Positions 1 through 54,096 of a stretch of 54,096 nucleotides of DNA are shown piece by piece (the first letter of the stretch is position 1; each line of letters opens with the position of its first letter). Under the pieces are notes generated by a model that was given only the letters and a program-made list of their open reading frames with translations, had not been told where the DNA came from and ran no database searches. Source of the DNA: Methanosuratincolales archaeon (GTDB lineage: Archaea > Thermoproteota > Methanomethylicia > Methanomethylicales > Methanomethylicaceae). The position numbers were made by a program, and so were the translations under genes. The stretch lies in NCBI GenBank assembly GCA_014361445.1, contig JACIVQ010000003.1, positions 459 to 54,554 on the forward strand, given 5' to 3'.

Positions 1-903
1 TTAGCCACATATTTCCTCCAATGAATGCCACACGTTCATCAAATGAACTTGCTCCTTTGCATAAATGGTCCTTATGTGTGAGATCAGGTTTTCAAGTTCA
101 TCTCTACTAAGCTCTTTTTCAAGCTGGATCCACTCCCTTGCATACTTGTCTTTGGAATTTTTATCTTGGATGGCTTCAAGGTTTCTCCCTTTAATGATGT
201 CTATGGATGAGAGTGGGAGACCGCGCGTGTTCAAGATGTTGAAAAGTCTTATTGCGGATGACAAATCCGACGTTCGAATACCCACAACATAAACGTTGTT
301 TAATAAATATGTGATAAAATTATGGAGTTGTTCTTCCCCACTAAGCACTGAAAAGTGTTCAGCAAACAGCTCGTGAAATGTTTTGACTGCTTCGTAAAGA
401 TGATAAGCAGGATCATCCTCATCCTTAAGTTTACCTTTAAATTGCTTTAGAAATTCTATAGTTCCTCCTTCTACGTAAATATAATTATTAAAGTATGGCT
501 CTAATTCCTCCCAAGGCTTTAAGCGTTCAGTTTTTGGTAGTTTCAATAGCGGGTTTTCCTCTTGGAATAATATATTCTGTAGCGTGTTCTTGAATTTCTG
601 ATCTCGGATAAGGTCTCTTGCGACTGCGATCAGCGTTAACAGGGAAACTAACCTTTGTTGACCATCAATCACCTGATGCAACTTTTCTCTCTCATTAACT
701 AAAACCATTGAACCCAAAAAGTAAATTCCAGAACCCTTTGATTCAACCATAGACTCATAAATGTCTGTAAATAATTTCTCGAAACGTTCTTTATCCCAAC
801 TAAATGGGCGCTGAAATAATGGAATATTAAATGTGAACTCTTCACTTAAAATGTACTTAACTAAATAATGCTTTGCATCAATAGGAGCATTTAACTCAGA
901 CAT
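1..903 (-). CDS. DUF262 / ParB-like (GmrSD N-terminal type) nuclease-domain protein, 300 aa, complete; its stop codon is window bases 1-3
   Basis: Family signature VIDGQQRLVSL (DGQQR) preceded by FQRPFSW in the ORF-track protein. No DUF1524/HNH-like C-terminal half within the 300 aa. Hand-counted sample lines are 28-47 percent GC, below core genes. Confidence 0.7.
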   Translation of the reverse strand: MSELNAPIDAKHYLVKYILSEEFTFNIPLFQRPFSWDKERFEKLFTDIYESMVESKGSGIYFLGSMVLVNEREKLHQVIDGQQRLVSLLTLIAVARDLIRDQKFKNTLQNILFQEENPLLKLPKTERLKPWEELEPYFNNYIYVEGGTIEFLKQFKGKLKDEDDPAYHLYEAVKTFHELFAEHFSVLSGEEQLHNFITYLLNNVYVVGIRTSDLSSAIRLFNILNTRGLPLSSIDIIKGRNLEAIQDKNSKDKYAREWIQLEKELSRDELENLISHIRTIYAKEQVHLMNVWHSLEEICG

Positions 904-1067
904 ATATTACAATTGTTGATTTTTTCTTAAAAGTTTAACCTTACCAAGGCTCCCCGTGCTTTTGGAGATAACCAAGTCAATTTTAATTTCAATAAATTTA
1001 AGAACGCCAAAATTTGCTTCTTTTCCCAAAAGCAGGTAAATCTCATCATCAATCTTTATACATATTA

Positions 1068-1153
1068 CATATGAATATATGAAATTGTCATATGTTAAAA
1101 TTTGATTAATATATGAGATTATCTGATATTCATATGTTCATATTTCATATGTT
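1068..1153. repeat. Array of four CATATG cores: three exact 9-mers TCATATGTT (1088-1096, 1130-1138, 1145-1153) plus ACATATGAA (1067-1075)
   Basis: Read directly from the sequence. Core starts are 1068, 1089, 1131 and 1146, giving spacings of 21, 42 and 15 bp. The array lies in the 292-bp spacer between the wHTH gene end (1196) and the DUF262 start (903). Confidence 0.6.
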
Positions 1154-1195
1154 ACCGACAGGTATGTTATTATAAAAAATCGCCTTGATGCGGGA

Positions 1196-2230
1196 TCAGG
1201 TCGTTCTGGGTATCTTCTCTAAAAACTGAAGCAGGTCACTCCAAAACTCAAGGCTGTCTTTCTGTGGTATGTCTTCTATCGTCCATATTTCGGCAGGGTC
1301 GAGTTTTCTTGAATAGTAACGCCCTGGTAGGTTTTGTGCTTTCTTAAGAACCCTGATAATCTCACATATGAGATTGATTTGCCTTCTCAGATATGTGCGG
1401 TGATCCAACCAACCAAGCTTTAAAGCCTTGAACCATTCCTCAAACCTATCAGTCCGTATGACTTTTTCAGTCCTGCTCAGTTCTTGTTCTCCGAGTGAGA
1501 GTATAAAACCAAACCGCACCTGCTCGAGTCTTTCGAGGGCAGTGCTGATGGTAGTTTTTCTCTCTTCAAGGAACTTCAAGTTCTCTTCCTTATCTGGGAA
1601 TTCAGGATGTTTTTGTATACAGAACTTCAACCAACCATTCAGGTAATTAATTACTCGAAGTTTGGCTACTTCTTCAAGCTTTATTGCTTCCAGCCCATAA
1701 CCAAAATAAATGGTTAGGTCGTCTTGTAGGAGACTCTCTTCTGATTTACCCGAGTACTCGCTCAAACATGAAGAGCCTAACCAGACAAGTCGGGCACAAC
1801 ATTCTTGCATTTCGGTGTCCCACAATCCTTGCAGTTTGGTAGCGAAACACACCTCAACGATCTCTTTGAAAAGAGTTGCCACCTGGTCAGGATAATTCTC
1901 CAAATTCCAGTATAATATCGGGGGCTCTGGACCACCCAAGCATAAGTGCTCCTGTTCTAATATTGAAAGTAGTGTTCTGCGGGTATAGTTTTCAAGGTAC
2001 TCATGTGTTAGTTTGTAAACAATCCTCACAACCTTCCCTTCGCCCTCGAGTGTTTTTTTAATTAAGCCCTTTTTCATTAAGCTTCTAAGAGCGCAGGACA
2101 GGGTGCGCGGCTTCATACCAAGTTCACTTTTAATCTTGTTGAAATTCATCCCCCTGCCATTGTTTTGCATCAACAGGTTGAGGACTTTCTTCTGGGCTGA
2201 TGCATCCCTTCCCAATTTTTCCGACCTCAA
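1196..2230 (-). CDS. Winged-helix (MarR/ArsR-like) DNA-binding protein with a large alpha-helical C-terminal domain of unknown function, 344 aa
   Basis: N-terminus KKVLNLLMQNNGRGMNFNKIKSELGMKPRTLSCALRSLMKKGLIKK...VVRIVYKLT has the helix-turn-helix-wing pattern. TTG start at 2228-2230; the start is uncertain (internal ATGs at M21 and M28). Divergent from the cassette. Confidence 0.55.
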   Translation of the reverse strand: MRSEKLGRDASAQKKVLNLLMQNNGRGMNFNKIKSELGMKPRTLSCALRSLMKKGLIKKTLEGEGKVVRIVYKLTHEYLENYTRRTLLSILEQEHLCLGGPEPPILYWNLENYPDQVATLFKEIVEVCFATKLQGLWDTEMQECCARLVWLGSSCLSEYSGKSEESLLQDDLTIYFGYGLEAIKLEEVAKLRVINYLNGWLKFCIQKHPEFPDKEENLKFLEERKTTISTALERLEQVRFGFILSLGEQELSRTEKVIRTDRFEEWFKALKLGWLDHRTYLRRQINLICEIIRVLKKAQNLPGRYYSRKLDPAEIWTIEDIPQKDSLEFWSDLLQFLEKIPRTT

Positions 2231-2250
2231 TTTATATCTTGATATAAATT
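2229..2250. promoter_or_regulatory. Perfect 10+10 bp inverted repeat AATTTATATC-tt-GATATAAATT, followed by TATA-like ATATTTAAAT (2253-2262), in the 65-bp divergent promoter region
   Basis: Read directly from the sequence. Each arm contains TTTATAT (TATA-box-like) on its own strand. It sits between the wHTH gene start (2230) and the first cassette ORF (2296). Confidence 0.5.
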
Positions 2251-2295
2251 AGATATTTAAATGTTTATCCTGAAGATAATCTTAGGAGAAGGAAA

Positions 2296-2424
2296 ATGAA
2301 GGAGGACGAAAAGGAAGTTAGAATGAGTTTAGAAGAGTTCAGACTTTTCAGCGGAATGGTCGAAGAAGCACTATTGATCTTGGAAGGGAGACGAAAACGC
2401 AAAGGTGATGATGAAAATGTGTGA
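2296..2424 (+). CDS. Small ORF, 42 aa (MKEDEKEVRMSLEEFRLFSGMVEEALLILEGRRKRKGDDENV); below the ORF-track size cutoff
   Basis: ATG preceded by AGGAGAAGGAAA (SD-like). First ORF after the divergent promoter. Overlaps the next ORF by 17 nt. Confidence 0.3.
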   Translation: MKEDEKEVRMSLEEFRLFSGMVEEALLILEGRRKRKGDDENV

Positions 2425-2584
2425 ACTACCAAACTGCTTTGCATTGCATCAACCTAAACCACCAAACAAATGTGAGACCTGCCCAGTCGCTGACCTGTGT
2501 AAGGAACTCGTCCACAGGGATGAAGTCCTTAACCTGTTGAATCAAATCGAGAAAAAGATTGTCAGTGTGCTGACCAAAAGTTAG
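2408..2584 (+). CDS. Small Cys-rich ORF, 58 aa (MMKMCELPNCFALHQPKPPNKCETCPVADLCKEL...), possible zinc-binding mini-protein; below the ORF-track cutoff
   Basis: Hand translation. Cys spacing C-x4-C-x11-C-x2-C-x5-C. Ends 11 nt before the 2596 ORF. Confidence 0.35.
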   Translation: MMKMCELPNCFALHQPKPPNKCETCPVADLCKELVHRDEVLNLLNQIEKKIVSVLTKS

Positions 2585-2595
2585 GGTGAACACGC

Positions 2596-3459
2596 ATGAT
2601 CGACTTCATTACCGACTTTGGTAATTACTTAAAGACCCACTACCCGATACACCCACTGTGGGCGGACTTACTCTCGGCAACGACTCTGGCATCAGTGCTG
2701 ACCGAAGACACCTTCTTCCGCAACAATTTCGGTAGGAACAGGTGCAATCTCTGGATTGCCTACTTGGCTCCATCGGGCGACTTCAAATCCGTGCCGATTG
2801 ATGAATGTGTTATCCCCTTGTTGAGGTATTTGACTTCCTGGTATGCCAAAAACACTGGGCAACCCAGATACTTCATATTACCTTCAATCGCCTCATCAGT
2901 TGAAGGCATGATCAAACATCTTGCAGAGTTCAATTCGAGGGGGCTGATCTACCGAGACGAACTCACAACTCTCTTCAAGGAAAGCTTGCATAAGGACTAC
3001 CTCACCGATGAATTCGAGCTTTACAGTAAGTTTTACGACGGCATCATTCCACCACGGGAAACCATGAAGTTCAACCTCCGAGAGCCGCTCGAGGTATATG
3101 TTAATCTTGTGGGTGCGACTACCCCTCAACACCTCTACCACAACTTGAGCCTACAATTCTTCTTTCAGGGTTGTGGTAATCGTTGGCTCTACGTCAGGCA
3201 TCAAGTCCCAAAAAGGGCATACCAGGAAGAGGAGCTCTTTGTCCGTGACCCACCCAATTGGACGAAAGAGGAATTACCAACCGACCTGATGAAGTTTGCC
3301 GACGCGCTGATTGAAGCGTCAAAGACAGTTGTTGAGTTCACAATTGACCCAGAGGCAGAGAAAATCTCGACACACTTCTTCAACGAAAGAGAAGAGTTGA
3401 GATTTGAATTAATGAAAAGTACGAACCCCTTCATCGCCGAGTACGTTAGAAGGGACTGA
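2596..3459 (+). CDS. DUF3987-like (YfjI/primase-associated helicase-like) P-loop-type protein, N-terminal and core part, 287 aa; possibly the 5' part of a disrupted longer gene
   Basis: The layout recalls DUF3987: NLWIAYLAPSGDFKS (degenerate Walker A, GxxxxGKS becomes APSGDFKS), GLIYRDELTTLF (Walker-B-like DE), NLVGATTPQ, and GCGNRWLYV. It ends at an in-frame TGA (3457-3459), after which protein-like sequence continues in the same frame. Confidence 0.5.
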   Translation: MIDFITDFGNYLKTHYPIHPLWADLLSATTLASVLTEDTFFRNNFGRNRCNLWIAYLAPSGDFKSVPIDECVIPLLRYLTSWYAKNTGQPRYFILPSIASSVEGMIKHLAEFNSRGLIYRDELTTLFKESLHKDYLTDEFELYSKFYDGIIPPRETMKFNLREPLEVYVNLVGATTPQHLYHNLSLQFFFQGCGNRWLYVRHQVPKRAYQEEELFVRDPPNWTKEELPTDLMKFADALIEASKTVVEFTIDPEAEKISTHFFNEREELRFELMKSTNPFIAEYVRRD

Positions 3460-3620
3460 CAAAAAAGCCTCAAGCTTGCCCAGTTGAGGTGTCTGAGTCG
3501 AAACCTCTTCAACGAGCACTTCAAAGAACTCAAAATGATGATGATAGAACCTGAAGATGTCGAATGGGGTCAGGAAATCGTCAGAAAATGTTTTGAACAC
3601 TTTAACAAAATTGTTGGCGA

Positions 3621-3938
3621 ATGGGCGGCTACACCCCTGAACGAAAGCCGTCAGTCACGAAGACCCTGCAGGCAAGGATGCGGAGGTACCTCTCCATAAT
3701 AAAGTTCCACGGTATAATAAGTCAAACCCGCCTTGCCTACGAAGCAGGTGACAGCCGTGACGCCGTCTTTAGGGAGGTTATCGACAAACTCGCCGAAGCG
3801 GGCTGTATAAAGGTAATCACCAACAGCGCTGACTTTGTACGGATGAAAGGGCTCGATTGGATGAACCAACAAATGATAAGTCCGAATTTCAAGAAAGCTC
3901 CCGTTCTGTATGAGTTTATTAAGGACCTCCCACCATGA
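3621..3938 (+). CDS. Winged-helix-like small protein, 105 aa; possibly the frameshifted C-terminal tail of the DUF3987-like gene
   Basis: LQARMRRYLSIIKFHGIISQTRLAYEAGDSRDAVFREVIDKLAEAGCIKVI has a wHTH pattern like the C-termini of DUF3987-type proteins. This frame is open only from 3606. Confidence 0.4.
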   Translation: MGGYTPERKPSVTKTLQARMRRYLSIIKFHGIISQTRLAYEAGDSRDAVFREVIDKLAEAGCIKVITNSADFVRMKGLDWMNQQMISPNFKKAPVLYEFIKDLPP

Positions 3939-3954
3939 AGAGGTGTTTCCCGTG

Positions 3955-4194
3955 ATGTTATCGACCGTTCAGGACCAAAAATCTGTTGGTCGACCCCTTA
4001 TCCATGACTTCCTAAACAAAAGAGTCGTAGTGAAGACTTCCACCTTCACAGTAGAGGGCAGGCTCATCGCATATCAACCGTCCAACAAAGCCAAACGTAT
4101 CCCTGATTTGTTGTTCTTGAGAACGAGCGAAGGTATCCATGTCGTACGTGGTCCATGGACCATTATAAGCGAGGTGAAGAGAAAGCTATGCTGA
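3955..4194 (+). CDS. Small protein with an Sm/LSm-like motif pattern, 79 aa
   Basis: FLNKRVVVKTSTFTVEGRLIAYQ (Sm1-like) and LLFLRTSEGIHVVRGPWTIIS (Sm2-like xxRGxxI). ATG at 3955 lies 9 nt after GAGGTG. Confidence 0.4.
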   Translation: MLSTVQDQKSVGRPLIHDFLNKRVVVKTSTFTVEGRLIAYQPSNKAKRIPDLLFLRTSEGIHVVRGPWTIISEVKRKLC

Positions 4195-4394
4195 AGTCCA
4201 TTCTTTATGCATCGTTAAAGGCGCTCTTTCTCAGTGTGTGGGTTCTCTTGCTACGTCCTATTCTACAGCCTTCACTCAACGATTACTTCGGTAATGAGTT
4301 TTTGGGAAATTTTGTAGGCTTCTTCACCCTTTTCCTATCCGCGATTATAGTCACAGAAATACTCTGGTGGAGGAGGATGAGGACAAATGGATGA
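4188..4394 (+). CDS. Two-TM mini membrane protein, 68 aa
   Basis: Two hydrophobic helices (ALFLSVWVLLL... and FVGFFTLFLSAIIVTEILWWRR). ATG 4188 follows GGTGAAGAG and overlaps the upstream stop by 7 nt. Confidence 0.5.
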   Translation: MLKSILYASLKALFLSVWVLLLRPILQPSLNDYFGNEFLGNFVGFFTLFLSAIIVTEILWWRRMRTNG

Positions 4395-4590
4395 CTTACT
4401 CTTCCTCACCTTCTTGGGCGCCGTCCTTTTTGGTCACTATTTAGGGATGTATTTACGGGAGCAGGACGTCCTTGGGATGATATTGATCACAGCACTCTTC
4501 CTATCATTCTTGTTATGGATCCTTATCCTATGGCAAAGGAGGGACGCTGTCAAGGTTCAACCACAAGTTGTCTGGAGGGATGGGAAATGA
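4387..4590 (+). CDS. Two-TM mini membrane protein, 67 aa; likely a distant tandem paralog of 4188-4394
   Basis: Two hydrophobic helices, the second ending LWILILWQRR (compare TEILWWRR in the neighbour). 8-nt overlap with the upstream gene. Confidence 0.5.
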   Translation: MDDLLFLTFLGAVLFGHYLGMYLREQDVLGMILITALFLSFLLWILILWQRRDAVKVQPQVVWRDGK

Positions 4591-4715
4591 AGTATGAAGA
4601 ATACATGAAAAAATGGAAAGAATGGCAAAAACAACACAAAACGGCACCAGACGAGGCGTACCTCAAACAATGGAAGGAGTGGGAGAAAAAACACAGGAGG
4701 ATCAGGAATGACTGA
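4587..4715 (+). CDS. Lys/Trp-rich mini-protein, 42 aa, with an internal repeat (KKWKEWQKQHK / KQWKEWEKKHR)
   Basis: ATGA start/stop overlap with the upstream gene at 4587-4590. The repeat was read from the translation MKYEEYMKKWKEWQKQHKTAPDEAYLKQWKEWEKKHRRIRND. Confidence 0.4.
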   Translation: MKYEEYMKKWKEWQKQHKTAPDEAYLKQWKEWEKKHRRIRND

Positions 4716-4890
4716 GGAAGTCTCAATTCGAATCTTTGCCGACGACATAGAGGCTGTGAACAAGACCGTCGGAGCACTGAGAGGCATCTTCCCCAAGGTG
4801 TGGATCGAGAGCTACCAGCCCACTGAAAAAGGTTGGTCTGCAAATCTTTGGTGTTATATTGAAAGAGAGGAGGTGAGAAAAAGTGGGTGA
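4708..4890 (+). CDS. Small soluble protein, 60 aa, unknown family (paralog A)
   Basis: ORF-track entry. 8-nt overlap with the upstream ORF. About 45 percent identical by hand alignment to the next ORF. Confidence 0.55.
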   Translation: MTEEVSIRIFADDIEAVNKTVGALRGIFPKVWIESYQPTEKGWSANLWCYIEREEVRKSG

Positions 4891-5050
4891 AGTCCTTATC
4901 CAAATCTACGCGGGGAGCGCCGAAGATGCAGACAAAGCAGTCCAAGTACTCAAGCACTCTTTTCCGAAGACATGGATTGAAAAATACAAACCCTTCAGTG
5001 GCGGTTGGTTCGTCCGTCTCTGGTGTGAACTTAAGGAGGTGAAAGCATGA
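4883..5050 (+). CDS. Small soluble protein, 55 aa, GTG start (paralog B); not in the ORF track
   Basis: Hand translation VGEVLIQIYAGSAEDADKAVQVLKHSFPKTWIEKYKPFSGGWFVRLWCELKEVKA aligns with 4708-4890 (shared FPK.WIE.Y.P...GW...LWC). Preceded by GGAGGTGAG. ATGA overlap with the 5047 ORF. Confidence 0.55.
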   Translation: MGEVLIQIYAGSAEDADKAVQVLKHSFPKTWIEKYKPFSGGWFVRLWCELKEVKA

Positions 5051-5667
5051 GTGAAGAGGAAGAACTACAAGAGACATTAAGCCGAGCCGTCCGTGTGCAG
5101 GCAAAAGGGGACTTTGAGCAACTGCTCGCCAGTCAACTCGCTTCAGCACTCTTTCAAGACCCCTTGAACAAGATACGCATGGTCTTTGAGGCTTACCTAC
5201 TGCTCCCAGACGAAGATAAAGTCAAAGTCGTACCCGACGATAAAGAACACGAACGCATCTTCAGGCTTTATGAAGTAGCCATTGGCTTCAGTAACATCGT
5301 GATCGGTAGACCTCCTCCACATTACTTCGTGGAGTGTGCATCGGTACCCTTCCCATTCAGTTGGGTTGAAGGGGACAAGTACCTCGGTTTGTTTCTGAAT
5401 CGCAAGTGGGACCTCAAACACTACTTGGGCATTGAACCCGAAACTTGGGAAGGCTACCTACGGTGTTTTACGGCATATCTGATGGACGGATATGCACCCT
5501 TAAGCACGGTTAAAATGGTCGAAGAAGAGTTTGTCGTCTCTGCTATGCCTCTCGCACTCGACCTACTCAGGCGCATATTCAACAAGTTCATTACGAGAGA
5601 GACGTGGGTCGAGACTCTATCCATACTGCAGGGAAAGAAGAAGTCGGGTGTTGAGGTCTCACCATGA
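5047..5667 (+). CDS. Hypothetical protein, 206 aa, no recognisable family
   Basis: ORF-track entry, translationally coupled on both sides by ATGA overlaps at 5047-5050 and 5664-5667. Confidence 0.55.
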   Translation: MSEEEELQETLSRAVRVQAKGDFEQLLASQLASALFQDPLNKIRMVFEAYLLLPDEDKVKVVPDDKEHERIFRLYEVAIGFSNIVIGRPPPHYFVECASVPFPFSWVEGDKYLGLFLNRKWDLKHYLGIEPETWEGYLRCFTAYLMDGYAPLSTVKMVEEEFVVSAMPLALDLLRRIFNKFITRETWVETLSILQGKKKSGVEVSP

Positions 5668-6749
5668 AGATAGCTTGGCTTCACGGTAACATGAATGTAA
5701 GTCTCGACAAACCACTTGTATGGCTCTGTCTCGGAGTGAGGGGATCGGGGAAGTCGACCTTTCTCGAGCATGTAGCTCTACAGCACTTACAGCACGGTAA
5801 CACTATCCTCGACTTATTTGGCGCTCGTTCGGGTGAGGGTCTGGCTTGGCTCAGGAGTCCCGAGGTAAAGGGCAAGCACATCCTTTTGCTGACGGATGAA
5901 GGATGTATCATTGAAGTGAACAGCAGTTTAGACTTGAGTATAAAGCCATATACAAAACTCCAGCTCAAGGACTTTGAGGACTTTGACTTGATCATAAACT
6001 CCTCACCACTTTACAGGACGCTCGACAGCGAGTTCACAGCTTGCAACCATGTTATCGATCTACTCTGGAACAGGCTCCATTGGAGACGTTTGATTTACGT
6101 GATCATAAGGGAAGCCGCTAACCTGATCTACTCGAGGGTAAAGGTCTCTGAGAACCAACTTGAAGCCAAATCCTTTCTGATATATTGGTTGCGTGAAAGT
6201 CGTCATGTCGGTTGCTCTCTGGGGCTCGATAGTCAGAGGTTCATGGCGCTCGATACGGATGTGAGATCCCAAGTCGACTTCTTGGTATTGAAGGCACAGG
6301 GACTCTTTGGTTTGCCGAGGGATATGTGGCATGTTTACCGTTGGATCAAGCCAGGTTGGTTACAGTACGCCAAGCCCCACGAGTTTGCGATAGTGAGTAG
6401 ACAGGGAGACATCGGTGTTGGGACTTTCCCGTTTCACGAATGGCACAAACGCGAGGGCGAGGACATCCTCCAAGTCGCTGGTATCAAAGTCCAGTTCGAA
6501 GAGAGACCTGAAGAGGGTGCAGATAGGGGTCGTTACAAGACGGTCGGTGATGAAGAGCACGCCCGAATCATCAGTTTGTATACTGAAGAAGGAAAGAGTA
6601 TGGAGAGTATAGGCAAACAGTTGGGGAGGAGCGCAAAGACAGTCTACGACCACATTCACGAACACAACAATGACGTCGAGCGGTTGGGTTACTGTCCGAA
6701 ATGCCGAAGAGCCAGCAGTCCGTTAGCCGAGGTCAAAACTACACGCTGA
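5664..6749 (+). CDS. P-loop NTPase (FtsK/HerA/Zot/A32-like flavour) fused to a C-terminal helix-turn-helix and a CxxC element, 361 aa
   Basis: Walker A GVRGSGKST. Walker B candidates are HILLLTDEG or LIYVIIREAANL. ESRHVGCSLGLDSQRF resembles the (R/K)xG...xxQR segment of HerA/FtsK/Zot-type ATPases. C-terminus EEHARIISLYTEEGKSMESIGKQLGRSAKTVYDHI is an HTH, followed by GYCPKCRR. Confidence 0.6.
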   Translation: MKIAWLHGNMNVSLDKPLVWLCLGVRGSGKSTFLEHVALQHLQHGNTILDLFGARSGEGLAWLRSPEVKGKHILLLTDEGCIIEVNSSLDLSIKPYTKLQLKDFEDFDLIINSSPLYRTLDSEFTACNHVIDLLWNRLHWRRLIYVIIREAANLIYSRVKVSENQLEAKSFLIYWLRESRHVGCSLGLDSQRFMALDTDVRSQVDFLVLKAQGLFGLPRDMWHVYRWIKPGWLQYAKPHEFAIVSRQGDIGVGTFPFHEWHKREGEDILQVAGIKVQFEERPEEGADRGRYKTVGDEEHARIISLYTEEGKSMESIGKQLGRSAKTVYDHIHEHNNDVERLGYCPKCRRASSPLAEVKTTR

Positions 6750-6851
6750 GTTTAACGCTTTTTACATGAAATGATATAGGGTCTTTCGTGTAGAAACACA
6801 TGAACTTACCATCAAATATGAGTTGTGGTTAATTCGTTCCAGACCGTAGGC

Positions 6852-9698
6852 TCAACCTATCATCCATGAGTCAAGCCGTTTAGAAGGTTCAGCATGTTTT
6901 AGCCGTTCTTTCTTTGTTTTCTTTATGGGCTTCCACTTCTCAGCAGTCTCAACTAATATATCAACTTCTTTTCTTTGAAGTCGCATCCTTCTAAGAGACT
7001 CTAAACCTTCATAAACTTGCTTACGTTCTGTTTCACTTAATCCCAATACATCAAAAACAGCATTGTCAAGTTCTCTTCGCGCTTCTTGCTCTAACTTTTC
7101 ATCACCCTTATTCTGAGCCTCACAAATCTTTAAGAAAGCAACCTCAATTTTCTTTCTTTCTTCCTTCGAGAGTTTTTCTGGGTTTAAGACGGGAAGGTTT
7201 TTGCTTTCATAGACTGTAAGTTCAAGAACCCCTCCACCATAAAAACGTCCATGTAGTTCTGATAGAAAAGCTGTTACTGAAGAGTTTAGTAACCCTGCAA
7301 GAACTATTATATTTTCTTTGGAGTTAGGGTGCACTTCGTAAAAGCATTGATGTGCATATGCATTTGCTTTATTTAATGAATATACACATTGTTCCCACAT
7401 TTTACGAGCAAATAGTATGGGAGCGGGTTTTCTTTCACCTAAATCATACCATCTTTTTCTTGATATAAGCGTAGAGAGGTTGTTATATCCTTTTACTAAG
7501 CTTCCCCCTCTCCTTCCTCCTCTTATTCTTATTTCGATGTTTTCTCCATGTTCAATGTATTTTAATGCCTTAGCGTCTTCTTTCTTAAGGTCTTCTTTAT
7601 CTATGTGAACCATAAACACCCATTGGTTGATGTCGTCTGACTTAATTTCAACTCCTATATTTTGAGGACTTGTTACAACAGGTTTCAGATATTTATCTTC
7701 TATACCCCAAAGCTTTACTTTTTCTTTATCAAGATAAAAGAATTCGTCCGCACCTGTCGTAAATCCTCGCCTAATTTCAGCGATTTCTCCAAGTTTAACC
7801 ATCTTAGGATGTTGTTTTAGTTTGAAGTATATTATCGGACTCCTTAGAAATAATCCCCATTTTTCTTCTGGTTTGAGTTCTTTTTGTTTCTTTAGTGTTA
7901 TTCCTACACGCTCGTTTTCAAAATCTTCTTTGGCTGTTTCAATTATTCTGACTATTTCTTGTATAGGAATGGGTTGCTTTATTCTAACAAACTTGACGGT
8001 ATTGTTTTCTTTAGCTTCTTTAGATTCATCCTCTTTTTCCAAAATGGTTATGCACGTTCCTACCAAGGCTCTTTCAAAGGCTCTAACATCATACCAGATT
8101 ATTGCATGAATCTTGAAGTGGTCAAGAAAGAACCGTTTCACGCCTTCCCCGTAACCTACATCAAGCCAAGTATCAGATGTTATTTGACCCATCATACCGT
8201 GATTCTTGAGAAATTTTGCACTATGAGTAAAGAAATAAGTATAGATTCCCGCTTGAGCACTAATGTCAATCTTTGAACCGTCTGAGTAGGTTAAGGCTTC
8301 CTCTCTAATCTTGTCTTTATATTCCATCTCTTCCTGTCTTGTATAGGGTGGATTGGTTACTACAACGTCAACTAGTGGGATTATATCGTCTGAGGGCTTA
8401 ACCTTAAAGAAATCACTCACAATTAGGTTGATATGTTTACTTGGCACCTTAAGATTTCTAATAGCTAAGTTTATACTGGACAACTGTGCTGGAAATGGGT
8501 TTATGTCTATACCGTATAGCTGGCTCAAAATCTCTTCATGTAGCCTATTTTCATCAGCAAATGGATTCTCCTTCTTCTTCAAATCCTTAAGCTTATGATA
8601 GGCTTTAACGAGGAAACTTCCACTTCCACAAGCAGGGTCAAGAACTTTATCTTTTGGTGACTTGATGCACATCTCAGTTATTAGCTCAACTATGGGCGGT
8701 GGAGTATAATATTGTCCAAGTCTATGTCTTTCAAAGTCTGGGATGAGCTCTTCATAAACCCTACCTATAATGTCGCTTCTTATTTTGGCTAAGTTGTATG
8801 TTCCAAGCTCTTCAATGAACTCTTCCAAAGCATACATTAGTTTCTTAGAGAACGGTATCTCATCCAAAATTGGATGATGCTCAAAAATAGCTTCATAATC
8901 AACCTCTTTAGACACTCTGCTAAAGTACTCCGATAACTTTTGAGAGAAAACATTAGGGTCTTCTGTTTCAATTTTCTTCAGTTTTGGGATCGTTAGTATT
9001 TGTGCTTCTAATGTCTTGTAGAAGGTAAGCCTATTCATTAACATATAAGCCAATTGTTCAGCTATACGTTCATTCATTTCTGGAGAGTATTCGAAAAGCT
9101 GAGACTTAAGCCATGAAATGTACTTTTCCTTAAACCCTAAATCCTCATTTAGCTTATGAGTTAATGATTCCAAAATAAAGGGGGTTATGAAGTTATGAAA
9201 TGTTCTAAGTCTTTGTAGGAATACATCATCAAGCTCAAGCCATTTTCCTACACCAATCCTAAATCGACACACTTCTTCAAGTAGTGTCTTAGCAAACTCC
9301 TCATCAAACGAAACTTTGTAATGCTTAAGCCTTCTCTGGGGTAAGGGCACTCCAGCAGTAAAGGTGTCAAATAGAACAAACACTTCACCATTGCAGGTGG
9401 CAAAATAAGGAGCACCCAATTCAACAGCATAATTTGACGCTTGTCTAATAACATCAATACTATAGGGGTCAAACTTTCTATCAATAAAAGGAACCTTACG
9501 CTTAGTCTCAATTACCAACAATGAAATCTTCTTACCTTTTTCAATAGCTTCAACAACCAAGTCTGGTCTACCATTAATAGTGGGCTCAAACCTAACGCCA
9601 ACAAATTCAATATCGTTATAAGAGAACTTCTTGGCAATAAGATTTTGAAGAACGCGATAAAGCTCAACTTGAATGTTTCTCTCAAGCATCGAAATCAA
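6852..9698 (-). CDS. Type IIG (single-chain R-M-S, Eco57I/MmeI-like) restriction endonuclease / N6-adenine DNA methyltransferase, 948 aa
   Basis: N-terminal PD-(D/E)xK: GRPDLVV...LLVIETKRK. Methyltransferase motifs GQYYTPPPIV, VLDPACGSGSFLV (motif I) and VVVTNPPYTRQ (motif IV, NPPY). Long C-terminal specificity-like region. Sampled lines are about 33-35 percent GC. Confidence 0.8.
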   Translation of the reverse strand: MISMLERNIQVELYRVLQNLIAKKFSYNDIEFVGVRFEPTINGRPDLVVEAIEKGKKISLLVIETKRKVPFIDRKFDPYSIDVIRQASNYAVELGAPYFATCNGEVFVLFDTFTAGVPLPQRRLKHYKVSFDEEFAKTLLEEVCRFRIGVGKWLELDDVFLQRLRTFHNFITPFILESLTHKLNEDLGFKEKYISWLKSQLFEYSPEMNERIAEQLAYMLMNRLTFYKTLEAQILTIPKLKKIETEDPNVFSQKLSEYFSRVSKEVDYEAIFEHHPILDEIPFSKKLMYALEEFIEELGTYNLAKIRSDIIGRVYEELIPDFERHRLGQYYTPPPIVELITEMCIKSPKDKVLDPACGSGSFLVKAYHKLKDLKKKENPFADENRLHEEILSQLYGIDINPFPAQLSSINLAIRNLKVPSKHINLIVSDFFKVKPSDDIIPLVDVVVTNPPYTRQEEMEYKDKIREEALTYSDGSKIDISAQAGIYTYFFTHSAKFLKNHGMMGQITSDTWLDVGYGEGVKRFFLDHFKIHAIIWYDVRAFERALVGTCITILEKEDESKEAKENNTVKFVRIKQPIPIQEIVRIIETAKEDFENERVGITLKKQKELKPEEKWGLFLRSPIIYFKLKQHPKMVKLGEIAEIRRGFTTGADEFFYLDKEKVKLWGIEDKYLKPVVTSPQNIGVEIKSDDINQWVFMVHIDKEDLKKEDAKALKYIEHGENIEIRIRGGRRGGSLVKGYNNLSTLISRKRWYDLGERKPAPILFARKMWEQCVYSLNKANAYAHQCFYEVHPNSKENIIVLAGLLNSSVTAFLSELHGRFYGGGVLELTVYESKNLPVLNPEKLSKEERKKIEVAFLKICEAQNKGDEKLEQEARRELDNAVFDVLGLSETERKQVYEGLESLRRMRLQRKEVDILVETAEKWKPIKKTKKERLKHAEPSKRLDSWMIG

Positions 9699-9965
9699 CC
9701 TTATCTCGAACTTGAATAATCTCTATTCTTTTTCTAATAAAAGCTATGATGGCGGGTCAAAAGGTTAATATTTAATCATTTATTTATTTTGTATGTATGC
9801 TTCTCTCTTAAATGTAAAATGGGGGTTTCTATAAATGTTTACATTAAATTTTACCAATTTTTCACGAGTCTACACTCAACCAAATTAGAATTTAATTTTT
9901 ATGGGCAATATTTCATACCCGGATATGGTAATTTAGAGCGAATTGAGCGCTTTTATCATTTTTTA

Positions 9966-12011
9966 TTATGTTGTGGGATAGTTGATCTTGTAGATCAATA
10001 CCCACAAGTTATTGGAAGTGTAAACCAGTTCGAAGTGCTGTGGAGCGGTTATGTTCAATTTAAGCACAGAGCTGTACCCATCTCTGAATGGGTAGAAGAG
10101 GAGTTGGTACAAGAGAGTGTCAGAGGCCTTTGGTCCGGCCGGCAGCGGGTAATTTATCGTAGATGTTCCAGTACTTAGAGAGACGCCCCTAATGTAATCG
10201 GATGTATTATATCCAGCAATGGCCATCATTGCTGTGGACTTCTCAAAGTCCCCAATGACTGACCACGGCGGCAGCCCTATGAGGGGATCCGTTGACGCAA
10301 AGATCCATGGCTCGTATACGACTACATAATCCACCCTCATCTTTCTAAATATCTCTAGGGCATACGTCTCGTTGTTTAAGAATGCCTCAGCGATCAGTTT
10401 TATCTGAGTTCCATTTGTTGTCGAGTTGTCAGCTATGACTGATTTATTTGCGACCACGTTTATCCAGTAACCGTAATCCCACCAACACCCCACTATGCTC
10501 TCTGGAGGGATGTTGATGCGCATCCATTCCAAGGCATCCAACCAGTCATCAATCTCTGCAGCATAGCCAGTAGAGGACGACACAATCATGGCAGGTCTGT
10601 TTGCAGCTCTCAAATTTGTGTATATTAGAGGGGTTGTGCCTGCCACTATTATTGCAATCACAATAATGCCATAAAGTCGCCCTAGCTGGCGCGCGTGGGT
10701 TTTTTTGTCCCCCTCAATCTTCTTGGTTAAAGAGATGTTGTTGAAGAGATTAGTAAGGGCCAAGCCGCTGAGTATGGCCAGGGCAGGTGCGACAACTATC
10801 AATAGTCGTACATAATTCCCTGCGCCCCAAAGAGCCATCAGTGCAAAAAGCACAATGAATATGTCCTTGTACTTCATGCGACTCAGGGCAAAGTACACGC
10901 CAACCGGTGCCAAGATTATGAGGAGGTGGTAATTTGTGAAGAAGGTCGACCAGGTGGCAGGGAACTGCTCGCCAACAGTCCCGACTATGGGTGAGCCCGC
11001 ACGCGAGAATGGGTTGACGAATAAAAGGAATTTCCCTGCTATAGGACCAAGCACGCCACTCAGCGTAATAGCGCCTGCTATAACTAGTATTCCAAGGACT
11101 GCCCCTATGGAGGTTTTCCTTCGTAGATCCTTGTCTTGGATGAATGATGTTGCAGACATAACAACACATACTATGAAGGCGGTCATGGGAACAACAGTAT
11201 AGGGGGAGATAGCCTCATCGACACCAATGTTCGGGGCAAATGCCATTCCTAACATAGTGATTGATGAAACGACTGTAACGGCTATGGACAGCTGCTTGCT
11301 CCACCTTCCTGTTAAGACTAGTATGATGGAGTATAATGCCAATAGGTTTAGTGGGTAGAGGTAGGCACCCCAACAGAGTGTCATGTAAGCGAGTGCCAGG
11401 CCAGATATTATCGAATAGGGAATGGTCCTTTTTTTCAGCGCTTTCATGAAAAATATCAGCGCTATTAGCATGCCAAGCAGTCCGGTTGCTTCAGTATCGA
11501 AGAAGCCGAGGCTAGTACGTTGTATAGAGGTTGGGTCAATAGCAAATATTAAGGATGCAAAGAGACCGACACCTCGACTCACTAGCTCTTTTCCTAGGAG
11601 GAAGACCAGGAAGGTAAGTATGCCTCCGGAAATGACAGGAAAGAATGCTAGGGCTTCATAAAGGGTAATGTTAAAACCTAGAGATTTTAGCAAGAGGTAG
11701 AATGCGGCGCCTGTGAATGGCACACCCATTTGTGCCTGAGAGGGGACGTCAGTCCCCCAAGGAGCCCATCTTGTTGGATCGAACCAAGAGAACCAAGCGG
11801 TAAAGCCGTTCTCAACCACATATTTTGCACCCTTGTACTGGATGTAAGGGTCGAACTCATCCAAGTACACCCCCCACTGAATCGGGAGGAGACGGATAGC
11901 CACTGATAGGGCGATTATGGATACGAGTGTGGCATAAACAAGAATGTCAGTCTTTGTGATACTCGTCCGCGATGGTAAACTTATGCGCATAATTGTACCT
12001 CTACAAGACAA
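9966..12011 (-). CDS. aglB: Archaeal oligosaccharyltransferase AglB (STT3 family)
   Basis: Multi-TM N-terminal domain and the catalytic WWDYGYW motif (CWWDYGYWINV). The start may be the internal MRISLP. Confidence 0.85.
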   Translation of the reverse strand: MSCRGTIMRISLPSRTSITKTDILVYATLVSIIALSVAIRLLPIQWGVYLDEFDPYIQYKGAKYVVENGFTAWFSWFDPTRWAPWGTDVPSQAQMGVPFTGAAFYLLLKSLGFNITLYEALAFFPVISGGILTFLVFLLGKELVSRGVGLFASLIFAIDPTSIQRTSLGFFDTEATGLLGMLIALIFFMKALKKRTIPYSIISGLALAYMTLCWGAYLYPLNLLALYSIILVLTGRWSKQLSIAVTVVSSITMLGMAFAPNIGVDEAISPYTVVPMTAFIVCVVMSATSFIQDKDLRRKTSIGAVLGILVIAGAITLSGVLGPIAGKFLLFVNPFSRAGSPIVGTVGEQFPATWSTFFTNYHLLIILAPVGVYFALSRMKYKDIFIVLFALMALWGAGNYVRLLIVVAPALAILSGLALTNLFNNISLTKKIEGDKKTHARQLGRLYGIIVIAIIVAGTTPLIYTNLRAANRPAMIVSSSTGYAAEIDDWLDALEWMRINIPPESIVGCWWDYGYWINVVANKSVIADNSTTNGTQIKLIAEAFLNNETYALEIFRKMRVDYVVVYEPWIFASTDPLIGLPPWSVIGDFEKSTAMMAIAGYNTSDYIRGVSLSTGTSTINYPLPAGPKASDTLLYQLLFYPFRDGYSSVLKLNITAPQHFELVYTSNNLWVLIYKINYPTT

Positions 12012-12099
12012 AATTCTTTCTGAAGAGAAACATTTAAACCCTATGGTTGAATTAGGAAACTTTAATGTCGGACCTTAATGATAATGCTGGTGATGACAC

Positions 12100-15000
12100 A
12101 TGAGTGTGATCGGTGAGATCCCAAAGGAATATGATGCAAAAAGTTTTGAGAAGGAGATATTCGAGTTCTGGGAGAAGGAAAGAGTCCCAGAAAAAGCTAG
12201 ACTGAAGGGTAATGAGAAGTTTTACTTTCTTGATGGTCCACCTTATGTGACAAACCCGATTCATGTTGGGACGGCTTGGAATAAATCCCTAAAGGACGCC
12301 TATATAAGGTACTTCAAGATGAGGGGCTACCTTGTGAGGGACCAGCCCGGTTTCGATATGCACGGGCTACCGATTGAGGTTATGGTCGAAAAGAAGCTGG
12401 GCATAAAGACAAAAAAAGAGATCGAGGCACTGGGGATAGAGAATTTCGTTAATGCTTGCAAGAATTTCGCGTTGGAAAATCTGAAGGTGGCGACCTCCCA
12501 GTTCCAAAATCTGGGCGTCTGGATGGATTGGGAGAGACCTTACAGGACTCTGGACAACAGTTACATCGAGTCAGTCTGGTGGCTCATAAAGAGGGCGAAT
12601 GAGAGAGGGTTGTTGGAAAAAGGAAATAAAATAGTCCACTGGTGCCCCAGATGCGAGACTGTACTGGCAGGCTATGAAGCTACAGATGAATATAGAGAGA
12701 TCGAGGACGATTCAATTTATGTGAAGTTCAGGATCGAAGGTAGGGAAAAGGAGTACATCGTGATATGGACAACCACGCCATGGACCCTGCCCGCAAACGT
12801 AGCAGTCATGGTAAACCCAGATTTCATGTATGCCAAGGTAAAGGTCGGGGACGAGACATACATAGTAGCAGAGGATAGGATAGCAGCAGTATTCGGGGAA
12901 GAGAAGTATGAAGTTGTTGAGAGAGTCCCGGGGAGCAAATTAAGCGGCCTGAGGTATGTCCCCCCGCTCCTCGATGAAGTCCCTAAGCAAAAAGAGCTCT
13001 CCCCGGCGCACTTTGTCGTTCTTAGCGACCTGTACGTTTCTCTTGAAGAAGGAACAGGTTGTGTACACACCGCCCCTGGGCATGGTGAAGAGGATCACGA
13101 GGTGGGCGAGGTCTATGGGCTGCCAGACTTTTGCCCGGTCGACGAAAGGGGAAGGTTCACTGTGGATGGCGGAAAATATGCCGGCAAGGATGTGAGAGAA
13201 TCTAACAGGGAGATCATTGAGGACCTAAGGAAGAAGGGATTGTTGCTTAAGATGGAGAGGACGAGGCACAGATACCCACACTGCTGGAGGTGCAAGACTC
13301 CACTAATATTGAGGCTTGCGACTCAATGGTTCATAAAGGTCACCGAGATAAAGGAGAGGATGCTTGAGGAGAACGAAAAAGTTGACTGGGTGCCTGAGTG
13401 GGCAGGCAAGGCAAGGTTCGGAAACTGGATAAAGAATGCAAAGGACTGGGTCATCTCTAGGCAAAGGTATTGGGGGGTCCCGCTACCGATATGGGTCTGC
13501 AGCAAGTGTGGAAGGTATGATGTTATAGGTTCGCTTTCAGAACTCAAGGAGAAAGCTCTTAGTAAAATTGGAGATATTGACCTTCATAGACCTTGGGTGG
13601 ACTATATAAAGATAAGGTGCACGTGCGGGCATGAGATGGAAAGGGTGAACGATGTTGCAGACGTTTGGATGGATTCAGGTTCTGCATCATTCGCTTCGCT
13701 CCATTACCCATCAGAGCCGAAGGAGTGGGAGAAGTGGTGGCCGGTGGACATGATACTAGAAGGTCACGACCAGACGAGGGGCTGGTTCTATACCTTAATG
13801 GTTTGCGGGATAATCGCCTTTGACTCCGTACCGTACAAGAGGGTTCTGATGCACGGGTTCACGATAGACCAAGACGGAAGGGCGATGCACAAGTCCCTCG
13901 GGAATGTCGTATATCCTGAGGAGGTTATAGAGAAATATGGAAGAGACACGCTGAGATGGTATGAGCTAGGGTGTACTACTTGGGAGGATCTGAAATTCAC
14001 TTGGAAGAGTGTGGAAGAGACCTCAAGGTTCATGGGAATACTTTGGAGCACTTATTACTTTGCGAGCCTATACATGAGCCTTGACAAGTTTTCTCCCGAG
14101 AAGTACAGCATTGATAAGGTCTCTGGTTGGCTCAAGGATGAAGACAGATGGGTTCTTTCGAGGCTGGAGCGCCTCATAAAGAATGTGACGGAGTCGATGA
14201 ATGGACTACGAGTCTTTGAGGCGGTCAGAGAACTAGAGTACTTTATGAAAGAGGAGTTGAGCAGATGGTACATCAAGCTTATTAGGAAGAGGACTTGGAC
14301 CGAGACCGAAGACCCTGAAAAGATAGCAGCCTACGCCACGCTCTACGAGGTTTTGTTCAATTATCTCAAGATGATCGCGCCAATAGCTCCCTTCGTCTCA
14401 GAGAAAATATACCAAGGGATGTTCAGAAAAAGGACCGAGATGCCAATAAGCGTTCATATGCTCGAGTGGCCATCCTCTGACAGGGGATGGCGCGACGCCG
14501 AACTCGAAGGCGATATGGAGATAGTGAAGGAGATCATAGAGGCTTCTTATAGCGCAAGGCAAGCAGCCAGAATAAAGACGAGGCAACCTTTGATGAAGCT
14601 GAGGGTTGTCTCCAAAGAAGGATCCGTAATAAGGGCGATCTCGAGATTAAAGAAGATAGTTCTTGACCAAGCAAATGTAAAAGAAGTCGAGGTCATATCG
14701 CCAGAGGAAGAGGAAAAAATGAAGGAGATCAAGCTAGTAGCCAACCCCTCAGTCATAGGACCAATTTTTAGAGGGAAGACAAAGATTGTGGCTGAGAGGA
14801 TAGAGGCAATGGATGGCAAGGAGGTTTTGAGAAGTCTGAAGGAGGGCAAAACAGTGATTTTCGAGGTCGATGGCGAAAAGTTTGAGCTTAAGAAGGAATA
14901 TGTGACGGTTCAAGAGAGTGTGCCTGAGAATTACAAAGGAGCGAGTTGCAGGTTTGGCATGGTCTACATTGACACGACGAAAGACAAGGATTTGATAGCT

Positions 15001-15264
15001 GAAGGACTGATGAGAGACATTATCAGAAGGATCCAGGAGATGAGGAAGAGGGCTGCCTTGAAGGTGGATGCTTTCATCAAAGTTTGGATAGGCGTACCAT
15101 CCGAAGAAGTTAAAGAGATGGTAAAGGCTAAAGTGAAGGAGATCTCCACAGAGGTCAGGGCAAAGGAGATGTATGTGGACCTAGGAAAAATAGAGAAGGG
15201 AACCTTCAGAGACGAGTGGCAGATAGACGGGGAGGAGTTCTTCATAGGTATAGAAGAGGAGTAG
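12100..15264 (+). CDS. ileS: Isoleucyl-tRNA synthetase
   Basis: 1054 aa. PPYVTNPIHVGTAWNK (HIGH-type motif), MHKSLGN (KMSKS-type motif), Zn-binding CPRC/CWRC pairs, archaeal-length C-terminal extension. Confidence 0.93.
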   Translation: MSVIGEIPKEYDAKSFEKEIFEFWEKERVPEKARLKGNEKFYFLDGPPYVTNPIHVGTAWNKSLKDAYIRYFKMRGYLVRDQPGFDMHGLPIEVMVEKKLGIKTKKEIEALGIENFVNACKNFALENLKVATSQFQNLGVWMDWERPYRTLDNSYIESVWWLIKRANERGLLEKGNKIVHWCPRCETVLAGYEATDEYREIEDDSIYVKFRIEGREKEYIVIWTTTPWTLPANVAVMVNPDFMYAKVKVGDETYIVAEDRIAAVFGEEKYEVVERVPGSKLSGLRYVPPLLDEVPKQKELSPAHFVVLSDLYVSLEEGTGCVHTAPGHGEEDHEVGEVYGLPDFCPVDERGRFTVDGGKYAGKDVRESNREIIEDLRKKGLLLKMERTRHRYPHCWRCKTPLILRLATQWFIKVTEIKERMLEENEKVDWVPEWAGKARFGNWIKNAKDWVISRQRYWGVPLPIWVCSKCGRYDVIGSLSELKEKALSKIGDIDLHRPWVDYIKIRCTCGHEMERVNDVADVWMDSGSASFASLHYPSEPKEWEKWWPVDMILEGHDQTRGWFYTLMVCGIIAFDSVPYKRVLMHGFTIDQDGRAMHKSLGNVVYPEEVIEKYGRDTLRWYELGCTTWEDLKFTWKSVEETSRFMGILWSTYYFASLYMSLDKFSPEKYSIDKVSGWLKDEDRWVLSRLERLIKNVTESMNGLRVFEAVRELEYFMKEELSRWYIKLIRKRTWTETEDPEKIAAYATLYEVLFNYLKMIAPIAPFVSEKIYQGMFRKRTEMPISVHMLEWPSSDRGWRDAELEGDMEIVKEIIEASYSARQAARIKTRQPLMKLRVVSKEGSVIRAISRLKKIVLDQANVKEVEVISPEEEEKMKEIKLVANPSVIGPIFRGKTKIVAERIEAMDGKEVLRSLKEGKTVIFEVDGEKFELKKEYVTVQESVPENYKGASCRFGMVYIDTTKDKDLIAEGLMRDIIRRIQEMRKRAALKVDAFIKVWIGVPSEEVKEMVKAKVKEISTEVRAKEMYVDLGKIEKGTFRDEWQIDGEEFFIGIEEE

Positions 15265-15315
15265 CATCTACAGCGATCACTTTGAATGGTAGAGAAAGGA
15301 AGGAGCAGAATATAA

Positions 15316-16443
15316 ATGGAAAAGAGGGATGGCAGCTTGAGGAAAGTAGGATTTATTGTGAACCCAATAGCAGGCATGGGAGGGGCGGTGGGGCTTAAGG
15401 GTACCGATGGAGAGGAGATCTTGGAGAAGGCAATTAAACTGGGCGCAGAGAGGATTTCGCTGAGGCGAGCGGAAGAGTTTTTGAGGGCACTAGGGGCAGT
15501 TTCACAGGTGATAGAGTTCTGGACCTGTCCGGAGAGCATGGGAGAGGAGGCGTTTGTAAGGGCAGGGATCCGGTGCACAGTGATCCCAGGAAGAAGAGGT
15601 AAGACTGGGGCAGAGGACACGAAGCAGGCTGCGAGATATATGCTTGAGCAAAACCTAGACATAATAGTCTTCTGTGGAGGAGATGGGACCGCAAGAGACG
15701 TCCTAGATTCGGTTGATATGAAGATCCCTGTACTGGGGGTCCCTTCTGGTGTTAAGATGCAGAGTGGGGTGTTTGCGGTCACGCCTAGGGCAGCTGCCGA
15801 GCTGCTAATAAAATACCTCTGGGGCGAGGTGCCACTGAAAGAGGCAGAGGTAGCCGATGTGGATGAAGAGGCTTTTAGGGAAGGGAGACTTTCTGCGAGA
15901 CTTTACGGATATCTGCTAACTCCCTATGAGCCAGAGCATCTACAGGGAATGAAGGCCCCAACACCAATTAGAGACGATGTGGAGGAAAACATGAAGGCCC
16001 TTGCGAGATGGGTTGTAGACAACATGGAAGATGGGCTCATATACATACTTGGGCCGGGATCCACGGTCAAGACAATCATGGAGATCCTAGGACTCGAGGG
16101 AACGCTCCTAGGGGTTGACCTCGTTGCAGACAAGAAATTGATAGGGAGAGATGTTGGCGAGAGAGAGATACTTGAAGCGATAAAGGGAAGGGAGGCGCGT
16201 GTTATTGTCTCTCCAATAGGCAGACAGGGGTTCATATTTGGAAGGGGGAATCAGCAGATAAGTGGAAGGGTGCTTAGGGCGGTCGGAAAAGAAAATGTGC
16301 TAGTAATCTCCACAAGGGAGAAGCTTGAGGGGATAGAGGCTCTAAGGATCGATACTGGAGATCCTGAAGTCGACAGGCTATTTCAGGGCGGTTTGAAAGT
16401 CCTAGTGGACTATGGGGTCTTCAGGATGATGATGGTGAAGTAG
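15316..16443 (+). CDS. ATP-NAD kinase family protein (COG3199-like)
   Basis: VGFIVNPIAGMGGAVGLKGTDG N-terminus and IVFCGGDGTARD diacylglycerol/NAD-kinase-type motif. Confidence 0.6.
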   Translation: MEKRDGSLRKVGFIVNPIAGMGGAVGLKGTDGEEILEKAIKLGAERISLRRAEEFLRALGAVSQVIEFWTCPESMGEEAFVRAGIRCTVIPGRRGKTGAEDTKQAARYMLEQNLDIIVFCGGDGTARDVLDSVDMKIPVLGVPSGVKMQSGVFAVTPRAAAELLIKYLWGEVPLKEAEVADVDEEAFREGRLSARLYGYLLTPYEPEHLQGMKAPTPIRDDVEENMKALARWVVDNMEDGLIYILGPGSTVKTIMEILGLEGTLLGVDLVADKKLIGRDVGEREILEAIKGREARVIVSPIGRQGFIFGRGNQQISGRVLRAVGKENVLVISTREKLEGIEALRIDTGDPEVDRLFQGGLKVLVDYGVFRMMMVK

Positions 16444-16475
16444 CAAGGTCTGATACTGAAACTTGAGCGCAAGTC

Positions 16476-16880
16476 CTAAAGTTCTCGGATATAGTTTGCG
16501 TATTCTTCGGGAGTCATCAGAGATTCCGTTCCGCCTTCAATATTTACCTTGACCAACCAACCTTCGCCGTAGGGATCTTTGTTTATAAGCTCTGGTTTAT
16601 CTAGCAATGCAGAGTTGACCTCAACAACGGTGCAGTCAACAGGAGTGTATACCTCCGCAACAGCCTTTATGGACTCTAATGTGCATAGGATGTCTCCTTT
16701 TTTGAATTTTGAGCCGACCTTTGGGAGCTCGGCATATACCAGATCGTGAAGGTTCCGTTGCGCATAATCGCTGATCCCAATTCTAGCAGGGGATTCTTTT
16801 ACTGCGATCCATTCATGGGTCTTGGAGTACATAAAATCGGTGCTTATGACGTTCTCGCCGACCTTAATATAGGAAGACAT
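16476..16880 (-). CDS. gcvH: Glycine cleavage system H protein (lipoyl carrier)
   Basis: YSKTHEWIAV..., lipoyl-lysine motif LESIKAVAEVYTP, and DPYGEGWL. The ORF is open to 16922, but the ATG at 16880 gives the typical ~134 aa. Confidence 0.85.
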   Translation of the reverse strand: MSSYIKVGENVISTDFMYSKTHEWIAVKESPARIGISDYAQRNLHDLVYAELPKVGSKFKKGDILCTLESIKAVAEVYTPVDCTVVEVNSALLDKPELINKDPYGEGWLVKVNIEGGTESLMTPEEYANYIREL

Positions 16881-17092
16881 AACAAATACCGCCCTAATCC
16901 CTGTACAAAATTGTACAGGCAATTTCTTCTGACCTTATCGGTCATTGCAACGTCAACATGCTCACAAATTCATGAATTTGATTCATATTTAAGCTTTTGC
17001 TCATCCATCTCAGTATTTCATTTTTGGATTTTGTGAACGCCCATTTTGATAAAAAGTTTGGGACTTTTGTTAAATCATTCGCTACCTCATGG

Positions 17093-17293
17093 TCACTTCT
17101 GAAAGATTTTGAATATCCCACGCTGTAACCTCTCGTTTACGGATATGTTGAGTTTTGTTGGGTCAAAAGAAAGGAATGCAGAACATTTTGGACACTTGGA
17201 GTCGTATTTGTCTAAAATTTCGCGTGGAGAGATCAACTCGCTGTCCTCATAGAGAACAGCTTTGCATTGATGACATATAATTCTAATAGCCAA
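17093..17293 (-). CDS. Small zinc-ribbon protein, 66 aa
   Basis: CHQC...CPKC four-Cys pattern. No family recognised. Confidence 0.4.
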   Translation of the reverse strand: MAIRIICHQCKAVLYEDSELISPREILDKYDSKCPKCSAFLSFDPTKLNISVNERLQRGIFKIFQK

Positions 17294-17656
17294 CAGCTCA
17301 CCCCATTTGAGAATATGATTTTAGGCCAAGACTTAGATCCTAATAGTAACTCATTCAAGATCGATAGATTTAGGTTTTTTGGCGGCATTATCAGTGAAGC
17401 GCCATCCGAGGTAGAGACCGGGGAGCCTCTACCCGCTCGCAGATGTTTGCTATATCCTTAAGGATTGCAGTGTTTATGGTAGAGGGCAGCGCGTCATGGG
17501 TTTCTCTTCATCTTCTCGTCTAAGCATGATCTAGCCATATATGTTGTGCTTGAACAAGTCAGAACCACAAGAGCCCATTGTAGAGGGCATTAAGCCTTCC
17601 AGTCCATCCTAAGGCTGAAAACGGGGTTTTCGGGGGCTCCATTTTAATAATAATTA

Positions 17657-18280
17657 CTACTCTGATTCTGTTCGATCAGTATGGTTAAATTGAAGACTTG
17701 TTATTTTGGATAACAAATCTTTTGGCAATGAGACTTGCCCCACTATGCTCAGTCCTTTCTTCATGAGGGATTCTCGCCAGATATCATGGGCATAGACGAG
17801 GAAAGACTCCGCTTCTCTCAGGCGATCCTTTCCCCACTGGCTGATCGATAAAATCAGTAACTCTATTATTGAGGAGGATTGTTTTGTATCGGAAACTAGG
17901 CAGAGCACAGTCCCCCTGGATAGGATGTTCTCCCGAGAGACTGTTGCATCAAATTTAAGGCGTATCCTCCGTCCGAACCCTCCTACTAGAAACATAAGAG
18001 TCCCTATCAGGATCGCTGTTGAATATGGGAGAGGAGAAACGGGGATGTTAAGGAAGCATTCCAAGGAATAGAGGATGCCCGATGTCCCTGCTATAAGCAG
18101 ACCTGCGAGACCAACATAGGCTCTAGAGAGCTCCGGGTCAGTCCAAATGCGCTCGATAAAAGTTACATCGTAAAAGAGGGAAATGGTCAGTAGGAGAATT
18201 TTTGCTTTGAGTGTCTGTAAGTATGGCACATGAATTAATATTTTAGGACATTTAATAAATTTTGAGTCCTGAAATGTCAT
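17657..18280 (-). CDS. Membrane protein, unknown function, 207 aa (start uncertain)
   Basis: Several hydrophobic helices in the N-terminal half. The annotated ATG overlaps the divergent topA ATG by 7 nt, so a downstream start (for example GTG near 18229) is plausible. Confidence 0.45.
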   Translation of the reverse strand: MTFQDSKFIKCPKILIHVPYLQTLKAKILLLTISLFYDVTFIERIWTDPELSRAYVGLAGLLIAGTSGILYSLECFLNIPVSPLPYSTAILIGTLMFLVGGFGRRIRLKFDATVSRENILSRGTVLCLVSDTKQSSSIIELLILSISQWGKDRLREAESFLVYAHDIWRESLMKKGLSIVGQVSLPKDLLSKITSLQFNHTDRTESE

Positions 18281-20307
18281 ATCAACTAATCATATGTGAG
18301 AAACCGAGCGCTGCGATGAGAATAGCATATGCTCTCGGAGGCACACATGTGAGGAGGGAGCGGTACAAGGGGCTCCCTGTATTCTGGTTAGAGATTGAAG
18401 GGAAGAGAGTTGCAGTAGTTCCAGCGCTAGGGCACCTTTATGGAGTTGAGCAGAATTCCACTGGCTGGAGCTTCCCGATATTTGATTTAAGGTGGGCGCC
18501 CCTCAAGGATCGCAGGAAGAGGATGTGGATAGAGGCAATCGCAGAAATAGCGAAAGGGGCAGATTCGTACGTCTGTGCCTGCGACTTTGATGTCGAGGGC
18601 AGCCTCATTGGTTATACAATTTTGAGGTATGCTTGTGGAGGGGTGGACATAAAAGCGAAGAGGATGAGGTTTTCAACCCTCACCAAGGAAGAGCTGAGGT
18701 CTGCTTACAAGAATGCCCTAGGGCGCCTAGATTATGAAAGGGTTTATGCTGGAAAAGTCCGGCACGAGGTTGATTGGATCTTTGGTGTCAATACATCTAG
18801 GGCGTTGATGGATGCGATGGGGAGGGCTGGCGGTGGTTTTGAGGTACTCAGCGCAGGGAGGGTGCAGAGCCCCACTTTATATGCCCTTTGCAGAAGGGAG
18901 GTTGAGATTAATTTACATGTGCCAGATCCATTCTGGTCCCTCAACAGTGAAGTTGTGATAAAAGGTGCCAAGTATCCGGCAGAGTACAAAGTGAAGGAGT
19001 TCTTTTCTAGAAAGGAAGCAGAGGATGTCGCAGAGCGGTGTCAAGGAAAGAGAGGCTATGTGAAGGATGTATTGGTAAAGAGGAAGAGAATCCCCCCGCC
19101 CCCGCCCTTCAATTTGGGTGATCTGCAAAGGGAAGCTTACAGAGTGTTTGGGTATTCTCCCTCAAAAACTCAGAGGATAGCAGAGAGGCTTTACCTGAGC
19201 GCGGCAGTATCTTACCCAAGGACATCGAGTCAGAAGCTACCCCATTCTTTGGGGCTGGGCAGAATAATTGAGAAGTTGGGGAGAACAGAAAGATACAGAG
19301 AAGCGGCTAGAAGGATCTTGGAAAAAGGTATTGTAAAACCGAGAGAGGGAAGGTCGACTGACCCAGCACACCCAGCCATACATCCCACAGGGACCTTGCC
19401 TAAAAGGATGAGCGGGGAGGAAGGAAGGATTTTCGATCTGATAGTTAGAAGGTTCTTCGCAACTTTTGGAGAGGATGCGATTTTAGAGGAGAGGGAGGCT
19501 GTGGTGGAGGTTAATGAGAGAGACTCATTTAAGGTAAGGGCGAGGGATCTTGTAGAATCGGGGTGGACGGAGTACTACAGACCTTATGTGGCTTGGAGGA
19601 AAACCGAAGGTCAGAGGTTCGAGGTAAACGATGAGGCTATTTTTGTGAGGGTTGATGTTGAAGACAAGTTTACGGCGCCCCCTGAGAGGTATACCGCAAG
19701 CAAGCTCATAGCATATATGGAGAGGCAGGGGCTGGGGACAAAATCTACGAGGGCAGAGATCATAGACAACCTTTACAGGAGAGGCTATATCGAAGGGAGG
19801 GAGATCAAAGTGACCGACTTGGGCTTCGCAGTTGTAGGCATCTTAAAGAGGTTTTTCCCGGAGCTTGTTTCTGTGAAGATGACCAGTGCCCTAGAGGGTG
19901 ATATGGTGGAGATAGAGAGTGGAAGAAGAGACCAAGTGGAGGTGGTTTTGAAGGTCGTGGACACCATGAAGCCCGTCTTTGAGAGGATAATAGAGAAGTA
20001 TGAGGAGATTGGAGAAGAACTCTTTGGAGTAATGAACCAGTTGAGGAGGAACGAGTTGGGACCTTGTCCCAAGTGCAGAAGTGGTCATATGCGGATCGTC
20101 CGCTCGAAGAAAAGCGGTAAGAGATTCATAGGGTGTGACAATTACCCGAACTTCTGTAATTTTTCTTTTCCAATACCGCAAAGAGGCAAGATCTCTAGGA
20201 GTAATGCTGATTGCAACTTTTGTGGGTTTCCAATTATAGAGGTCAAGGATGGTTGGAAAATTTGGAGGTTTTGTGTAAATGCAGGATGCCCATCAAACAA
20301 AAGATAG
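18274..20307 (+). CDS. topA: DNA topoisomerase, type IA
   Basis: TOPRIM LIICEKPSAA and CDFDVEGS. Active-site tyrosine segment VSYPRTSSQKL. C-terminal zinc ribbons (CPKCRSG..., CNFCGF). ATG 18274 gives MSYQLIICEKPS. Confidence 0.9.
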   Translation: MSYQLIICEKPSAAMRIAYALGGTHVRRERYKGLPVFWLEIEGKRVAVVPALGHLYGVEQNSTGWSFPIFDLRWAPLKDRRKRMWIEAIAEIAKGADSYVCACDFDVEGSLIGYTILRYACGGVDIKAKRMRFSTLTKEELRSAYKNALGRLDYERVYAGKVRHEVDWIFGVNTSRALMDAMGRAGGGFEVLSAGRVQSPTLYALCRREVEINLHVPDPFWSLNSEVVIKGAKYPAEYKVKEFFSRKEAEDVAERCQGKRGYVKDVLVKRKRIPPPPPFNLGDLQREAYRVFGYSPSKTQRIAERLYLSAAVSYPRTSSQKLPHSLGLGRIIEKLGRTERYREAARRILEKGIVKPREGRSTDPAHPAIHPTGTLPKRMSGEEGRIFDLIVRRFFATFGEDAILEEREAVVEVNERDSFKVRARDLVESGWTEYYRPYVAWRKTEGQRFEVNDEAIFVRVDVEDKFTAPPERYTASKLIAYMERQGLGTKSTRAEIIDNLYRRGYIEGREIKVTDLGFAVVGILKRFFPELVSVKMTSALEGDMVEIESGRRDQVEVVLKVVDTMKPVFERIIEKYEEIGEELFGVMNQLRRNELGPCPKCRSGHMRIVRSKKSGKRFIGCDNYPNFCNFSFPIPQRGKISRSNADCNFCGFPIIEVKDGWKIWRFCVNAGCPSNKR

Positions 20308-20512
20308 ATGTAGGATCTGTAGTGTGCCTTCAGAAAGAGAGTTGTGTGATTTTCATGCGGAGGCTGTCAGAAGGATCAAGGAGCACTTTGAGGTCTGGAA
20401 GCAAAGAAAGGGCATATGTTGGAAGGATTATTTGAGAGAGATCACGAGGAACGAAAGGACAGGGGTTTGGGTAAAGGAGGCGGCCGAGTACCTCATCAGA
20501 GAGAGTCGATGA
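20279..20512 (+). CDS. Small Cys/His-containing hypothetical protein, 77 aa
   Basis: CRICSVPSERELCDFH motif. Overlaps the topA 3' end by 29 nt and the convergent argH 3' end by 17 nt. Coding status is unproven. Confidence 0.3.
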   Translation: MQDAHQTKDRCRICSVPSERELCDFHAEAVRRIKEHFEVWKQRKGICWKDYLREITRNERTGVWVKEAAEYLIRESR

Positions 20513-21950
20513 GAGACCTCAGGAGGGCGCTCTTCTCCAAGAGCCTGGCTGAAAGCGCATCTACGTAACTTTTAGTCCTCTTAAGCAGCTCTCTCCTCGC
20601 AGAGATCATGCGTTCTATCTCTTTTGAGGCGGGACCACCGATGGTGGACCTTATGTTGATATTGAATGTGGGATCTGTAGCGCTCTGAACGAGTTGGATC
20701 TCAAGTTTTTTGCCCGTTTTTTTAGATATGAGCTCAGCAACCTTCTCAGGTGGCGCTTCTGAAAGCGAAGAGGGGTAGAGCTCTTTGATTATCTCGCCCA
20801 CAACGCGGTGTGCTGTTCTGAAGGGTAAGCCCAGATGCCTGACGAGCATATCGGCGAGCTCGGTTGCAACCGATGATCCCTTTACCGCTGAAGACCTCAT
20901 ACGCTCCTCGTTAAATTGCATCTTTGTAATCAGGTCGGTGAGGATCTTCAAAGATTTCTTGGAGACTTCGCAGGCGTTCCAGAGGTGTGGAGTCAACTCC
21001 TGCATGTCCAAGTTGTAGGCGAGGGGGAGCGACTTCATAATAGTTACCATAGAGACCAGATCGCCTAGAGCGTCCCCGCATTTTGCCCTTAGGACCTCGG
21101 CGGTAACCGGGTTTTTCTTCTGCGGCATAATGCTGCTGGTAGAGGAGTGCTCGTCTGGCAGGTTGACGTAGCCAAACTCATTTGATGCCCATATTATAAT
21201 CTCCTCTGCAATTCTGCTAACATCCACCATCATTATTGTCAAAGCGGAGACGGTCTCTAGGGAGAAGTCCCTTGTTGAAACAGCATCGAGGGTATTCTCT
21301 ATTAATCCCTCAAACCCTAGATATTCGGCAAGTTTCAGACGATCTATAGGATAGCCGGTTCCAGCAAGGGCTGCAGCACCCATGGGAGATAGATTCACAC
21401 GCTTGTAACAGGATAATAGACGTTCCAAGTGTCTGTCAAACATGTCAAAATATGCAAGCAAGTAGTGTGACAGAGAGGTCGGTTGTGCATGCTGGAGGTG
21501 GGTGTAGCCAGGCATTACGGCGTTCGTATAGTCCTCGCTTTTTCTAAGTAGGGCCTGCTGAAGTTCTATCAGGCTCGTGCAAATATCTATTATAAATTTC
21601 CTGAGACGCATCCGGAGGGCGGTGGCTACCTGGTCATTCCTGCTCTTCCCGGTGTGTATCTTCCCGCCTAGTTCCTCTCCTAACTTTCTTATGAGCTCGC
21701 TCTCGATCACCATGTGGATGTCTTCCATGTCTGGAGGGATCTCCGAGATCTTGATCTCTTTTAGTACTTTCGCTAGGAGCCTCCCGTCCTCCCGACTGAT
21801 TATTCCAGCTTGGACTAGGCAGAGGGTGTGTGCTAAATTTATCTCCACGACTTCATCTGCTATGTAAATATCGTGTTTAGAAGAGGAGGTGAAGTCTGCA
21901 ACCTCTGGTGTTAAGTCGCCTGAAAGGCGTCCGCCTCTTGTTATCTTCAA
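20496..21950 (-). CDS. argH: Argininosuccinate lyase
   Basis: HTGKSRNDQV and the fumarate-lyase signature SSIMPQKKNP. Confidence 0.92.
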   Translation of the reverse strand: MKITRGGRLSGDLTPEVADFTSSSKHDIYIADEVVEINLAHTLCLVQAGIISREDGRLLAKVLKEIKISEIPPDMEDIHMVIESELIRKLGEELGGKIHTGKSRNDQVATALRMRLRKFIIDICTSLIELQQALLRKSEDYTNAVMPGYTHLQHAQPTSLSHYLLAYFDMFDRHLERLLSCYKRVNLSPMGAAALAGTGYPIDRLKLAEYLGFEGLIENTLDAVSTRDFSLETVSALTIMMVDVSRIAEEIIIWASNEFGYVNLPDEHSSTSSIMPQKKNPVTAEVLRAKCGDALGDLVSMVTIMKSLPLAYNLDMQELTPHLWNACEVSKKSLKILTDLITKMQFNEERMRSSAVKGSSVATELADMLVRHLGLPFRTAHRVVGEIIKELYPSSLSEAPPEKVAELISKKTGKKLEIQLVQSATDPTFNINIRSTIGGPASKEIERMISARRELLKRTKSYVDALSARLLEKSALLRSLIDSL

Positions 21951-23152
21951 GGACTCTCACTTTTTCTGGACATCACTTTTCTGGACACGACGGTCTGAAG
22001 CCCCCAGAGCGGCACGAAGCCCCTTGAGAGGGACTGATCGAAGGTCGAAGATGAGTCATAAGTTGCAGTCTTGAAGTCATAAACTGAGTAGGGGGACTCC
22101 CTTCCAATCACCATTGCAGAGCCTTTATAGAGGCGCAGTCTAACCCGACCCTCGACGCGCTCGTTCGTCTTGTTGATAAACGCCTCCAGATCTTCCCTCA
22201 GGGGATCCTCCCAAAGACCTGCGTATACCAAGAAGGTCCACTTTTCGTCCACGAGTCTCTTGAAGGAGAGTTCTCTTCTGTTCAGAACCAGTTTCTCCAA
22301 GTCCTTGTGGGCCTCTATTATGGTCACAGCCGCAGGACATTCATAGGTCTCTCTCGATTTAATGCCCACAATCCTGTCCTCCATGTGGTCTATCCTTCCG
22401 ACCCCATTCAAACCGGCAACCTTATTAACATGTTGTATCAAGGATACAGGATCCATTGACTTCCCGTCTATTTTGACAGGGACTCCGCCCTCAAAGCTTA
22501 TTTCAATGAAAGTCGGCTCGTTTGGGGATCTCTCTGGTGCAGTAGTCCACTCCCATACATCATCTTCCGGAGGGTTCCAAGGATTCTCTAATGGTCCACT
22601 CTCTATTGATCTTCCCCACAGGTTCTGGTCTATACTGTACTTCTTCGCAGCTTTAGAGACAGGGATCCCGTGCTTGTTGGCATATTCAATCTCCTGATCC
22701 CTACTCATGCCCCAGTCCCTAGTAGGAGCCAGGACGGTCAGGGTCGGATCCAGGGCCTTTGCAGAGATCTCGATCCTGAGCTGATCGTTACCCTTACCTG
22801 TGCAACCATGCGCGACGGCGTCCGCGCCCTCGCGGTGTGCAATCTCAACCAGTTTTTTTGCGATCAGCGGTCTGCCCAAGGCTGTTGAGACAGGGTATTT
22901 CTCTTCGTACATAGCATTGGCTTTTATGGCTGGAAAGATATAGTCCCTTGCAAATTCCTCTTTCGCATCAATTGTGTAGTGTTTGACCGCACCTACTCTG
23001 TAGGCTTTTTCTTCTATGCTCTTAAAATCCTCTTGTTGACCCAGATCAACGGTTAGTGTGACAATTTCAGCATTGTACTTTTCGTGCAGCCATTTTATGG
23101 CGACAGAGGTGTCAAGACCCCCGGAATAGGCAAGAACAATTTTACTTACCAA
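21947..23152 (-). CDS. argG: Argininosuccinate synthase
   Basis: VLAYSGGLDTSV ATP-pyrophosphatase motif. 4-nt overlap with argH. Confidence 0.92.
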   Translation of the reverse strand: MVSKIVLAYSGGLDTSVAIKWLHEKYNAEIVTLTVDLGQQEDFKSIEEKAYRVGAVKHYTIDAKEEFARDYIFPAIKANAMYEEKYPVSTALGRPLIAKKLVEIAHREGADAVAHGCTGKGNDQLRIEISAKALDPTLTVLAPTRDWGMSRDQEIEYANKHGIPVSKAAKKYSIDQNLWGRSIESGPLENPWNPPEDDVWEWTTAPERSPNEPTFIEISFEGGVPVKIDGKSMDPVSLIQHVNKVAGLNGVGRIDHMEDRIVGIKSRETYECPAAVTIIEAHKDLEKLVLNRRELSFKRLVDEKWTFLVYAGLWEDPLREDLEAFINKTNERVEGRVRLRLYKGSAMVIGRESPYSVYDFKTATYDSSSTFDQSLSRGFVPLWGLQTVVSRKVMSRKSESP

Positions 23153-23208
23153 AACCTTGCCCCTCTAAAATTTTTTATTTTTTCAGGTGAAAGGAATAAT
23201 AGGCTCAT

Positions 23209-24684
23209 CTAATAAACTTTTTCTTTAAGGCTTTCTAAATTTTTATATTTGTAAGTTAATGGATATTTATTTAATAGTCCATTATAGGATTCTTGATTGA
23301 GTACGCAGCCAGGGTCGGGGGAGGAGTAGTCACCAAAGTATCCATACGCCCTAGCTCTACACCCCCCACAAACATACCTGTATTCGCAAACTCCGCAGTG
23401 CTCTTTGAGTGTGTCACGCCTCCTTAGATCTGTAAACTCTCTAAGATCGGTCCAAAGCGCCTCCAGGTCGTCCTTGAATATGTTCCCAACCACCATCGGG
23501 AAGAATACGCAAGGGGTTATGTCTCCATTGGGATTCATGGCGATGTAAAAGCGCCCAGCGCCGCACCCACCAATGAAGTCTGAGAGGTATCTGAGCTTAT
23601 CCGGGAGGTCGCTATTCAGGAAGTGGCTGGGTATCTTTGTACAGCCAGCCCCCTCTATCTGGAGTGCGACCCTAGCAAACTGGGGCGCGGTGGATAGAAG
23701 GCTCACCTTGCTCTTCTTTAGACGTTCCCAGAGGAGTTGAAGTAGTTCCTCTCTCTCTTGAGGCGAGAGATCATTCTCTATTATGAAACGCCCCCTCCCA
23801 GTAGGTATGAAGTTGTACATCATAAACCATTTTACGCCCAGCGACTCGCATAGGTCTATTATTTTGGGGACTTCTCGGAGGTTGTGGTGTGTCACAGTTG
23901 TTGCTACATTTACGAAGAAGCCTTCAGCTACTGCGTTCCTTATACCCTGAACGGTCCTATCAAACATGCCAGGGACGCCACGGAACGTATCGTGGGTCTC
24001 AGGGGTTGCACCATCGAGGCTTATCTGGAGGTACTCCACACCGGCCGACCTGAGATCTCTGCACCGCTCCTTGCTGAGCAAGACCCCATTTGTGGCTATG
24101 GCAGTGTACATGCCATATCCATTAGAGTGTTTCACAAGATCAAGGATATCCCGGCGCACAAGAGGCTCACCGCCTGAGAAAGCAAGTATTACGACGCCCC
24201 ACTCTGCCAACTTGTCTATGCAGCGCTTTGCCTCCTCGGTCCCCATCTCATTGTAGTTAGAGGTGCCAGCCTCCGCATAGCAATGTTTGCACCTTAGGTT
24301 GCATTTGTATGTGATATTCCAGACAACCTGAAATGGAGCTCCAGGGACGAAGGGTTTTGTGACGCCGAAGAGGGCTAAACCCTTTATAACGCTCATTAGC
24401 CCCCTCCGCCAGTAGGGGTCTTTAAACTTCGCCTTCATCGCCTCTTCTGTAGCTCCGAAGGCATTACCGCCGACCTTTAAAAGAGCTGAGATCGACTTCT
24501 CTGCCAACTTGCACTTTAGGCAGGCATCATCCCTCATACCCAAGTAGAGCTCTAGTGCAGCTTCAAGCCTTGATTTTTTATCTCTATTGCAATATGAAGA
24601 AAGACCCTTGAGTAGTGCACGTGTTCCAGGAGCCTCAACAAAGTGCCTTAGGAGCTGGATCGTCGAAACAGTCTCCAAGGCCAA
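23209..24684 (-). CDS. Radical SAM / SPASM-domain protein with a ~115-aa N-terminal extension
   Basis: CNLRCKHCY (CxxxCxxC) and a C-terminal Cys cluster CGVCEYRYVCGGCRARAY. The N-terminal extension contains CLKC. Confidence 0.75.
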   Translation of the reverse strand: MALETVSTIQLLRHFVEAPGTRALLKGLSSYCNRDKKSRLEAALELYLGMRDDACLKCKLAEKSISALLKVGGNAFGATEEAMKAKFKDPYWRRGLMSVIKGLALFGVTKPFVPGAPFQVVWNITYKCNLRCKHCYAEAGTSNYNEMGTEEAKRCIDKLAEWGVVILAFSGGEPLVRRDILDLVKHSNGYGMYTAIATNGVLLSKERCRDLRSAGVEYLQISLDGATPETHDTFRGVPGMFDRTVQGIRNAVAEGFFVNVATTVTHHNLREVPKIIDLCESLGVKWFMMYNFIPTGRGRFIIENDLSPQEREELLQLLWERLKKSKVSLLSTAPQFARVALQIEGAGCTKIPSHFLNSDLPDKLRYLSDFIGGCGAGRFYIAMNPNGDITPCVFFPMVVGNIFKDDLEALWTDLREFTDLRRRDTLKEHCGVCEYRYVCGGCRARAYGYFGDYSSPDPGCVLNQESYNGLLNKYPLTYKYKNLESLKEKVY

Positions 24685-24732
24685 GACCCCCTAAAAATTT
24701 TTTGAGCAAGTATATAAAACAATTACCGAGAT

Positions 24733-25338
24733 TTAAGCTTTCTTTAAAGACGATGGTGCGAATTTTTTAAGACCCAAAACAACTGCCGCTGAGAGGGCAG
24801 CATTGGCAACTACAGATGCAGTTATTGCCGGGATCATTGCTACCCACACCAACCCAATGTTTGAAATGAGGAGGGGGACCCAGTCTGGGGAGGTGTATGA
24901 TGCGGATGAGGTGATCCTTGAAAATATGGTATATGCTCCAAGGAGTGTTGGAGAGAGTGTTGCGACCGAGCCCAAGACCAAAGCGATCATACCAGATGTG
25001 AAGATGTAACGAGAGATCTGACCCAAGATGACCGCGTAAAAGGGGCCTATTCTCTTAGAGAGGGCATTGGTGAAGAGCGCCATTAGACCATCGCCCACCC
25101 CTGCAGGGATCTCTAGGATCGCTTGACCAGTCCAAAGCGAGACCCCAAGACCTTTTATTATCCCTACTAGAAAACCAGCATAACCTCCAGAGAGGACGGC
25201 GGAGAGTGAGACCGGAGTGGAACCCAGATTAGGGTTTCCAAGCGGGAATGAGACCTTTATTGAGCTCATGATGATTGATAGGGCGCCCAACACTGCTATG
25301 TGTGAGAGGAGCGATGCGCGTCTCTGGTTCAAACTCAT
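24733..25338 (-). CDS. Polytopic membrane protein, ECF S-component-like, last gene of the CoA operon
   Basis: About 5-6 hydrophobic helices in 201 aa. 4-nt overlap with the upstream phosphopantothenate synthetase gene. Confidence 0.5.
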   Translation of the reverse strand: MSLNQRRASLLSHIAVLGALSIIMSSIKVSFPLGNPNLGSTPVSLSAVLSGGYAGFLVGIIKGLGVSLWTGQAILEIPAGVGDGLMALFTNALSKRIGPFYAVILGQISRYIFTSGMIALVLGSVATLSPTLLGAYTIFSRITSSASYTSPDWVPLLISNIGLVWVAMIPAITASVVANAALSAAVVLGLKKFAPSSLKKA

Positions 25339-26114
25339 AGGTGTTCGCCCTCACTTAGAATCTTTAGCCTGTCTCTTATGTATAGGATAACCTCAGACAG
25401 GTTCTTCCTATTGTCAAATCTGGTCAGCAATGAAGCCAGCTCCTCTCTCGAGAGGTCCTTTAACTCCTTATAGGCTTCAATCATGTTTGGCACAGCACGA
25501 ACTATGTCATCCACTATAGTTATATCTGCACTCTGAGCTGTTCTAGATAGTGGGTTCAAGTCGATTGTTATGACGAACTTTCCCAACCTCTTCAAGGCCA
25601 TTGTCCTGTCACCGTCCTCCAAGGGCACCAGCACCACATCGGCTGAGTAGATGCCGCGTGGATCGACGCGCCGCCTTTCGCTGAATAGTTCGGGAATTGT
25701 GGCACTAGCATCTCTTCCGACTCCCAATACCTCCTTAGCGCCCGCCTTCAGGAGCACCGACTTTATGGCTTCTTCTCTCCTCCTCGTCCTGAAGAAGAGG
25801 TTAACCTCAAGAGGGGCGTTCAGGACTTTTGATAGCCGGACTATTTCCCTAGGAACCAAAGCGGCAACATTTCCGTTCACAGATATAACTGGATGAGCCG
25901 CTAAAATCAAAGAGGCTACTGCCGCCTTTGTGGCAAATATCGCAGGAGGTATGGAAGTCTCTCCAATAAGGTAGTCAAAAGCTTCTCCCCTACCATGGGC
26001 AATAAGCCCAGCCTTCGCAAGTATCCCTTTTTCTTCTGCTCTGATTACGGCCTCCCTCTTTTTCAGAGAGTGCGCTCTTACATGATTTCTTGGTATCTTA
26101 AGGTGAATCCCCAT
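25335..26114 (-). CDS. Phosphopantothenate synthetase (4-phosphopantoate--beta-alanine ligase, archaeal CoA route)
   Basis: GLIAHGRGEAFDYLIGE motif typical of the archaeal COG1701 family, plus operon context. Confidence 0.75.
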   Translation of the reverse strand: MGIHLKIPRNHVRAHSLKKREAVIRAEEKGILAKAGLIAHGRGEAFDYLIGETSIPPAIFATKAAVASLILAAHPVISVNGNVAALVPREIVRLSKVLNAPLEVNLFFRTRRREEAIKSVLLKAGAKEVLGVGRDASATIPELFSERRRVDPRGIYSADVVLVPLEDGDRTMALKRLGKFVITIDLNPLSRTAQSADITIVDDIVRAVPNMIEAYKELKDLSREELASLLTRFDNRKNLSEVILYIRDRLKILSEGEHL

Positions 26115-27079
26115 CAGCGGGCACCCCCAGAAGAGATTTTAGTAACTATTATCGGCAGACCGGTCGACGGCTCGTATATTAACATCGGGAGGGTTCTTTC
26201 AGAGCTTTTTTGAGAGATTCTTTCGAGAATGTCGCCCACCTCGTCCTTATGGATCAAACCATACACGAGACCCTTCTTGAGTGAAACGAGCTTGATTCCG
26301 ATTGACTCGTATTTTTTCAAAACTTTCATTATTTCTATATCCATGGACCAGAGACTCTCCCAGAACTTCCTCGAGAGGGTCATGAAGTTGTCAAGTGTTG
26401 GTGAGATCATAAAAGACGAGATCGCAAGTTCGCCTTTCTCATTTATCTTGGCAAAATAATTTGAGATCATTTTATTTGTTGAGATCGGTCTGACTGGGGT
26501 TGTGATTATAAAATAATCTTCAGGATTCTGCAATCTTTGAACCCTCCCAACAGTGGGTGCTCCTGGCAAAAGCCTCATTTCAAACCCACCGACCAACTGT
26601 GCAGAGACGTCCCCTAGCCCAGTGAGGTTCTCGACCTCTGCCAAGTGGGCGACCTCCCCTACCTTGGCTCTTGGTAGGGGCGATCCCAGCGCTTTATTCA
26701 CTGCTAGTGCAAGGCTGAGGGCAGAGGCCCCGCTTATCCCATAACCATAATTTGAAGGGAGTATGGATCTTTGCTCCACTAAGAGTGATAGTTTTGCGTT
26801 TGGACCAAAGAACCTTCGAATGACGGATTCGGAGACTTTAGAATCGGTAAGAGGCGTACCGTTCCAGAGTATGATAATTTCAGGCTTATCGCTCTTCTTG
26901 ATGATCACCCGCGTGGTTACACCCGCCTCTAAACATATGCCAGCACCTTTGGAACCAGTGTATATAGGGTCCTCAGAGATGTGGACAGTGAAAAACCCAG
27001 TTATATGACCGGGAGCGTATGCCTCTCCGTATTGGGGGCTTGATGTTATTTCAGCTTGCGTGTGAACTTGTGCCTGCAT
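26114..27079 (-). CDS. Pantoate kinase (GHMP kinase family, archaeal CoA route)
   Basis: APGHITGFF N-terminal motif and the GHMP motif GYGISGASALSLA. Located between the phosphopantothenate synthetase gene and coaBC. Confidence 0.7.
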   Translation of the reverse strand: MQAQVHTQAEITSSPQYGEAYAPGHITGFFTVHISEDPIYTGSKGAGICLEAGVTTRVIIKKSDKPEIIILWNGTPLTDSKVSESVIRRFFGPNAKLSLLVEQRSILPSNYGYGISGASALSLALAVNKALGSPLPRAKVGEVAHLAEVENLTGLGDVSAQLVGGFEMRLLPGAPTVGRVQRLQNPEDYFIITTPVRPISTNKMISNYFAKINEKGELAISSFMISPTLDNFMTLSRKFWESLWSMDIEIMKVLKKYESIGIKLVSLKKGLVYGLIHKDEVGDILERISQKSSERTLPMLIYEPSTGLPIIVTKISSGGAR

Positions 27080-28310
27080 TTGGTCCTCTCCTCTCTAGGT
27101 ATAAGTCTATCACTTTCCTTGCGATCTCCCGCTTCGAAGAAAGCGGAATATGATCGACTAGCCCGTTTCTATCGATGATGTAGACTTCGTCAGTATCCGC
27201 CTTAAACCCAGTAAATGGGCTGGACAGATCGTTTGCGACGATGAGGTTCATGTCAGATTCTAACAACCTACTCATGGCCCTTGAGATGAGTTCCTCACGA
27301 GCAAGGTTGTACTCTGCCTTAAAGCCAATTATGAATAGTTCCTTGGACTTTTTCCTCGCAGCATCGACTATCTTTGGCAGGGGTCTGAGTGTTAGCTTAA
27401 GTTCGGATGTACTGGAGACTTTCCCATCAAATTTTTCCACTATTGTGAAGTCGAGCGGGGCGGCTGCCATTATGAAGAGGTCATATTTTTCCTTGGAAAG
27501 AGCACCATCGACAGCTTCTAGCATCTCCTCTGTGGTCTCAACGGGGACTATATTGACGCCCCTAGGGGGTGCAAGATTGGTAGGGCCAGATATGAGGGTA
27601 ACCCTGGCTCCCCTAGCAGAAGCTTCGTATGCAAAGGCGTAACCCATCTTCCCAGAGCTGGAGTTTGTGAGGAAACGAATAGAGTCCATGTAAGACCTTG
27701 TTGGGCCTGCCGTCACGAGAACAGAAATTCCAGCCATATCCTTTCTGGAGAAGGCAGAGAGAACTTCTTCAACAATCGTAGATATTTCAGGAAATTTCGC
27801 CTTATCTTCGACTATCTCAGGAGGTATTATCTTTATCCCTAACGAGGATAACTTCTTAAGGTTCTCGGATACAAGTGGGTGACGATACATGCTCCCGTGC
27901 ATTACAGGTATAATCATCACGGGGATTCCAGAGCCGATCGCAGTGGTTGCCAAAGACGTGACCGCGGTGTCGTCTATTCCGGCTGCTATCTTGCCGATGG
28001 TGTTCGCAGTGGCAGGGGCTATCAGGACAAGGTCTACGCCTCCCTTACCCCCCAATTGCACATGCTCAATTTTGCCAGTGAGTTCGGTGATTACATGGTT
28101 TCCTGTCGCCCACTCCAACAGGCTGGGAGAGATCAATTTTTGAGACGAGGGCGACATTATGGCGAAGACTTCCGCCCCGTTTCGCATCAACTCTCTGGCG
28201 AGGTCGGGTGCCTTTATGGCAGCGACGCTTCCACATACACATAGAGCAATCTTTTTCCCTTCTAGTAACCTACTCTTTGTAAACATAATGTCTTTTGACG
28301 GATGAGCCAT
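27051..28310 (-). CDS. coaBC: Bifunctional phosphopantothenoylcysteine decarboxylase / phosphopantothenate-cysteine ligase
   Basis: Flavoprotein N-domain KKIALCVCGSVAAIKAPDL and CoaB domain VLVTAGPTRSYMDSIRFLTNSSSGKMG. Confidence 0.9.
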   Translation of the reverse strand: MAHPSKDIMFTKSRLLEGKKIALCVCGSVAAIKAPDLARELMRNGAEVFAIMSPSSQKLISPSLLEWATGNHVITELTGKIEHVQLGGKGGVDLVLIAPATANTIGKIAAGIDDTAVTSLATTAIGSGIPVMIIPVMHGSMYRHPLVSENLKKLSSLGIKIIPPEIVEDKAKFPEISTIVEEVLSAFSRKDMAGISVLVTAGPTRSYMDSIRFLTNSSSGKMGYAFAYEASARGARVTLISGPTNLAPPRGVNIVPVETTEEMLEAVDGALSKEKYDLFIMAAAPLDFTIVEKFDGKVSSTSELKLTLRPLPKIVDAARKKSKELFIIGFKAEYNLAREELISRAMSRLLESDMNLIVANDLSSPFTGFKADTDEVYIIDRNGLVDHIPLSSKREIARKVIDLYLERRGPNAGTSSHAS

Positions 28311-28465
28311 ATCGATCCGATTTTTAAGAATGAATCGAGGCTTATGTAATTTATGTTAGTAAAAATCATAAAATGTGTTTTTCAGATTTTGTATGTATAT
28401 TACATATAGATAAGAACCGTTAAGATAATAAAGGAACGGAATGAGAGATGATAAAGCACAGCTAG

Positions 28466-28825
28466 GTGAACGTCGTGTTCGAAAGGCTATTCAACAAGAA
28501 AGTTTTGGCAATATTGGGAGTATTTTTCACGATATTCCTCACGAGTGGTGGGATTTATCTCATAATAATGCAACCAGGCGGGGCAGTCCAGACGGGCACG
28601 GGCACCAGTTTTATGGCAAGATCTAGCACTAGTCAGACCTCCACGGAATTCTTTGCGTCTTTTTTCCTTACCCTTATCGGGGTTGCAGGTTTTATTTTCT
28701 TAGAGGAGGCTTTGAGGAAGACTTTTGATTTAAGTGGTGCCAGGATGAAGTATTTAGTGGCAATTGTCCTAGTGCTGATATCTTTGGGGCTCATGGAATA
28801 CTTGTTTTGGGCAAAGTTTCACTGA
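28466..28825 (+). CDS. Small membrane protein, 119 aa, unknown function
   Basis: GTG start and three hydrophobic helices. Confidence 0.4.
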   Translation: MNVVFERLFNKKVLAILGVFFTIFLTSGGIYLIIMQPGGAVQTGTGTSFMARSSTSQTSTEFFASFFLTLIGVAGFIFLEEALRKTFDLSGARMKYLVAIVLVLISLGLMEYLFWAKFH

Positions 28826-28874
28826 GGAGGAGCCCAAGTATAGATTGGGTTGTTAAGTGGAAACTGCAGGAAAA

Positions 28875-29363
28875 TCACCAGGGGTGGGACTTAAGCTTCA
28901 ATAAGTAAGCAACAAAGTTTGCGATCAGATGAATCGGTGGAGTGACAAGAACGAGAAAAAGAAATTGTTCAAGTGTCACGGGGTATATAATAGATACGAA
29001 GGCTAATGCACCAAGTATGAAGTCCAGCTGATCGAGTATGGGTGCGGGGTGACCCCTGGGCATCCCGAGTCTCCTCTTGATAAATGCACCAATTAGATCC
29101 CCGACCAAAGCCCCCAAGGATAGAAGAAAGGCGTGGATGGGATAGCCAAATGCAGCTCCTAAGAGGGTCCCAAAGAAGAGACCTGATATGAAGCCCTCTA
29201 TTGTTTTACCATCTCCGAATATCCTCCTACCATCGACGAACATCTTGCCTTGATCTATAGGCTTTTTTCCCTTCAAGATTACTGGAACCGAGTTCGCGAC
29301 ATAGGCAGGAGATATTAATATGAAGGACGAGAGGGCTATGGTAAATAGATCGACCATTTTCAT
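28875..29363 (-). CDS. carS: CDP-archaeol synthase
   Basis: About 160-aa polytopic protein with FGDGKTIEGF and GDLIGAFIKRRLG segments, typical of the DUF46/CarS family. Confidence 0.7.
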   Translation of the reverse strand: MKMVDLFTIALSSFILISPAYVANSVPVILKGKKPIDQGKMFVDGRRIFGDGKTIEGFISGLFFGTLLGAAFGYPIHAFLLSLGALVGDLIGAFIKRRLGMPRGHPAPILDQLDFILGALAFVSIIYPVTLEQFLFLVLVTPPIHLIANFVAYLLKLKSHPW

Positions 29364-30211
29364 GCCCCACTTATTCCGGTGAGTCCTCCTGAGCCTAGCC
29401 TTAGAATATGCTCCTTTACTGGCGAAGGTTTTATGACAACTGCTCGCCTAATGTCGCCCTGTAGTCTGTCAAGACGCGCGATCTTATCGCACCAATATGT
29501 GAGGATCTGAGACGCGACCGGCTGGAGCTCTTTGTCGTCTGGCGGGCTAGTCACATCACTTGTTAACACTGTAGCGAGCAGTCGCCTAATTGATAGATCC
29601 TTTATTATGGCAAGTTCGCGATTCAGCATTTTATTTAAAATTATATTATTTTCTTTTTCTTTAAGTGCTACGCGGTAACATGATGTTATCGAGTCGAAAG
29701 CGACCAAGGCAACATCGTGGGGGAGAATCAGTTCAAGATTCTCTATTATGGAGTCTTGTTCTTGAAACTCCTTGACTGTCGAGACCAAGATGCGGTCGCT
29801 GATTTCAGCCCAACTCGATGAGACCATGTTTTTAAGTCTGCGGAGGGAGGCGTAACCTTCTGTTGAAAAGAGTATCGATTTAAGACCCTTGAAGGCAGCA
29901 TTTAGCAGTGTTTGGAACACAAAGGTAGTCTTGCCACTCCCTCGTTCGCCATATATCAAAAGGATCTCTCCGGGTACTAAACCACCCCCCAGTAAAAGGT
30001 CCAGCTCATGACACCCCGTGCTTAATATTTTAATCTCGCTTGAGTGCAAATTAAAACCCCGGAGAGAGCGTCTTGAGATCTTTAGGTATCTTGGTGGAGG
30101 ATATAAAGGCTTCTTACGACATAGTGAAAGAAATGAAGAGGATGAGGGTACCTTTTGTGTTATTGGATCCCAATGAGCCCATCCCTGAGTTTGTGGGTGC
30201 TGTGATATCAT
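29360..30211 (-). CDS. radB: RadB/RecA-superfamily ATPase (start likely downstream of the ORF-track start)
   Basis: STGCHELDLLLGGGLVPGEILLIYGERGSGKTTFVFQ (Walker A). The first ~55 aa are not RecA-like and overlap the divergent 30073 ORF. A TTG near 30047 (LHSSEIKIL) is a candidate start. Confidence 0.7.
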   Translation of the reverse strand: MISQHPQTQGWAHWDPITQKVPSSSSFLSLCRKKPLYPPPRYLKISRRSLRGFNLHSSEIKILSTGCHELDLLLGGGLVPGEILLIYGERGSGKTTFVFQTLLNAAFKGLKSILFSTEGYASLRRLKNMVSSSWAEISDRILVSTVKEFQEQDSIIENLELILPHDVALVAFDSITSCYRVALKEKENNIILNKMLNRELAIIKDLSIRRLLATVLTSDVTSPPDDKELQPVASQILTYWCDKIARLDRLQGDIRRAVVIKPSPVKEHILRLGSGGLTGISGA

Positions 30212-30675
30212 TTCATGCGAGTGGGGATAAAGGCACTAAGCAGGTGATATACAATGGCAACGCTAGGAGGACTGTGTTGAGGGCGCTTTGTGTTTCAAAT
30301 CCATTGAAAGTCTCAAGAAATGAGTTATTTGATTTTGTTGTTATAGGGATAGATCCCGGAAGGAGGACTGGCATAGCCATCTTGGCAGACGGGGAACTTA
30401 TCGAGGCATACACCGTGTCAGAGGATGAATTGGAAAGGGAGATCGCAAAGATCTTGGAGGATTACCCTACACATTCAATTGTCTTTAGGATTGGAAAAGG
30501 GATCGTTCCAGAAAAAGTGATTCTACAAATAAAAAAGGATGATAGGGCAAAAGTCGAGTTTGTCCATGAGGCCAAGATGGTATTACCAACGAAGTACAAA
30601 ATAAAAGGGTTGCCAAAGGACGCAAGATCTGCCTTGATAATCGCATTGAGTGGGGCAGTCGGTCGTTCCTCATGA
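30073..30675 (+). CDS. RNase-H-fold (RuvC/YqgF-like) putative nuclease with an N-terminal extra domain, 200 aa
   Basis: FVVIGIDPGRRTGIAIL (first catalytic Asp strand) and C-terminal KDARSALIIAL, as in RuvC-like resolvases. Confidence 0.5.
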   Translation: MRSLGILVEDIKASYDIVKEMKRMRVPFVLLDPNEPIPEFVGAVISFHASGDKGTKQVIYNGNARRTVLRALCVSNPLKVSRNELFDFVVIGIDPGRRTGIAILADGELIEAYTVSEDELEREIAKILEDYPTHSIVFRIGKGIVPEKVILQIKKDDRAKVEFVHEAKMVLPTKYKIKGLPKDARSALIIALSGAVGRSS

Positions 30676-30818
30676 ATTTTTAAAGTGTGCTGTACAATAA
30701 CAGATTTTGCTATTTATAGGGTACCGGGAGTCCCCGATCGGTACCACCACCCTTACCAAAAATTTGGGACATGTGATTTCCAATTAAGATAAGAATTCGG
30801 AATAAATAACATTATTAA

Positions 30819-32747
30819 TTATTTTTTTGACTTGGAGTAGTTTGAATAGAATTCCAGAACTATTTTTTCAAGCACTCCTTCAGAATCCTCTACTGTTATG
30901 AGTTTAGAGGAGATCCAACAAGGTAGAAATCTTTTAAGGTATTTTGTCGAAAAGCGGTAGTCCAAAAATACGATGACGCCGCGGTCATCAAGATTTCTGA
31001 AAGGCCTTCCAGCGGCCTGAGAGGCTCTTCTCATAGCGGGGATAATGTAACCATACTCCATTCCCTTATTTGGAAAAAGGGACTCGTAGTACTTTATCTG
31101 TGCATTCACTCTAGCGCTGGGCTTTGGATAGGGGACGCCTACGATTATAACGGAATTCATCTCGTCGCCAGGGTAGTCCTCACCCTCGCTGAACCTTCCA
31201 CCCAATACGCCAAGAAGAACCGCGCCCCCATGTTTGGACATATCTTTGAACTCTTCAACCAGACGATCTTGTTCTAAAGACCTAGATTTTTGCTTCTCCA
31301 CAAATAGCGGCTTGGTAATTGACTTTTGCAGATCGGCCTCCAAAAGACCTTCCATGACTTCGTAGGAAGAGCAGAATATGCCAGTGTTGCCAGGCGTCGA
31401 CCGGACTACCTCGGAGATCTTCGATACCATCCTTTTGTAGATCTCTGGTGAGCGCTTTTCATAGAGGGTTGAGACGCCCTTACAAGAGAGAACTAAAACT
31501 TGCTCCTCAGTAAAGGGGGAAGGAAGAGCCGTTTTAATGGTATCCTCAGGTAGTCCCATAACGGCACGGTAAGATTCCATATCCTCAAGCGTCCCAGACA
31601 TAGACACTGTGGCAGCCACCGAATCGAGAACTTCTGAGGTGGAAGTTCTTGGATCGAGAGCGATAATGTCCAATCTTAGGGGAAGATCCTCTTCTTTTGT
31701 CAGTAAGTGGATAAAATCACTCCTTCCAGACGTCTCGACTCCTTTGAGAAAGAACTCGCCCAGCCGGTGTATGTAAGAACGCGGTACTTTGCCCTTTGAT
31801 AATTGAAGGGATTTTATTGACTCCCCGAAGGCATGGATTTCTTCTAAAAAATAAAGCAGATCCTCGTCAATACGTGCCATGCGCAGCGCGTCTCTGACAA
31901 CAGACTTTAAATCAACAATATGCTCACCTTCTGCCATTTCACTTAACAGCTCTAGCAACGAGTCTGAGAACCTCTTGACGGTTGGCTTACCATATTTTTC
32001 TGCTTCCTCAATCGAGGAGTTTATTGTCGATAGTGTAAGGTGGTCGCTCTCAAACTCACTAACTATCTCAGGGAGGTTGTGTGCCTCGTCCAAGATCAGT
32101 ACATGTTGAGAGAGCGGCCTGCCGAGTTTTTTGATAAAGTTTTCCCGTATGGAACTACTAAATAAATAAGCATAATTCAGCGCGATCACATCTACATGAG
32201 GCAACAAAAGCTTAGCCATCTCGTATGGACAAATTTCGAGTCTCTTAGACTCAGAGATTAGCGTGGAAGCGCCTGTTGGTTTGTGTAGAAAGTCGTCCAT
32301 CAGAGCCCTGATCATGCCGGCGTCCTCCAGATTCTCATAATAGGCACACTTGCCACTCTTTGTTAAATCTGAGCAAAGCTCCATTACAGTCCTAGGATCG
32401 TTTGAGAATCTCAACACTCCTTCGTTGATGCACATTTCCGACCGTCCGCGGATGGATAACCCTGTGACTTGCTCCTTTCTGTTTATGACTTCGAGCTCTT
32501 CGATGACCCTGTCAAGCTCCTTGTAAGTCCGAGCAGCGTATAGAATTACCAAACCTTGCTCTTTTGACGCCTGAAGTGCTCCTGCGAGGGAGCCCACGGT
32601 TTTCCCCAAACCACTAGCCCCGTCTATGATTGCGTGGGAACGGGAGTTGATTGCCTTGTAAACGATCGATAGAAGTTGCTCCTGATTTGGCTTAAAAGAC
32701 GGGTAAGGGAAGAATTTCCAGCTTTCTTTAAGCAAAAAATGCACCAA
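30819..32747 (-). CDS. xpd: XPD/Rad3-type 5'-3' DNA helicase (FeS-cluster family)
   Basis: Walker A DGASGLGKT, DEAH box LILDEAHNL, and four Cys of the FeS domain (CINEG...CSDL...CAYY...CPYE). Confidence 0.9.
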   Translation of the reverse strand: MVHFLLKESWKFFPYPSFKPNQEQLLSIVYKAINSRSHAIIDGASGLGKTVGSLAGALQASKEQGLVILYAARTYKELDRVIEELEVINRKEQVTGLSIRGRSEMCINEGVLRFSNDPRTVMELCSDLTKSGKCAYYENLEDAGMIRALMDDFLHKPTGASTLISESKRLEICPYEMAKLLLPHVDVIALNYAYLFSSSIRENFIKKLGRPLSQHVLILDEAHNLPEIVSEFESDHLTLSTINSSIEEAEKYGKPTVKRFSDSLLELLSEMAEGEHIVDLKSVVRDALRMARIDEDLLYFLEEIHAFGESIKSLQLSKGKVPRSYIHRLGEFFLKGVETSGRSDFIHLLTKEEDLPLRLDIIALDPRTSTSEVLDSVAATVSMSGTLEDMESYRAVMGLPEDTIKTALPSPFTEEQVLVLSCKGVSTLYEKRSPEIYKRMVSKISEVVRSTPGNTGIFCSSYEVMEGLLEADLQKSITKPLFVEKQKSRSLEQDRLVEEFKDMSKHGGAVLLGVLGGRFSEGEDYPGDEMNSVIIVGVPYPKPSARVNAQIKYYESLFPNKGMEYGYIIPAMRRASQAAGRPFRNLDDRGVIVFLDYRFSTKYLKRFLPCWISSKLITVEDSEGVLEKIVLEFYSNYSKSKK

Positions 32748-32838
32748 TGTTTTACGGGGAGGATACGATTTAAAATTTTCGAATCCAAAAGGTTTTAGTC
32801 ATCCCAAACAGTTATTATGGTTTAATGGAGGGCGAGTA

Positions 32839-34134
32839 TTGAGTCTCAGGGATTTTTTGAAGGAAGAGGCGAAAATACCTGGTGGATTATTAGAGATAAA
32901 AGAGGAACTCTCCCCAAGTTATGAGATAGCTAAGGTTATGAAGCAATTCGATAACGGTCCTCTCCTTTGGTTTAGAAGAGTGAGGGGGAGCAGTTTAGAG
33001 GTCGTTTCTGGGATCTGTGGTACCAGGGAGAGGATCCTCAGAGGGATTGGGGCTAATTTACAGAATTATTATGATAAGATTATTTCAGCGACTTCCAATC
33101 CTCTTGAGCCTGAATTGGTTGAGGACGGGCCTGTCTTTGAGGTGGAGGAGAGCGATCTGAGCAGCCTGCCAGTTTTGAAGCATTACGAAAAAGATGCAGG
33201 ACCTTACATAACTGCAGGGATAGTGGTTGCTAGAAGCCCTGATGGTAAATTTCAGAACTCATCGATACACAGGCTTTTGGTTCTGGATAAAAAAAGAATG
33301 GCGATAAGGATAGTGCCAAGGCACCTTTACTCTCTCCACCAAGAAGCTAAGAAGAGAGGAGAAGATCTCCAAGTAGCCGTTGTGATCGGGGTGCACCCAG
33401 CAGTAATGGTGGGTGTGAACGCAGGCCCAAAATACGGGGTAGATGAGCTCTGGGTCGCCAATGCTCTGTTAGGAGGAAAGCTTAAGGTTGTCAAGTGTAA
33501 GAGTGTAGATGTTGAGGTCCCAGCGGATTCGGAGATTGTGATCGAGGGTTTTATTAAAAGAGATGAGTTGGTGGACGAGGGACCATTCGTTGATCTGACC
33601 GGAACTTACGACATCGTTAGGAAGCAGCCTGTCCTAGAGGTCTCTAGGGTTATGCGGAGGAGATCGGCTATTTACCAGGCCATACTGCCAGGAGGTTCTG
33701 AGCATAAACTGCTGATGGGCATGCCAAAGGAGGCAAGGATGTTTGAAGGAGTTTCAAAGGCAGTACCAGAGGTAAAAGGGGTCAGATTAACACTGGGCGG
33801 ATCGTGCTGGTTTAATGCAGTAATATCGATAAAGAAGCAGGCAGAGGGAGATGGTAAAAACGCAATAATGGCGGCATTCGGTGCGAACCCAAGTGTGAAA
33901 CACGTTGTCGTCGTTGACGATGACATAAATATTGACGATATCTCTGAGGTGGAGTGGGCAATAGCCACGAGGTTCCAAGGTGATGAGGATATAATATTAA
34001 TAAGAAATGCAAGGGGCTCAAGTTTGGATCCCTCTTCTGACCAAGAAAAGATTTTGACGTGTAAGGTCGGTATTGACGCTACTATGCCTTGGAATAAGCC
34101 AAAAGAGAAGTTTGAGAAGGCAAAGATACCCTGA
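32839..34134 (+). CDS. UbiD-family decarboxylase; by context, candidate trans-anhydromevalonate 5-phosphate decarboxylase
   Basis: UbiD-like GPYITAGIVVARSPDGKFQNSSIHRL. TTG start 7 nt after GGAGGG. Immediately upstream of the AcnX large and small subunit genes. Confidence 0.7.
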   Translation: MSLRDFLKEEAKIPGGLLEIKEELSPSYEIAKVMKQFDNGPLLWFRRVRGSSLEVVSGICGTRERILRGIGANLQNYYDKIISATSNPLEPELVEDGPVFEVEESDLSSLPVLKHYEKDAGPYITAGIVVARSPDGKFQNSSIHRLLVLDKKRMAIRIVPRHLYSLHQEAKKRGEDLQVAVVIGVHPAVMVGVNAGPKYGVDELWVANALLGGKLKVVKCKSVDVEVPADSEIVIEGFIKRDELVDEGPFVDLTGTYDIVRKQPVLEVSRVMRRRSAIYQAILPGGSEHKLLMGMPKEARMFEGVSKAVPEVKGVRLTLGGSCWFNAVISIKKQAEGDGKNAIMAAFGANPSVKHVVVVDDDINIDDISEVEWAIATRFQGDEDIILIRNARGSSLDPSSDQEKILTCKVGIDATMPWNKPKEKFEKAKIP

Positions 34135-34145
34135 GGGGGGATTGA

Positions 34146-35327
34146 ATGTACCTGAGTAGGGAAGAGGAGAGGATGCTATCAGGGGAGGAAGGGTTTGCAG
34201 TACAGAAGGCCATGGAACTACTAACGGCGCTTGGAGAGGTCTTTGGGGCGGAGCGAATGGTAAAAATTGAAAGTGCCCAGATAGCAGGAGTATCTTATGG
34301 TAACATCGGTGACGCAGGTTTGGAATTCCTAGAAGACTGGGCAGGTCTTGGAGGCAGGGTCAGGGTAAAGTCCACTTTGAACCCGGCTGGGATGGACTTG
34401 GATAAGTGGCAAGAGATGGGGGTGGAGGAATCATATTACCAGCGTCAGATGAGGATCCTCAAGGCTTTCGAGAAGATGGGTGTAGAGATCACTTGCACGT
34501 GCACTCCATATTTAGTGGGAAATAGACCTAGGCCCGGGGCGCATATAGCATGGTCAGAATCTTCTGCAGTGGTGTTTGCAAATTCAGTTCTTGGTGCGAA
34601 GACAAATAGAGAAGGAGGACCATCGGCCTTAGCTGCCGCAATTACAGGAAGGACGCCATGCTACGGACTCCACCTAAACAATAATAGGGAGCCAACAGCA
34701 ATTGTAAATGTTGAAGCCAGATTAAAGACCACATTTGATTTTAGTCTTCTTGGGTATACTGTTGGCAGAATTCTTGGCTCAGGCATACCATATTTTAAGG
34801 GACTTACAGGTGTAAATTTAGACAGGCTAAAGATAATGTCTGCGGCTCTTGCTGCATCCGGGGGCATAGCAATGTTCCGTATTGGGAAGAGACGGCGAGA
34901 AGGAGATAAAATAGAAAAGATATGTGTAGACCGTAGGGAGCTCGAGATTTCTCGGGAAAGACTCTCTGCGGAAGGAAAACCAGACCTTGCATGTATAGGA
35001 TGCCCGCACTGCAGTTTAGAGGAACTCGCTGATCTGGCGAGGGTGGTGAGAGGAAAAAAAGTGAAGAAGGGTTGCGCTCTTTGGGTATGGACCTCGCGTG
35101 AAGTTCATAATGAGGCAAGAGATCGGGGTTACGTTAGGGCTATAGAGAGTGCGGGAGGAAAGATATTCACAGATACGTGTATGGTGGTATGCCCACTGGA
35201 GAAGTCCGGTTATAGCCATATGATATCAAATTCTTGTAAGGCGGTGCACTATGTGCCTTCGACGTCTGGTTTGAGGGCCACAGTGAGCGAGATGTACTTA
35301 CTATTGGAAAGTGTTATGGAGGGGTAA
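34146..35327 (+). CDS. Aconitase X catalytic subunit (DUF521); candidate phosphomevalonate dehydratase large subunit
   Basis: 393 aa with N-terminal MYLSREEERMLSGEEG..., typical of AcnX, and conserved Cys residues. Followed by the DUF126 swivel subunit gene. Confidence 0.7.
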   Translation: MYLSREEERMLSGEEGFAVQKAMELLTALGEVFGAERMVKIESAQIAGVSYGNIGDAGLEFLEDWAGLGGRVRVKSTLNPAGMDLDKWQEMGVEESYYQRQMRILKAFEKMGVEITCTCTPYLVGNRPRPGAHIAWSESSAVVFANSVLGAKTNREGGPSALAAAITGRTPCYGLHLNNNREPTAIVNVEARLKTTFDFSLLGYTVGRILGSGIPYFKGLTGVNLDRLKIMSAALAASGGIAMFRIGKRRREGDKIEKICVDRRELEISRERLSAEGKPDLACIGCPHCSLEELADLARVVRGKKVKKGCALWVWTSREVHNEARDRGYVRAIESAGGKIFTDTCMVVCPLEKSGYSHMISNSCKAVHYVPSTSGLRATVSEMYLLLESVMEG

Positions 35328-35329
35328 CG

Positions 35330-35743
35330 GTGCCAGAGTGGGTGTACAGAGGGAGAGGGGTTGCCAAGTTTTTAGGAGAGGGAGAGGCGCTAGTCTCGAG
35401 ACAGGGGATCTCTTTTTTTGGCGGTGTTGACCCGATGACGGGCTTGGTTAGGGAGAAGGGGCATGATCTCTGTGGACAGGATGTTACGGGAAAGATCCTC
35501 GTATTCCCAAAGGGAAAGGGCAGTACGGTAGGGTCTTACGTACTTTACCAACTCAAGAAAAATGGTCATGCACCTGCAGGCATAATAAATGTTGAGACAG
35601 AAGCCATCATAGCAACTGGATGTATCCTCGCAGAGATACCGTTGGTCGACAGGCTTGAGGTGGACCCAATAACCGCCATAATTACCGGAGATCATGTGGT
35701 GGTAAACGGGATTGAGGGAAAGGTTGTAGTTAGAAGGGAGTGA
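35330..35743 (+). CDS. Aconitase X swivel subunit (DUF126); candidate phosphomevalonate dehydratase small subunit
   Basis: 137 aa with VFPKGKGSTVGSYVLYQL, typical of the AcnX small subunit. Starts 2 nt after the large subunit stop. Confidence 0.7.
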   Translation: MPEWVYRGRGVAKFLGEGEALVSRQGISFFGGVDPMTGLVREKGHDLCGQDVTGKILVFPKGKGSTVGSYVLYQLKKNGHAPAGIINVETEAIIATGCILAEIPLVDRLEVDPITAIITGDHVVVNGIEGKVVVRRE

Positions 35744-35772
35744 TAGGTTTGAGAGCAGAAAGACCTTGGGGG

Positions 35773-37020
35773 ATGATCAAGGACCCGATACATGGATATG
35801 TGCATATATCCAAGTTAGAAAGAGATGTCATTGATACTCTACCATTGCAAAGGCTGAGGAGGATAAAGCAGCTCGTCTTTGCGGACCTTGTTTATCCAGG
35901 AGCAAACCACACCAGATTTGAGCACTCTGTGGGAGTTATGCACTTGGCCGGAGTTCTGTGCAGGGCGCTGCCGGTGGATATGAATGAAGAGGAGGCCCAG
36001 ATCGTGAGATTGGCGGGCCTATTCCATGATGTCGGGCACGGTCCCTTCTCTCATACATTTGAGGGGCTCCTCATTAAAAAACTGAACAAGAACCACGAGG
36101 ACCTGGCGCCATGGATAATCAGGAGCTCAGAGTTGAAAGAAGTGCTGGAGAGAAACGGTCAACCAGTAGATGATATTGCGGAGCTAGCCGTTGGGAGGCT
36201 GAAGAAAGGCAGGGGTTTCCTGAACCAGATATTGAGTAGTGCGGTGGATGTTGATAAGATGGACTTTTTGGTCAGGGATACTCACCACACCGGGGCTGAG
36301 TATGGAAAGGTGGACATACATAGGCTTATTTACACTATGGATGTTGTGGACGACAAGTTGGTGGTGGATAGCTCCGCCCTTGCAACTTTAGAGGCTTTTC
36401 TCATTGCACGGGTCGAGTCCTTTAAGGCGATATATTACCATAAGACCGCAAGAGCAGCCCAAATACTTCTTGTTAAGGCAATGGAGGCTGCGGATGAGGA
36501 GATAGGCATCTGTAAATTCAAAACCCCAGAGGAATACTTATTGATGGACGATTATAGTATGTGGTGTATGCTAAAGCAATGCAAAGGATCGCAGAAGATA
36601 ATGGAGGACCTAGAGAGGAGGAGGCTTTTGAAATGTGCTTATGAACGCGAGATGAAGGCAGAAGACAAGGCTGTAGCTAGCTTGTTTGGGCTCGAGGGGA
36701 TAAGGAGGCAGATGGAGGAGGAGATCGCTGCAATTGCGGGATTGAGCTCAGAGGACGTCTTCATAGACACGCCGTCCCTACCATCCATACCTTATAGACA
36801 CGCATTGGATTTTGATCCTATGGAGATACCCATAGTAGATGTTGAGGGCGGTATGAGGAGAGTGCTGAAGGCGACCAAGCTTTCCAAAACAATAGAAGTT
36901 TTGAAAGGGTTCGTAAATATTGTCAGGGTATACACTTACGACCAGTACAGGGATAAAGTGAGGGGGGCAGCAGAGAAAGTAATGGGAAAGTTGCCAGAGT
37001 CTGCCATGGTTTCTTACTGA
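35773..37020 (+). CDS. HD-domain phosphohydrolase (SAMHD1/dGTPase-like, COG1078)
   Basis: MIKDPIHGYV start, HTRFEHSVGV and FHDVGHGPFSH metal-binding motifs. The ORF is open from GTG 35740, which overlaps the upstream stop. Confidence 0.8.
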   Translation: MIKDPIHGYVHISKLERDVIDTLPLQRLRRIKQLVFADLVYPGANHTRFEHSVGVMHLAGVLCRALPVDMNEEEAQIVRLAGLFHDVGHGPFSHTFEGLLIKKLNKNHEDLAPWIIRSSELKEVLERNGQPVDDIAELAVGRLKKGRGFLNQILSSAVDVDKMDFLVRDTHHTGAEYGKVDIHRLIYTMDVVDDKLVVDSSALATLEAFLIARVESFKAIYYHKTARAAQILLVKAMEAADEEIGICKFKTPEEYLLMDDYSMWCMLKQCKGSQKIMEDLERRRLLKCAYEREMKAEDKAVASLFGLEGIRRQMEEEIAAIAGLSSEDVFIDTPSLPSIPYRHALDFDPMEIPIVDVEGGMRRVLKATKLSKTIEVLKGFVNIVRVYTYDQYRDKVRGAAEKVMGKLPESAMVSY

Positions 37021-37625
37021 TTTTCAGAGGATTCTATGGTGTTTATTACCAATTTGAAGATCTCTTCGTGTACTTCTTCCACAGGCCTGTTTGTGTCGAC
37101 AACACTGTAGCCCATCCTGTGGGCTCTTTCTAAAAATTTTGACCTAACTTTCTTTAAGAATTCTACGTTCTCAAAACGATCATGGAGCTCGCCCTTTCTC
37201 CTAAGGGATGATACTGGGTCGATATCCAATATAATGGTTAGATGGGGGCGTATGGCGCTTTTATTGATTGTTAGTATCCACTCTTGGTCTAGACCCTGAG
37301 AGGACTGGTAGGCTATGGAAGACTCTAAGTAACGGTCGCTGACTACAACCTTACCAGCGTCTAACCAAGGTTTTATGAAATAAGCCACGTGATGGATCCT
37401 ATCTGCAGCAAAAAGAAGGGCGTCCAACTCTGGCACAATAGAAGGTTCTTTAAGGAAAGATCTTATCACTGCCTCTATCTTCCCTTCAGGGTTTGGTTCC
37501 TTAGTAAGTACAGAGTCATACCCCATCTCCTTAAGGCGAGCCACCAATAATTTTGTCTGGGTTGAGGATCCAGCACCGTCTATCCCTTCTATTGCGACAA
37601 AGAAGCCCTTACGGTTTTTGTGCAT
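37014..37625 (-). CDS. tmk: Thymidylate kinase
   Basis: FVAIEGIDGAGSSTQ P-loop and DRY-type motif (SDRYLESS). Confidence 0.88.
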   Translation of the reverse strand: MHKNRKGFFVAIEGIDGAGSSTQTKLLVARLKEMGYDSVLTKEPNPEGKIEAVIRSFLKEPSIVPELDALLFAADRIHHVAYFIKPWLDAGKVVVSDRYLESSIAYQSSQGLDQEWILTINKSAIRPHLTIILDIDPVSSLRRKGELHDRFENVEFLKKVRSKFLERAHRMGYSVVDTNRPVEEVHEEIFKLVINTIESSENQ

Positions 37626-37724
37626 GATTGTTGATATGTTGCGGAAACTGTTATATTTTTATCCATAGAATTCAACCCTGATAGAGGCTTCTGAGCTGAG
37701 AAGAATTGAGCTTTTTATACACAT

Positions 37725-38477
37725 ATGGTGATTAAAATGAGCGAGCGCGGCACTCTGCTCTCATTTATATCCAAAGGCGAGGACAGGATAAGGATCCTTG
37801 TGGACCACAGAGAAAAACAGTCGCTGACCGTCAAGGAACTTATCAGGCTAGGGGCAGAGTTAGAGTTTAGGAGTTTGAGTGTGGGCGACTATGTAATATC
37901 AGAGTGTGTGGCGATTGAGAGGAAGACCATGGAAGACTTCGCCAACTCTATCATAGATAGGAGGCTGTTTGAACAGGCGAGGGCTCTCCGTGCCGCTTAT
38001 AGTAGACCGCTCATAATTTTGGAGGGAAGGGGACCCCTAATGAGGGAAATCCGTGAAGAGGCGATCACGGGTGCACTAGTATCATTAGTGATGGACCTCA
38101 ATATACCAGTAATATGGGTGAATGATGCTGTGGAGAGTGCTAAATTAATAATCACAATAGCCAAGAGGGAAGAGAGAGGGGATTTACGCTCAATATCACT
38201 CAAGGATAGGAGGAGGGCGAAAACCCCAGACGAAGAGAAAGAGTACATAGTTGCGAGCTTGCCAATGGTCGAGGCTGTTACGGCAAAGAGACTCCTTTCT
38301 TTTTTCGGGAGTGTTGAGAAAGTCTTCACAGCTAGTGAGTGTGAGTTGATGAAAGTGGAGGGAATAGGACCAAAGAAGGCGAAGCGAATAAGAGAGGTTT
38401 TAACGGGAGCATATGACATCAGGACTTCTTGTGGCGCAACTTCCCAAGAAGATCCAAAAGAGAAGAGAGAGACTTAG
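37725..38477 (+). CDS. xpf: Short-form XPF/ERCC4 structure-specific endonuclease with a C-terminal HhH2 domain
   Basis: ILVDHREK, GDYVISECVAIERKTMEDF (ERCC4 GDxn-ERK) and HhH VEGIGPKKAKRI. No helicase domain. The start is possibly ATG 37737. Confidence 0.85.
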   Translation: MVIKMSERGTLLSFISKGEDRIRILVDHREKQSLTVKELIRLGAELEFRSLSVGDYVISECVAIERKTMEDFANSIIDRRLFEQARALRAAYSRPLIILEGRGPLMREIREEAITGALVSLVMDLNIPVIWVNDAVESAKLIITIAKREERGDLRSISLKDRRRAKTPDEEKEYIVASLPMVEAVTAKRLLSFFGSVEKVFTASECELMKVEGIGPKKAKRIREVLTGAYDIRTSCGATSQEDPKEKRET

Positions 38478-38772
38478 CCATCTTATCCAGTTCTGCGGGG
38501 TCGTCGGTTTTGCTCATCTTCTCCTTGAGCTGTTCAATCTTCTTTACTAGGTCCTCCTCAAGTTCAGATACCTTCATTAACTCCAATAATTCTTTCTCGT
38601 CCTCGTCGGATTTGACGAAAACCACCTTACGGTCACAACCAGGACAAACTACTTCGCCGCTGCTTAGCTGGAAGAGCGGGGTCTTGCAGTCGGGGCAGTG
38701 TGTTTGGAGCATGGTGGCTCCTGCCCTCAGTAGCTCCGCCCCTTTTTTAGCAACATCATCACGGGTCTTCAT
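38419..38772 (-). CDS. UPF0148 / autoantigen-p27-like zinc-ribbon protein
   Basis: AELLRAGATMLQTHCPDCKTPLFQLSSGEVVCPGC plus a coiled-coil acidic tail. Confidence 0.7.
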   Translation of the reverse strand: MKTRDDVAKKGAELLRAGATMLQTHCPDCKTPLFQLSSGEVVCPGCDRKVVFVKSDEDEKELLELMKVSELEEDLVKKIEQLKEKMSKTDDPAELDKMAKSLSSLLDLLGKLRHKKS

Positions 38773-38854
38773 TTCAATTACCAGATTCTAACTATGAGAA
38801 AATAATAATATAAATAGGACTATATTCTATTTGCTAAGGGACTGGTGGTTATTT

Positions 38855-39109
38855 ATGAGTAGCGATAAAATGGCTCAAGCAATCAGCATCCTTCACAGAA
38901 TAGCAGAAGACACAGGAGTCCCTAGGAATATAAGGAGGGCAGCATCAGAAGCGATAAAAGTATTACAGGGCACAACCTACACTAATGCAGTTAAGGCTTC
39001 GAATGCAATAAGTATTTTGGAGGAGTGCAGTCAGGATCCAAATATGCCCCTCTTCGCCAGAACCGCAATTTGGCAAGCGATCAGTGCCTTGGAGCAAATA
39101 AAAGATTGA
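38855..39109 (+). CDS. UPF0147 family protein
   Basis: IAEDTGVPRNIRRAA...ILEECSQDPNMPLFARTAIWQAISALE matches the family pattern. ATG 38855 follows GGTGGT. Confidence 0.75.
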   Translation: MSSDKMAQAISILHRIAEDTGVPRNIRRAASEAIKVLQGTTYTNAVKASNAISILEECSQDPNMPLFARTAIWQAISALEQIKD

Positions 39110-39128
39110 AGTATTGTTTTTGTCACAG

Positions 39129-39854
39129 TCAATCTGGTTGCAACTCTGACATTAAATCCATTAAAGTCGACTTTACATCCTTTGCTGCATAGACAGCCCG
39201 CCCAACAATGGCATGCCATCGCCCTCCCATTATCTTTCCACATGATCTGATGTCTCCGCCTTGAGCGCCTAACCCCGGAATATAATAGACTGGGAAGTCG
39301 CATAGTGAATTTATCATATGTTTGTAGGTATTTAATAGTTGGAGGTTATTACCAGGGAGGACATAGTCCCTTACACCCATTCCTGATGCTATCTGGAATA
39401 TTTTCGATGGAGCCTCAGCGCATATATAGCCACCATTTCCGGTCAAGAAGTCAGGAACTGTTAGAATCGCGCCCACAATGGGAATGACTCCAGCCTTCTT
39501 AAGCGACTCTATCCAAGCAATCTGGGTTGAGGGACCACTGAAAGGGAATATTATAGCGTAGTCCACCCCAGATTCGGCTAGCGCCTCTGAGAAAATGCTG
39601 CCAGTATGTGGAACGTCGGTTGCGCCTTTTTGATGATCATATATTATAGGCTTTTCCGAATAATTCCGTATAGTTGAGACGACTTTGGGTAGACCGAATC
39701 GAAGAGCTAGGCTGAAGCCAATTTTATAAGCTCCAACTATATCAAAGTCGCACGAATTTACAACGATCTCTACCAGCCTTTCAATAGAGCTTACGTCGCA
39801 GGCTATTATTATACTCCTTTCTTGAGTTATTTCCCTAATGAGTCTTCCCCCCAT
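39129..39854 (-). CDS. pyrF: Probable orotidine 5'-phosphate decarboxylase (divergent form)
   Basis: TIM-barrel-like IIACDV...IIYDHQKGATDVPHT resembles the D-x-K-x-x-D-I-P-x-T ODCase motif but with inserted residues. Overlaps pyrE by 20 nt at the end of the pyr cluster. Confidence 0.55.
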   Translation of the reverse strand: MGGRLIREITQERSIIIACDVSSIERLVEIVVNSCDFDIVGAYKIGFSLALRFGLPKVVSTIRNYSEKPIIYDHQKGATDVPHTGSIFSEALAESGVDYAIIFPFSGPSTQIAWIESLKKAGVIPIVGAILTVPDFLTGNGGYICAEAPSKIFQIASGMGVRDYVLPGNNLQLLNTYKHMINSLCDFPVYYIPGLGAQGGDIRSCGKIMGGRWHAIVGRAVYAAKDVKSTLMDLMSELQPD

Positions 39855-40506
39855 AGGTCTTTAGATAACTTGATATCGCTTCCATGTCTTTCATGGTTAT
39901 TGAGCCAGATTCAAGAGCTGCTTTTGCCACATCAAGAACAGTGACTATTGATTTGACAGGAATCCCATATCTCCTATGGAACTCTACGGTTGCCATGTAC
40001 TCTGTCTCGCCCCTCTCTAGCCTGTCTACGGCAATGAGGACAAAGGCAATCTTCACGTTTCCGATAGAGGACAGGACTGAGAGGATCTCTTCTTTTGTCT
40101 TGCCAGTGGTCATGACATCGTCTAGGATGCCTATCTTGTCCCCCTCGCCCAACCTGCCTATAATGAGTCCTCCTTCCCCATGGTCTTTGGCTTCTTTCCT
40201 GTTAAATGCAAACCTCTTAGAAATATTGAAGATCTTGTGAAGACCTATTGAGGCAGAGACTACTATTGGAATCCCTTTGTAAGATGGGCCAAATAGGACG
40301 TCGACTTCGCTCACCAGGCCTAACTCTACCAAGGCTCTAGCATAAAATTCACCGAGCCGCCAAATGGATCCCCCCTCGCTAACCACCCCAAGGTTGACGA
40401 AGTATGGTGAAATCCTGCCACTCTTCAACTTGAACGAGCCAAACTTTACGGCACCTATTTCAAGAAGAAACCTGGAGAATTCAGATTTTAGACTATCTAC
40501 ACTCAT
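39835..40506 (-). CDS. pyrE: Orotate phosphoribosyltransferase
   Basis: PRPP-binding motif IGILDDVMTTGKT. Confidence 0.88.
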   Translation of the reverse strand: MSVDSLKSEFSRFLLEIGAVKFGSFKLKSGRISPYFVNLGVVSEGGSIWRLGEFYARALVELGLVSEVDVLFGPSYKGIPIVVSASIGLHKIFNISKRFAFNRKEAKDHGEGGLIIGRLGEGDKIGILDDVMTTGKTKEEILSVLSSIGNVKIAFVLIAVDRLERGETEYMATVEFHRRYGIPVKSIVTVLDVAKAALESGSITMKDMEAISSYLKTYGGKTH

Positions 40507-42172
40507 TCAGTGGAACCCTCCTGCCGCTTGGGAGTCTCTTGTATCTGCCAAAATCTGCACATCCTCTAAGTATTGAATATTGAAATACAGGTCCATCCAC
40601 GCACACTCTCAGACCATCCATAGCACAGCTGCCGCATATTCCCACACCACACTTTGTGTAACGCTCTAAAGCACAGAAGATCCTGTCTGGAGTTGTTACT
40701 CTGGATTCTATCTCAGCTGCCCTGATCAACATGGGCTCTGGTCCGCAGTTAAAGAACTCGCCACTCAAGCCCGTTAGATCTAAAGTCTCAGTAATCATGG
40801 AGCAAGCACCTAAGCTTCCGTCCTCCGTTGATACCTTGACATTTGCCAGACTTCTTAGCTCTTCATAAAGTGGGAGGTCTGCTGCGGTCTTTCCACCAAT
40901 AAAGATTGAAGTGACCTGTTTTTGGAAAAGTTTTGCTATGAAATGGATCGGGGCGACGCCTGACCCCCCACCGACTAAGTTCACATTGCCCTTTGGGATG
41001 TATCCATTGCCATAAGGACCCCTGAGAAAAACTGGATCCCCCTCTTTGAGGGATGCGAGAGATGATGAGACAGGCCCAACACTCTTGATTAGAAGTGTTA
41101 TGGGATCGTTAAGAGCCAAGGAAAAGGGCTTCTCGCCAATTCCTGGAAGCCACAGAAATACAAACTGACCTGGGAGGGCATCAATCGAACCATCAAGTAC
41201 TAATACTCTGGTTGATGAGCCCCATGCCTCCCTGACATGAAACTCCTTATACGAAAGAGGGATTTGCATGTGAAGAGGCTTTTTTGAGCCTGAGGCGAAC
41301 TCCTTAAAAAAAGTCATGAGCTCTTTTGTATTTAACCCCATGAGGGCCGTGCCTATTCCGAAGAGAGATGCGCCCGCTGAGCTGAAAGCAGCGATGTCTG
41401 AAGGATCTGTGATCCCGCCCATCCCTATTATAGGAACAGAGACGTTCTCTCTAACTTCCAAAATACATTTGAGCGCCAACTCCTTAATGGCAGCTCCTGA
41501 GAGTCCCCCATAAGTATTTGAGAGGATAGGGGCACCAGTCCTCTCATCTATAAATTTCAGAGGACCGACTGTGTTTACTGCAGTTATACCATCAGCCCCC
41601 GCATCCACTGCTGTCTTTGCTATTAAACCGATGGATCCCAGACTTGGGACCAGTTTGGCGAATATTGGGAGATCTGTAACCTCCCGCACTGATGAGACGA
41701 CCTCTCTAACGAGTGTTGGTGAAGTACCTATGGTGGCGCCGTATCCCTTTGCATGTGGACAAGAGAGGTTTAGCTCTATCCAGTCGGTATACTTTTCGAC
41801 CTTAGATGCGAGAGAAGCAAACTCCTCTGGTGACGAGCCGAAGATAGAGGTCATCAGGACTTTTTTGATGGGGTATATGTGCCTAATCTCACTTATGTAT
41901 GCATCAATGCCAGGGTTCGCTAGTCCAACCGCGTTTATTAAAGACGCAAAGATTCTGGCGATGATGGGCTCCTTGTAACCATTCCTCTCTGAAATGCCTA
42001 TGCTCTTAGTCGTTATCACCCCAAGACCCTCTGCATCTTCAAGCTTCTTGATTATGTCAGGAGAAGAAGCCACAATGCCAGAGGGGATCACAAGTCTGTC
42101 CTTTGGAAGTTCAAAATGCATAAGAGACCTCCTTGCCGCGCACTGGATAAAATTCTCCCTCTCTAAACGCAA
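40493..42172 (-). CDS. pyrD: Fused dihydroorotate dehydrogenase (class 1B catalytic PyrD, N-terminal) and electron-transfer subunit (PyrK, C-terminal), 559 aa
   Basis: PyrD part: NAVGLANPG, NLSCPH (catalytic Cys), GGLSG, IIGMGGI. PyrK part: EKPFSLA (FAD), LVGGGSGVAPI (NAD), CGVGICGSCAMDGLRVCVDGPVF (2Fe-2S). The two parts form one uninterrupted ORF. Confidence 0.85.
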   Translation of the reverse strand: MRLERENFIQCAARRSLMHFELPKDRLVIPSGIVASSPDIIKKLEDAEGLGVITTKSIGISERNGYKEPIIARIFASLINAVGLANPGIDAYISEIRHIYPIKKVLMTSIFGSSPEEFASLASKVEKYTDWIELNLSCPHAKGYGATIGTSPTLVREVVSSVREVTDLPIFAKLVPSLGSIGLIAKTAVDAGADGITAVNTVGPLKFIDERTGAPILSNTYGGLSGAAIKELALKCILEVRENVSVPIIGMGGITDPSDIAAFSSAGASLFGIGTALMGLNTKELMTFFKEFASGSKKPLHMQIPLSYKEFHVREAWGSSTRVLVLDGSIDALPGQFVFLWLPGIGEKPFSLALNDPITLLIKSVGPVSSSLASLKEGDPVFLRGPYGNGYIPKGNVNLVGGGSGVAPIHFIAKLFQKQVTSIFIGGKTAADLPLYEELRSLANVKVSTEDGSLGACSMITETLDLTGLSGEFFNCGPEPMLIRAAEIESRVTTPDRIFCALERYTKCGVGICGSCAMDGLRVCVDGPVFQYSILRGCADFGRYKRLPSGRRVPLNECR

Positions 42173-43388
42173 TCTTTCCGCCGAGAATGGTTATGACTGG
42201 CCAGCCCTTCAATCGCATTCCCTCATAAGGGGTCCACCCACATTTGTAATGAAGTTCGTCGGCAGTCACCTTCTTCTCTAGATTCGGGTCTATGATAGTA
42301 ATATCCGCATCAGCCCCAAGCTCAATCTTTCCCTTGTCCTTAATAGAAAAAATTCTTGACGGGTTATAACACATCAACTCTACGACCTTCTCTAGTCCTA
42401 TGAGACCGTTGAGGGACGCGTTGAGCATTAGTGGGAGCGATGTCTCCACTCCAGGCATGCCCGAAGGAGCGCTCTCTCTCGCCTTATCCTCCTTTAAGTG
42501 TGGAGCATGATCAGAGCCTATAGCCTCGATCATATTGTTCAATAGCGCCTGACAAAGCGACCTTCTGTCACTCTCTTCACGGAGCGGCGGATTTACCTTT
42601 GCATAGTTACCAAGCTCTTTTAATGCCGAAGAATTAAGAAAAAGGTGGTGCGGAGTCGCTTCCCTATAGAATGGGGAAGCTAGCTCTGCCTCCTCCAAGG
42701 AGGTCACATGAAGGACATATACCCGCCTTTGCTGACCGACGGACAAGAGTTTCCTTATAGCAGAGATTGCTGCTGACTTTGGTCTCCGTGAGGAATGGTC
42801 TGGCTTATCTGAATGCATCATTATAATCTCTTCGTCCTCCGCATGAACGCTCACGAGCCTAGAGCCCCGTATCACCTGCCTGACAATCTCCATGTCTCGG
42901 ACGAGAAGATCGCCCGTCGAGCTTCCCATAAATATCTTCGCAGAAGCGGCTAGAGGGGTTGGGGAGTCCCAGCCCACTGCCCTGAAAACCTCTTCCAAGT
43001 TCCCGGTAGTCACGCCGAAGTGAAGCCCATAATTTACCAAAGGACCGCCAGATGTGGATGTGTTGATTAAGGCTTTTTTCCTTTCGAGCTCCAATAAAGT
43101 TGTTGTGGGAGGTTTTGTGTTTGGCATGTCGAGTACAGTAGTTACACCACCAGCCAAAGCTGCCTTTGACCCCGACACCCAGTCCTCTGAAGGCATTCCA
43201 GGTTGCCTGAAATGAACATGCGGGTCAATTACGCCAGGCATAATCAGCTTCCCATTTGCGTCTATGACCTCGTCTGCCTTTGGCTCATTTTTTGTGAACA
43301 CAGCTATCTTACCATTCCGAAGGAGCAAATTAGCATCAAATAGACCTTTATGTGTAAGGATCTTTCCGTTTCTTATCAGCAAGGACAA
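42111..43388 (-). CDS. pyrC: Dihydroorotase
   Basis: GVIDPHVHFRQPG (HxH metal site) and GSDHAPH. Confidence 0.88.
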   Translation of the reverse strand: MSLLIRNGKILTHKGLFDANLLLRNGKIAVFTKNEPKADEVIDANGKLIMPGVIDPHVHFRQPGMPSEDWVSGSKAALAGGVTTVLDMPNTKPPTTTLLELERKKALINTSTSGGPLVNYGLHFGVTTGNLEEVFRAVGWDSPTPLAASAKIFMGSSTGDLLVRDMEIVRQVIRGSRLVSVHAEDEEIIMMHSDKPDHSSRRPKSAAISAIRKLLSVGQQRRVYVLHVTSLEEAELASPFYREATPHHLFLNSSALKELGNYAKVNPPLREESDRRSLCQALLNNMIEAIGSDHAPHLKEDKARESAPSGMPGVETSLPLMLNASLNGLIGLEKVVELMCYNPSRIFSIKDKGKIELGADADITIIDPNLEKKVTADELHYKCGWTPYEGMRLKGWPVITILGGKIAFREGEFYPVRGKEVSYAF

Positions 43389-43403
43389 AGCACATCACCA
43401 AAA

Positions 43404-43889
43404 TCATGTCTTCAGTCTTATGAGGTTCTCCTTGCATTCAAAGTTACAGTAGTGGCATACGAGAATTAGCGGGGCTCTGCTAACGGTATACATGCGTGAA
43501 GGGACTGGTTCCTTGTTCGATATGCAGTTGGCGTTGATACAAGCTGCTACGTCTTCAAGCACATCAGGAACGACGACTTTTTTCTTTTCTTGGATTGAAT
43601 AGTCTTTTATTATATTTATAGTGGCATTAGGGGCTATTAGGGATATCTTGTTATATTCATCGCTTCTAAGGTACTTGTTTTCGACTTTTATTAGGTCCTT
43701 TTTGCCGTATTTTGTGCTCTCCAGATTCTGCCCAATTATAACTACCGAGTCTTGGTGAAAGATGTTTAGCATCTCTGCGATCTTTATACCTTTTCCCGGA
43801 GGTATGTGATCAATGACCGTCCCATCCTTTATGGGTCTTACCATCAGTCCCTTCTTTGCATCTTTCGAGGTTGTTTTTTCTCGCATCAC
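43404..43889 (-). CDS. pyrI: Aspartate carbamoyltransferase regulatory subunit
   Basis: IKDGTVIDHIPPGKG and the zinc domain CINANCISN...CHYC. Confidence 0.9.
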   Translation of the reverse strand: MMREKTTSKDAKKGLMVRPIKDGTVIDHIPPGKGIKIAEMLNIFHQDSVVIIGQNLESTKYGKKDLIKVENKYLRSDEYNKISLIAPNATINIIKDYSIQEKKKVVVPDVLEDVAACINANCISNKEPVPSRMYTVSRAPLILVCHYCNFECKENLIRLKT

Positions 43890-44833
43890 TCAATCGCCCC
43901 CATTATTAAGGAAAGAAGGGCTGCCCTAACAGGCACACCGTTGCCGGCCTGCTCGAAGTAATAAGCTCTCGGGTCCTCATCGCAATCCACGGAGATCTCG
44001 TCCACACGAGGGAGAGGGTGCATTAGGCGTGTCGTGGGTTTTGCCCTTGATAATAAGGCACGGTTTATTTTGAAGATGCCTTTCACTTTGTTGTACTCGT
44101 TCTCGTCAGGGAACCTCTCTTTTTGTATCCGCGTCATGTATATGACGTCGGCAATTGATATAATGTCTTCGATTTTGGAGTGTTTAAAGTAGTCTATGTT
44201 CTTCCGCTTTAGGAAAGCCTCAACATGCTCTGGTATTTGTAGAGGGTCAGGAGCAACATACATTAATTTGCAGTTGTACAGGGACAGGGCATACGAAAGC
44301 GAGTGAACAGTCCTGCCATATTTAAGATCCCCAACCATTGCGACCGCTAGTCCGTCTATGCGTCCTTGAGTCTTTCTGATGCTATAGAGGTCCAACATTG
44401 TCTGGGTGGGGTGCTCATTTTTACCATCCCCACCGTTAATTATGGGTACTTTTTTATGTCCCCTCTTCGCTCGGTTAGTGGTGACGTCTGCCGCCCACCT
44501 TGCCGATCCGTCAAATGGATGGCGCATCACTATAAGGTCCACATAATTCGCCACAGTCTCTATGGTATCCTTGAGTGTCTCGCCCTTCATAACCGAAGTA
44601 CCTTCTACTCCTGCAAACCAGATGGTCTCGGCTCCAAGAGCGTGTGCAGCGGCGTCGAAGCTCATCCTAGTTCTAGTGCTGGGCTCGTAGAACAGGAGAC
44701 CGACTTTTTTGCCGCGAAGAAGGGCGCTGTCGTATCCACGCTCTTCCATTTTTTCAGCTGTTTTGAAGATGTGCTCAAACTCGTCTTTTGTAAAGTCTTT
44801 TATGGAGACCACATCTCTATTCAAAAAATTCAA
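43886..44833 (-). CDS. pyrB: Aspartate carbamoyltransferase catalytic subunit
   Basis: FYEPSTRTR and HPLPR motifs. 4-nt overlap with pyrI. Confidence 0.93.
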   Translation of the reverse strand: MNFLNRDVVSIKDFTKDEFEHIFKTAEKMEERGYDSALLRGKKVGLLFYEPSTRTRMSFDAAAHALGAETIWFAGVEGTSVMKGETLKDTIETVANYVDLIVMRHPFDGSARWAADVTTNRAKRGHKKVPIINGGDGKNEHPTQTMLDLYSIRKTQGRIDGLAVAMVGDLKYGRTVHSLSYALSLYNCKLMYVAPDPLQIPEHVEAFLKRKNIDYFKHSKIEDIISIADVIYMTRIQKERFPDENEYNKVKGIFKINRALLSRAKPTTRLMHPLPRVDEISVDCDEDPRAYYFEQAGNGVPVRAALLSLIMGAIE

Positions 44834-44971
44834 TCTATCTCCCCCGGAGGGGGGATCGTAATTTCCCTCGGAGGCAAAATCCGTTCTTTGTAAGAAATTA
44901 ACCCGTCACAAACTCAATTAGACCGGATATTTAAAAATTTCTTTTGTGGTTGAAAAGCTTTACAAGGAGAA

Positions 44972-45772
44972 CTAAAGTCTTTTAATTTTTGATAGTGCTT
45001 CAATGCAAAGGTCGTAATTTCCTGCCACTAGTGAGACTCTCTCGGACAAGCTTAGTGGAGAATCGAGTTCCGATCCGTCGAGGCGCAATATTGAGGCTCC
45101 GGCCTCCTTGAGTATGATATATGATGCTGCGATGTCTGTTATCCTCAAAAGATTCCTGTTGTCGACATATAAGTCCAGACCACCACTTGCCACATAACAT
45201 AGTTCCAAAGCTGCTGTGCCCATGACCCTTATGTGTTTTGCTTCCATTAACAGGGGAAGTATCTGCTCGATTTTTTTCCTATCTCTACGTACATTTACGT
45301 CAATACCTATCAGCGCATGCCTTAGGGGAGCGGGGCGGTTTACTGAGATCTTCTGATCGTCGAGGTATGCCCCCTCGCCCCTGACCGCTCTGTATGTCCT
45401 CCCAGTAGGGAGCTCCATAACTATGCCCGCAAATATGTCGGAAAGGTTACTGCCATAAGAGAGGGCTGCTGATATGGAGTAAGGGATAATCCCCCTGACT
45501 GCGTTGGTAGTCCCGTCTATTGGGTCAAGAATTAAAATCGGGTATTCCTTATTGCCGAATTGTCTCTCTCCGAGTTCCTCACTTATCAACCTGCCTTCAA
45601 AGGCGACAAGCTTAAGATACGAGACTGCGGCCTCCTCTGCAACTAAATCTATGAGTTTGGTTTTATCTCCTCCAGCACCGATCTTAACAATTTTGGAAGA
45701 GGATTGAGGGGACACTTTGGCTATAGCTTCCATCTCTGCTTTACATAAGCCCTCTAATAGTCGCAGGCTCAT
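44972..45772 (-). CDS. suhB: Inositol monophosphatase / fructose-1,6-bisphosphatase family protein
   Basis: ILDPIDGTTN and WVDNR-like (YVDNR) motifs of the IMPase fold. Confidence 0.8.
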   Translation of the reverse strand: MSLRLLEGLCKAEMEAIAKVSPQSSSKIVKIGAGGDKTKLIDLVAEEAAVSYLKLVAFEGRLISEELGERQFGNKEYPILILDPIDGTTNAVRGIIPYSISAALSYGSNLSDIFAGIVMELPTGRTYRAVRGEGAYLDDQKISVNRPAPLRHALIGIDVNVRRDRKKIEQILPLLMEAKHIRVMGTAALELCYVASGGLDLYVDNRNLLRITDIAASYIILKEAGASILRLDGSELDSPLSLSERVSLVAGNYDLCIEALSKIKRL

Positions 45773-45788
45773 AAGGAAGAGAGATATT

Positions 45789-45802
45789 AAAGATATATTT
45801 TA
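45789..45802. promoter_or_regulatory. AT-rich TATA-like box (AAAGATATATTTTA), about 25-35 nt upstream of both the tRNA-Leu 5' end and the divergent suhB start codon
   Basis: Position relative to 45827 (+) and 45772 (-). This is the only strongly AT-rich element in the 54-bp spacer. Confidence 0.35.
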
Positions 45803-45826
45803 GGGTTTACAGAATAAGAGTGGCGG

Positions 45827-45911
45827 GCGGGGGTCGCCAAGTCAGGTCAAAGGCGCAAGGCTCAGGACCTTGTGGCGTAGGCCTTCGTGGGTTCAAATCC
45901 CACCCCCCGCA
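45827..45911 (+). tRNA. tRNA-Leu, anticodon CAG, long variable arm, no encoded CCA, no intron
   Basis: Hand fold. Acceptor GCGGGGG/CCCCCGC with discriminator A. D-arm GCC...GGC. Anticodon stem CAAGG/CCTTG with loop CTCAGGA. Variable arm TGGCGTAGGCCTTC. T-arm GTGGG-TTCAAAT-CCCAC. Confidence 0.9.
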
Positions 45912-46020
45912 CTTAAGTCATCTTCCTCTAATTGATCCAATAGCCATATCCATTTAGATTTTTAACAAACCTTTCCTATCAGATATTTCACTGAGTTAAT
46001 CTTAATTTAGCGCATGGTAT

Positions 46021-46995
46021 TCATTTTTTCCTTAAAGTTTCATAGGAGCCGTAACCTCCATCTATCCCGTCTAACTTAAAACATCCAAAGGATTGTGCCA
46101 GGACCGAGATCCTTCCTGCTTCATCTTTAAAAAGTACAGGAACGGTAGGACCTGCCTTTCCCTCCAATATGTATCTGTTTCCTAAGGCATCGACGAGCTC
46201 TAGCTTTGAACTGATTGGTATTATATTATCGCGGAATTTTTGATCTAAGACTTTTATATCCATTATTGGGATATTTTTTCCATTTTTGAAAATGAAGCCG
46301 CCGATTGATTTTTTGCCGTCATTTGTTATTATTGCGGCAGGGTTGATGGCTAGGTCCTTAGAGAACCATATTACATAATAGAACCAATAATCAATATGTG
46401 TCCATTCTCTGACACCATGTGTGTGATCTCTCTGCCCCATGCATTCTTTTATTTGGTATCGCTCTTCTTCAAAAATGATCTCACCATTTACCAATGCGAT
46501 CTGTTCCCAGTGAGCGTCCCCGGACATCTCCCCTACTTTACGGGATTCTTCGGTCATGTGTTCACTGTACTCGTATACTTCGTGAATTGGTGCGAAAATT
46601 AGATCCATCTTTACAGGAGAGATTTTTAATATTAGATTAGAGTCATAAGCGGCCTTTGGTAAATCTTCTGGATCCTTTACAACTGTCATTTTGTCTTGAA
46701 AGTAGTATTTCCACCTCCCATCAGAAAGAGGCTCGTGTGTCATAGAGCCCACGCGCAGGGTCCTACCTTCTGGATAAATTTTCTTCCTTTCTAAAGCTTG
46801 GTATCCTGCCACAGTACCATCTGGTAAGAACAAGAATAGGAAAGTCATCCCCTCTTCTTTGTTTGGCTTAAAGCCCAAGCGCGTCATTCCACCAATGTTT
46901 TGTTTTTTGTCATAAAAAACAAAATAGTATGATTCATTCCATTCCCTATGAGCTTTTGGCACGTGGGTTAAGGGCTCCATTCTCTTTCCTCCCAA
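46021..46995 (-). CDS. Hypothetical beta-rich protein, 324 aa, unknown family; operon partner of the PEP-utilizing enzyme
   Basis: ORF-track entry. Starts 3 nt after the upstream stop. REWNESYYFVFYD near the N-terminus. No catalytic motif recognised. Confidence 0.55.
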   Translation of the reverse strand: MGGKRMEPLTHVPKAHREWNESYYFVFYDKKQNIGGMTRLGFKPNKEEGMTFLFLFLPDGTVAGYQALERKKIYPEGRTLRVGSMTHEPLSDGRWKYYFQDKMTVVKDPEDLPKAAYDSNLILKISPVKMDLIFAPIHEVYEYSEHMTEESRKVGEMSGDAHWEQIALVNGEIIFEEERYQIKECMGQRDHTHGVREWTHIDYWFYYVIWFSKDLAINPAAIITNDGKKSIGGFIFKNGKNIPIMDIKVLDQKFRDNIIPISSKLELVDALGNRYILEGKAGPTVPVLFKDEAGRISVLAQSFGCFKLDGIDGGYGSYETLRKK

Positions 46996-46997
46996 TT

Positions 46998-49712
46998 TTA
47001 ATTATTGGTATCTATCTCTATACTGACTACTCCATTTGTTCCATCGATCGTCACTACCTGACCAGTCTTGAAAATTTGGCACGCGTTGGGAATGTTGGTT
47101 ACTGCGGGTATTCCATATTCTCTTGAGACCACAGCACCGTGCGAAAGGATACCACCAGTCTCGGTGATTAAACCTCCAATCTTACAGAATATAGGAGTCC
47201 ATCCAGGGTCCGTGCGTGGAGCAACCAAGATTTCGCCAGTGCGGACTTGAGGGATCTCATCAATGCTCATGAGAACCCTAATAGGCGCGGTTACAAGTCC
47301 TTGACTAGCAGGAATCCCTTTTAACATCATTTTTTGGTCGCGTGGAGGGTCATTAAATTCTCTTGAACCTTGCAAGAATTTTGGTGGTGTCGTATTCTCG
47401 AACTTCAAGAATTCCATCTTTCTATCATCAATCGATTTTCGAAGGGCTTTCTGTTCCTCAGCGCTAAATTCTCCCGCTCCCAGTTTTTGAATCTCCTTTT
47501 TAGTCAGGAAGAAAACCTCTTGTGCTTCTCGCAAAATTCCTTGATCTTTCAGGATTTCCCCTACCTTTAGGTATATCTTACGGTTCATACTTATCCAGTG
47601 ATCAAGGTTAAAGCGCTGATCCTCACGGAATATTATATATTCCCTTGCAAAGCCCAAAACAATTGAAAATAGCTTCCATTTGAACCAGCCAAAATGCGTT
47701 GATTTTATTTTGCGTTCGATCTCTCTTTCCGCTTTTTCTCGCTCACTCAAATTTTCAGTACTTTTTGCAACCAAATCCCCCTCTTTAATGAGCGATTTCA
47801 AAATGTCAAAAACGTACTTGGGGGCCTCATACCACCGTGGATAGTAAGGCTCTCTTGTGAAGCCTCGAACGCCAAATTCTTTAATGAATTTTTTAAAGTC
47901 TTGCATGAAGTCTTGAATTTCAGGTTCTGTAGAAGATGAAAGGGCTTCGAATATCTGATCGGATGGTAAATTCAAAATAATCGCCTTAACCTTACTAGAG
48001 GCGCCAGCCTTTATTGAGAGCTTTTTGATCCGATCATTAGTTTCACTGGTTTTATGTTTAAGTCCAGAGATTAGCAAAGGGTATGTGCTGAGGGCAACGT
48101 CTTTGCCAAGGAATCGTGCGAGAAGGTATTGTGCCATCAGATTCATCCCTATATTGTGAACGGGTATGCCGTAACGCACAAGTCTGAAGTGCCCCACCAT
48201 CAACTGATCCAACTCTTTTGCAAAATTCAGATAATCTAAAAGATTTCTCTTCTTATCTAGTTCCGCCATCCTAGCATCGAATTTTTCTAAGAAAGGCTCA
48301 AATTTTTCTTTAGTCCATTTTTGGTAGGCTTTTGCCGTCCTTATTATAGACCCTTGTGGATCATAAAGCATCACTCGCAGTTCAGCAAGAACTCTTTTCC
48401 TGAGCCGAAAAGGTAAGTTCTTTATACTCTCCTTGCCGTAGGGTCCGCCACCATCAGGGAAGTAGTTAAGAATATCTTCATTGCGAAGAAATGGCGGGAT
48501 TTCGTATTCTACTTTTTTCCTGAGAACTTCAAGATTGAAGTATACATGAGCGCGATGAAGTTTAAGGAGCTCATCCATCTTCTTTGAGCCTTGGTTGGAA
48601 TAGCCCATGATCTTATTCAGCTCAACATTGACAATTTCGGTTAGCTGATCCCCCAAAAGCCTAAAGAATAAGGGCGTTACAGGGTCGTTCCAATAATCAT
48701 CAGAATAACCCCTACTCCATACAATCTCATCTTCTTGAGGGGGGCCCATTAATGATGTTACAGGTCTTGTCTGGAGGAGAAAGATACTTCCATCTTCGGT
48801 TATTGCCCATTCAATATCCTGTGGGCGCCCGAATAATTTTTCTACTTCACACCCCAACTCAGCAAGTTTTAGGATCTCTTCATCTCTCAAGGATTGCATT
48901 CTTTGCTTTTTATCGTCCAGCTCAAAATAATTGACTCCAGACGATTCTGCTAAATCTGCAAAATAACTTTTTGTTCCAATCTCCCTTGCTATTATTTTCA
49001 ACTGTTGACCGTTGCGAGAGACTACAAACCTATCAGGCATTACACGACCGGAAACTAATGATTCGCCTAAACCAAAGTTTGATTCAATTATTAGGCAGTC
49101 TCTCTTTGAGGAGACGGGATCTGCTGTGAAGAGGACGCCTGCGCTCTTGGGTCTCACCATAACTTGGACTATTACTGCCATTTTGATAGAGGTGTGCGAG
49201 ATTTTGCTTTTGTTTCTATATGTAATTGCTCTTGATGTCCATAAAGAGGCGAAACATCTTTTAATTTGTTCAAGCAAATTGCGCTCTCCTTTAACATTTA
49301 GAAAGGTCTCCATCTGTCCCGCAAAAGACTCGTTGGGGAGATCTTCAGATGTTGCAGATGATCGGACTGCGACACTAATGTTGGGAAGATCCTTATAGCG
49401 AGTTTTTATCTCATCGGCAACTTCGTCTGGAAGTCTAGCATTTTCAATCAATGTCTGAATTCTTTTGGAAAGTTCATCTAAGGAATTTGGATCTGCTGAT
49501 AGATCGAGTAATGTTTCAGATATGGCTTTTTCAAGATTGTTTTCTTTTAAAAAAAGCGAATAAACATCAGTAGTTACCACAAAGCCCACAGGAACCGGAA
49601 ACCCTAGGCGCAACAACTCACCTAAATTGGCTGCTTTACATCCAACTTTCCCAACATCTTCAATTCTATCTGCTAGACTGATCGTATAATTCTTTGTTGG
49701 CATATTGGCCAC
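46998..49712 (-). CDS. PEP-utilizing three-domain phosphotransferase: PpsA/PPDK-type ATP-grasp N-domain, large middle domain, C-terminal phosphohistidine swivel domain (rifampicin-phosphotransferase-like architecture), 904 aa
   Basis: N-terminus VGCKAANLGELLRLGFPVPVGFVVT. C-terminus GGLITETGGILSHGAVVSREYGIPAV (catalytic His). No PEP/pyruvate-binding TIM barrel follows the swivel domain. Confidence 0.75.
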   Translation of the reverse strand: MANMPTKNYTISLADRIEDVGKVGCKAANLGELLRLGFPVPVGFVVTTDVYSLFLKENNLEKAISETLLDLSADPNSLDELSKRIQTLIENARLPDEVADEIKTRYKDLPNISVAVRSSATSEDLPNESFAGQMETFLNVKGERNLLEQIKRCFASLWTSRAITYRNKSKISHTSIKMAVIVQVMVRPKSAGVLFTADPVSSKRDCLIIESNFGLGESLVSGRVMPDRFVVSRNGQQLKIIAREIGTKSYFADLAESSGVNYFELDDKKQRMQSLRDEEILKLAELGCEVEKLFGRPQDIEWAITEDGSIFLLQTRPVTSLMGPPQEDEIVWSRGYSDDYWNDPVTPLFFRLLGDQLTEIVNVELNKIMGYSNQGSKKMDELLKLHRAHVYFNLEVLRKKVEYEIPPFLRNEDILNYFPDGGGPYGKESIKNLPFRLRKRVLAELRVMLYDPQGSIIRTAKAYQKWTKEKFEPFLEKFDARMAELDKKRNLLDYLNFAKELDQLMVGHFRLVRYGIPVHNIGMNLMAQYLLARFLGKDVALSTYPLLISGLKHKTSETNDRIKKLSIKAGASSKVKAIILNLPSDQIFEALSSSTEPEIQDFMQDFKKFIKEFGVRGFTREPYYPRWYEAPKYVFDILKSLIKEGDLVAKSTENLSEREKAEREIERKIKSTHFGWFKWKLFSIVLGFAREYIIFREDQRFNLDHWISMNRKIYLKVGEILKDQGILREAQEVFFLTKKEIQKLGAGEFSAEEQKALRKSIDDRKMEFLKFENTTPPKFLQGSREFNDPPRDQKMMLKGIPASQGLVTAPIRVLMSIDEIPQVRTGEILVAPRTDPGWTPIFCKIGGLITETGGILSHGAVVSREYGIPAVTNIPNACQIFKTGQVVTIDGTNGVVSIEIDTNN

Positions 49713-49960
49713 TTCTTATGGAAATATGCAACATTCTTTTCTGTTTTGCTTTAATAAGCTTAAAGATTTTCTAGGTGTAAGCGACTTTTTTCCACAAACT
49801 AATTAGGATAAAAAAATGAATTGATAAATGATATGAAAAATTAAAATATAAAAATACATCTAAGTGAACATCAATTTTCACAGAAATTCCGTCAGTTGTA
49901 TTAAAATATGATAAAGATTAACCATTGTATTTAAATTGTTTTGGAGTTTAGGGAATTTCG

Positions 49961-50392
49961 GTGGCGCGGTTGGGCTATAAAACTGAGAAATCTGCAGGTT
50001 TTCTGGTATTCTTTAGAGACGGAAAAATCAGATACCTATTCCTAAAAAGGAAAGGAAAATACGACATCCCAAAAGGCCTGCAGCAGCCGGGCGAAGATGA
50101 TTTGACAACCGCATTAAGGGAGCTGGGGGAAGAGACAGGGTTGATGAAAATTAAAGTTATTCCATTTTTCAAAAAAACTATTGAATATTTCTACAGATGG
50201 GAAGGGATAACAGTAAAGAAAAAGGCAGTATATTTCCTTGGAGAGGCCAATAGTGACCAAGTAAAGATCTCCGCTGAACATGATGGATACGTCTGGATGA
50301 CTAAGGAGGAGATCCTCTCTAAAATTGCTTACAGGAATTTGAAGGACCTTGTGGAGGAGGCAGATAGATTTATAGCAAAACTAAATCAATAA
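49961..50392 (+). CDS. Nudix hydrolase
   Basis: Nudix box GLQQPGEDDLTTALRELGEETGL (Gx5Ex7REUxEExGU). Confidence 0.85.
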   Translation: MARLGYKTEKSAGFLVFFRDGKIRYLFLKRKGKYDIPKGLQQPGEDDLTTALRELGEETGLMKIKVIPFFKKTIEYFYRWEGITVKKKAVYFLGEANSDQVKISAEHDGYVWMTKEEILSKIAYRNLKDLVEEADRFIAKLNQ

Positions 50393-50609
50393 GTTCATCA
50401 CCTCTTGAATGATTTGGGAGTCATGCTCTAAATATTAAAACATAGTTAAAGAGTAAAGAATTTGATTAATTATATTTAAAGTGACAAAATCAACGTGTAA
50501 ATTTTTTCATTTATCGATCGAAAAGTTTGCCGTCATGAGCACATGATGTCGAGCCACCATTGTAAGTTTTATTAAATACCTTTGTGCTTTTTGATCAGGT
50601 GTCTTTCTT

Positions 50610-51194
50610 TTGAAGGAGATAAATGGTATTGTCCTCTCATGGGTTGTGATAAGTTTCTGTTTTTCTCTATCGTCTATATTTGAGCCTTCTCTATTTCTTG
50701 CCACCTTCATAGTATCCGCCCTGACGGCTGGAATAGGGTTTTTGCTCCATGAACTTGCACATAGAACTACTGCAAGGCGCAATGGGTGCTACGCCTATTA
50801 TCAAGTATGGTTATGGGGCCTAATCTTGGCACTTTTTATCTCAATAGTCTCGGCAGGAAGATTTGTTTTTGCCGCACTTGGGGCGGTCTATATAGAACCT
50901 ATGATTTTATCACCACATATAGACGAGAAGGGCATAAGAAGAGTATATGGGAAGATCTCCCTCTCCGGACCTTCTATGAATCTCCTGCTAGCGATATTCT
51001 TCATATGCATGATGAGTGTGGGCGGGATCGTTGCAGAAATATCATATATTGGACTTAGAATTAACCTTTGGCTCGCAGCGTTCAACCTCTTGCCATTTCC
51101 CCCACTTGACGGTTCTAAAGTCTTTGCCTGGTCGAAAATAATATGGGCAATATTCGCTGTTCCAACATGGATATTTGTTCTGTTCATATCGTGA
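50610..51194 (+). CDS. M50 (site-2 protease family) membrane metalloprotease, small archaeal type
   Basis: HELAH zinc motif within a TM helix and NLLPFPPLDG second motif. TTG start is uncertain. Confidence 0.75.
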   Translation: MKEINGIVLSWVVISFCFSLSSIFEPSLFLATFIVSALTAGIGFLLHELAHRTTARRNGCYAYYQVWLWGLILALFISIVSAGRFVFAALGAVYIEPMILSPHIDEKGIRRVYGKISLSGPSMNLLLAIFFICMMSVGGIVAEISYIGLRINLWLAAFNLLPFPPLDGSKVFAWSKIIWAIFAVPTWIFVLFIS

Positions 51195-51251
51195 TTTTTG
51201 CCCTCGATTGCCCAGCTCAGATAAGAAGATCGCTAAACCTTAAATTTCCTA

Positions 51252-52451
51252 ATGCTCAACCTTCTAATGGTCTTTCTTATGAATGGAATAGATTATGAGG
51301 TCTCTTTGCTTAGAGACTTGGTAGAGATAGACACTGATGTGATGAAAAAAGCGGGATACTCCGATTGTGCCTCTCTAATAAAAGAAAAAATGAAGGAGTT
51401 AGGACTGAAAGTCGAAGTCTTTGACCCAAATTTGGCTGACGGGATAAAGCGTCCCAGCGTTATTGGTACCTTAGATGTTGGATCGGACACAACAATAGGA
51501 TTCGTCACTCATTATGACGTGGTGCCTCCTGGTGAGGGATGGACCAAGCCTCCTTTTAGACTTACTTTAGATGATGGAAAAGCCTATGGAAGGGGAGCCG
51601 CAGATGATAAGAGCGCCATAGCAGCTTCTCTGGGCGCTGTAAACATTGTGAGAGACAATGCGCGATTTAACATTAAAATTATTGCATCTCCTGAGGAGGA
51701 AATTGGGGGAGAGTGGGGAATAGGTTACCTGATGCGAATGATTGGAATTAATTTTGATTTTGGAATAATTGTTGACTCAATGCCAAATATTGTATCAATA
51801 GGAGCCAGCGGAATAGTACAAGGAGAGATTAAAGTCGTTGGTAAGCAAGGGCATGCAGGATACCCCCACAGGGCAATCAATCCAGTTCACGAACTCTCTA
51901 AGTTGATAAATGAATTTGAAAAATTCATCAAGTTGCGCGAAGGAAAACTCTCTTCAGCAGATGCACCTCCGGGATCTCCAAAGAAGAAGGTTTGGGGGCG
52001 GCTTTCTTTCACCATGCTTGGTGGCGGTATAAAAGAAAATGTAATACCTTCAGAGGCTTGGACTCGTTTTGATATGCGCTTACTACCTGAAGAAGATCCA
52101 GAGGTTGCTAAGAAAGAAATGCTAGAGTTTTTTGAGAGTGTTAAAAATGTCATAAAGGGTTTTGCGACAATTTCCTTTAAAGGTACGGATAGAGGTTATT
52201 TGACTTCTCCAACAAACAGATTCGTTAAGTCTTTTGTCGAGTCGACGAAGATCGTATTTGGTTCGCCCTTACCACTCGCTGCTTCATTGGGAGGGGATGA
52301 TGGTAGATTTCTAGCGGACAGAGGAATACCAGTTGTGAGCTATGGCACAATTGCGGAGGATACGAACTTTCATGGTGTGGACGAGTATGTGCATCTCAAA
52401 GATTTAAAGAATGTGAGGGACGTTTTCGTAAACTTCATAAAGAGAAACTAA
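51252..52451 (+). CDS. M20 family metallopeptidase (ArgE/DapE/LysK-like deacylase)
   Basis: HYDVVPPGEGW, GRGAADDKSAIAA and SPEEEIGG metal-ligand motifs. The start is possibly an internal Met near 51279. Confidence 0.8.
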   Translation: MLNLLMVFLMNGIDYEVSLLRDLVEIDTDVMKKAGYSDCASLIKEKMKELGLKVEVFDPNLADGIKRPSVIGTLDVGSDTTIGFVTHYDVVPPGEGWTKPPFRLTLDDGKAYGRGAADDKSAIAASLGAVNIVRDNARFNIKIIASPEEEIGGEWGIGYLMRMIGINFDFGIIVDSMPNIVSIGASGIVQGEIKVVGKQGHAGYPHRAINPVHELSKLINEFEKFIKLREGKLSSADAPPGSPKKKVWGRLSFTMLGGGIKENVIPSEAWTRFDMRLLPEEDPEVAKKEMLEFFESVKNVIKGFATISFKGTDRGYLTSPTNRFVKSFVESTKIVFGSPLPLAASLGGDDGRFLADRGIPVVSYGTIAEDTNFHGVDEYVHLKDLKNVRDVFVNFIKRN

Positions 52452-52546
52452 ATTATGGGCGAGGTAAATGGAATAATGTGATGCTGTATTTATTTTATTT
52501 TCATATGGTTTATATTTAGCCATTTGTATCTAGGAAGAATCTGTAA

Positions 52547-53671
52547 ATGGTGGCGGGAGAAAAATCTATGAAACCTTATCTAGTCGTGGCTAGCATTAAC
52601 CCTCTAATAAACTTATTAGACGAGATTGAGGAGCTCGTCAAAACTTCGACAAAGGTGATAGTCATCGATGAGGGAGATTCTTTAGTCCGTGAAAAGAACG
52701 ACAAGATCCTGAAAGAAGTAGAAAGAAGTTATTATGGTCCAGCCGAGCGCAGAAATTGGTTCAGGGAAAGGTTCGGTCAATTTTATGAAAAATATGCATC
52801 AATAGTTCCTGAAAGGGCACATGCAGAGACAAGTTTTGGGTTTCTTGTTGCTCTAGAAGAAGGTGCAGATTTTATAATCGAATTGGACGATGACGTCCTC
52901 ATAAAAGGGCTTATTGAAGGGCACCAATCGAATTTGTTTGAGAATTCGGGGGAGACCGTTTACTCCAAATCGAAGTGGTATAATACGTTGGATCTGCTAG
53001 TTCTTAATTCTGATGGCAGATATTTCCCCAGGGGGCACCCCTATGCTATTGAGACAAGGGTTGAAGATTATAGGTGGCAAAAACAAGGAGGATGTTGTGT
53101 CCTAAACATGGGGCATTGGTTAGGAAACCCTGATTTTGATGCGCTTACTATCCTATATAATGGCGGGCTAGACGGGAGGTGTAAGATTTTCGGAGAAAGC
53201 GTAAAAAAAGAGAAAGTAATAGTAGGCAAAGGTACATACTTCGCAGTGTGCAGTATGAATACTTCGTTTGTCGCAAAGGTTGTACCAGCCTTCTACCAGC
53301 TGTATATGAATGTCATGGGGATTGACCGGTTTGATGATATTTGGTCTGGTCTGTTTCTAAAGCGAATAGCAGATCATTTGGGAGACCTTGTATGTCTCGG
53401 CAAACCGATAGGGATACATGAAAAGAGACCAAGGAGCACATTCAACGATCTCAGGAAGGAATTAGAGGGCATGATTATTAATGAGTGGTTGTGGAAAGCG
53501 GTTGACAATTGTGATCTTTCAGGCAGTAGTTATGCGGATTGCTATCTTTCCTTGGTAGAAGCCTTAAAGACTGAAATAAACAATATGAGTAATGAGGTCT
53601 TCAAAAAATTCATGTCAATTCAACTTGATAAGATGCGGCTTTGGGTTGAAACAATAGATGCCATATATTAA
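52547..53671 (+). CDS. Reversibly-glycosylated-polypeptide (RGP, GT75)-like glycosyltransferase/mutase family protein
   Basis: DDDV motif and MNTSF...IDRFDDIWSGLFLKRIADHLG, which closely parallels the plant RGP segment RYDDMWAGWCVKVICDHLG. The start is possibly ATG 52568. Confidence 0.6.
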   Translation: MVAGEKSMKPYLVVASINPLINLLDEIEELVKTSTKVIVIDEGDSLVREKNDKILKEVERSYYGPAERRNWFRERFGQFYEKYASIVPERAHAETSFGFLVALEEGADFIIELDDDVLIKGLIEGHQSNLFENSGETVYSKSKWYNTLDLLVLNSDGRYFPRGHPYAIETRVEDYRWQKQGGCCVLNMGHWLGNPDFDALTILYNGGLDGRCKIFGESVKKEKVIVGKGTYFAVCSMNTSFVAKVVPAFYQLYMNVMGIDRFDDIWSGLFLKRIADHLGDLVCLGKPIGIHEKRPRSTFNDLRKELEGMIINEWLWKAVDNCDLSGSSYADCYLSLVEALKTEINNMSNEVFKKFMSIQLDKMRLWVETIDAIY

Positions 53672-53772
53672 ATTGTTTTAATATTGGAGTCAATTTTAAC
53701 AGCTCTTCTATTGATAATTTCCTATTTATATTAATTTTTAACACTTTCTTTGCGAGAAAATTTGATATTGGC

Positions 53773-54096
53773 TCATAGAATGTAAGAGAAGCCAATTGTG
53801 GTAACTGTTACTATAAAGATTGAGATTATCACGCCAATTAGAATAGCAAAAGTTGACTTTTTTAGTTCTATGCCAAACAGATATGCCAAAACGCTTCCAG
53901 TCCAAGCACCAGTCCCAGGTATTGGCAATGCTACAAAAATGGTTAAGCCGATGAAACCGTACTTTTTAATTGTTGGACCGCCTCTTTTTCTAAGGTTATC
54001 TATGTAACGTACAAAGAGTCGCTTAAGATAACTATGGTCATCTCTCGTGTTTATCCACCGCTCTATACTCTGCATAGTCAATAGTAAAAATGGAAC
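53773..54096 (-). CDS. Small multidrug-export-like membrane protein (COG2426/PF06695-like), probably 5'-truncated by the window edge
   Basis: LTIFVALPIPGTGAWTGSVLAYLFG motif. The reading frame stays open upstream of the TTG at 54081 through base 54096. Confidence 0.55.
   Translation of the reverse strand, partial: VPFLLLTMQSIERWINTRDDHSYLKRLFVRYIDNLRKRGGPTIKKYGFIGLTIFVALPIPGTGAWTGSVLAYLFGIELKKSTFAILIGVIISIFIVTVTTIGFSYIL

Follow-up and report, generated by a model that had tools for sequence, protein, structure and literature searches.

The window analysed here is a 54,096-nt stretch of contig JACIVQ010000003.1 from a Methanosuratincolales archaeon. On the host side, the IleRS falls into a cluster, at 90% or more, with proteins from Methanomethylicia MAGs. 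Near its left end, a cassette of mostly small genes lies between two restriction genes. The features of this region are listed below (window coordinates, strand, description).

1..903, minus: GmrSD/DUF262-type restriction gene, truncated at the window start so that only its N-terminal half is present; left flank, GC 0.37
1067..1154, no strand: AT-rich spacer; iteron-like TCATATGTT repeats at 1088, 1130, and 1145
1196..2230, minus: regulator of 344 aa, winged HTH at the N-terminus (residues ~11-85), transcribed divergently from the operon
2229..2295, no strand: putative divergent promoter/operator with palindromes, TATA-like boxes, and an SD-like motif
2296..2424, plus: o42, 42 aa, first gene of the operon, SD-like motif upstream; overlaps o59 by 17 nt
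2408..2584, plus: o59, 58-aa Cys-rich protein; its family is kept directly upstream of Rep in relatives
2596..3938, plus: Rep, pseudogene of a DUF3987-type P-loop replication helicase (~447 aa) with a C-terminal wHTH; one gene with two lesions
3955..4194, plus: sm79, 79-aa soluble protein; overlaps tmA by 7 nt
4188..4394, plus: tmA, 68-aa membrane protein with two hydrophobic segments, a ~20-aa loop, and a basic tail (WWRRMRTNG); overlaps tmB by 8 nt
4387..4590, plus: tmB, 67-aa membrane protein with two hydrophobic segments and a basic tail; ATGA junction with kw42
4587..4715, plus: kw42, 42 aa, strongly charged, with an internal KxWKEWxKxH repeat; overlaps p60 by 8 nt
4708..5050, plus: p60 (4708-4890) and p55 (4883-5050), tandem paralogous mini-proteins overlapping by 8 nt; ATGA junction of p55 with o206
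5047..5667, plus: F1 (o206), 206 aa, mainly alpha-helical, conserved partner gene of the ATPase; ATGA junction with the ATPase
5664..6749, plus: FtsK/HerA-superfamily P-loop ATPase, 361 aa, small A32/B204 viral-packaging type (residues 1 to ~285)
6852..9698, minus: type IIG restriction-modification enzyme, 948 aa; right flank, inside the strain-specific insertion, GC 0.37
9880..9886, no strand: where the strain-specific insertion breaks off on the right, ~84 nt past the stop codon of AglB (9966)

All of the ORFs named in a previous description of this DNA (the sequence-only reading) were found where it had placed them. The operon (2296-6749) consists of eleven genes, all on the plus strand; as described, eight junctions overlap (by 4-17 nt), and the 3938->3955 junction has a spacer with GAGGTG. 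An SD-like tetramer (GGAG, GAGG, AGGT, or GGTG at -15 to -4) precedes 10 of the 11 cassette starts, compared with 17% of the ATG/GTG positions in the window (binomial P ~2e-7). This enrichment indicates that the small ORFs are more than chance. The GC content of the cassette genes is 0.41-0.50, against 0.456 in the host and 0.37 in the flanks. The cassette is thus host-like, as had been claimed, although the reported 52-58 percent was too high. The term "orphan" fits o42, tmA, tmB, kw42, p60, and p55, for which no homologues were found. It does not fit the ATPase (339 homologues), Rep (218 homologues), o206 (25 loci), or the Cys-rich ORF (six loci).

The regulator showed Pfam matches to HTH_34/MarR/RPA_C-type wHTH domains (E 1e-4 to 1e-3). 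Its C-terminal domain is common to the equivalent gene of an intact relative, L007 (28% identity over 162 aa to L007 3760-4224 by tblastn; jackhmmer E 6e-57). The 65-bp divergent region, proposed as a palindromic promoter, contains a perfect 10+10 nt palindrome, AATTTATATC-TT-GATATAAATT, at 2229-2250, and both strands there have a TATA-like box. Another TATA-like palindrome follows at 2250-2267, and the SD-like GGAGAAGGA precedes the ATG at 2296. No other copies of the AATTTATATC/GATATAAATT half-site were found within the cassette. On the other side of the regulator, the spacer 1067..1154 contains three of the four copies of TCATATGTT in the window, where 0.5 copies would be expected overall. 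It also has an imperfect inverted repeat of 32 nt (1067-1098 / 1106-1137). The spacer might serve the element as an origin or binding site, or be the promoter region of the GmrSD gene.

The relatives of the Cys-rich ORF were found in L007, L008, L009, L014, L123, and L003 (jackhmmer E 5e-26 to 2e-9), immediately upstream of Rep regardless of the Rep type. It contains a faint EndIII 4Fe-4S-like Cys motif. The sm79 protein has a single homologue, in L022; its earlier label as "Sm-like" found no support (top Pfam match DUF2642, E 0.14). The two tandem 2-TM mini-proteins and the tandem paralogues were both recovered: tmA and tmB both show a pair of hydrophobic segments, and p60 and p55 share 46% identity over 54 aa (E 3e-11). 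The architecture of tmA resembles the His1 coat protein VP21, and also the 46-81 aa TM proteins upstream of F1 in relatives, in both cases with no sequence similarity.

The Rep gene belongs to the type suggested by the sequence-only reading, a DUF3987-like replication protein with a wHTH tail (Pfam DUF3987 E 6.5e-9, 35.9 bits, with the cut-off at 27; PHROG "DNA primase" E 2e-7), but it is not intact. An in-frame TGG->TGA change at 3457-3459 hits the consensus Trp of the "R-x-W-Q-K" motif of the homologues, and a 1-nt frameshift lies at ~3625-3632. The tblastn alignments of P0126, P0127, and P0129 run through the stop and then change frame. Full-length members among the 218 homologues have 420-470 aa, and residues 1-287 of the query align to their residues ~1-290. 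The ATG at 3621 has no SD-like motif upstream. The frameshift region is identical in an independent Logan contig (L001). Rep is the only broken gene of the cassette. The probability that two random lesions in its coding DNA would both fall in Rep is ~0.07, which leaves room for partial domestication.

The last two genes encode F1 and the ATPase. F1 was detected in 25 of 36 related loci, and in 21 its end is no more than 35 nt away from the start of the ATPase gene. F1 matched nothing in Pfam, PDB, or PHROG; its AF2 model is all-helical, of low confidence (pLDDT 62), and gave no fold match. The ATPase gene appears intact. Its invariant residues are G24, G27, G29, K30, S31, R149, E150, R180, H181, D189, R192, C344, and C347, the last two forming a CxxC motif. 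A C-terminal HTH lies at ~290-340, and HTH_38 was detected in 28 of 40 family members. The Walker B Asp is apparently replaced by an invariant Arg (R149-E150), so that ATPase chemistry is an assumption here. The AF2 model (pLDDT 88.8) was most similar in the PDB to STIV B204 (Foldseek E 5.6e-8), then to TcpA and HerA, and in BFVD to the halovirus PH1 ATPase (E 7e-8), followed by many A32-like ATPases. The target-normalised TM scores against B204 and PH1 are 0.62-0.63. The fold matches to TcpA and HerA fall behind that to B204 by only 1-2 orders of magnitude. The ATPase has neither a TM nor a pore domain.

The flanking genes were correctly assigned as DUF262 and type IIG genes. The left one matched Pfam GmrSD_N (E 9.7e-31) and, over positions 2-288 of 574, PADLOC profiles of the Orf5/HEC-06/SspE type (E down to 4e-50). 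The right one matched N6_Mtase (E 4e-36), Eco57I, MmeI_Mtase, and M_Eco57I_C, and the PADLOC REase_MTase_IIG profile (E 2.5e-40). A synteny comparison, the check that had been suggested for presence or absence of the locus, was informative. Two contigs, L041 and L058, are mutually collinear and ~90% identical to window 9883-17500, and their blastn matches stop at 9883/9882. There, AglB is followed directly by eIF2-alpha, Gins51, PriS, PriL, PCNA, and more housekeeping genes up to L10e. Since window 1-9882 is missing from these contigs, which are ~90% identical to the host chromosome, the whole block is a strain-specific insertion. It is at least 9.9 kb long, contains the cassette and the two low-GC restriction genes, and has its left end beyond the window. 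The GmrSD gene within it probably has an origin separate from the cassette. No integrase, capsid gene, or att repeats are visible in the window, in agreement with the sequence-only reading, although an integrase may lie in the part of the insertion beyond the left edge. With a dead Rep and no visible integrase, the cassette can no longer replicate independently.

Related loci showed what a more complete copy may look like. The ATPase family was found in 29 genome loci, mostly of Bathyarchaeia, and also of Hadarchaeia, Nitrososphaerota, Desulfurococcales, and Culexmicrobium. The F1 and ATPase pair was met again in small elements of Bathyarchaeia, Hadarchaeia, Nitrososphaerota, and Culexarchaeia, which make up a widespread and apparently undescribed element family. 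An integrase is encoded at no fewer than 14 family loci, among them 10 distinct ones in the integrase cluster and the loci L022, L118, and L123; in intact relatives these are of the tyrosine type, alongside replication proteins. The order in L007 is the same as in the window: integrase, regulator (minus strand), Cys-rich ORF, Rep, TM protein, F1, and ATPase. The Rep type is exchanged across relatives (PrimPol, PrimPol-MCM, or D5-like helicase, with the DUF3987-type helicase in the window). Basic-tailed TM proteins of 46-81 aa are found directly upstream of F1 in at least eight elements, including L003, L007, L008, L009, L028, L118, and L121. In L123 this position is occupied by a signal-peptide and TM-anchor protein and a Tat-signal beta-helix protein with tail-spike PHROG matches. 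L118 encodes a 781-aa signal-peptide protein. The elements are 6.5-11 kb in size, and decay is common, as the ATPase copies of L021, L030, L031, and L032 are frameshifted. None of the contigs obtained shows a circular overlap, and searches for att repeats and tRNA targets were negative for the window, L003, L007, L008, L019, and L028. A tRNA gene lies nearby only in the decayed copies L030 and L031.

Taken together, the sequence comparisons suggest that 1196-6749 is quite likely the core of a small temperate element in the Candidatus Methanomethylicia chromosome, in early decay. The element of origin was probably a virus or a plasmid. The earlier proposal of a decaying provirus- or satellite-like element, its helper part aside, agrees with the insertion, the integrase- and Rep-bearing relatives, and the Rep pseudogene. 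The family plan that emerges from the comparison consists of a tyrosine integrase, a divergent wHTH regulator facing a palindromic promoter, the Cys-rich protein, an exchangeable Rep, and variable tiny genes. The constant end module is made up of one or two 46-81 aa basic-tailed membrane proteins, F1, and the ATPase. The regulator may control the operon, and Rep would replicate the circle after excision. The small membrane proteins and F1 might hold the ATPase at the membrane, where its C-terminal HTH would let it recognise the DNA of the element, which it would then pump from the cytoplasm into a membrane-associated virion or to another cell. Such a virion might be spindle-, pleomorphic-, or filament-like, and released without lysis. 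The closest architectural analogues of the family are the spindle-shaped viruses (His1, wyrdviruses).

A capsid-less integrative plasmid is possible but rather unlikely. The membrane-anchored F1 and ATPase-HTH would then send dsDNA from cell to cell, or load vesicles. This module resembles TraB of the actinomycete AICEs, a single FtsK-like protein whose C-terminal wHTH recognises the clt site, and the ATPase has a sequence-reading HTH of its own. TcpA, a conjugative coupling protein, ranks fifth among the PDB fold matches (E 1.6e-6); the top matches, however, are small viral packaging ATPases, and the missing TM or pore domain also argues against this reading. Among 116 neighbouring proteins from 24 loci, no capsid, portal, terminase, spike, or conjugation gene was recognised, and PHROG scans gave none either. 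The lack of structural virus genes favours the plasmid, and the lack of VirB4, relaxase, and pilus genes speaks against it. Minimal relatives such as L008 (small ORFs, Rep, TM protein, F1, ATPase, and integrase) leave no space for a capsid module. The virome comparison proposed by the sequence-only reading was also negative, with no member of the family in IMG/VR. On the other hand, the L123 beta-helix and L118 781-aa proteins are secreted or anchored, which is typical of virion adhesins, and tiny two-segment basic-tailed membrane proteins are in keeping with the coat proteins found in spindle-shaped and filamentous viruses (10.1101/2021.07.29.453957; 10.1101/548222).

Those small membrane proteins may be the element's own coat proteins, which also argues against a helper-dependent satellite. 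Such a satellite, without a capsid of its own, would use the ATPase-HTH to have its DNA packaged in particles made by a co-resident virus. The tiny element size, the lack of recognised capsid genes, and a DNA-recognising packaging-type ATPase would suit a capsid hijacker. However, known archaeal satellites (pSSVx/pSSVi type) and their helpers have genes in common, whereas neither a helper virus nor a gene shared with a known virus was identified here. This reading is therefore considered improbable.

Finally, F1 and the HerA-like ATPase are very unlikely to be a two-gene anti-virus defence cargo in an island with GmrSD and type IIG, although HerA-family ATPases do act with effectors in Sir2-HerA, DUF4297-HerA, and TdpAB and are present among the fold matches, two defence genes flank the cassette, and the pair is intact while Rep is dead. 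The undescribed defence-island system envisaged earlier found no support: PADLOC gave only weak matches, confined to wHTH/HTH and P-loop stretches (E above 1e-4 for F1 and the ATPase). F1 bears no signature of a nuclease, Sir2, or TIR, and the ATPase lacks an N-terminal HAS-barrel and has the size of A32-like packaging enzymes. The pair also travels with an integrase and Rep in the minimal L008, which has no space for cargo. A membrane protein precedes it in at least eight elements, and it stays constant while the replication genes vary, which is the behaviour of a core module.

The IleRS and NAD kinase proteins encoded in the window (12100-16443) fell into clusters of at least 90% identity with Candidatus Methanomethylicia/Methanomethylicaceae MAG proteins; the host is therefore a Methanomethylicia (Verstraetearchaeota) archaeon. 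A bathyarchaeial host, first suggested by relatives of the cassette ATPase, was ruled out by this clustering. Two metagenome contigs (L041 and L058) share about 90% nucleotide identity with window positions 9883-17500 and are mutually collinear for 16.9 kb. Their similarity to the window ends at 9883, 84 nt past the AglB stop codon; in both, AglB is directly followed by eIF2-alpha, Gins51, PriS, PriL, PCNA, and more housekeeping genes up to L10e. Since these contigs lack the block 1-9882 (the GmrSD fragment, the cassette, and the type IIG gene), the comparison indicates a strain-specific insertion of at least 9.9 kb, whose left end lies beyond the window. The sequence there would be expected to rejoin at the eIF2-alpha side of the spacer between AglB and eIF2-alpha (L058, 12136-12394). 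The presence/absence difference that the sequence-only reading had proposed to look for was thus found in close relatives, with its breakpoint at 9883. The features of this region are as follows.

1-903, minus strand, GmrSD/DUF262 gene
1196-2230, minus strand, divergent regulator
2296-2424, plus strand, small gene o42
2408-2584, plus strand, Cys-rich 58-aa protein
2596-3938, plus strand, Rep, a DUF3987-type replication helicase gene
3955-4194, plus strand, small gene sm79
4188-4394, plus strand, small transmembrane (TM) protein tmA
4387-4590, plus strand, small TM protein tmB
4587-4715, plus strand, small gene kw42
4708-4890, plus strand, p60
4883-5050, plus strand, p55
5047-5667, plus strand, F1, a 206-aa protein
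5664-6749, plus strand, 361-aa ATPase (FtsK/HerA type with C-terminal HTH)
6852-9698, minus strand, type IIG gene

The layout described earlier was largely reproduced. All of the named ORFs exist in the window, every gene in 2296-6749 lies on the plus strand, and the flanking genes are GmrSD/DUF262 and a type IIG restriction-methylase. There are eight overlapping junctions (4-17 nt each), and the 3938->3955 junction has a GAGGTG spacer. The palindromic divergent promoter was also found: the 65-bp spacer contains a perfect 10+10 nt palindrome (2229-2250) and one TATA-like box per strand. The tandem p60 and p55 are paralogues, and tmA and tmB have two hydrophobic segments each, as proposed, and also a basic tail in both. 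A Shine-Dalgarno-like tetramer occurs at -15 to -4 in 10 of 11 starts, against 17% of the ATG/GTG positions in the window (P ~2e-7), which makes it very probable that the tiny ORFs are genes that are translated. Other labels fared less well. The "Sm-like" label of the mini-protein at 3955-4194 was unsupported, and "orphan" was wrong for several cassette genes, for which many homologues were found. The GC content reported for the cassette (52-58%) was too high; the actual values are 0.41-0.50, versus 0.456 (host) and 0.37 (flanks). Because the restriction genes are much lower in GC than the cassette, the island is probably composite.

As noted before, no integrase was detected within the window, here by Pfam and PHROG scans, and the window excludes the left end of the insertion. 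The reported lack of att repeats was likewise confirmed, both between 880-1230 and 6700-6900 and within 1-12100; five relatives examined also gave no convincing att repeats. There is no tRNA target at the insertion site, the left junction being outside the window, and the sole Rfam match of the window is a tRNA-Leu at 45827. Circular-contig signatures were absent from 40 loci.

The replication gene of the cassette was found to be interrupted. The ORF at 2596-3459 scores 35.9 bits against DUF3987 (PF13148; Pfam gathering cut-off 27) and also matches PHROG "DNA primase" families, in agreement with the DUF3987-like assignment made from the sequence; the same reading had taken the gene to be intact, which it is not. 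An exhaustive HMMER search gave 218 homologues, whose full-length members have 420-470 aa. Residues 1-287 of the query align to residues 1 to ~290 of these proteins, and the P-loop motif residues G65, K68, D122, and E123 are invariant among the homologues. When the three best homologues were compared with the window by tblastn, a single ~447-aa gene over 2596-3938 with two interruptions was recovered. The first is a TGA (3457-3459) at a position where the homologue consensus is Trp (R-x-W-Q-K); the second is a frameshift between the codons of "EW" (3619-3624) and "TPER". No Shine-Dalgarno-like motif precedes the ATG at 3621, and an independent Logan contig (L001) has the same sequence across the frameshift region. 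Reading of the TGA as Trp was considered unlikely and rejected, since ten cassette ORFs end normally at TGA and the frameshift follows 170 nt later. With a stop at a conserved Trp plus a frameshift, and recoding unlikely, the window Rep appears to be a pseudogene, and the replication helicase is predicted to be dead.

The ATPase links the cassette to a large family. The 361-aa protein has 339 homologues at 45-62% identity, almost all of them unnamed. Loci in species-representative genomes (n=29) are mostly from Bathyarchaeia, and also from Hadarchaeia, Nitrososphaerota, Desulfurococcales, and Culexmicrobium. F1 was detected in 25 of 36 loci, and in 21 of those it ends no more than 35 nt from the ATPase start. 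Directly upstream of F1, at least eight elements encode a small protein (46-81 aa) that has a basic tail and either one or two TM segments. At least 14 related loci also encode a tyrosine integrase. The divergent regulator also recurs (the homologue in L007, an element relative, matches that of the window at E 6e-57), and a Cys-rich mini-protein directly precedes Rep in six loci. The replication proteins vary among elements and include PrimPol, PrimPol-MCM, D5/DUF5906 helicase, PriS/PriL-like, and DUF3987 types. What stays constant in these integrase/Rep-type mobile elements is a module of a membrane protein, F1, and an ATPase of DNA-translocase type that bears a putative DNA-reading domain of its own.

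The gene order of L007 is that of the window, with an integrase at the left end. The L003 element has a circularly permuted order, with the integrase at the right end; it (9160-15916, JGI Ga0078972_1000174) is inserted between L10e and a SpoU methylase, at the far end of the conserved AglB...PriS-PriL-PCNA...L10e cluster that adjoins the island of the window. L008 is a minimal element of ~6.5 kb, consisting of Rep, a TM protein, F1, the ATPase, and Int. The ATPase gene is frameshifted in L021 (9656-10765), L030 (10001-10811), L031 (10001-11022), and L032 (2092-2881), so decayed copies are common, and they lie in variable regions. In L031 a tRNA-Ser is immediately downstream of the split ATPase; in L030 a tRNA-Gly is upstream and a methylase-like gene downstream. 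Two short contigs assigned to bacterial MAGs, L017 (2.3 kb, Clostridiales) and L023 (3.7 kb, Nitrospirota), bear the archaeal F1/ATPase module, most likely through a binning error and not because of a bacterial host. Long "F1-like" proteins of L012, L014, and L020 were rejected as F1: they match PHROG primases, lack profile similarity with F1, are part of the replication module, and were grouped with F1 in BLAST clustering as an artefact of single linkage.

The ATPase was modelled by AlphaFold2 with a 40-member family alignment (pLDDT 88.8). In the Foldseek search of the PDB, the top matches were the packaging ATPases B204 of STIV and STIV2 (E 5.6e-8), followed by the conjugative coupling protein TcpA and HerA proteins, including those of the Sir2-HerA and DUF4297-HerA defence complexes. 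Among viral structure models, the halovirus PH1 packaging ATPase ranked first (E 7e-8), many A32-like ATPases came next, and the Zot/pI proteins ranked lower. The B204 and PH1 matches cover ATPase residues 1 to ~285, with target-normalised TM scores of 0.62-0.63. The predicted fold is thus of the A32/B204-like packaging type of the FtsK/HerA superfamily, without the HAS-barrel of HerA. Residues ~290-340 form an HTH (HTH_38 in 28 of 40 family members), and an invariant CxxC comes after it; this C-terminal tail is missing from the members in Hadarchaeia and Nitrososphaerota. There is no TM segment in the ATPase.

Searches at the sequence level found little. No Pfam or PHROG ATPase family matched the ATPase family at E <1e-3, and a PDB HMM search returned only FtsY P-loop matches. 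Neither the ATPase nor the full-length Rep homologue P0126 had a significant tblastn match among GenBank phages or PLSDB plasmids, and an IMG/VR scan with the ATPase profile gave no relative. In the family alignment (window residues 149-150), an invariant Arg occupies the expected position of the Walker B Asp and is followed by an invariant Glu; this R149-E150 pair is unusual for FtsK/HerA ATPases.

No relatives of F1 could be detected beyond the element family. Because almost no homologues were recovered, whether the query was the single sequence or a 15-member alignment, its model was built from only four sequences and is poor; it is predicted to be all-helical with low confidence (pLDDT 62), and gave no meaningful fold match. 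Pfam analysis of 116 module-neighbouring proteins from 24 loci identified integrases, replication proteins, HTH regulators, one beta-helix protein, and one methylase; none was identified as a capsid, portal, terminase, VirB4, or relaxase. A jelly-roll major capsid protein beside the ATPase was not found in sequence searches of the neighbours in these 24 loci, nor suggested by the low-confidence helical model of F1. CRISPR arrays were found neither in the window nor in 1.57 Mb of fetched loci.

A different arrangement occurs in L123, an 11.3-kb contig with element genes only, where two proteins replace the small TM protein upstream of F1 (5478-7910). The first is a beta-helix protein with a twin-arginine (Tat) signal and weak tail-spike PHROG matches; the second, located after it, has 288 aa, a signal peptide, a TM anchor at the C terminus, and a strongly basic tail. 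They are a candidate adhesin and a candidate structural protein. A 294-aa protein encoded between Rep and F1 in L121 (8076-8960) matches PHROG 6247 ("DNA topoisomerase", E 1.5e-62), the only strong tie found between any element of the family and a protein family of sequenced viruses.

The elements were compared with several known systems. The ATPases of STIV (B204) and PH1, the best structural matches, are likewise small and lack the HAS-barrel, and in PH1 a gene for a 63-aa TM protein lies directly upstream of the ATPase gene. However, the sequence similarity is confined to Walker A (the only region aligned by hhalign with the PH1 ATPase), and the element ATPase has the additional C-terminal HTH and CxxC. 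The F1 profile did not match PH1 ORF15/16. FtsK-like packaging ATPases have been reported only together with jelly-roll capsids (PMC4158269).

By analogy of architecture, the spindle-shaped viruses are the closest. ORF16 of His1 (Halspiviridae) is a P-loop ATPase with a C-terminal HTH, and is preceded by a 79-aa two-TM protein. His1 VP21 and tmA share the order TM, loop, TM, basic tail, and tmB has the same two-segment and basic-tail layout; despite this, neither tmA nor tmB could be aligned with VP21. The hhalign comparison of the ATPase profile with ORF16 was weak (E 0.023, collinear over 150 columns, 2% probability), and hmmsearch was negative. In the Asgard wyrdviruses, the coat proteins (one or two, each of ~80 aa) contain two hydrophobic segments, the ATPase is of the AAA+ type, lacks a TM domain, and most resembles filamentous-phage pI proteins, small conserved genes form a block beside it, and the replication modules are exchangeable (10.1101/2021.07.29.453957). 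Unlike spindle-shaped viruses (14-16 kb), the elements are half-sized (~7-11 kb); the Reps are of helicase or PrimPol types instead of pPolB or HUH, and the window has no adhesin.

The Pleolipoviridae (VP3 membrane protein, VP4 spike, ORF6, ORF7, and ATPase VP8) are also small and temperate, with mosaic replication genes and upstream membrane proteins. Their two most conserved genes encode the ORF7-like protein and the ATPase after it (PMC10599561). However, the window has no spike-like ORF and no PHROG match to this family, and hhalign found no similarity between the ATPase profile and HRPV-1 VP8 or between the F1 profile and HRPV-1 ORF7. The inoviruses (Tubulavirales) combine a pI ATPase with tiny TM coat proteins (10.1101/548222), a logic similar to that of the elements; in contrast, only 2 of 40 ATPase family members matched Pfam Zot (E 0.025), the element ATPase has no C-terminal TM domain, and the Rep is of the helicase type, not rolling-circle. 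Since no similarity reaches demonstrable homology, the element was placed in none of these virus families.

The cryptic integrated elements of Thaumarchaeota share a small size, an integrase, an MGE-type Rep, mostly genes of unknown function, no recognisable virion or conjugation genes, and att sites that are short or undetectable. Some are associated with restriction-modification genes, and they have no signature gene (PMC6563490), whereas the family of the window has a signature TM-F1-ATPase module. The family belongs, as a new variant, to the "cryptic integrated element/small temperate archaeal virus" kind and is set apart by its hallmark module. No description of it was found in literature searches. 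A survey of Bathyarchaeia viruses reported head-tailed viruses, rod-shaped viruses, and one fusello-like virus with an ATV-type AAA+ ATPase, and the present family is absent from it (PMC10541130). Methanomethylicia and Bathyarchaeia are abundant, mostly uncultured archaea with few known viruses or plasmids, and the cassette opens up a family with hundreds of metagenome members. Vector backbones for these lineages, which are hard to manipulate, could be derived from intact members (7-11 kb, bearing an integrase and a replicon).

As for the function of the module, the ATPase might be tethered to the membrane via the small TM proteins and F1, and might pump the element DNA out of the cytoplasm. 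It is possible, if on balance unlikely, that the elements represent an unrecognised lineage of non-lytic viruses of Methanomethylicia, Bathyarchaeia, and neighbouring Thermoproteota; their virions would be made of tiny basic-tailed membrane proteins (spindle-, pleomorphic-, or filament-like), and the genome would be loaded by an A32/B204-type motor that reads DNA via its own HTH. If so, a class of ATPases so far tied to jelly-roll capsids would operate without one, and might connect, in evolutionary terms, the Varidnaviria packaging ATPases with the pI-like extrusion ATPases found in spindle-shaped and filamentous viruses. Another possible explanation is a plasmid that has no capsid and uses TraB-like transfer. 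TraB of the actinomycete integrative conjugative elements (AICEs) is a single FtsK-like motor with a C-terminal (w)HTH, encoded in a small bacterial element with integrase, replication, and regulator genes; however, it has membrane-association and pore-forming regions that the element ATPase lacks, and no clt-like repeat was identified for the element. A helper-dependent satellite is also possible. The proposal of a multi-gene defence system was not supported, as PADLOC-DB gave the cassette proteins only wHTH, HTH, and P-loop fragment matches (E 1e-4 or weaker), and strong matches for the flanking GmrSD and type IIG genes. In either a viral or a transfer role, a packaging-type ATPase without a recognisable jelly-roll capsid gene runs contrary to the jelly-roll-only observation, and would imply a new virion type or a new archaeal DNA-transfer mechanism.

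The copy in the window is, for its part, an ordinary integrated element in decay within a variable island. Its Rep is dead, no integrase is visible, and it sits between defence genes. The regulator, all of the small genes, F1, and the ATPase remain intact and retain their start signals, which fits recent inactivation. That both of two random coding lesions would fall in Rep has P ~0.07, a weak hint of retained function. Two sets of repeats were also observed in the island. In the AT-rich spacer 1067-1154, between the GmrSD start and the regulator stop, TCATATGTT occurs three times within 66 bp (1088-1153; expectation, 0.5 copies across the entire window), together with a 32-nt imperfect inverted repeat; these may be an origin/iteron set of the element or a control region of GmrSD. 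An exact 17-nt direct repeat, TCGACACACTTCTTCAA, is present at 3367-3383 in the Rep pseudogene and at 9264-9280 in the type IIG gene, with a roughly estimated chance expectation of ~0.004 within 12 kb.
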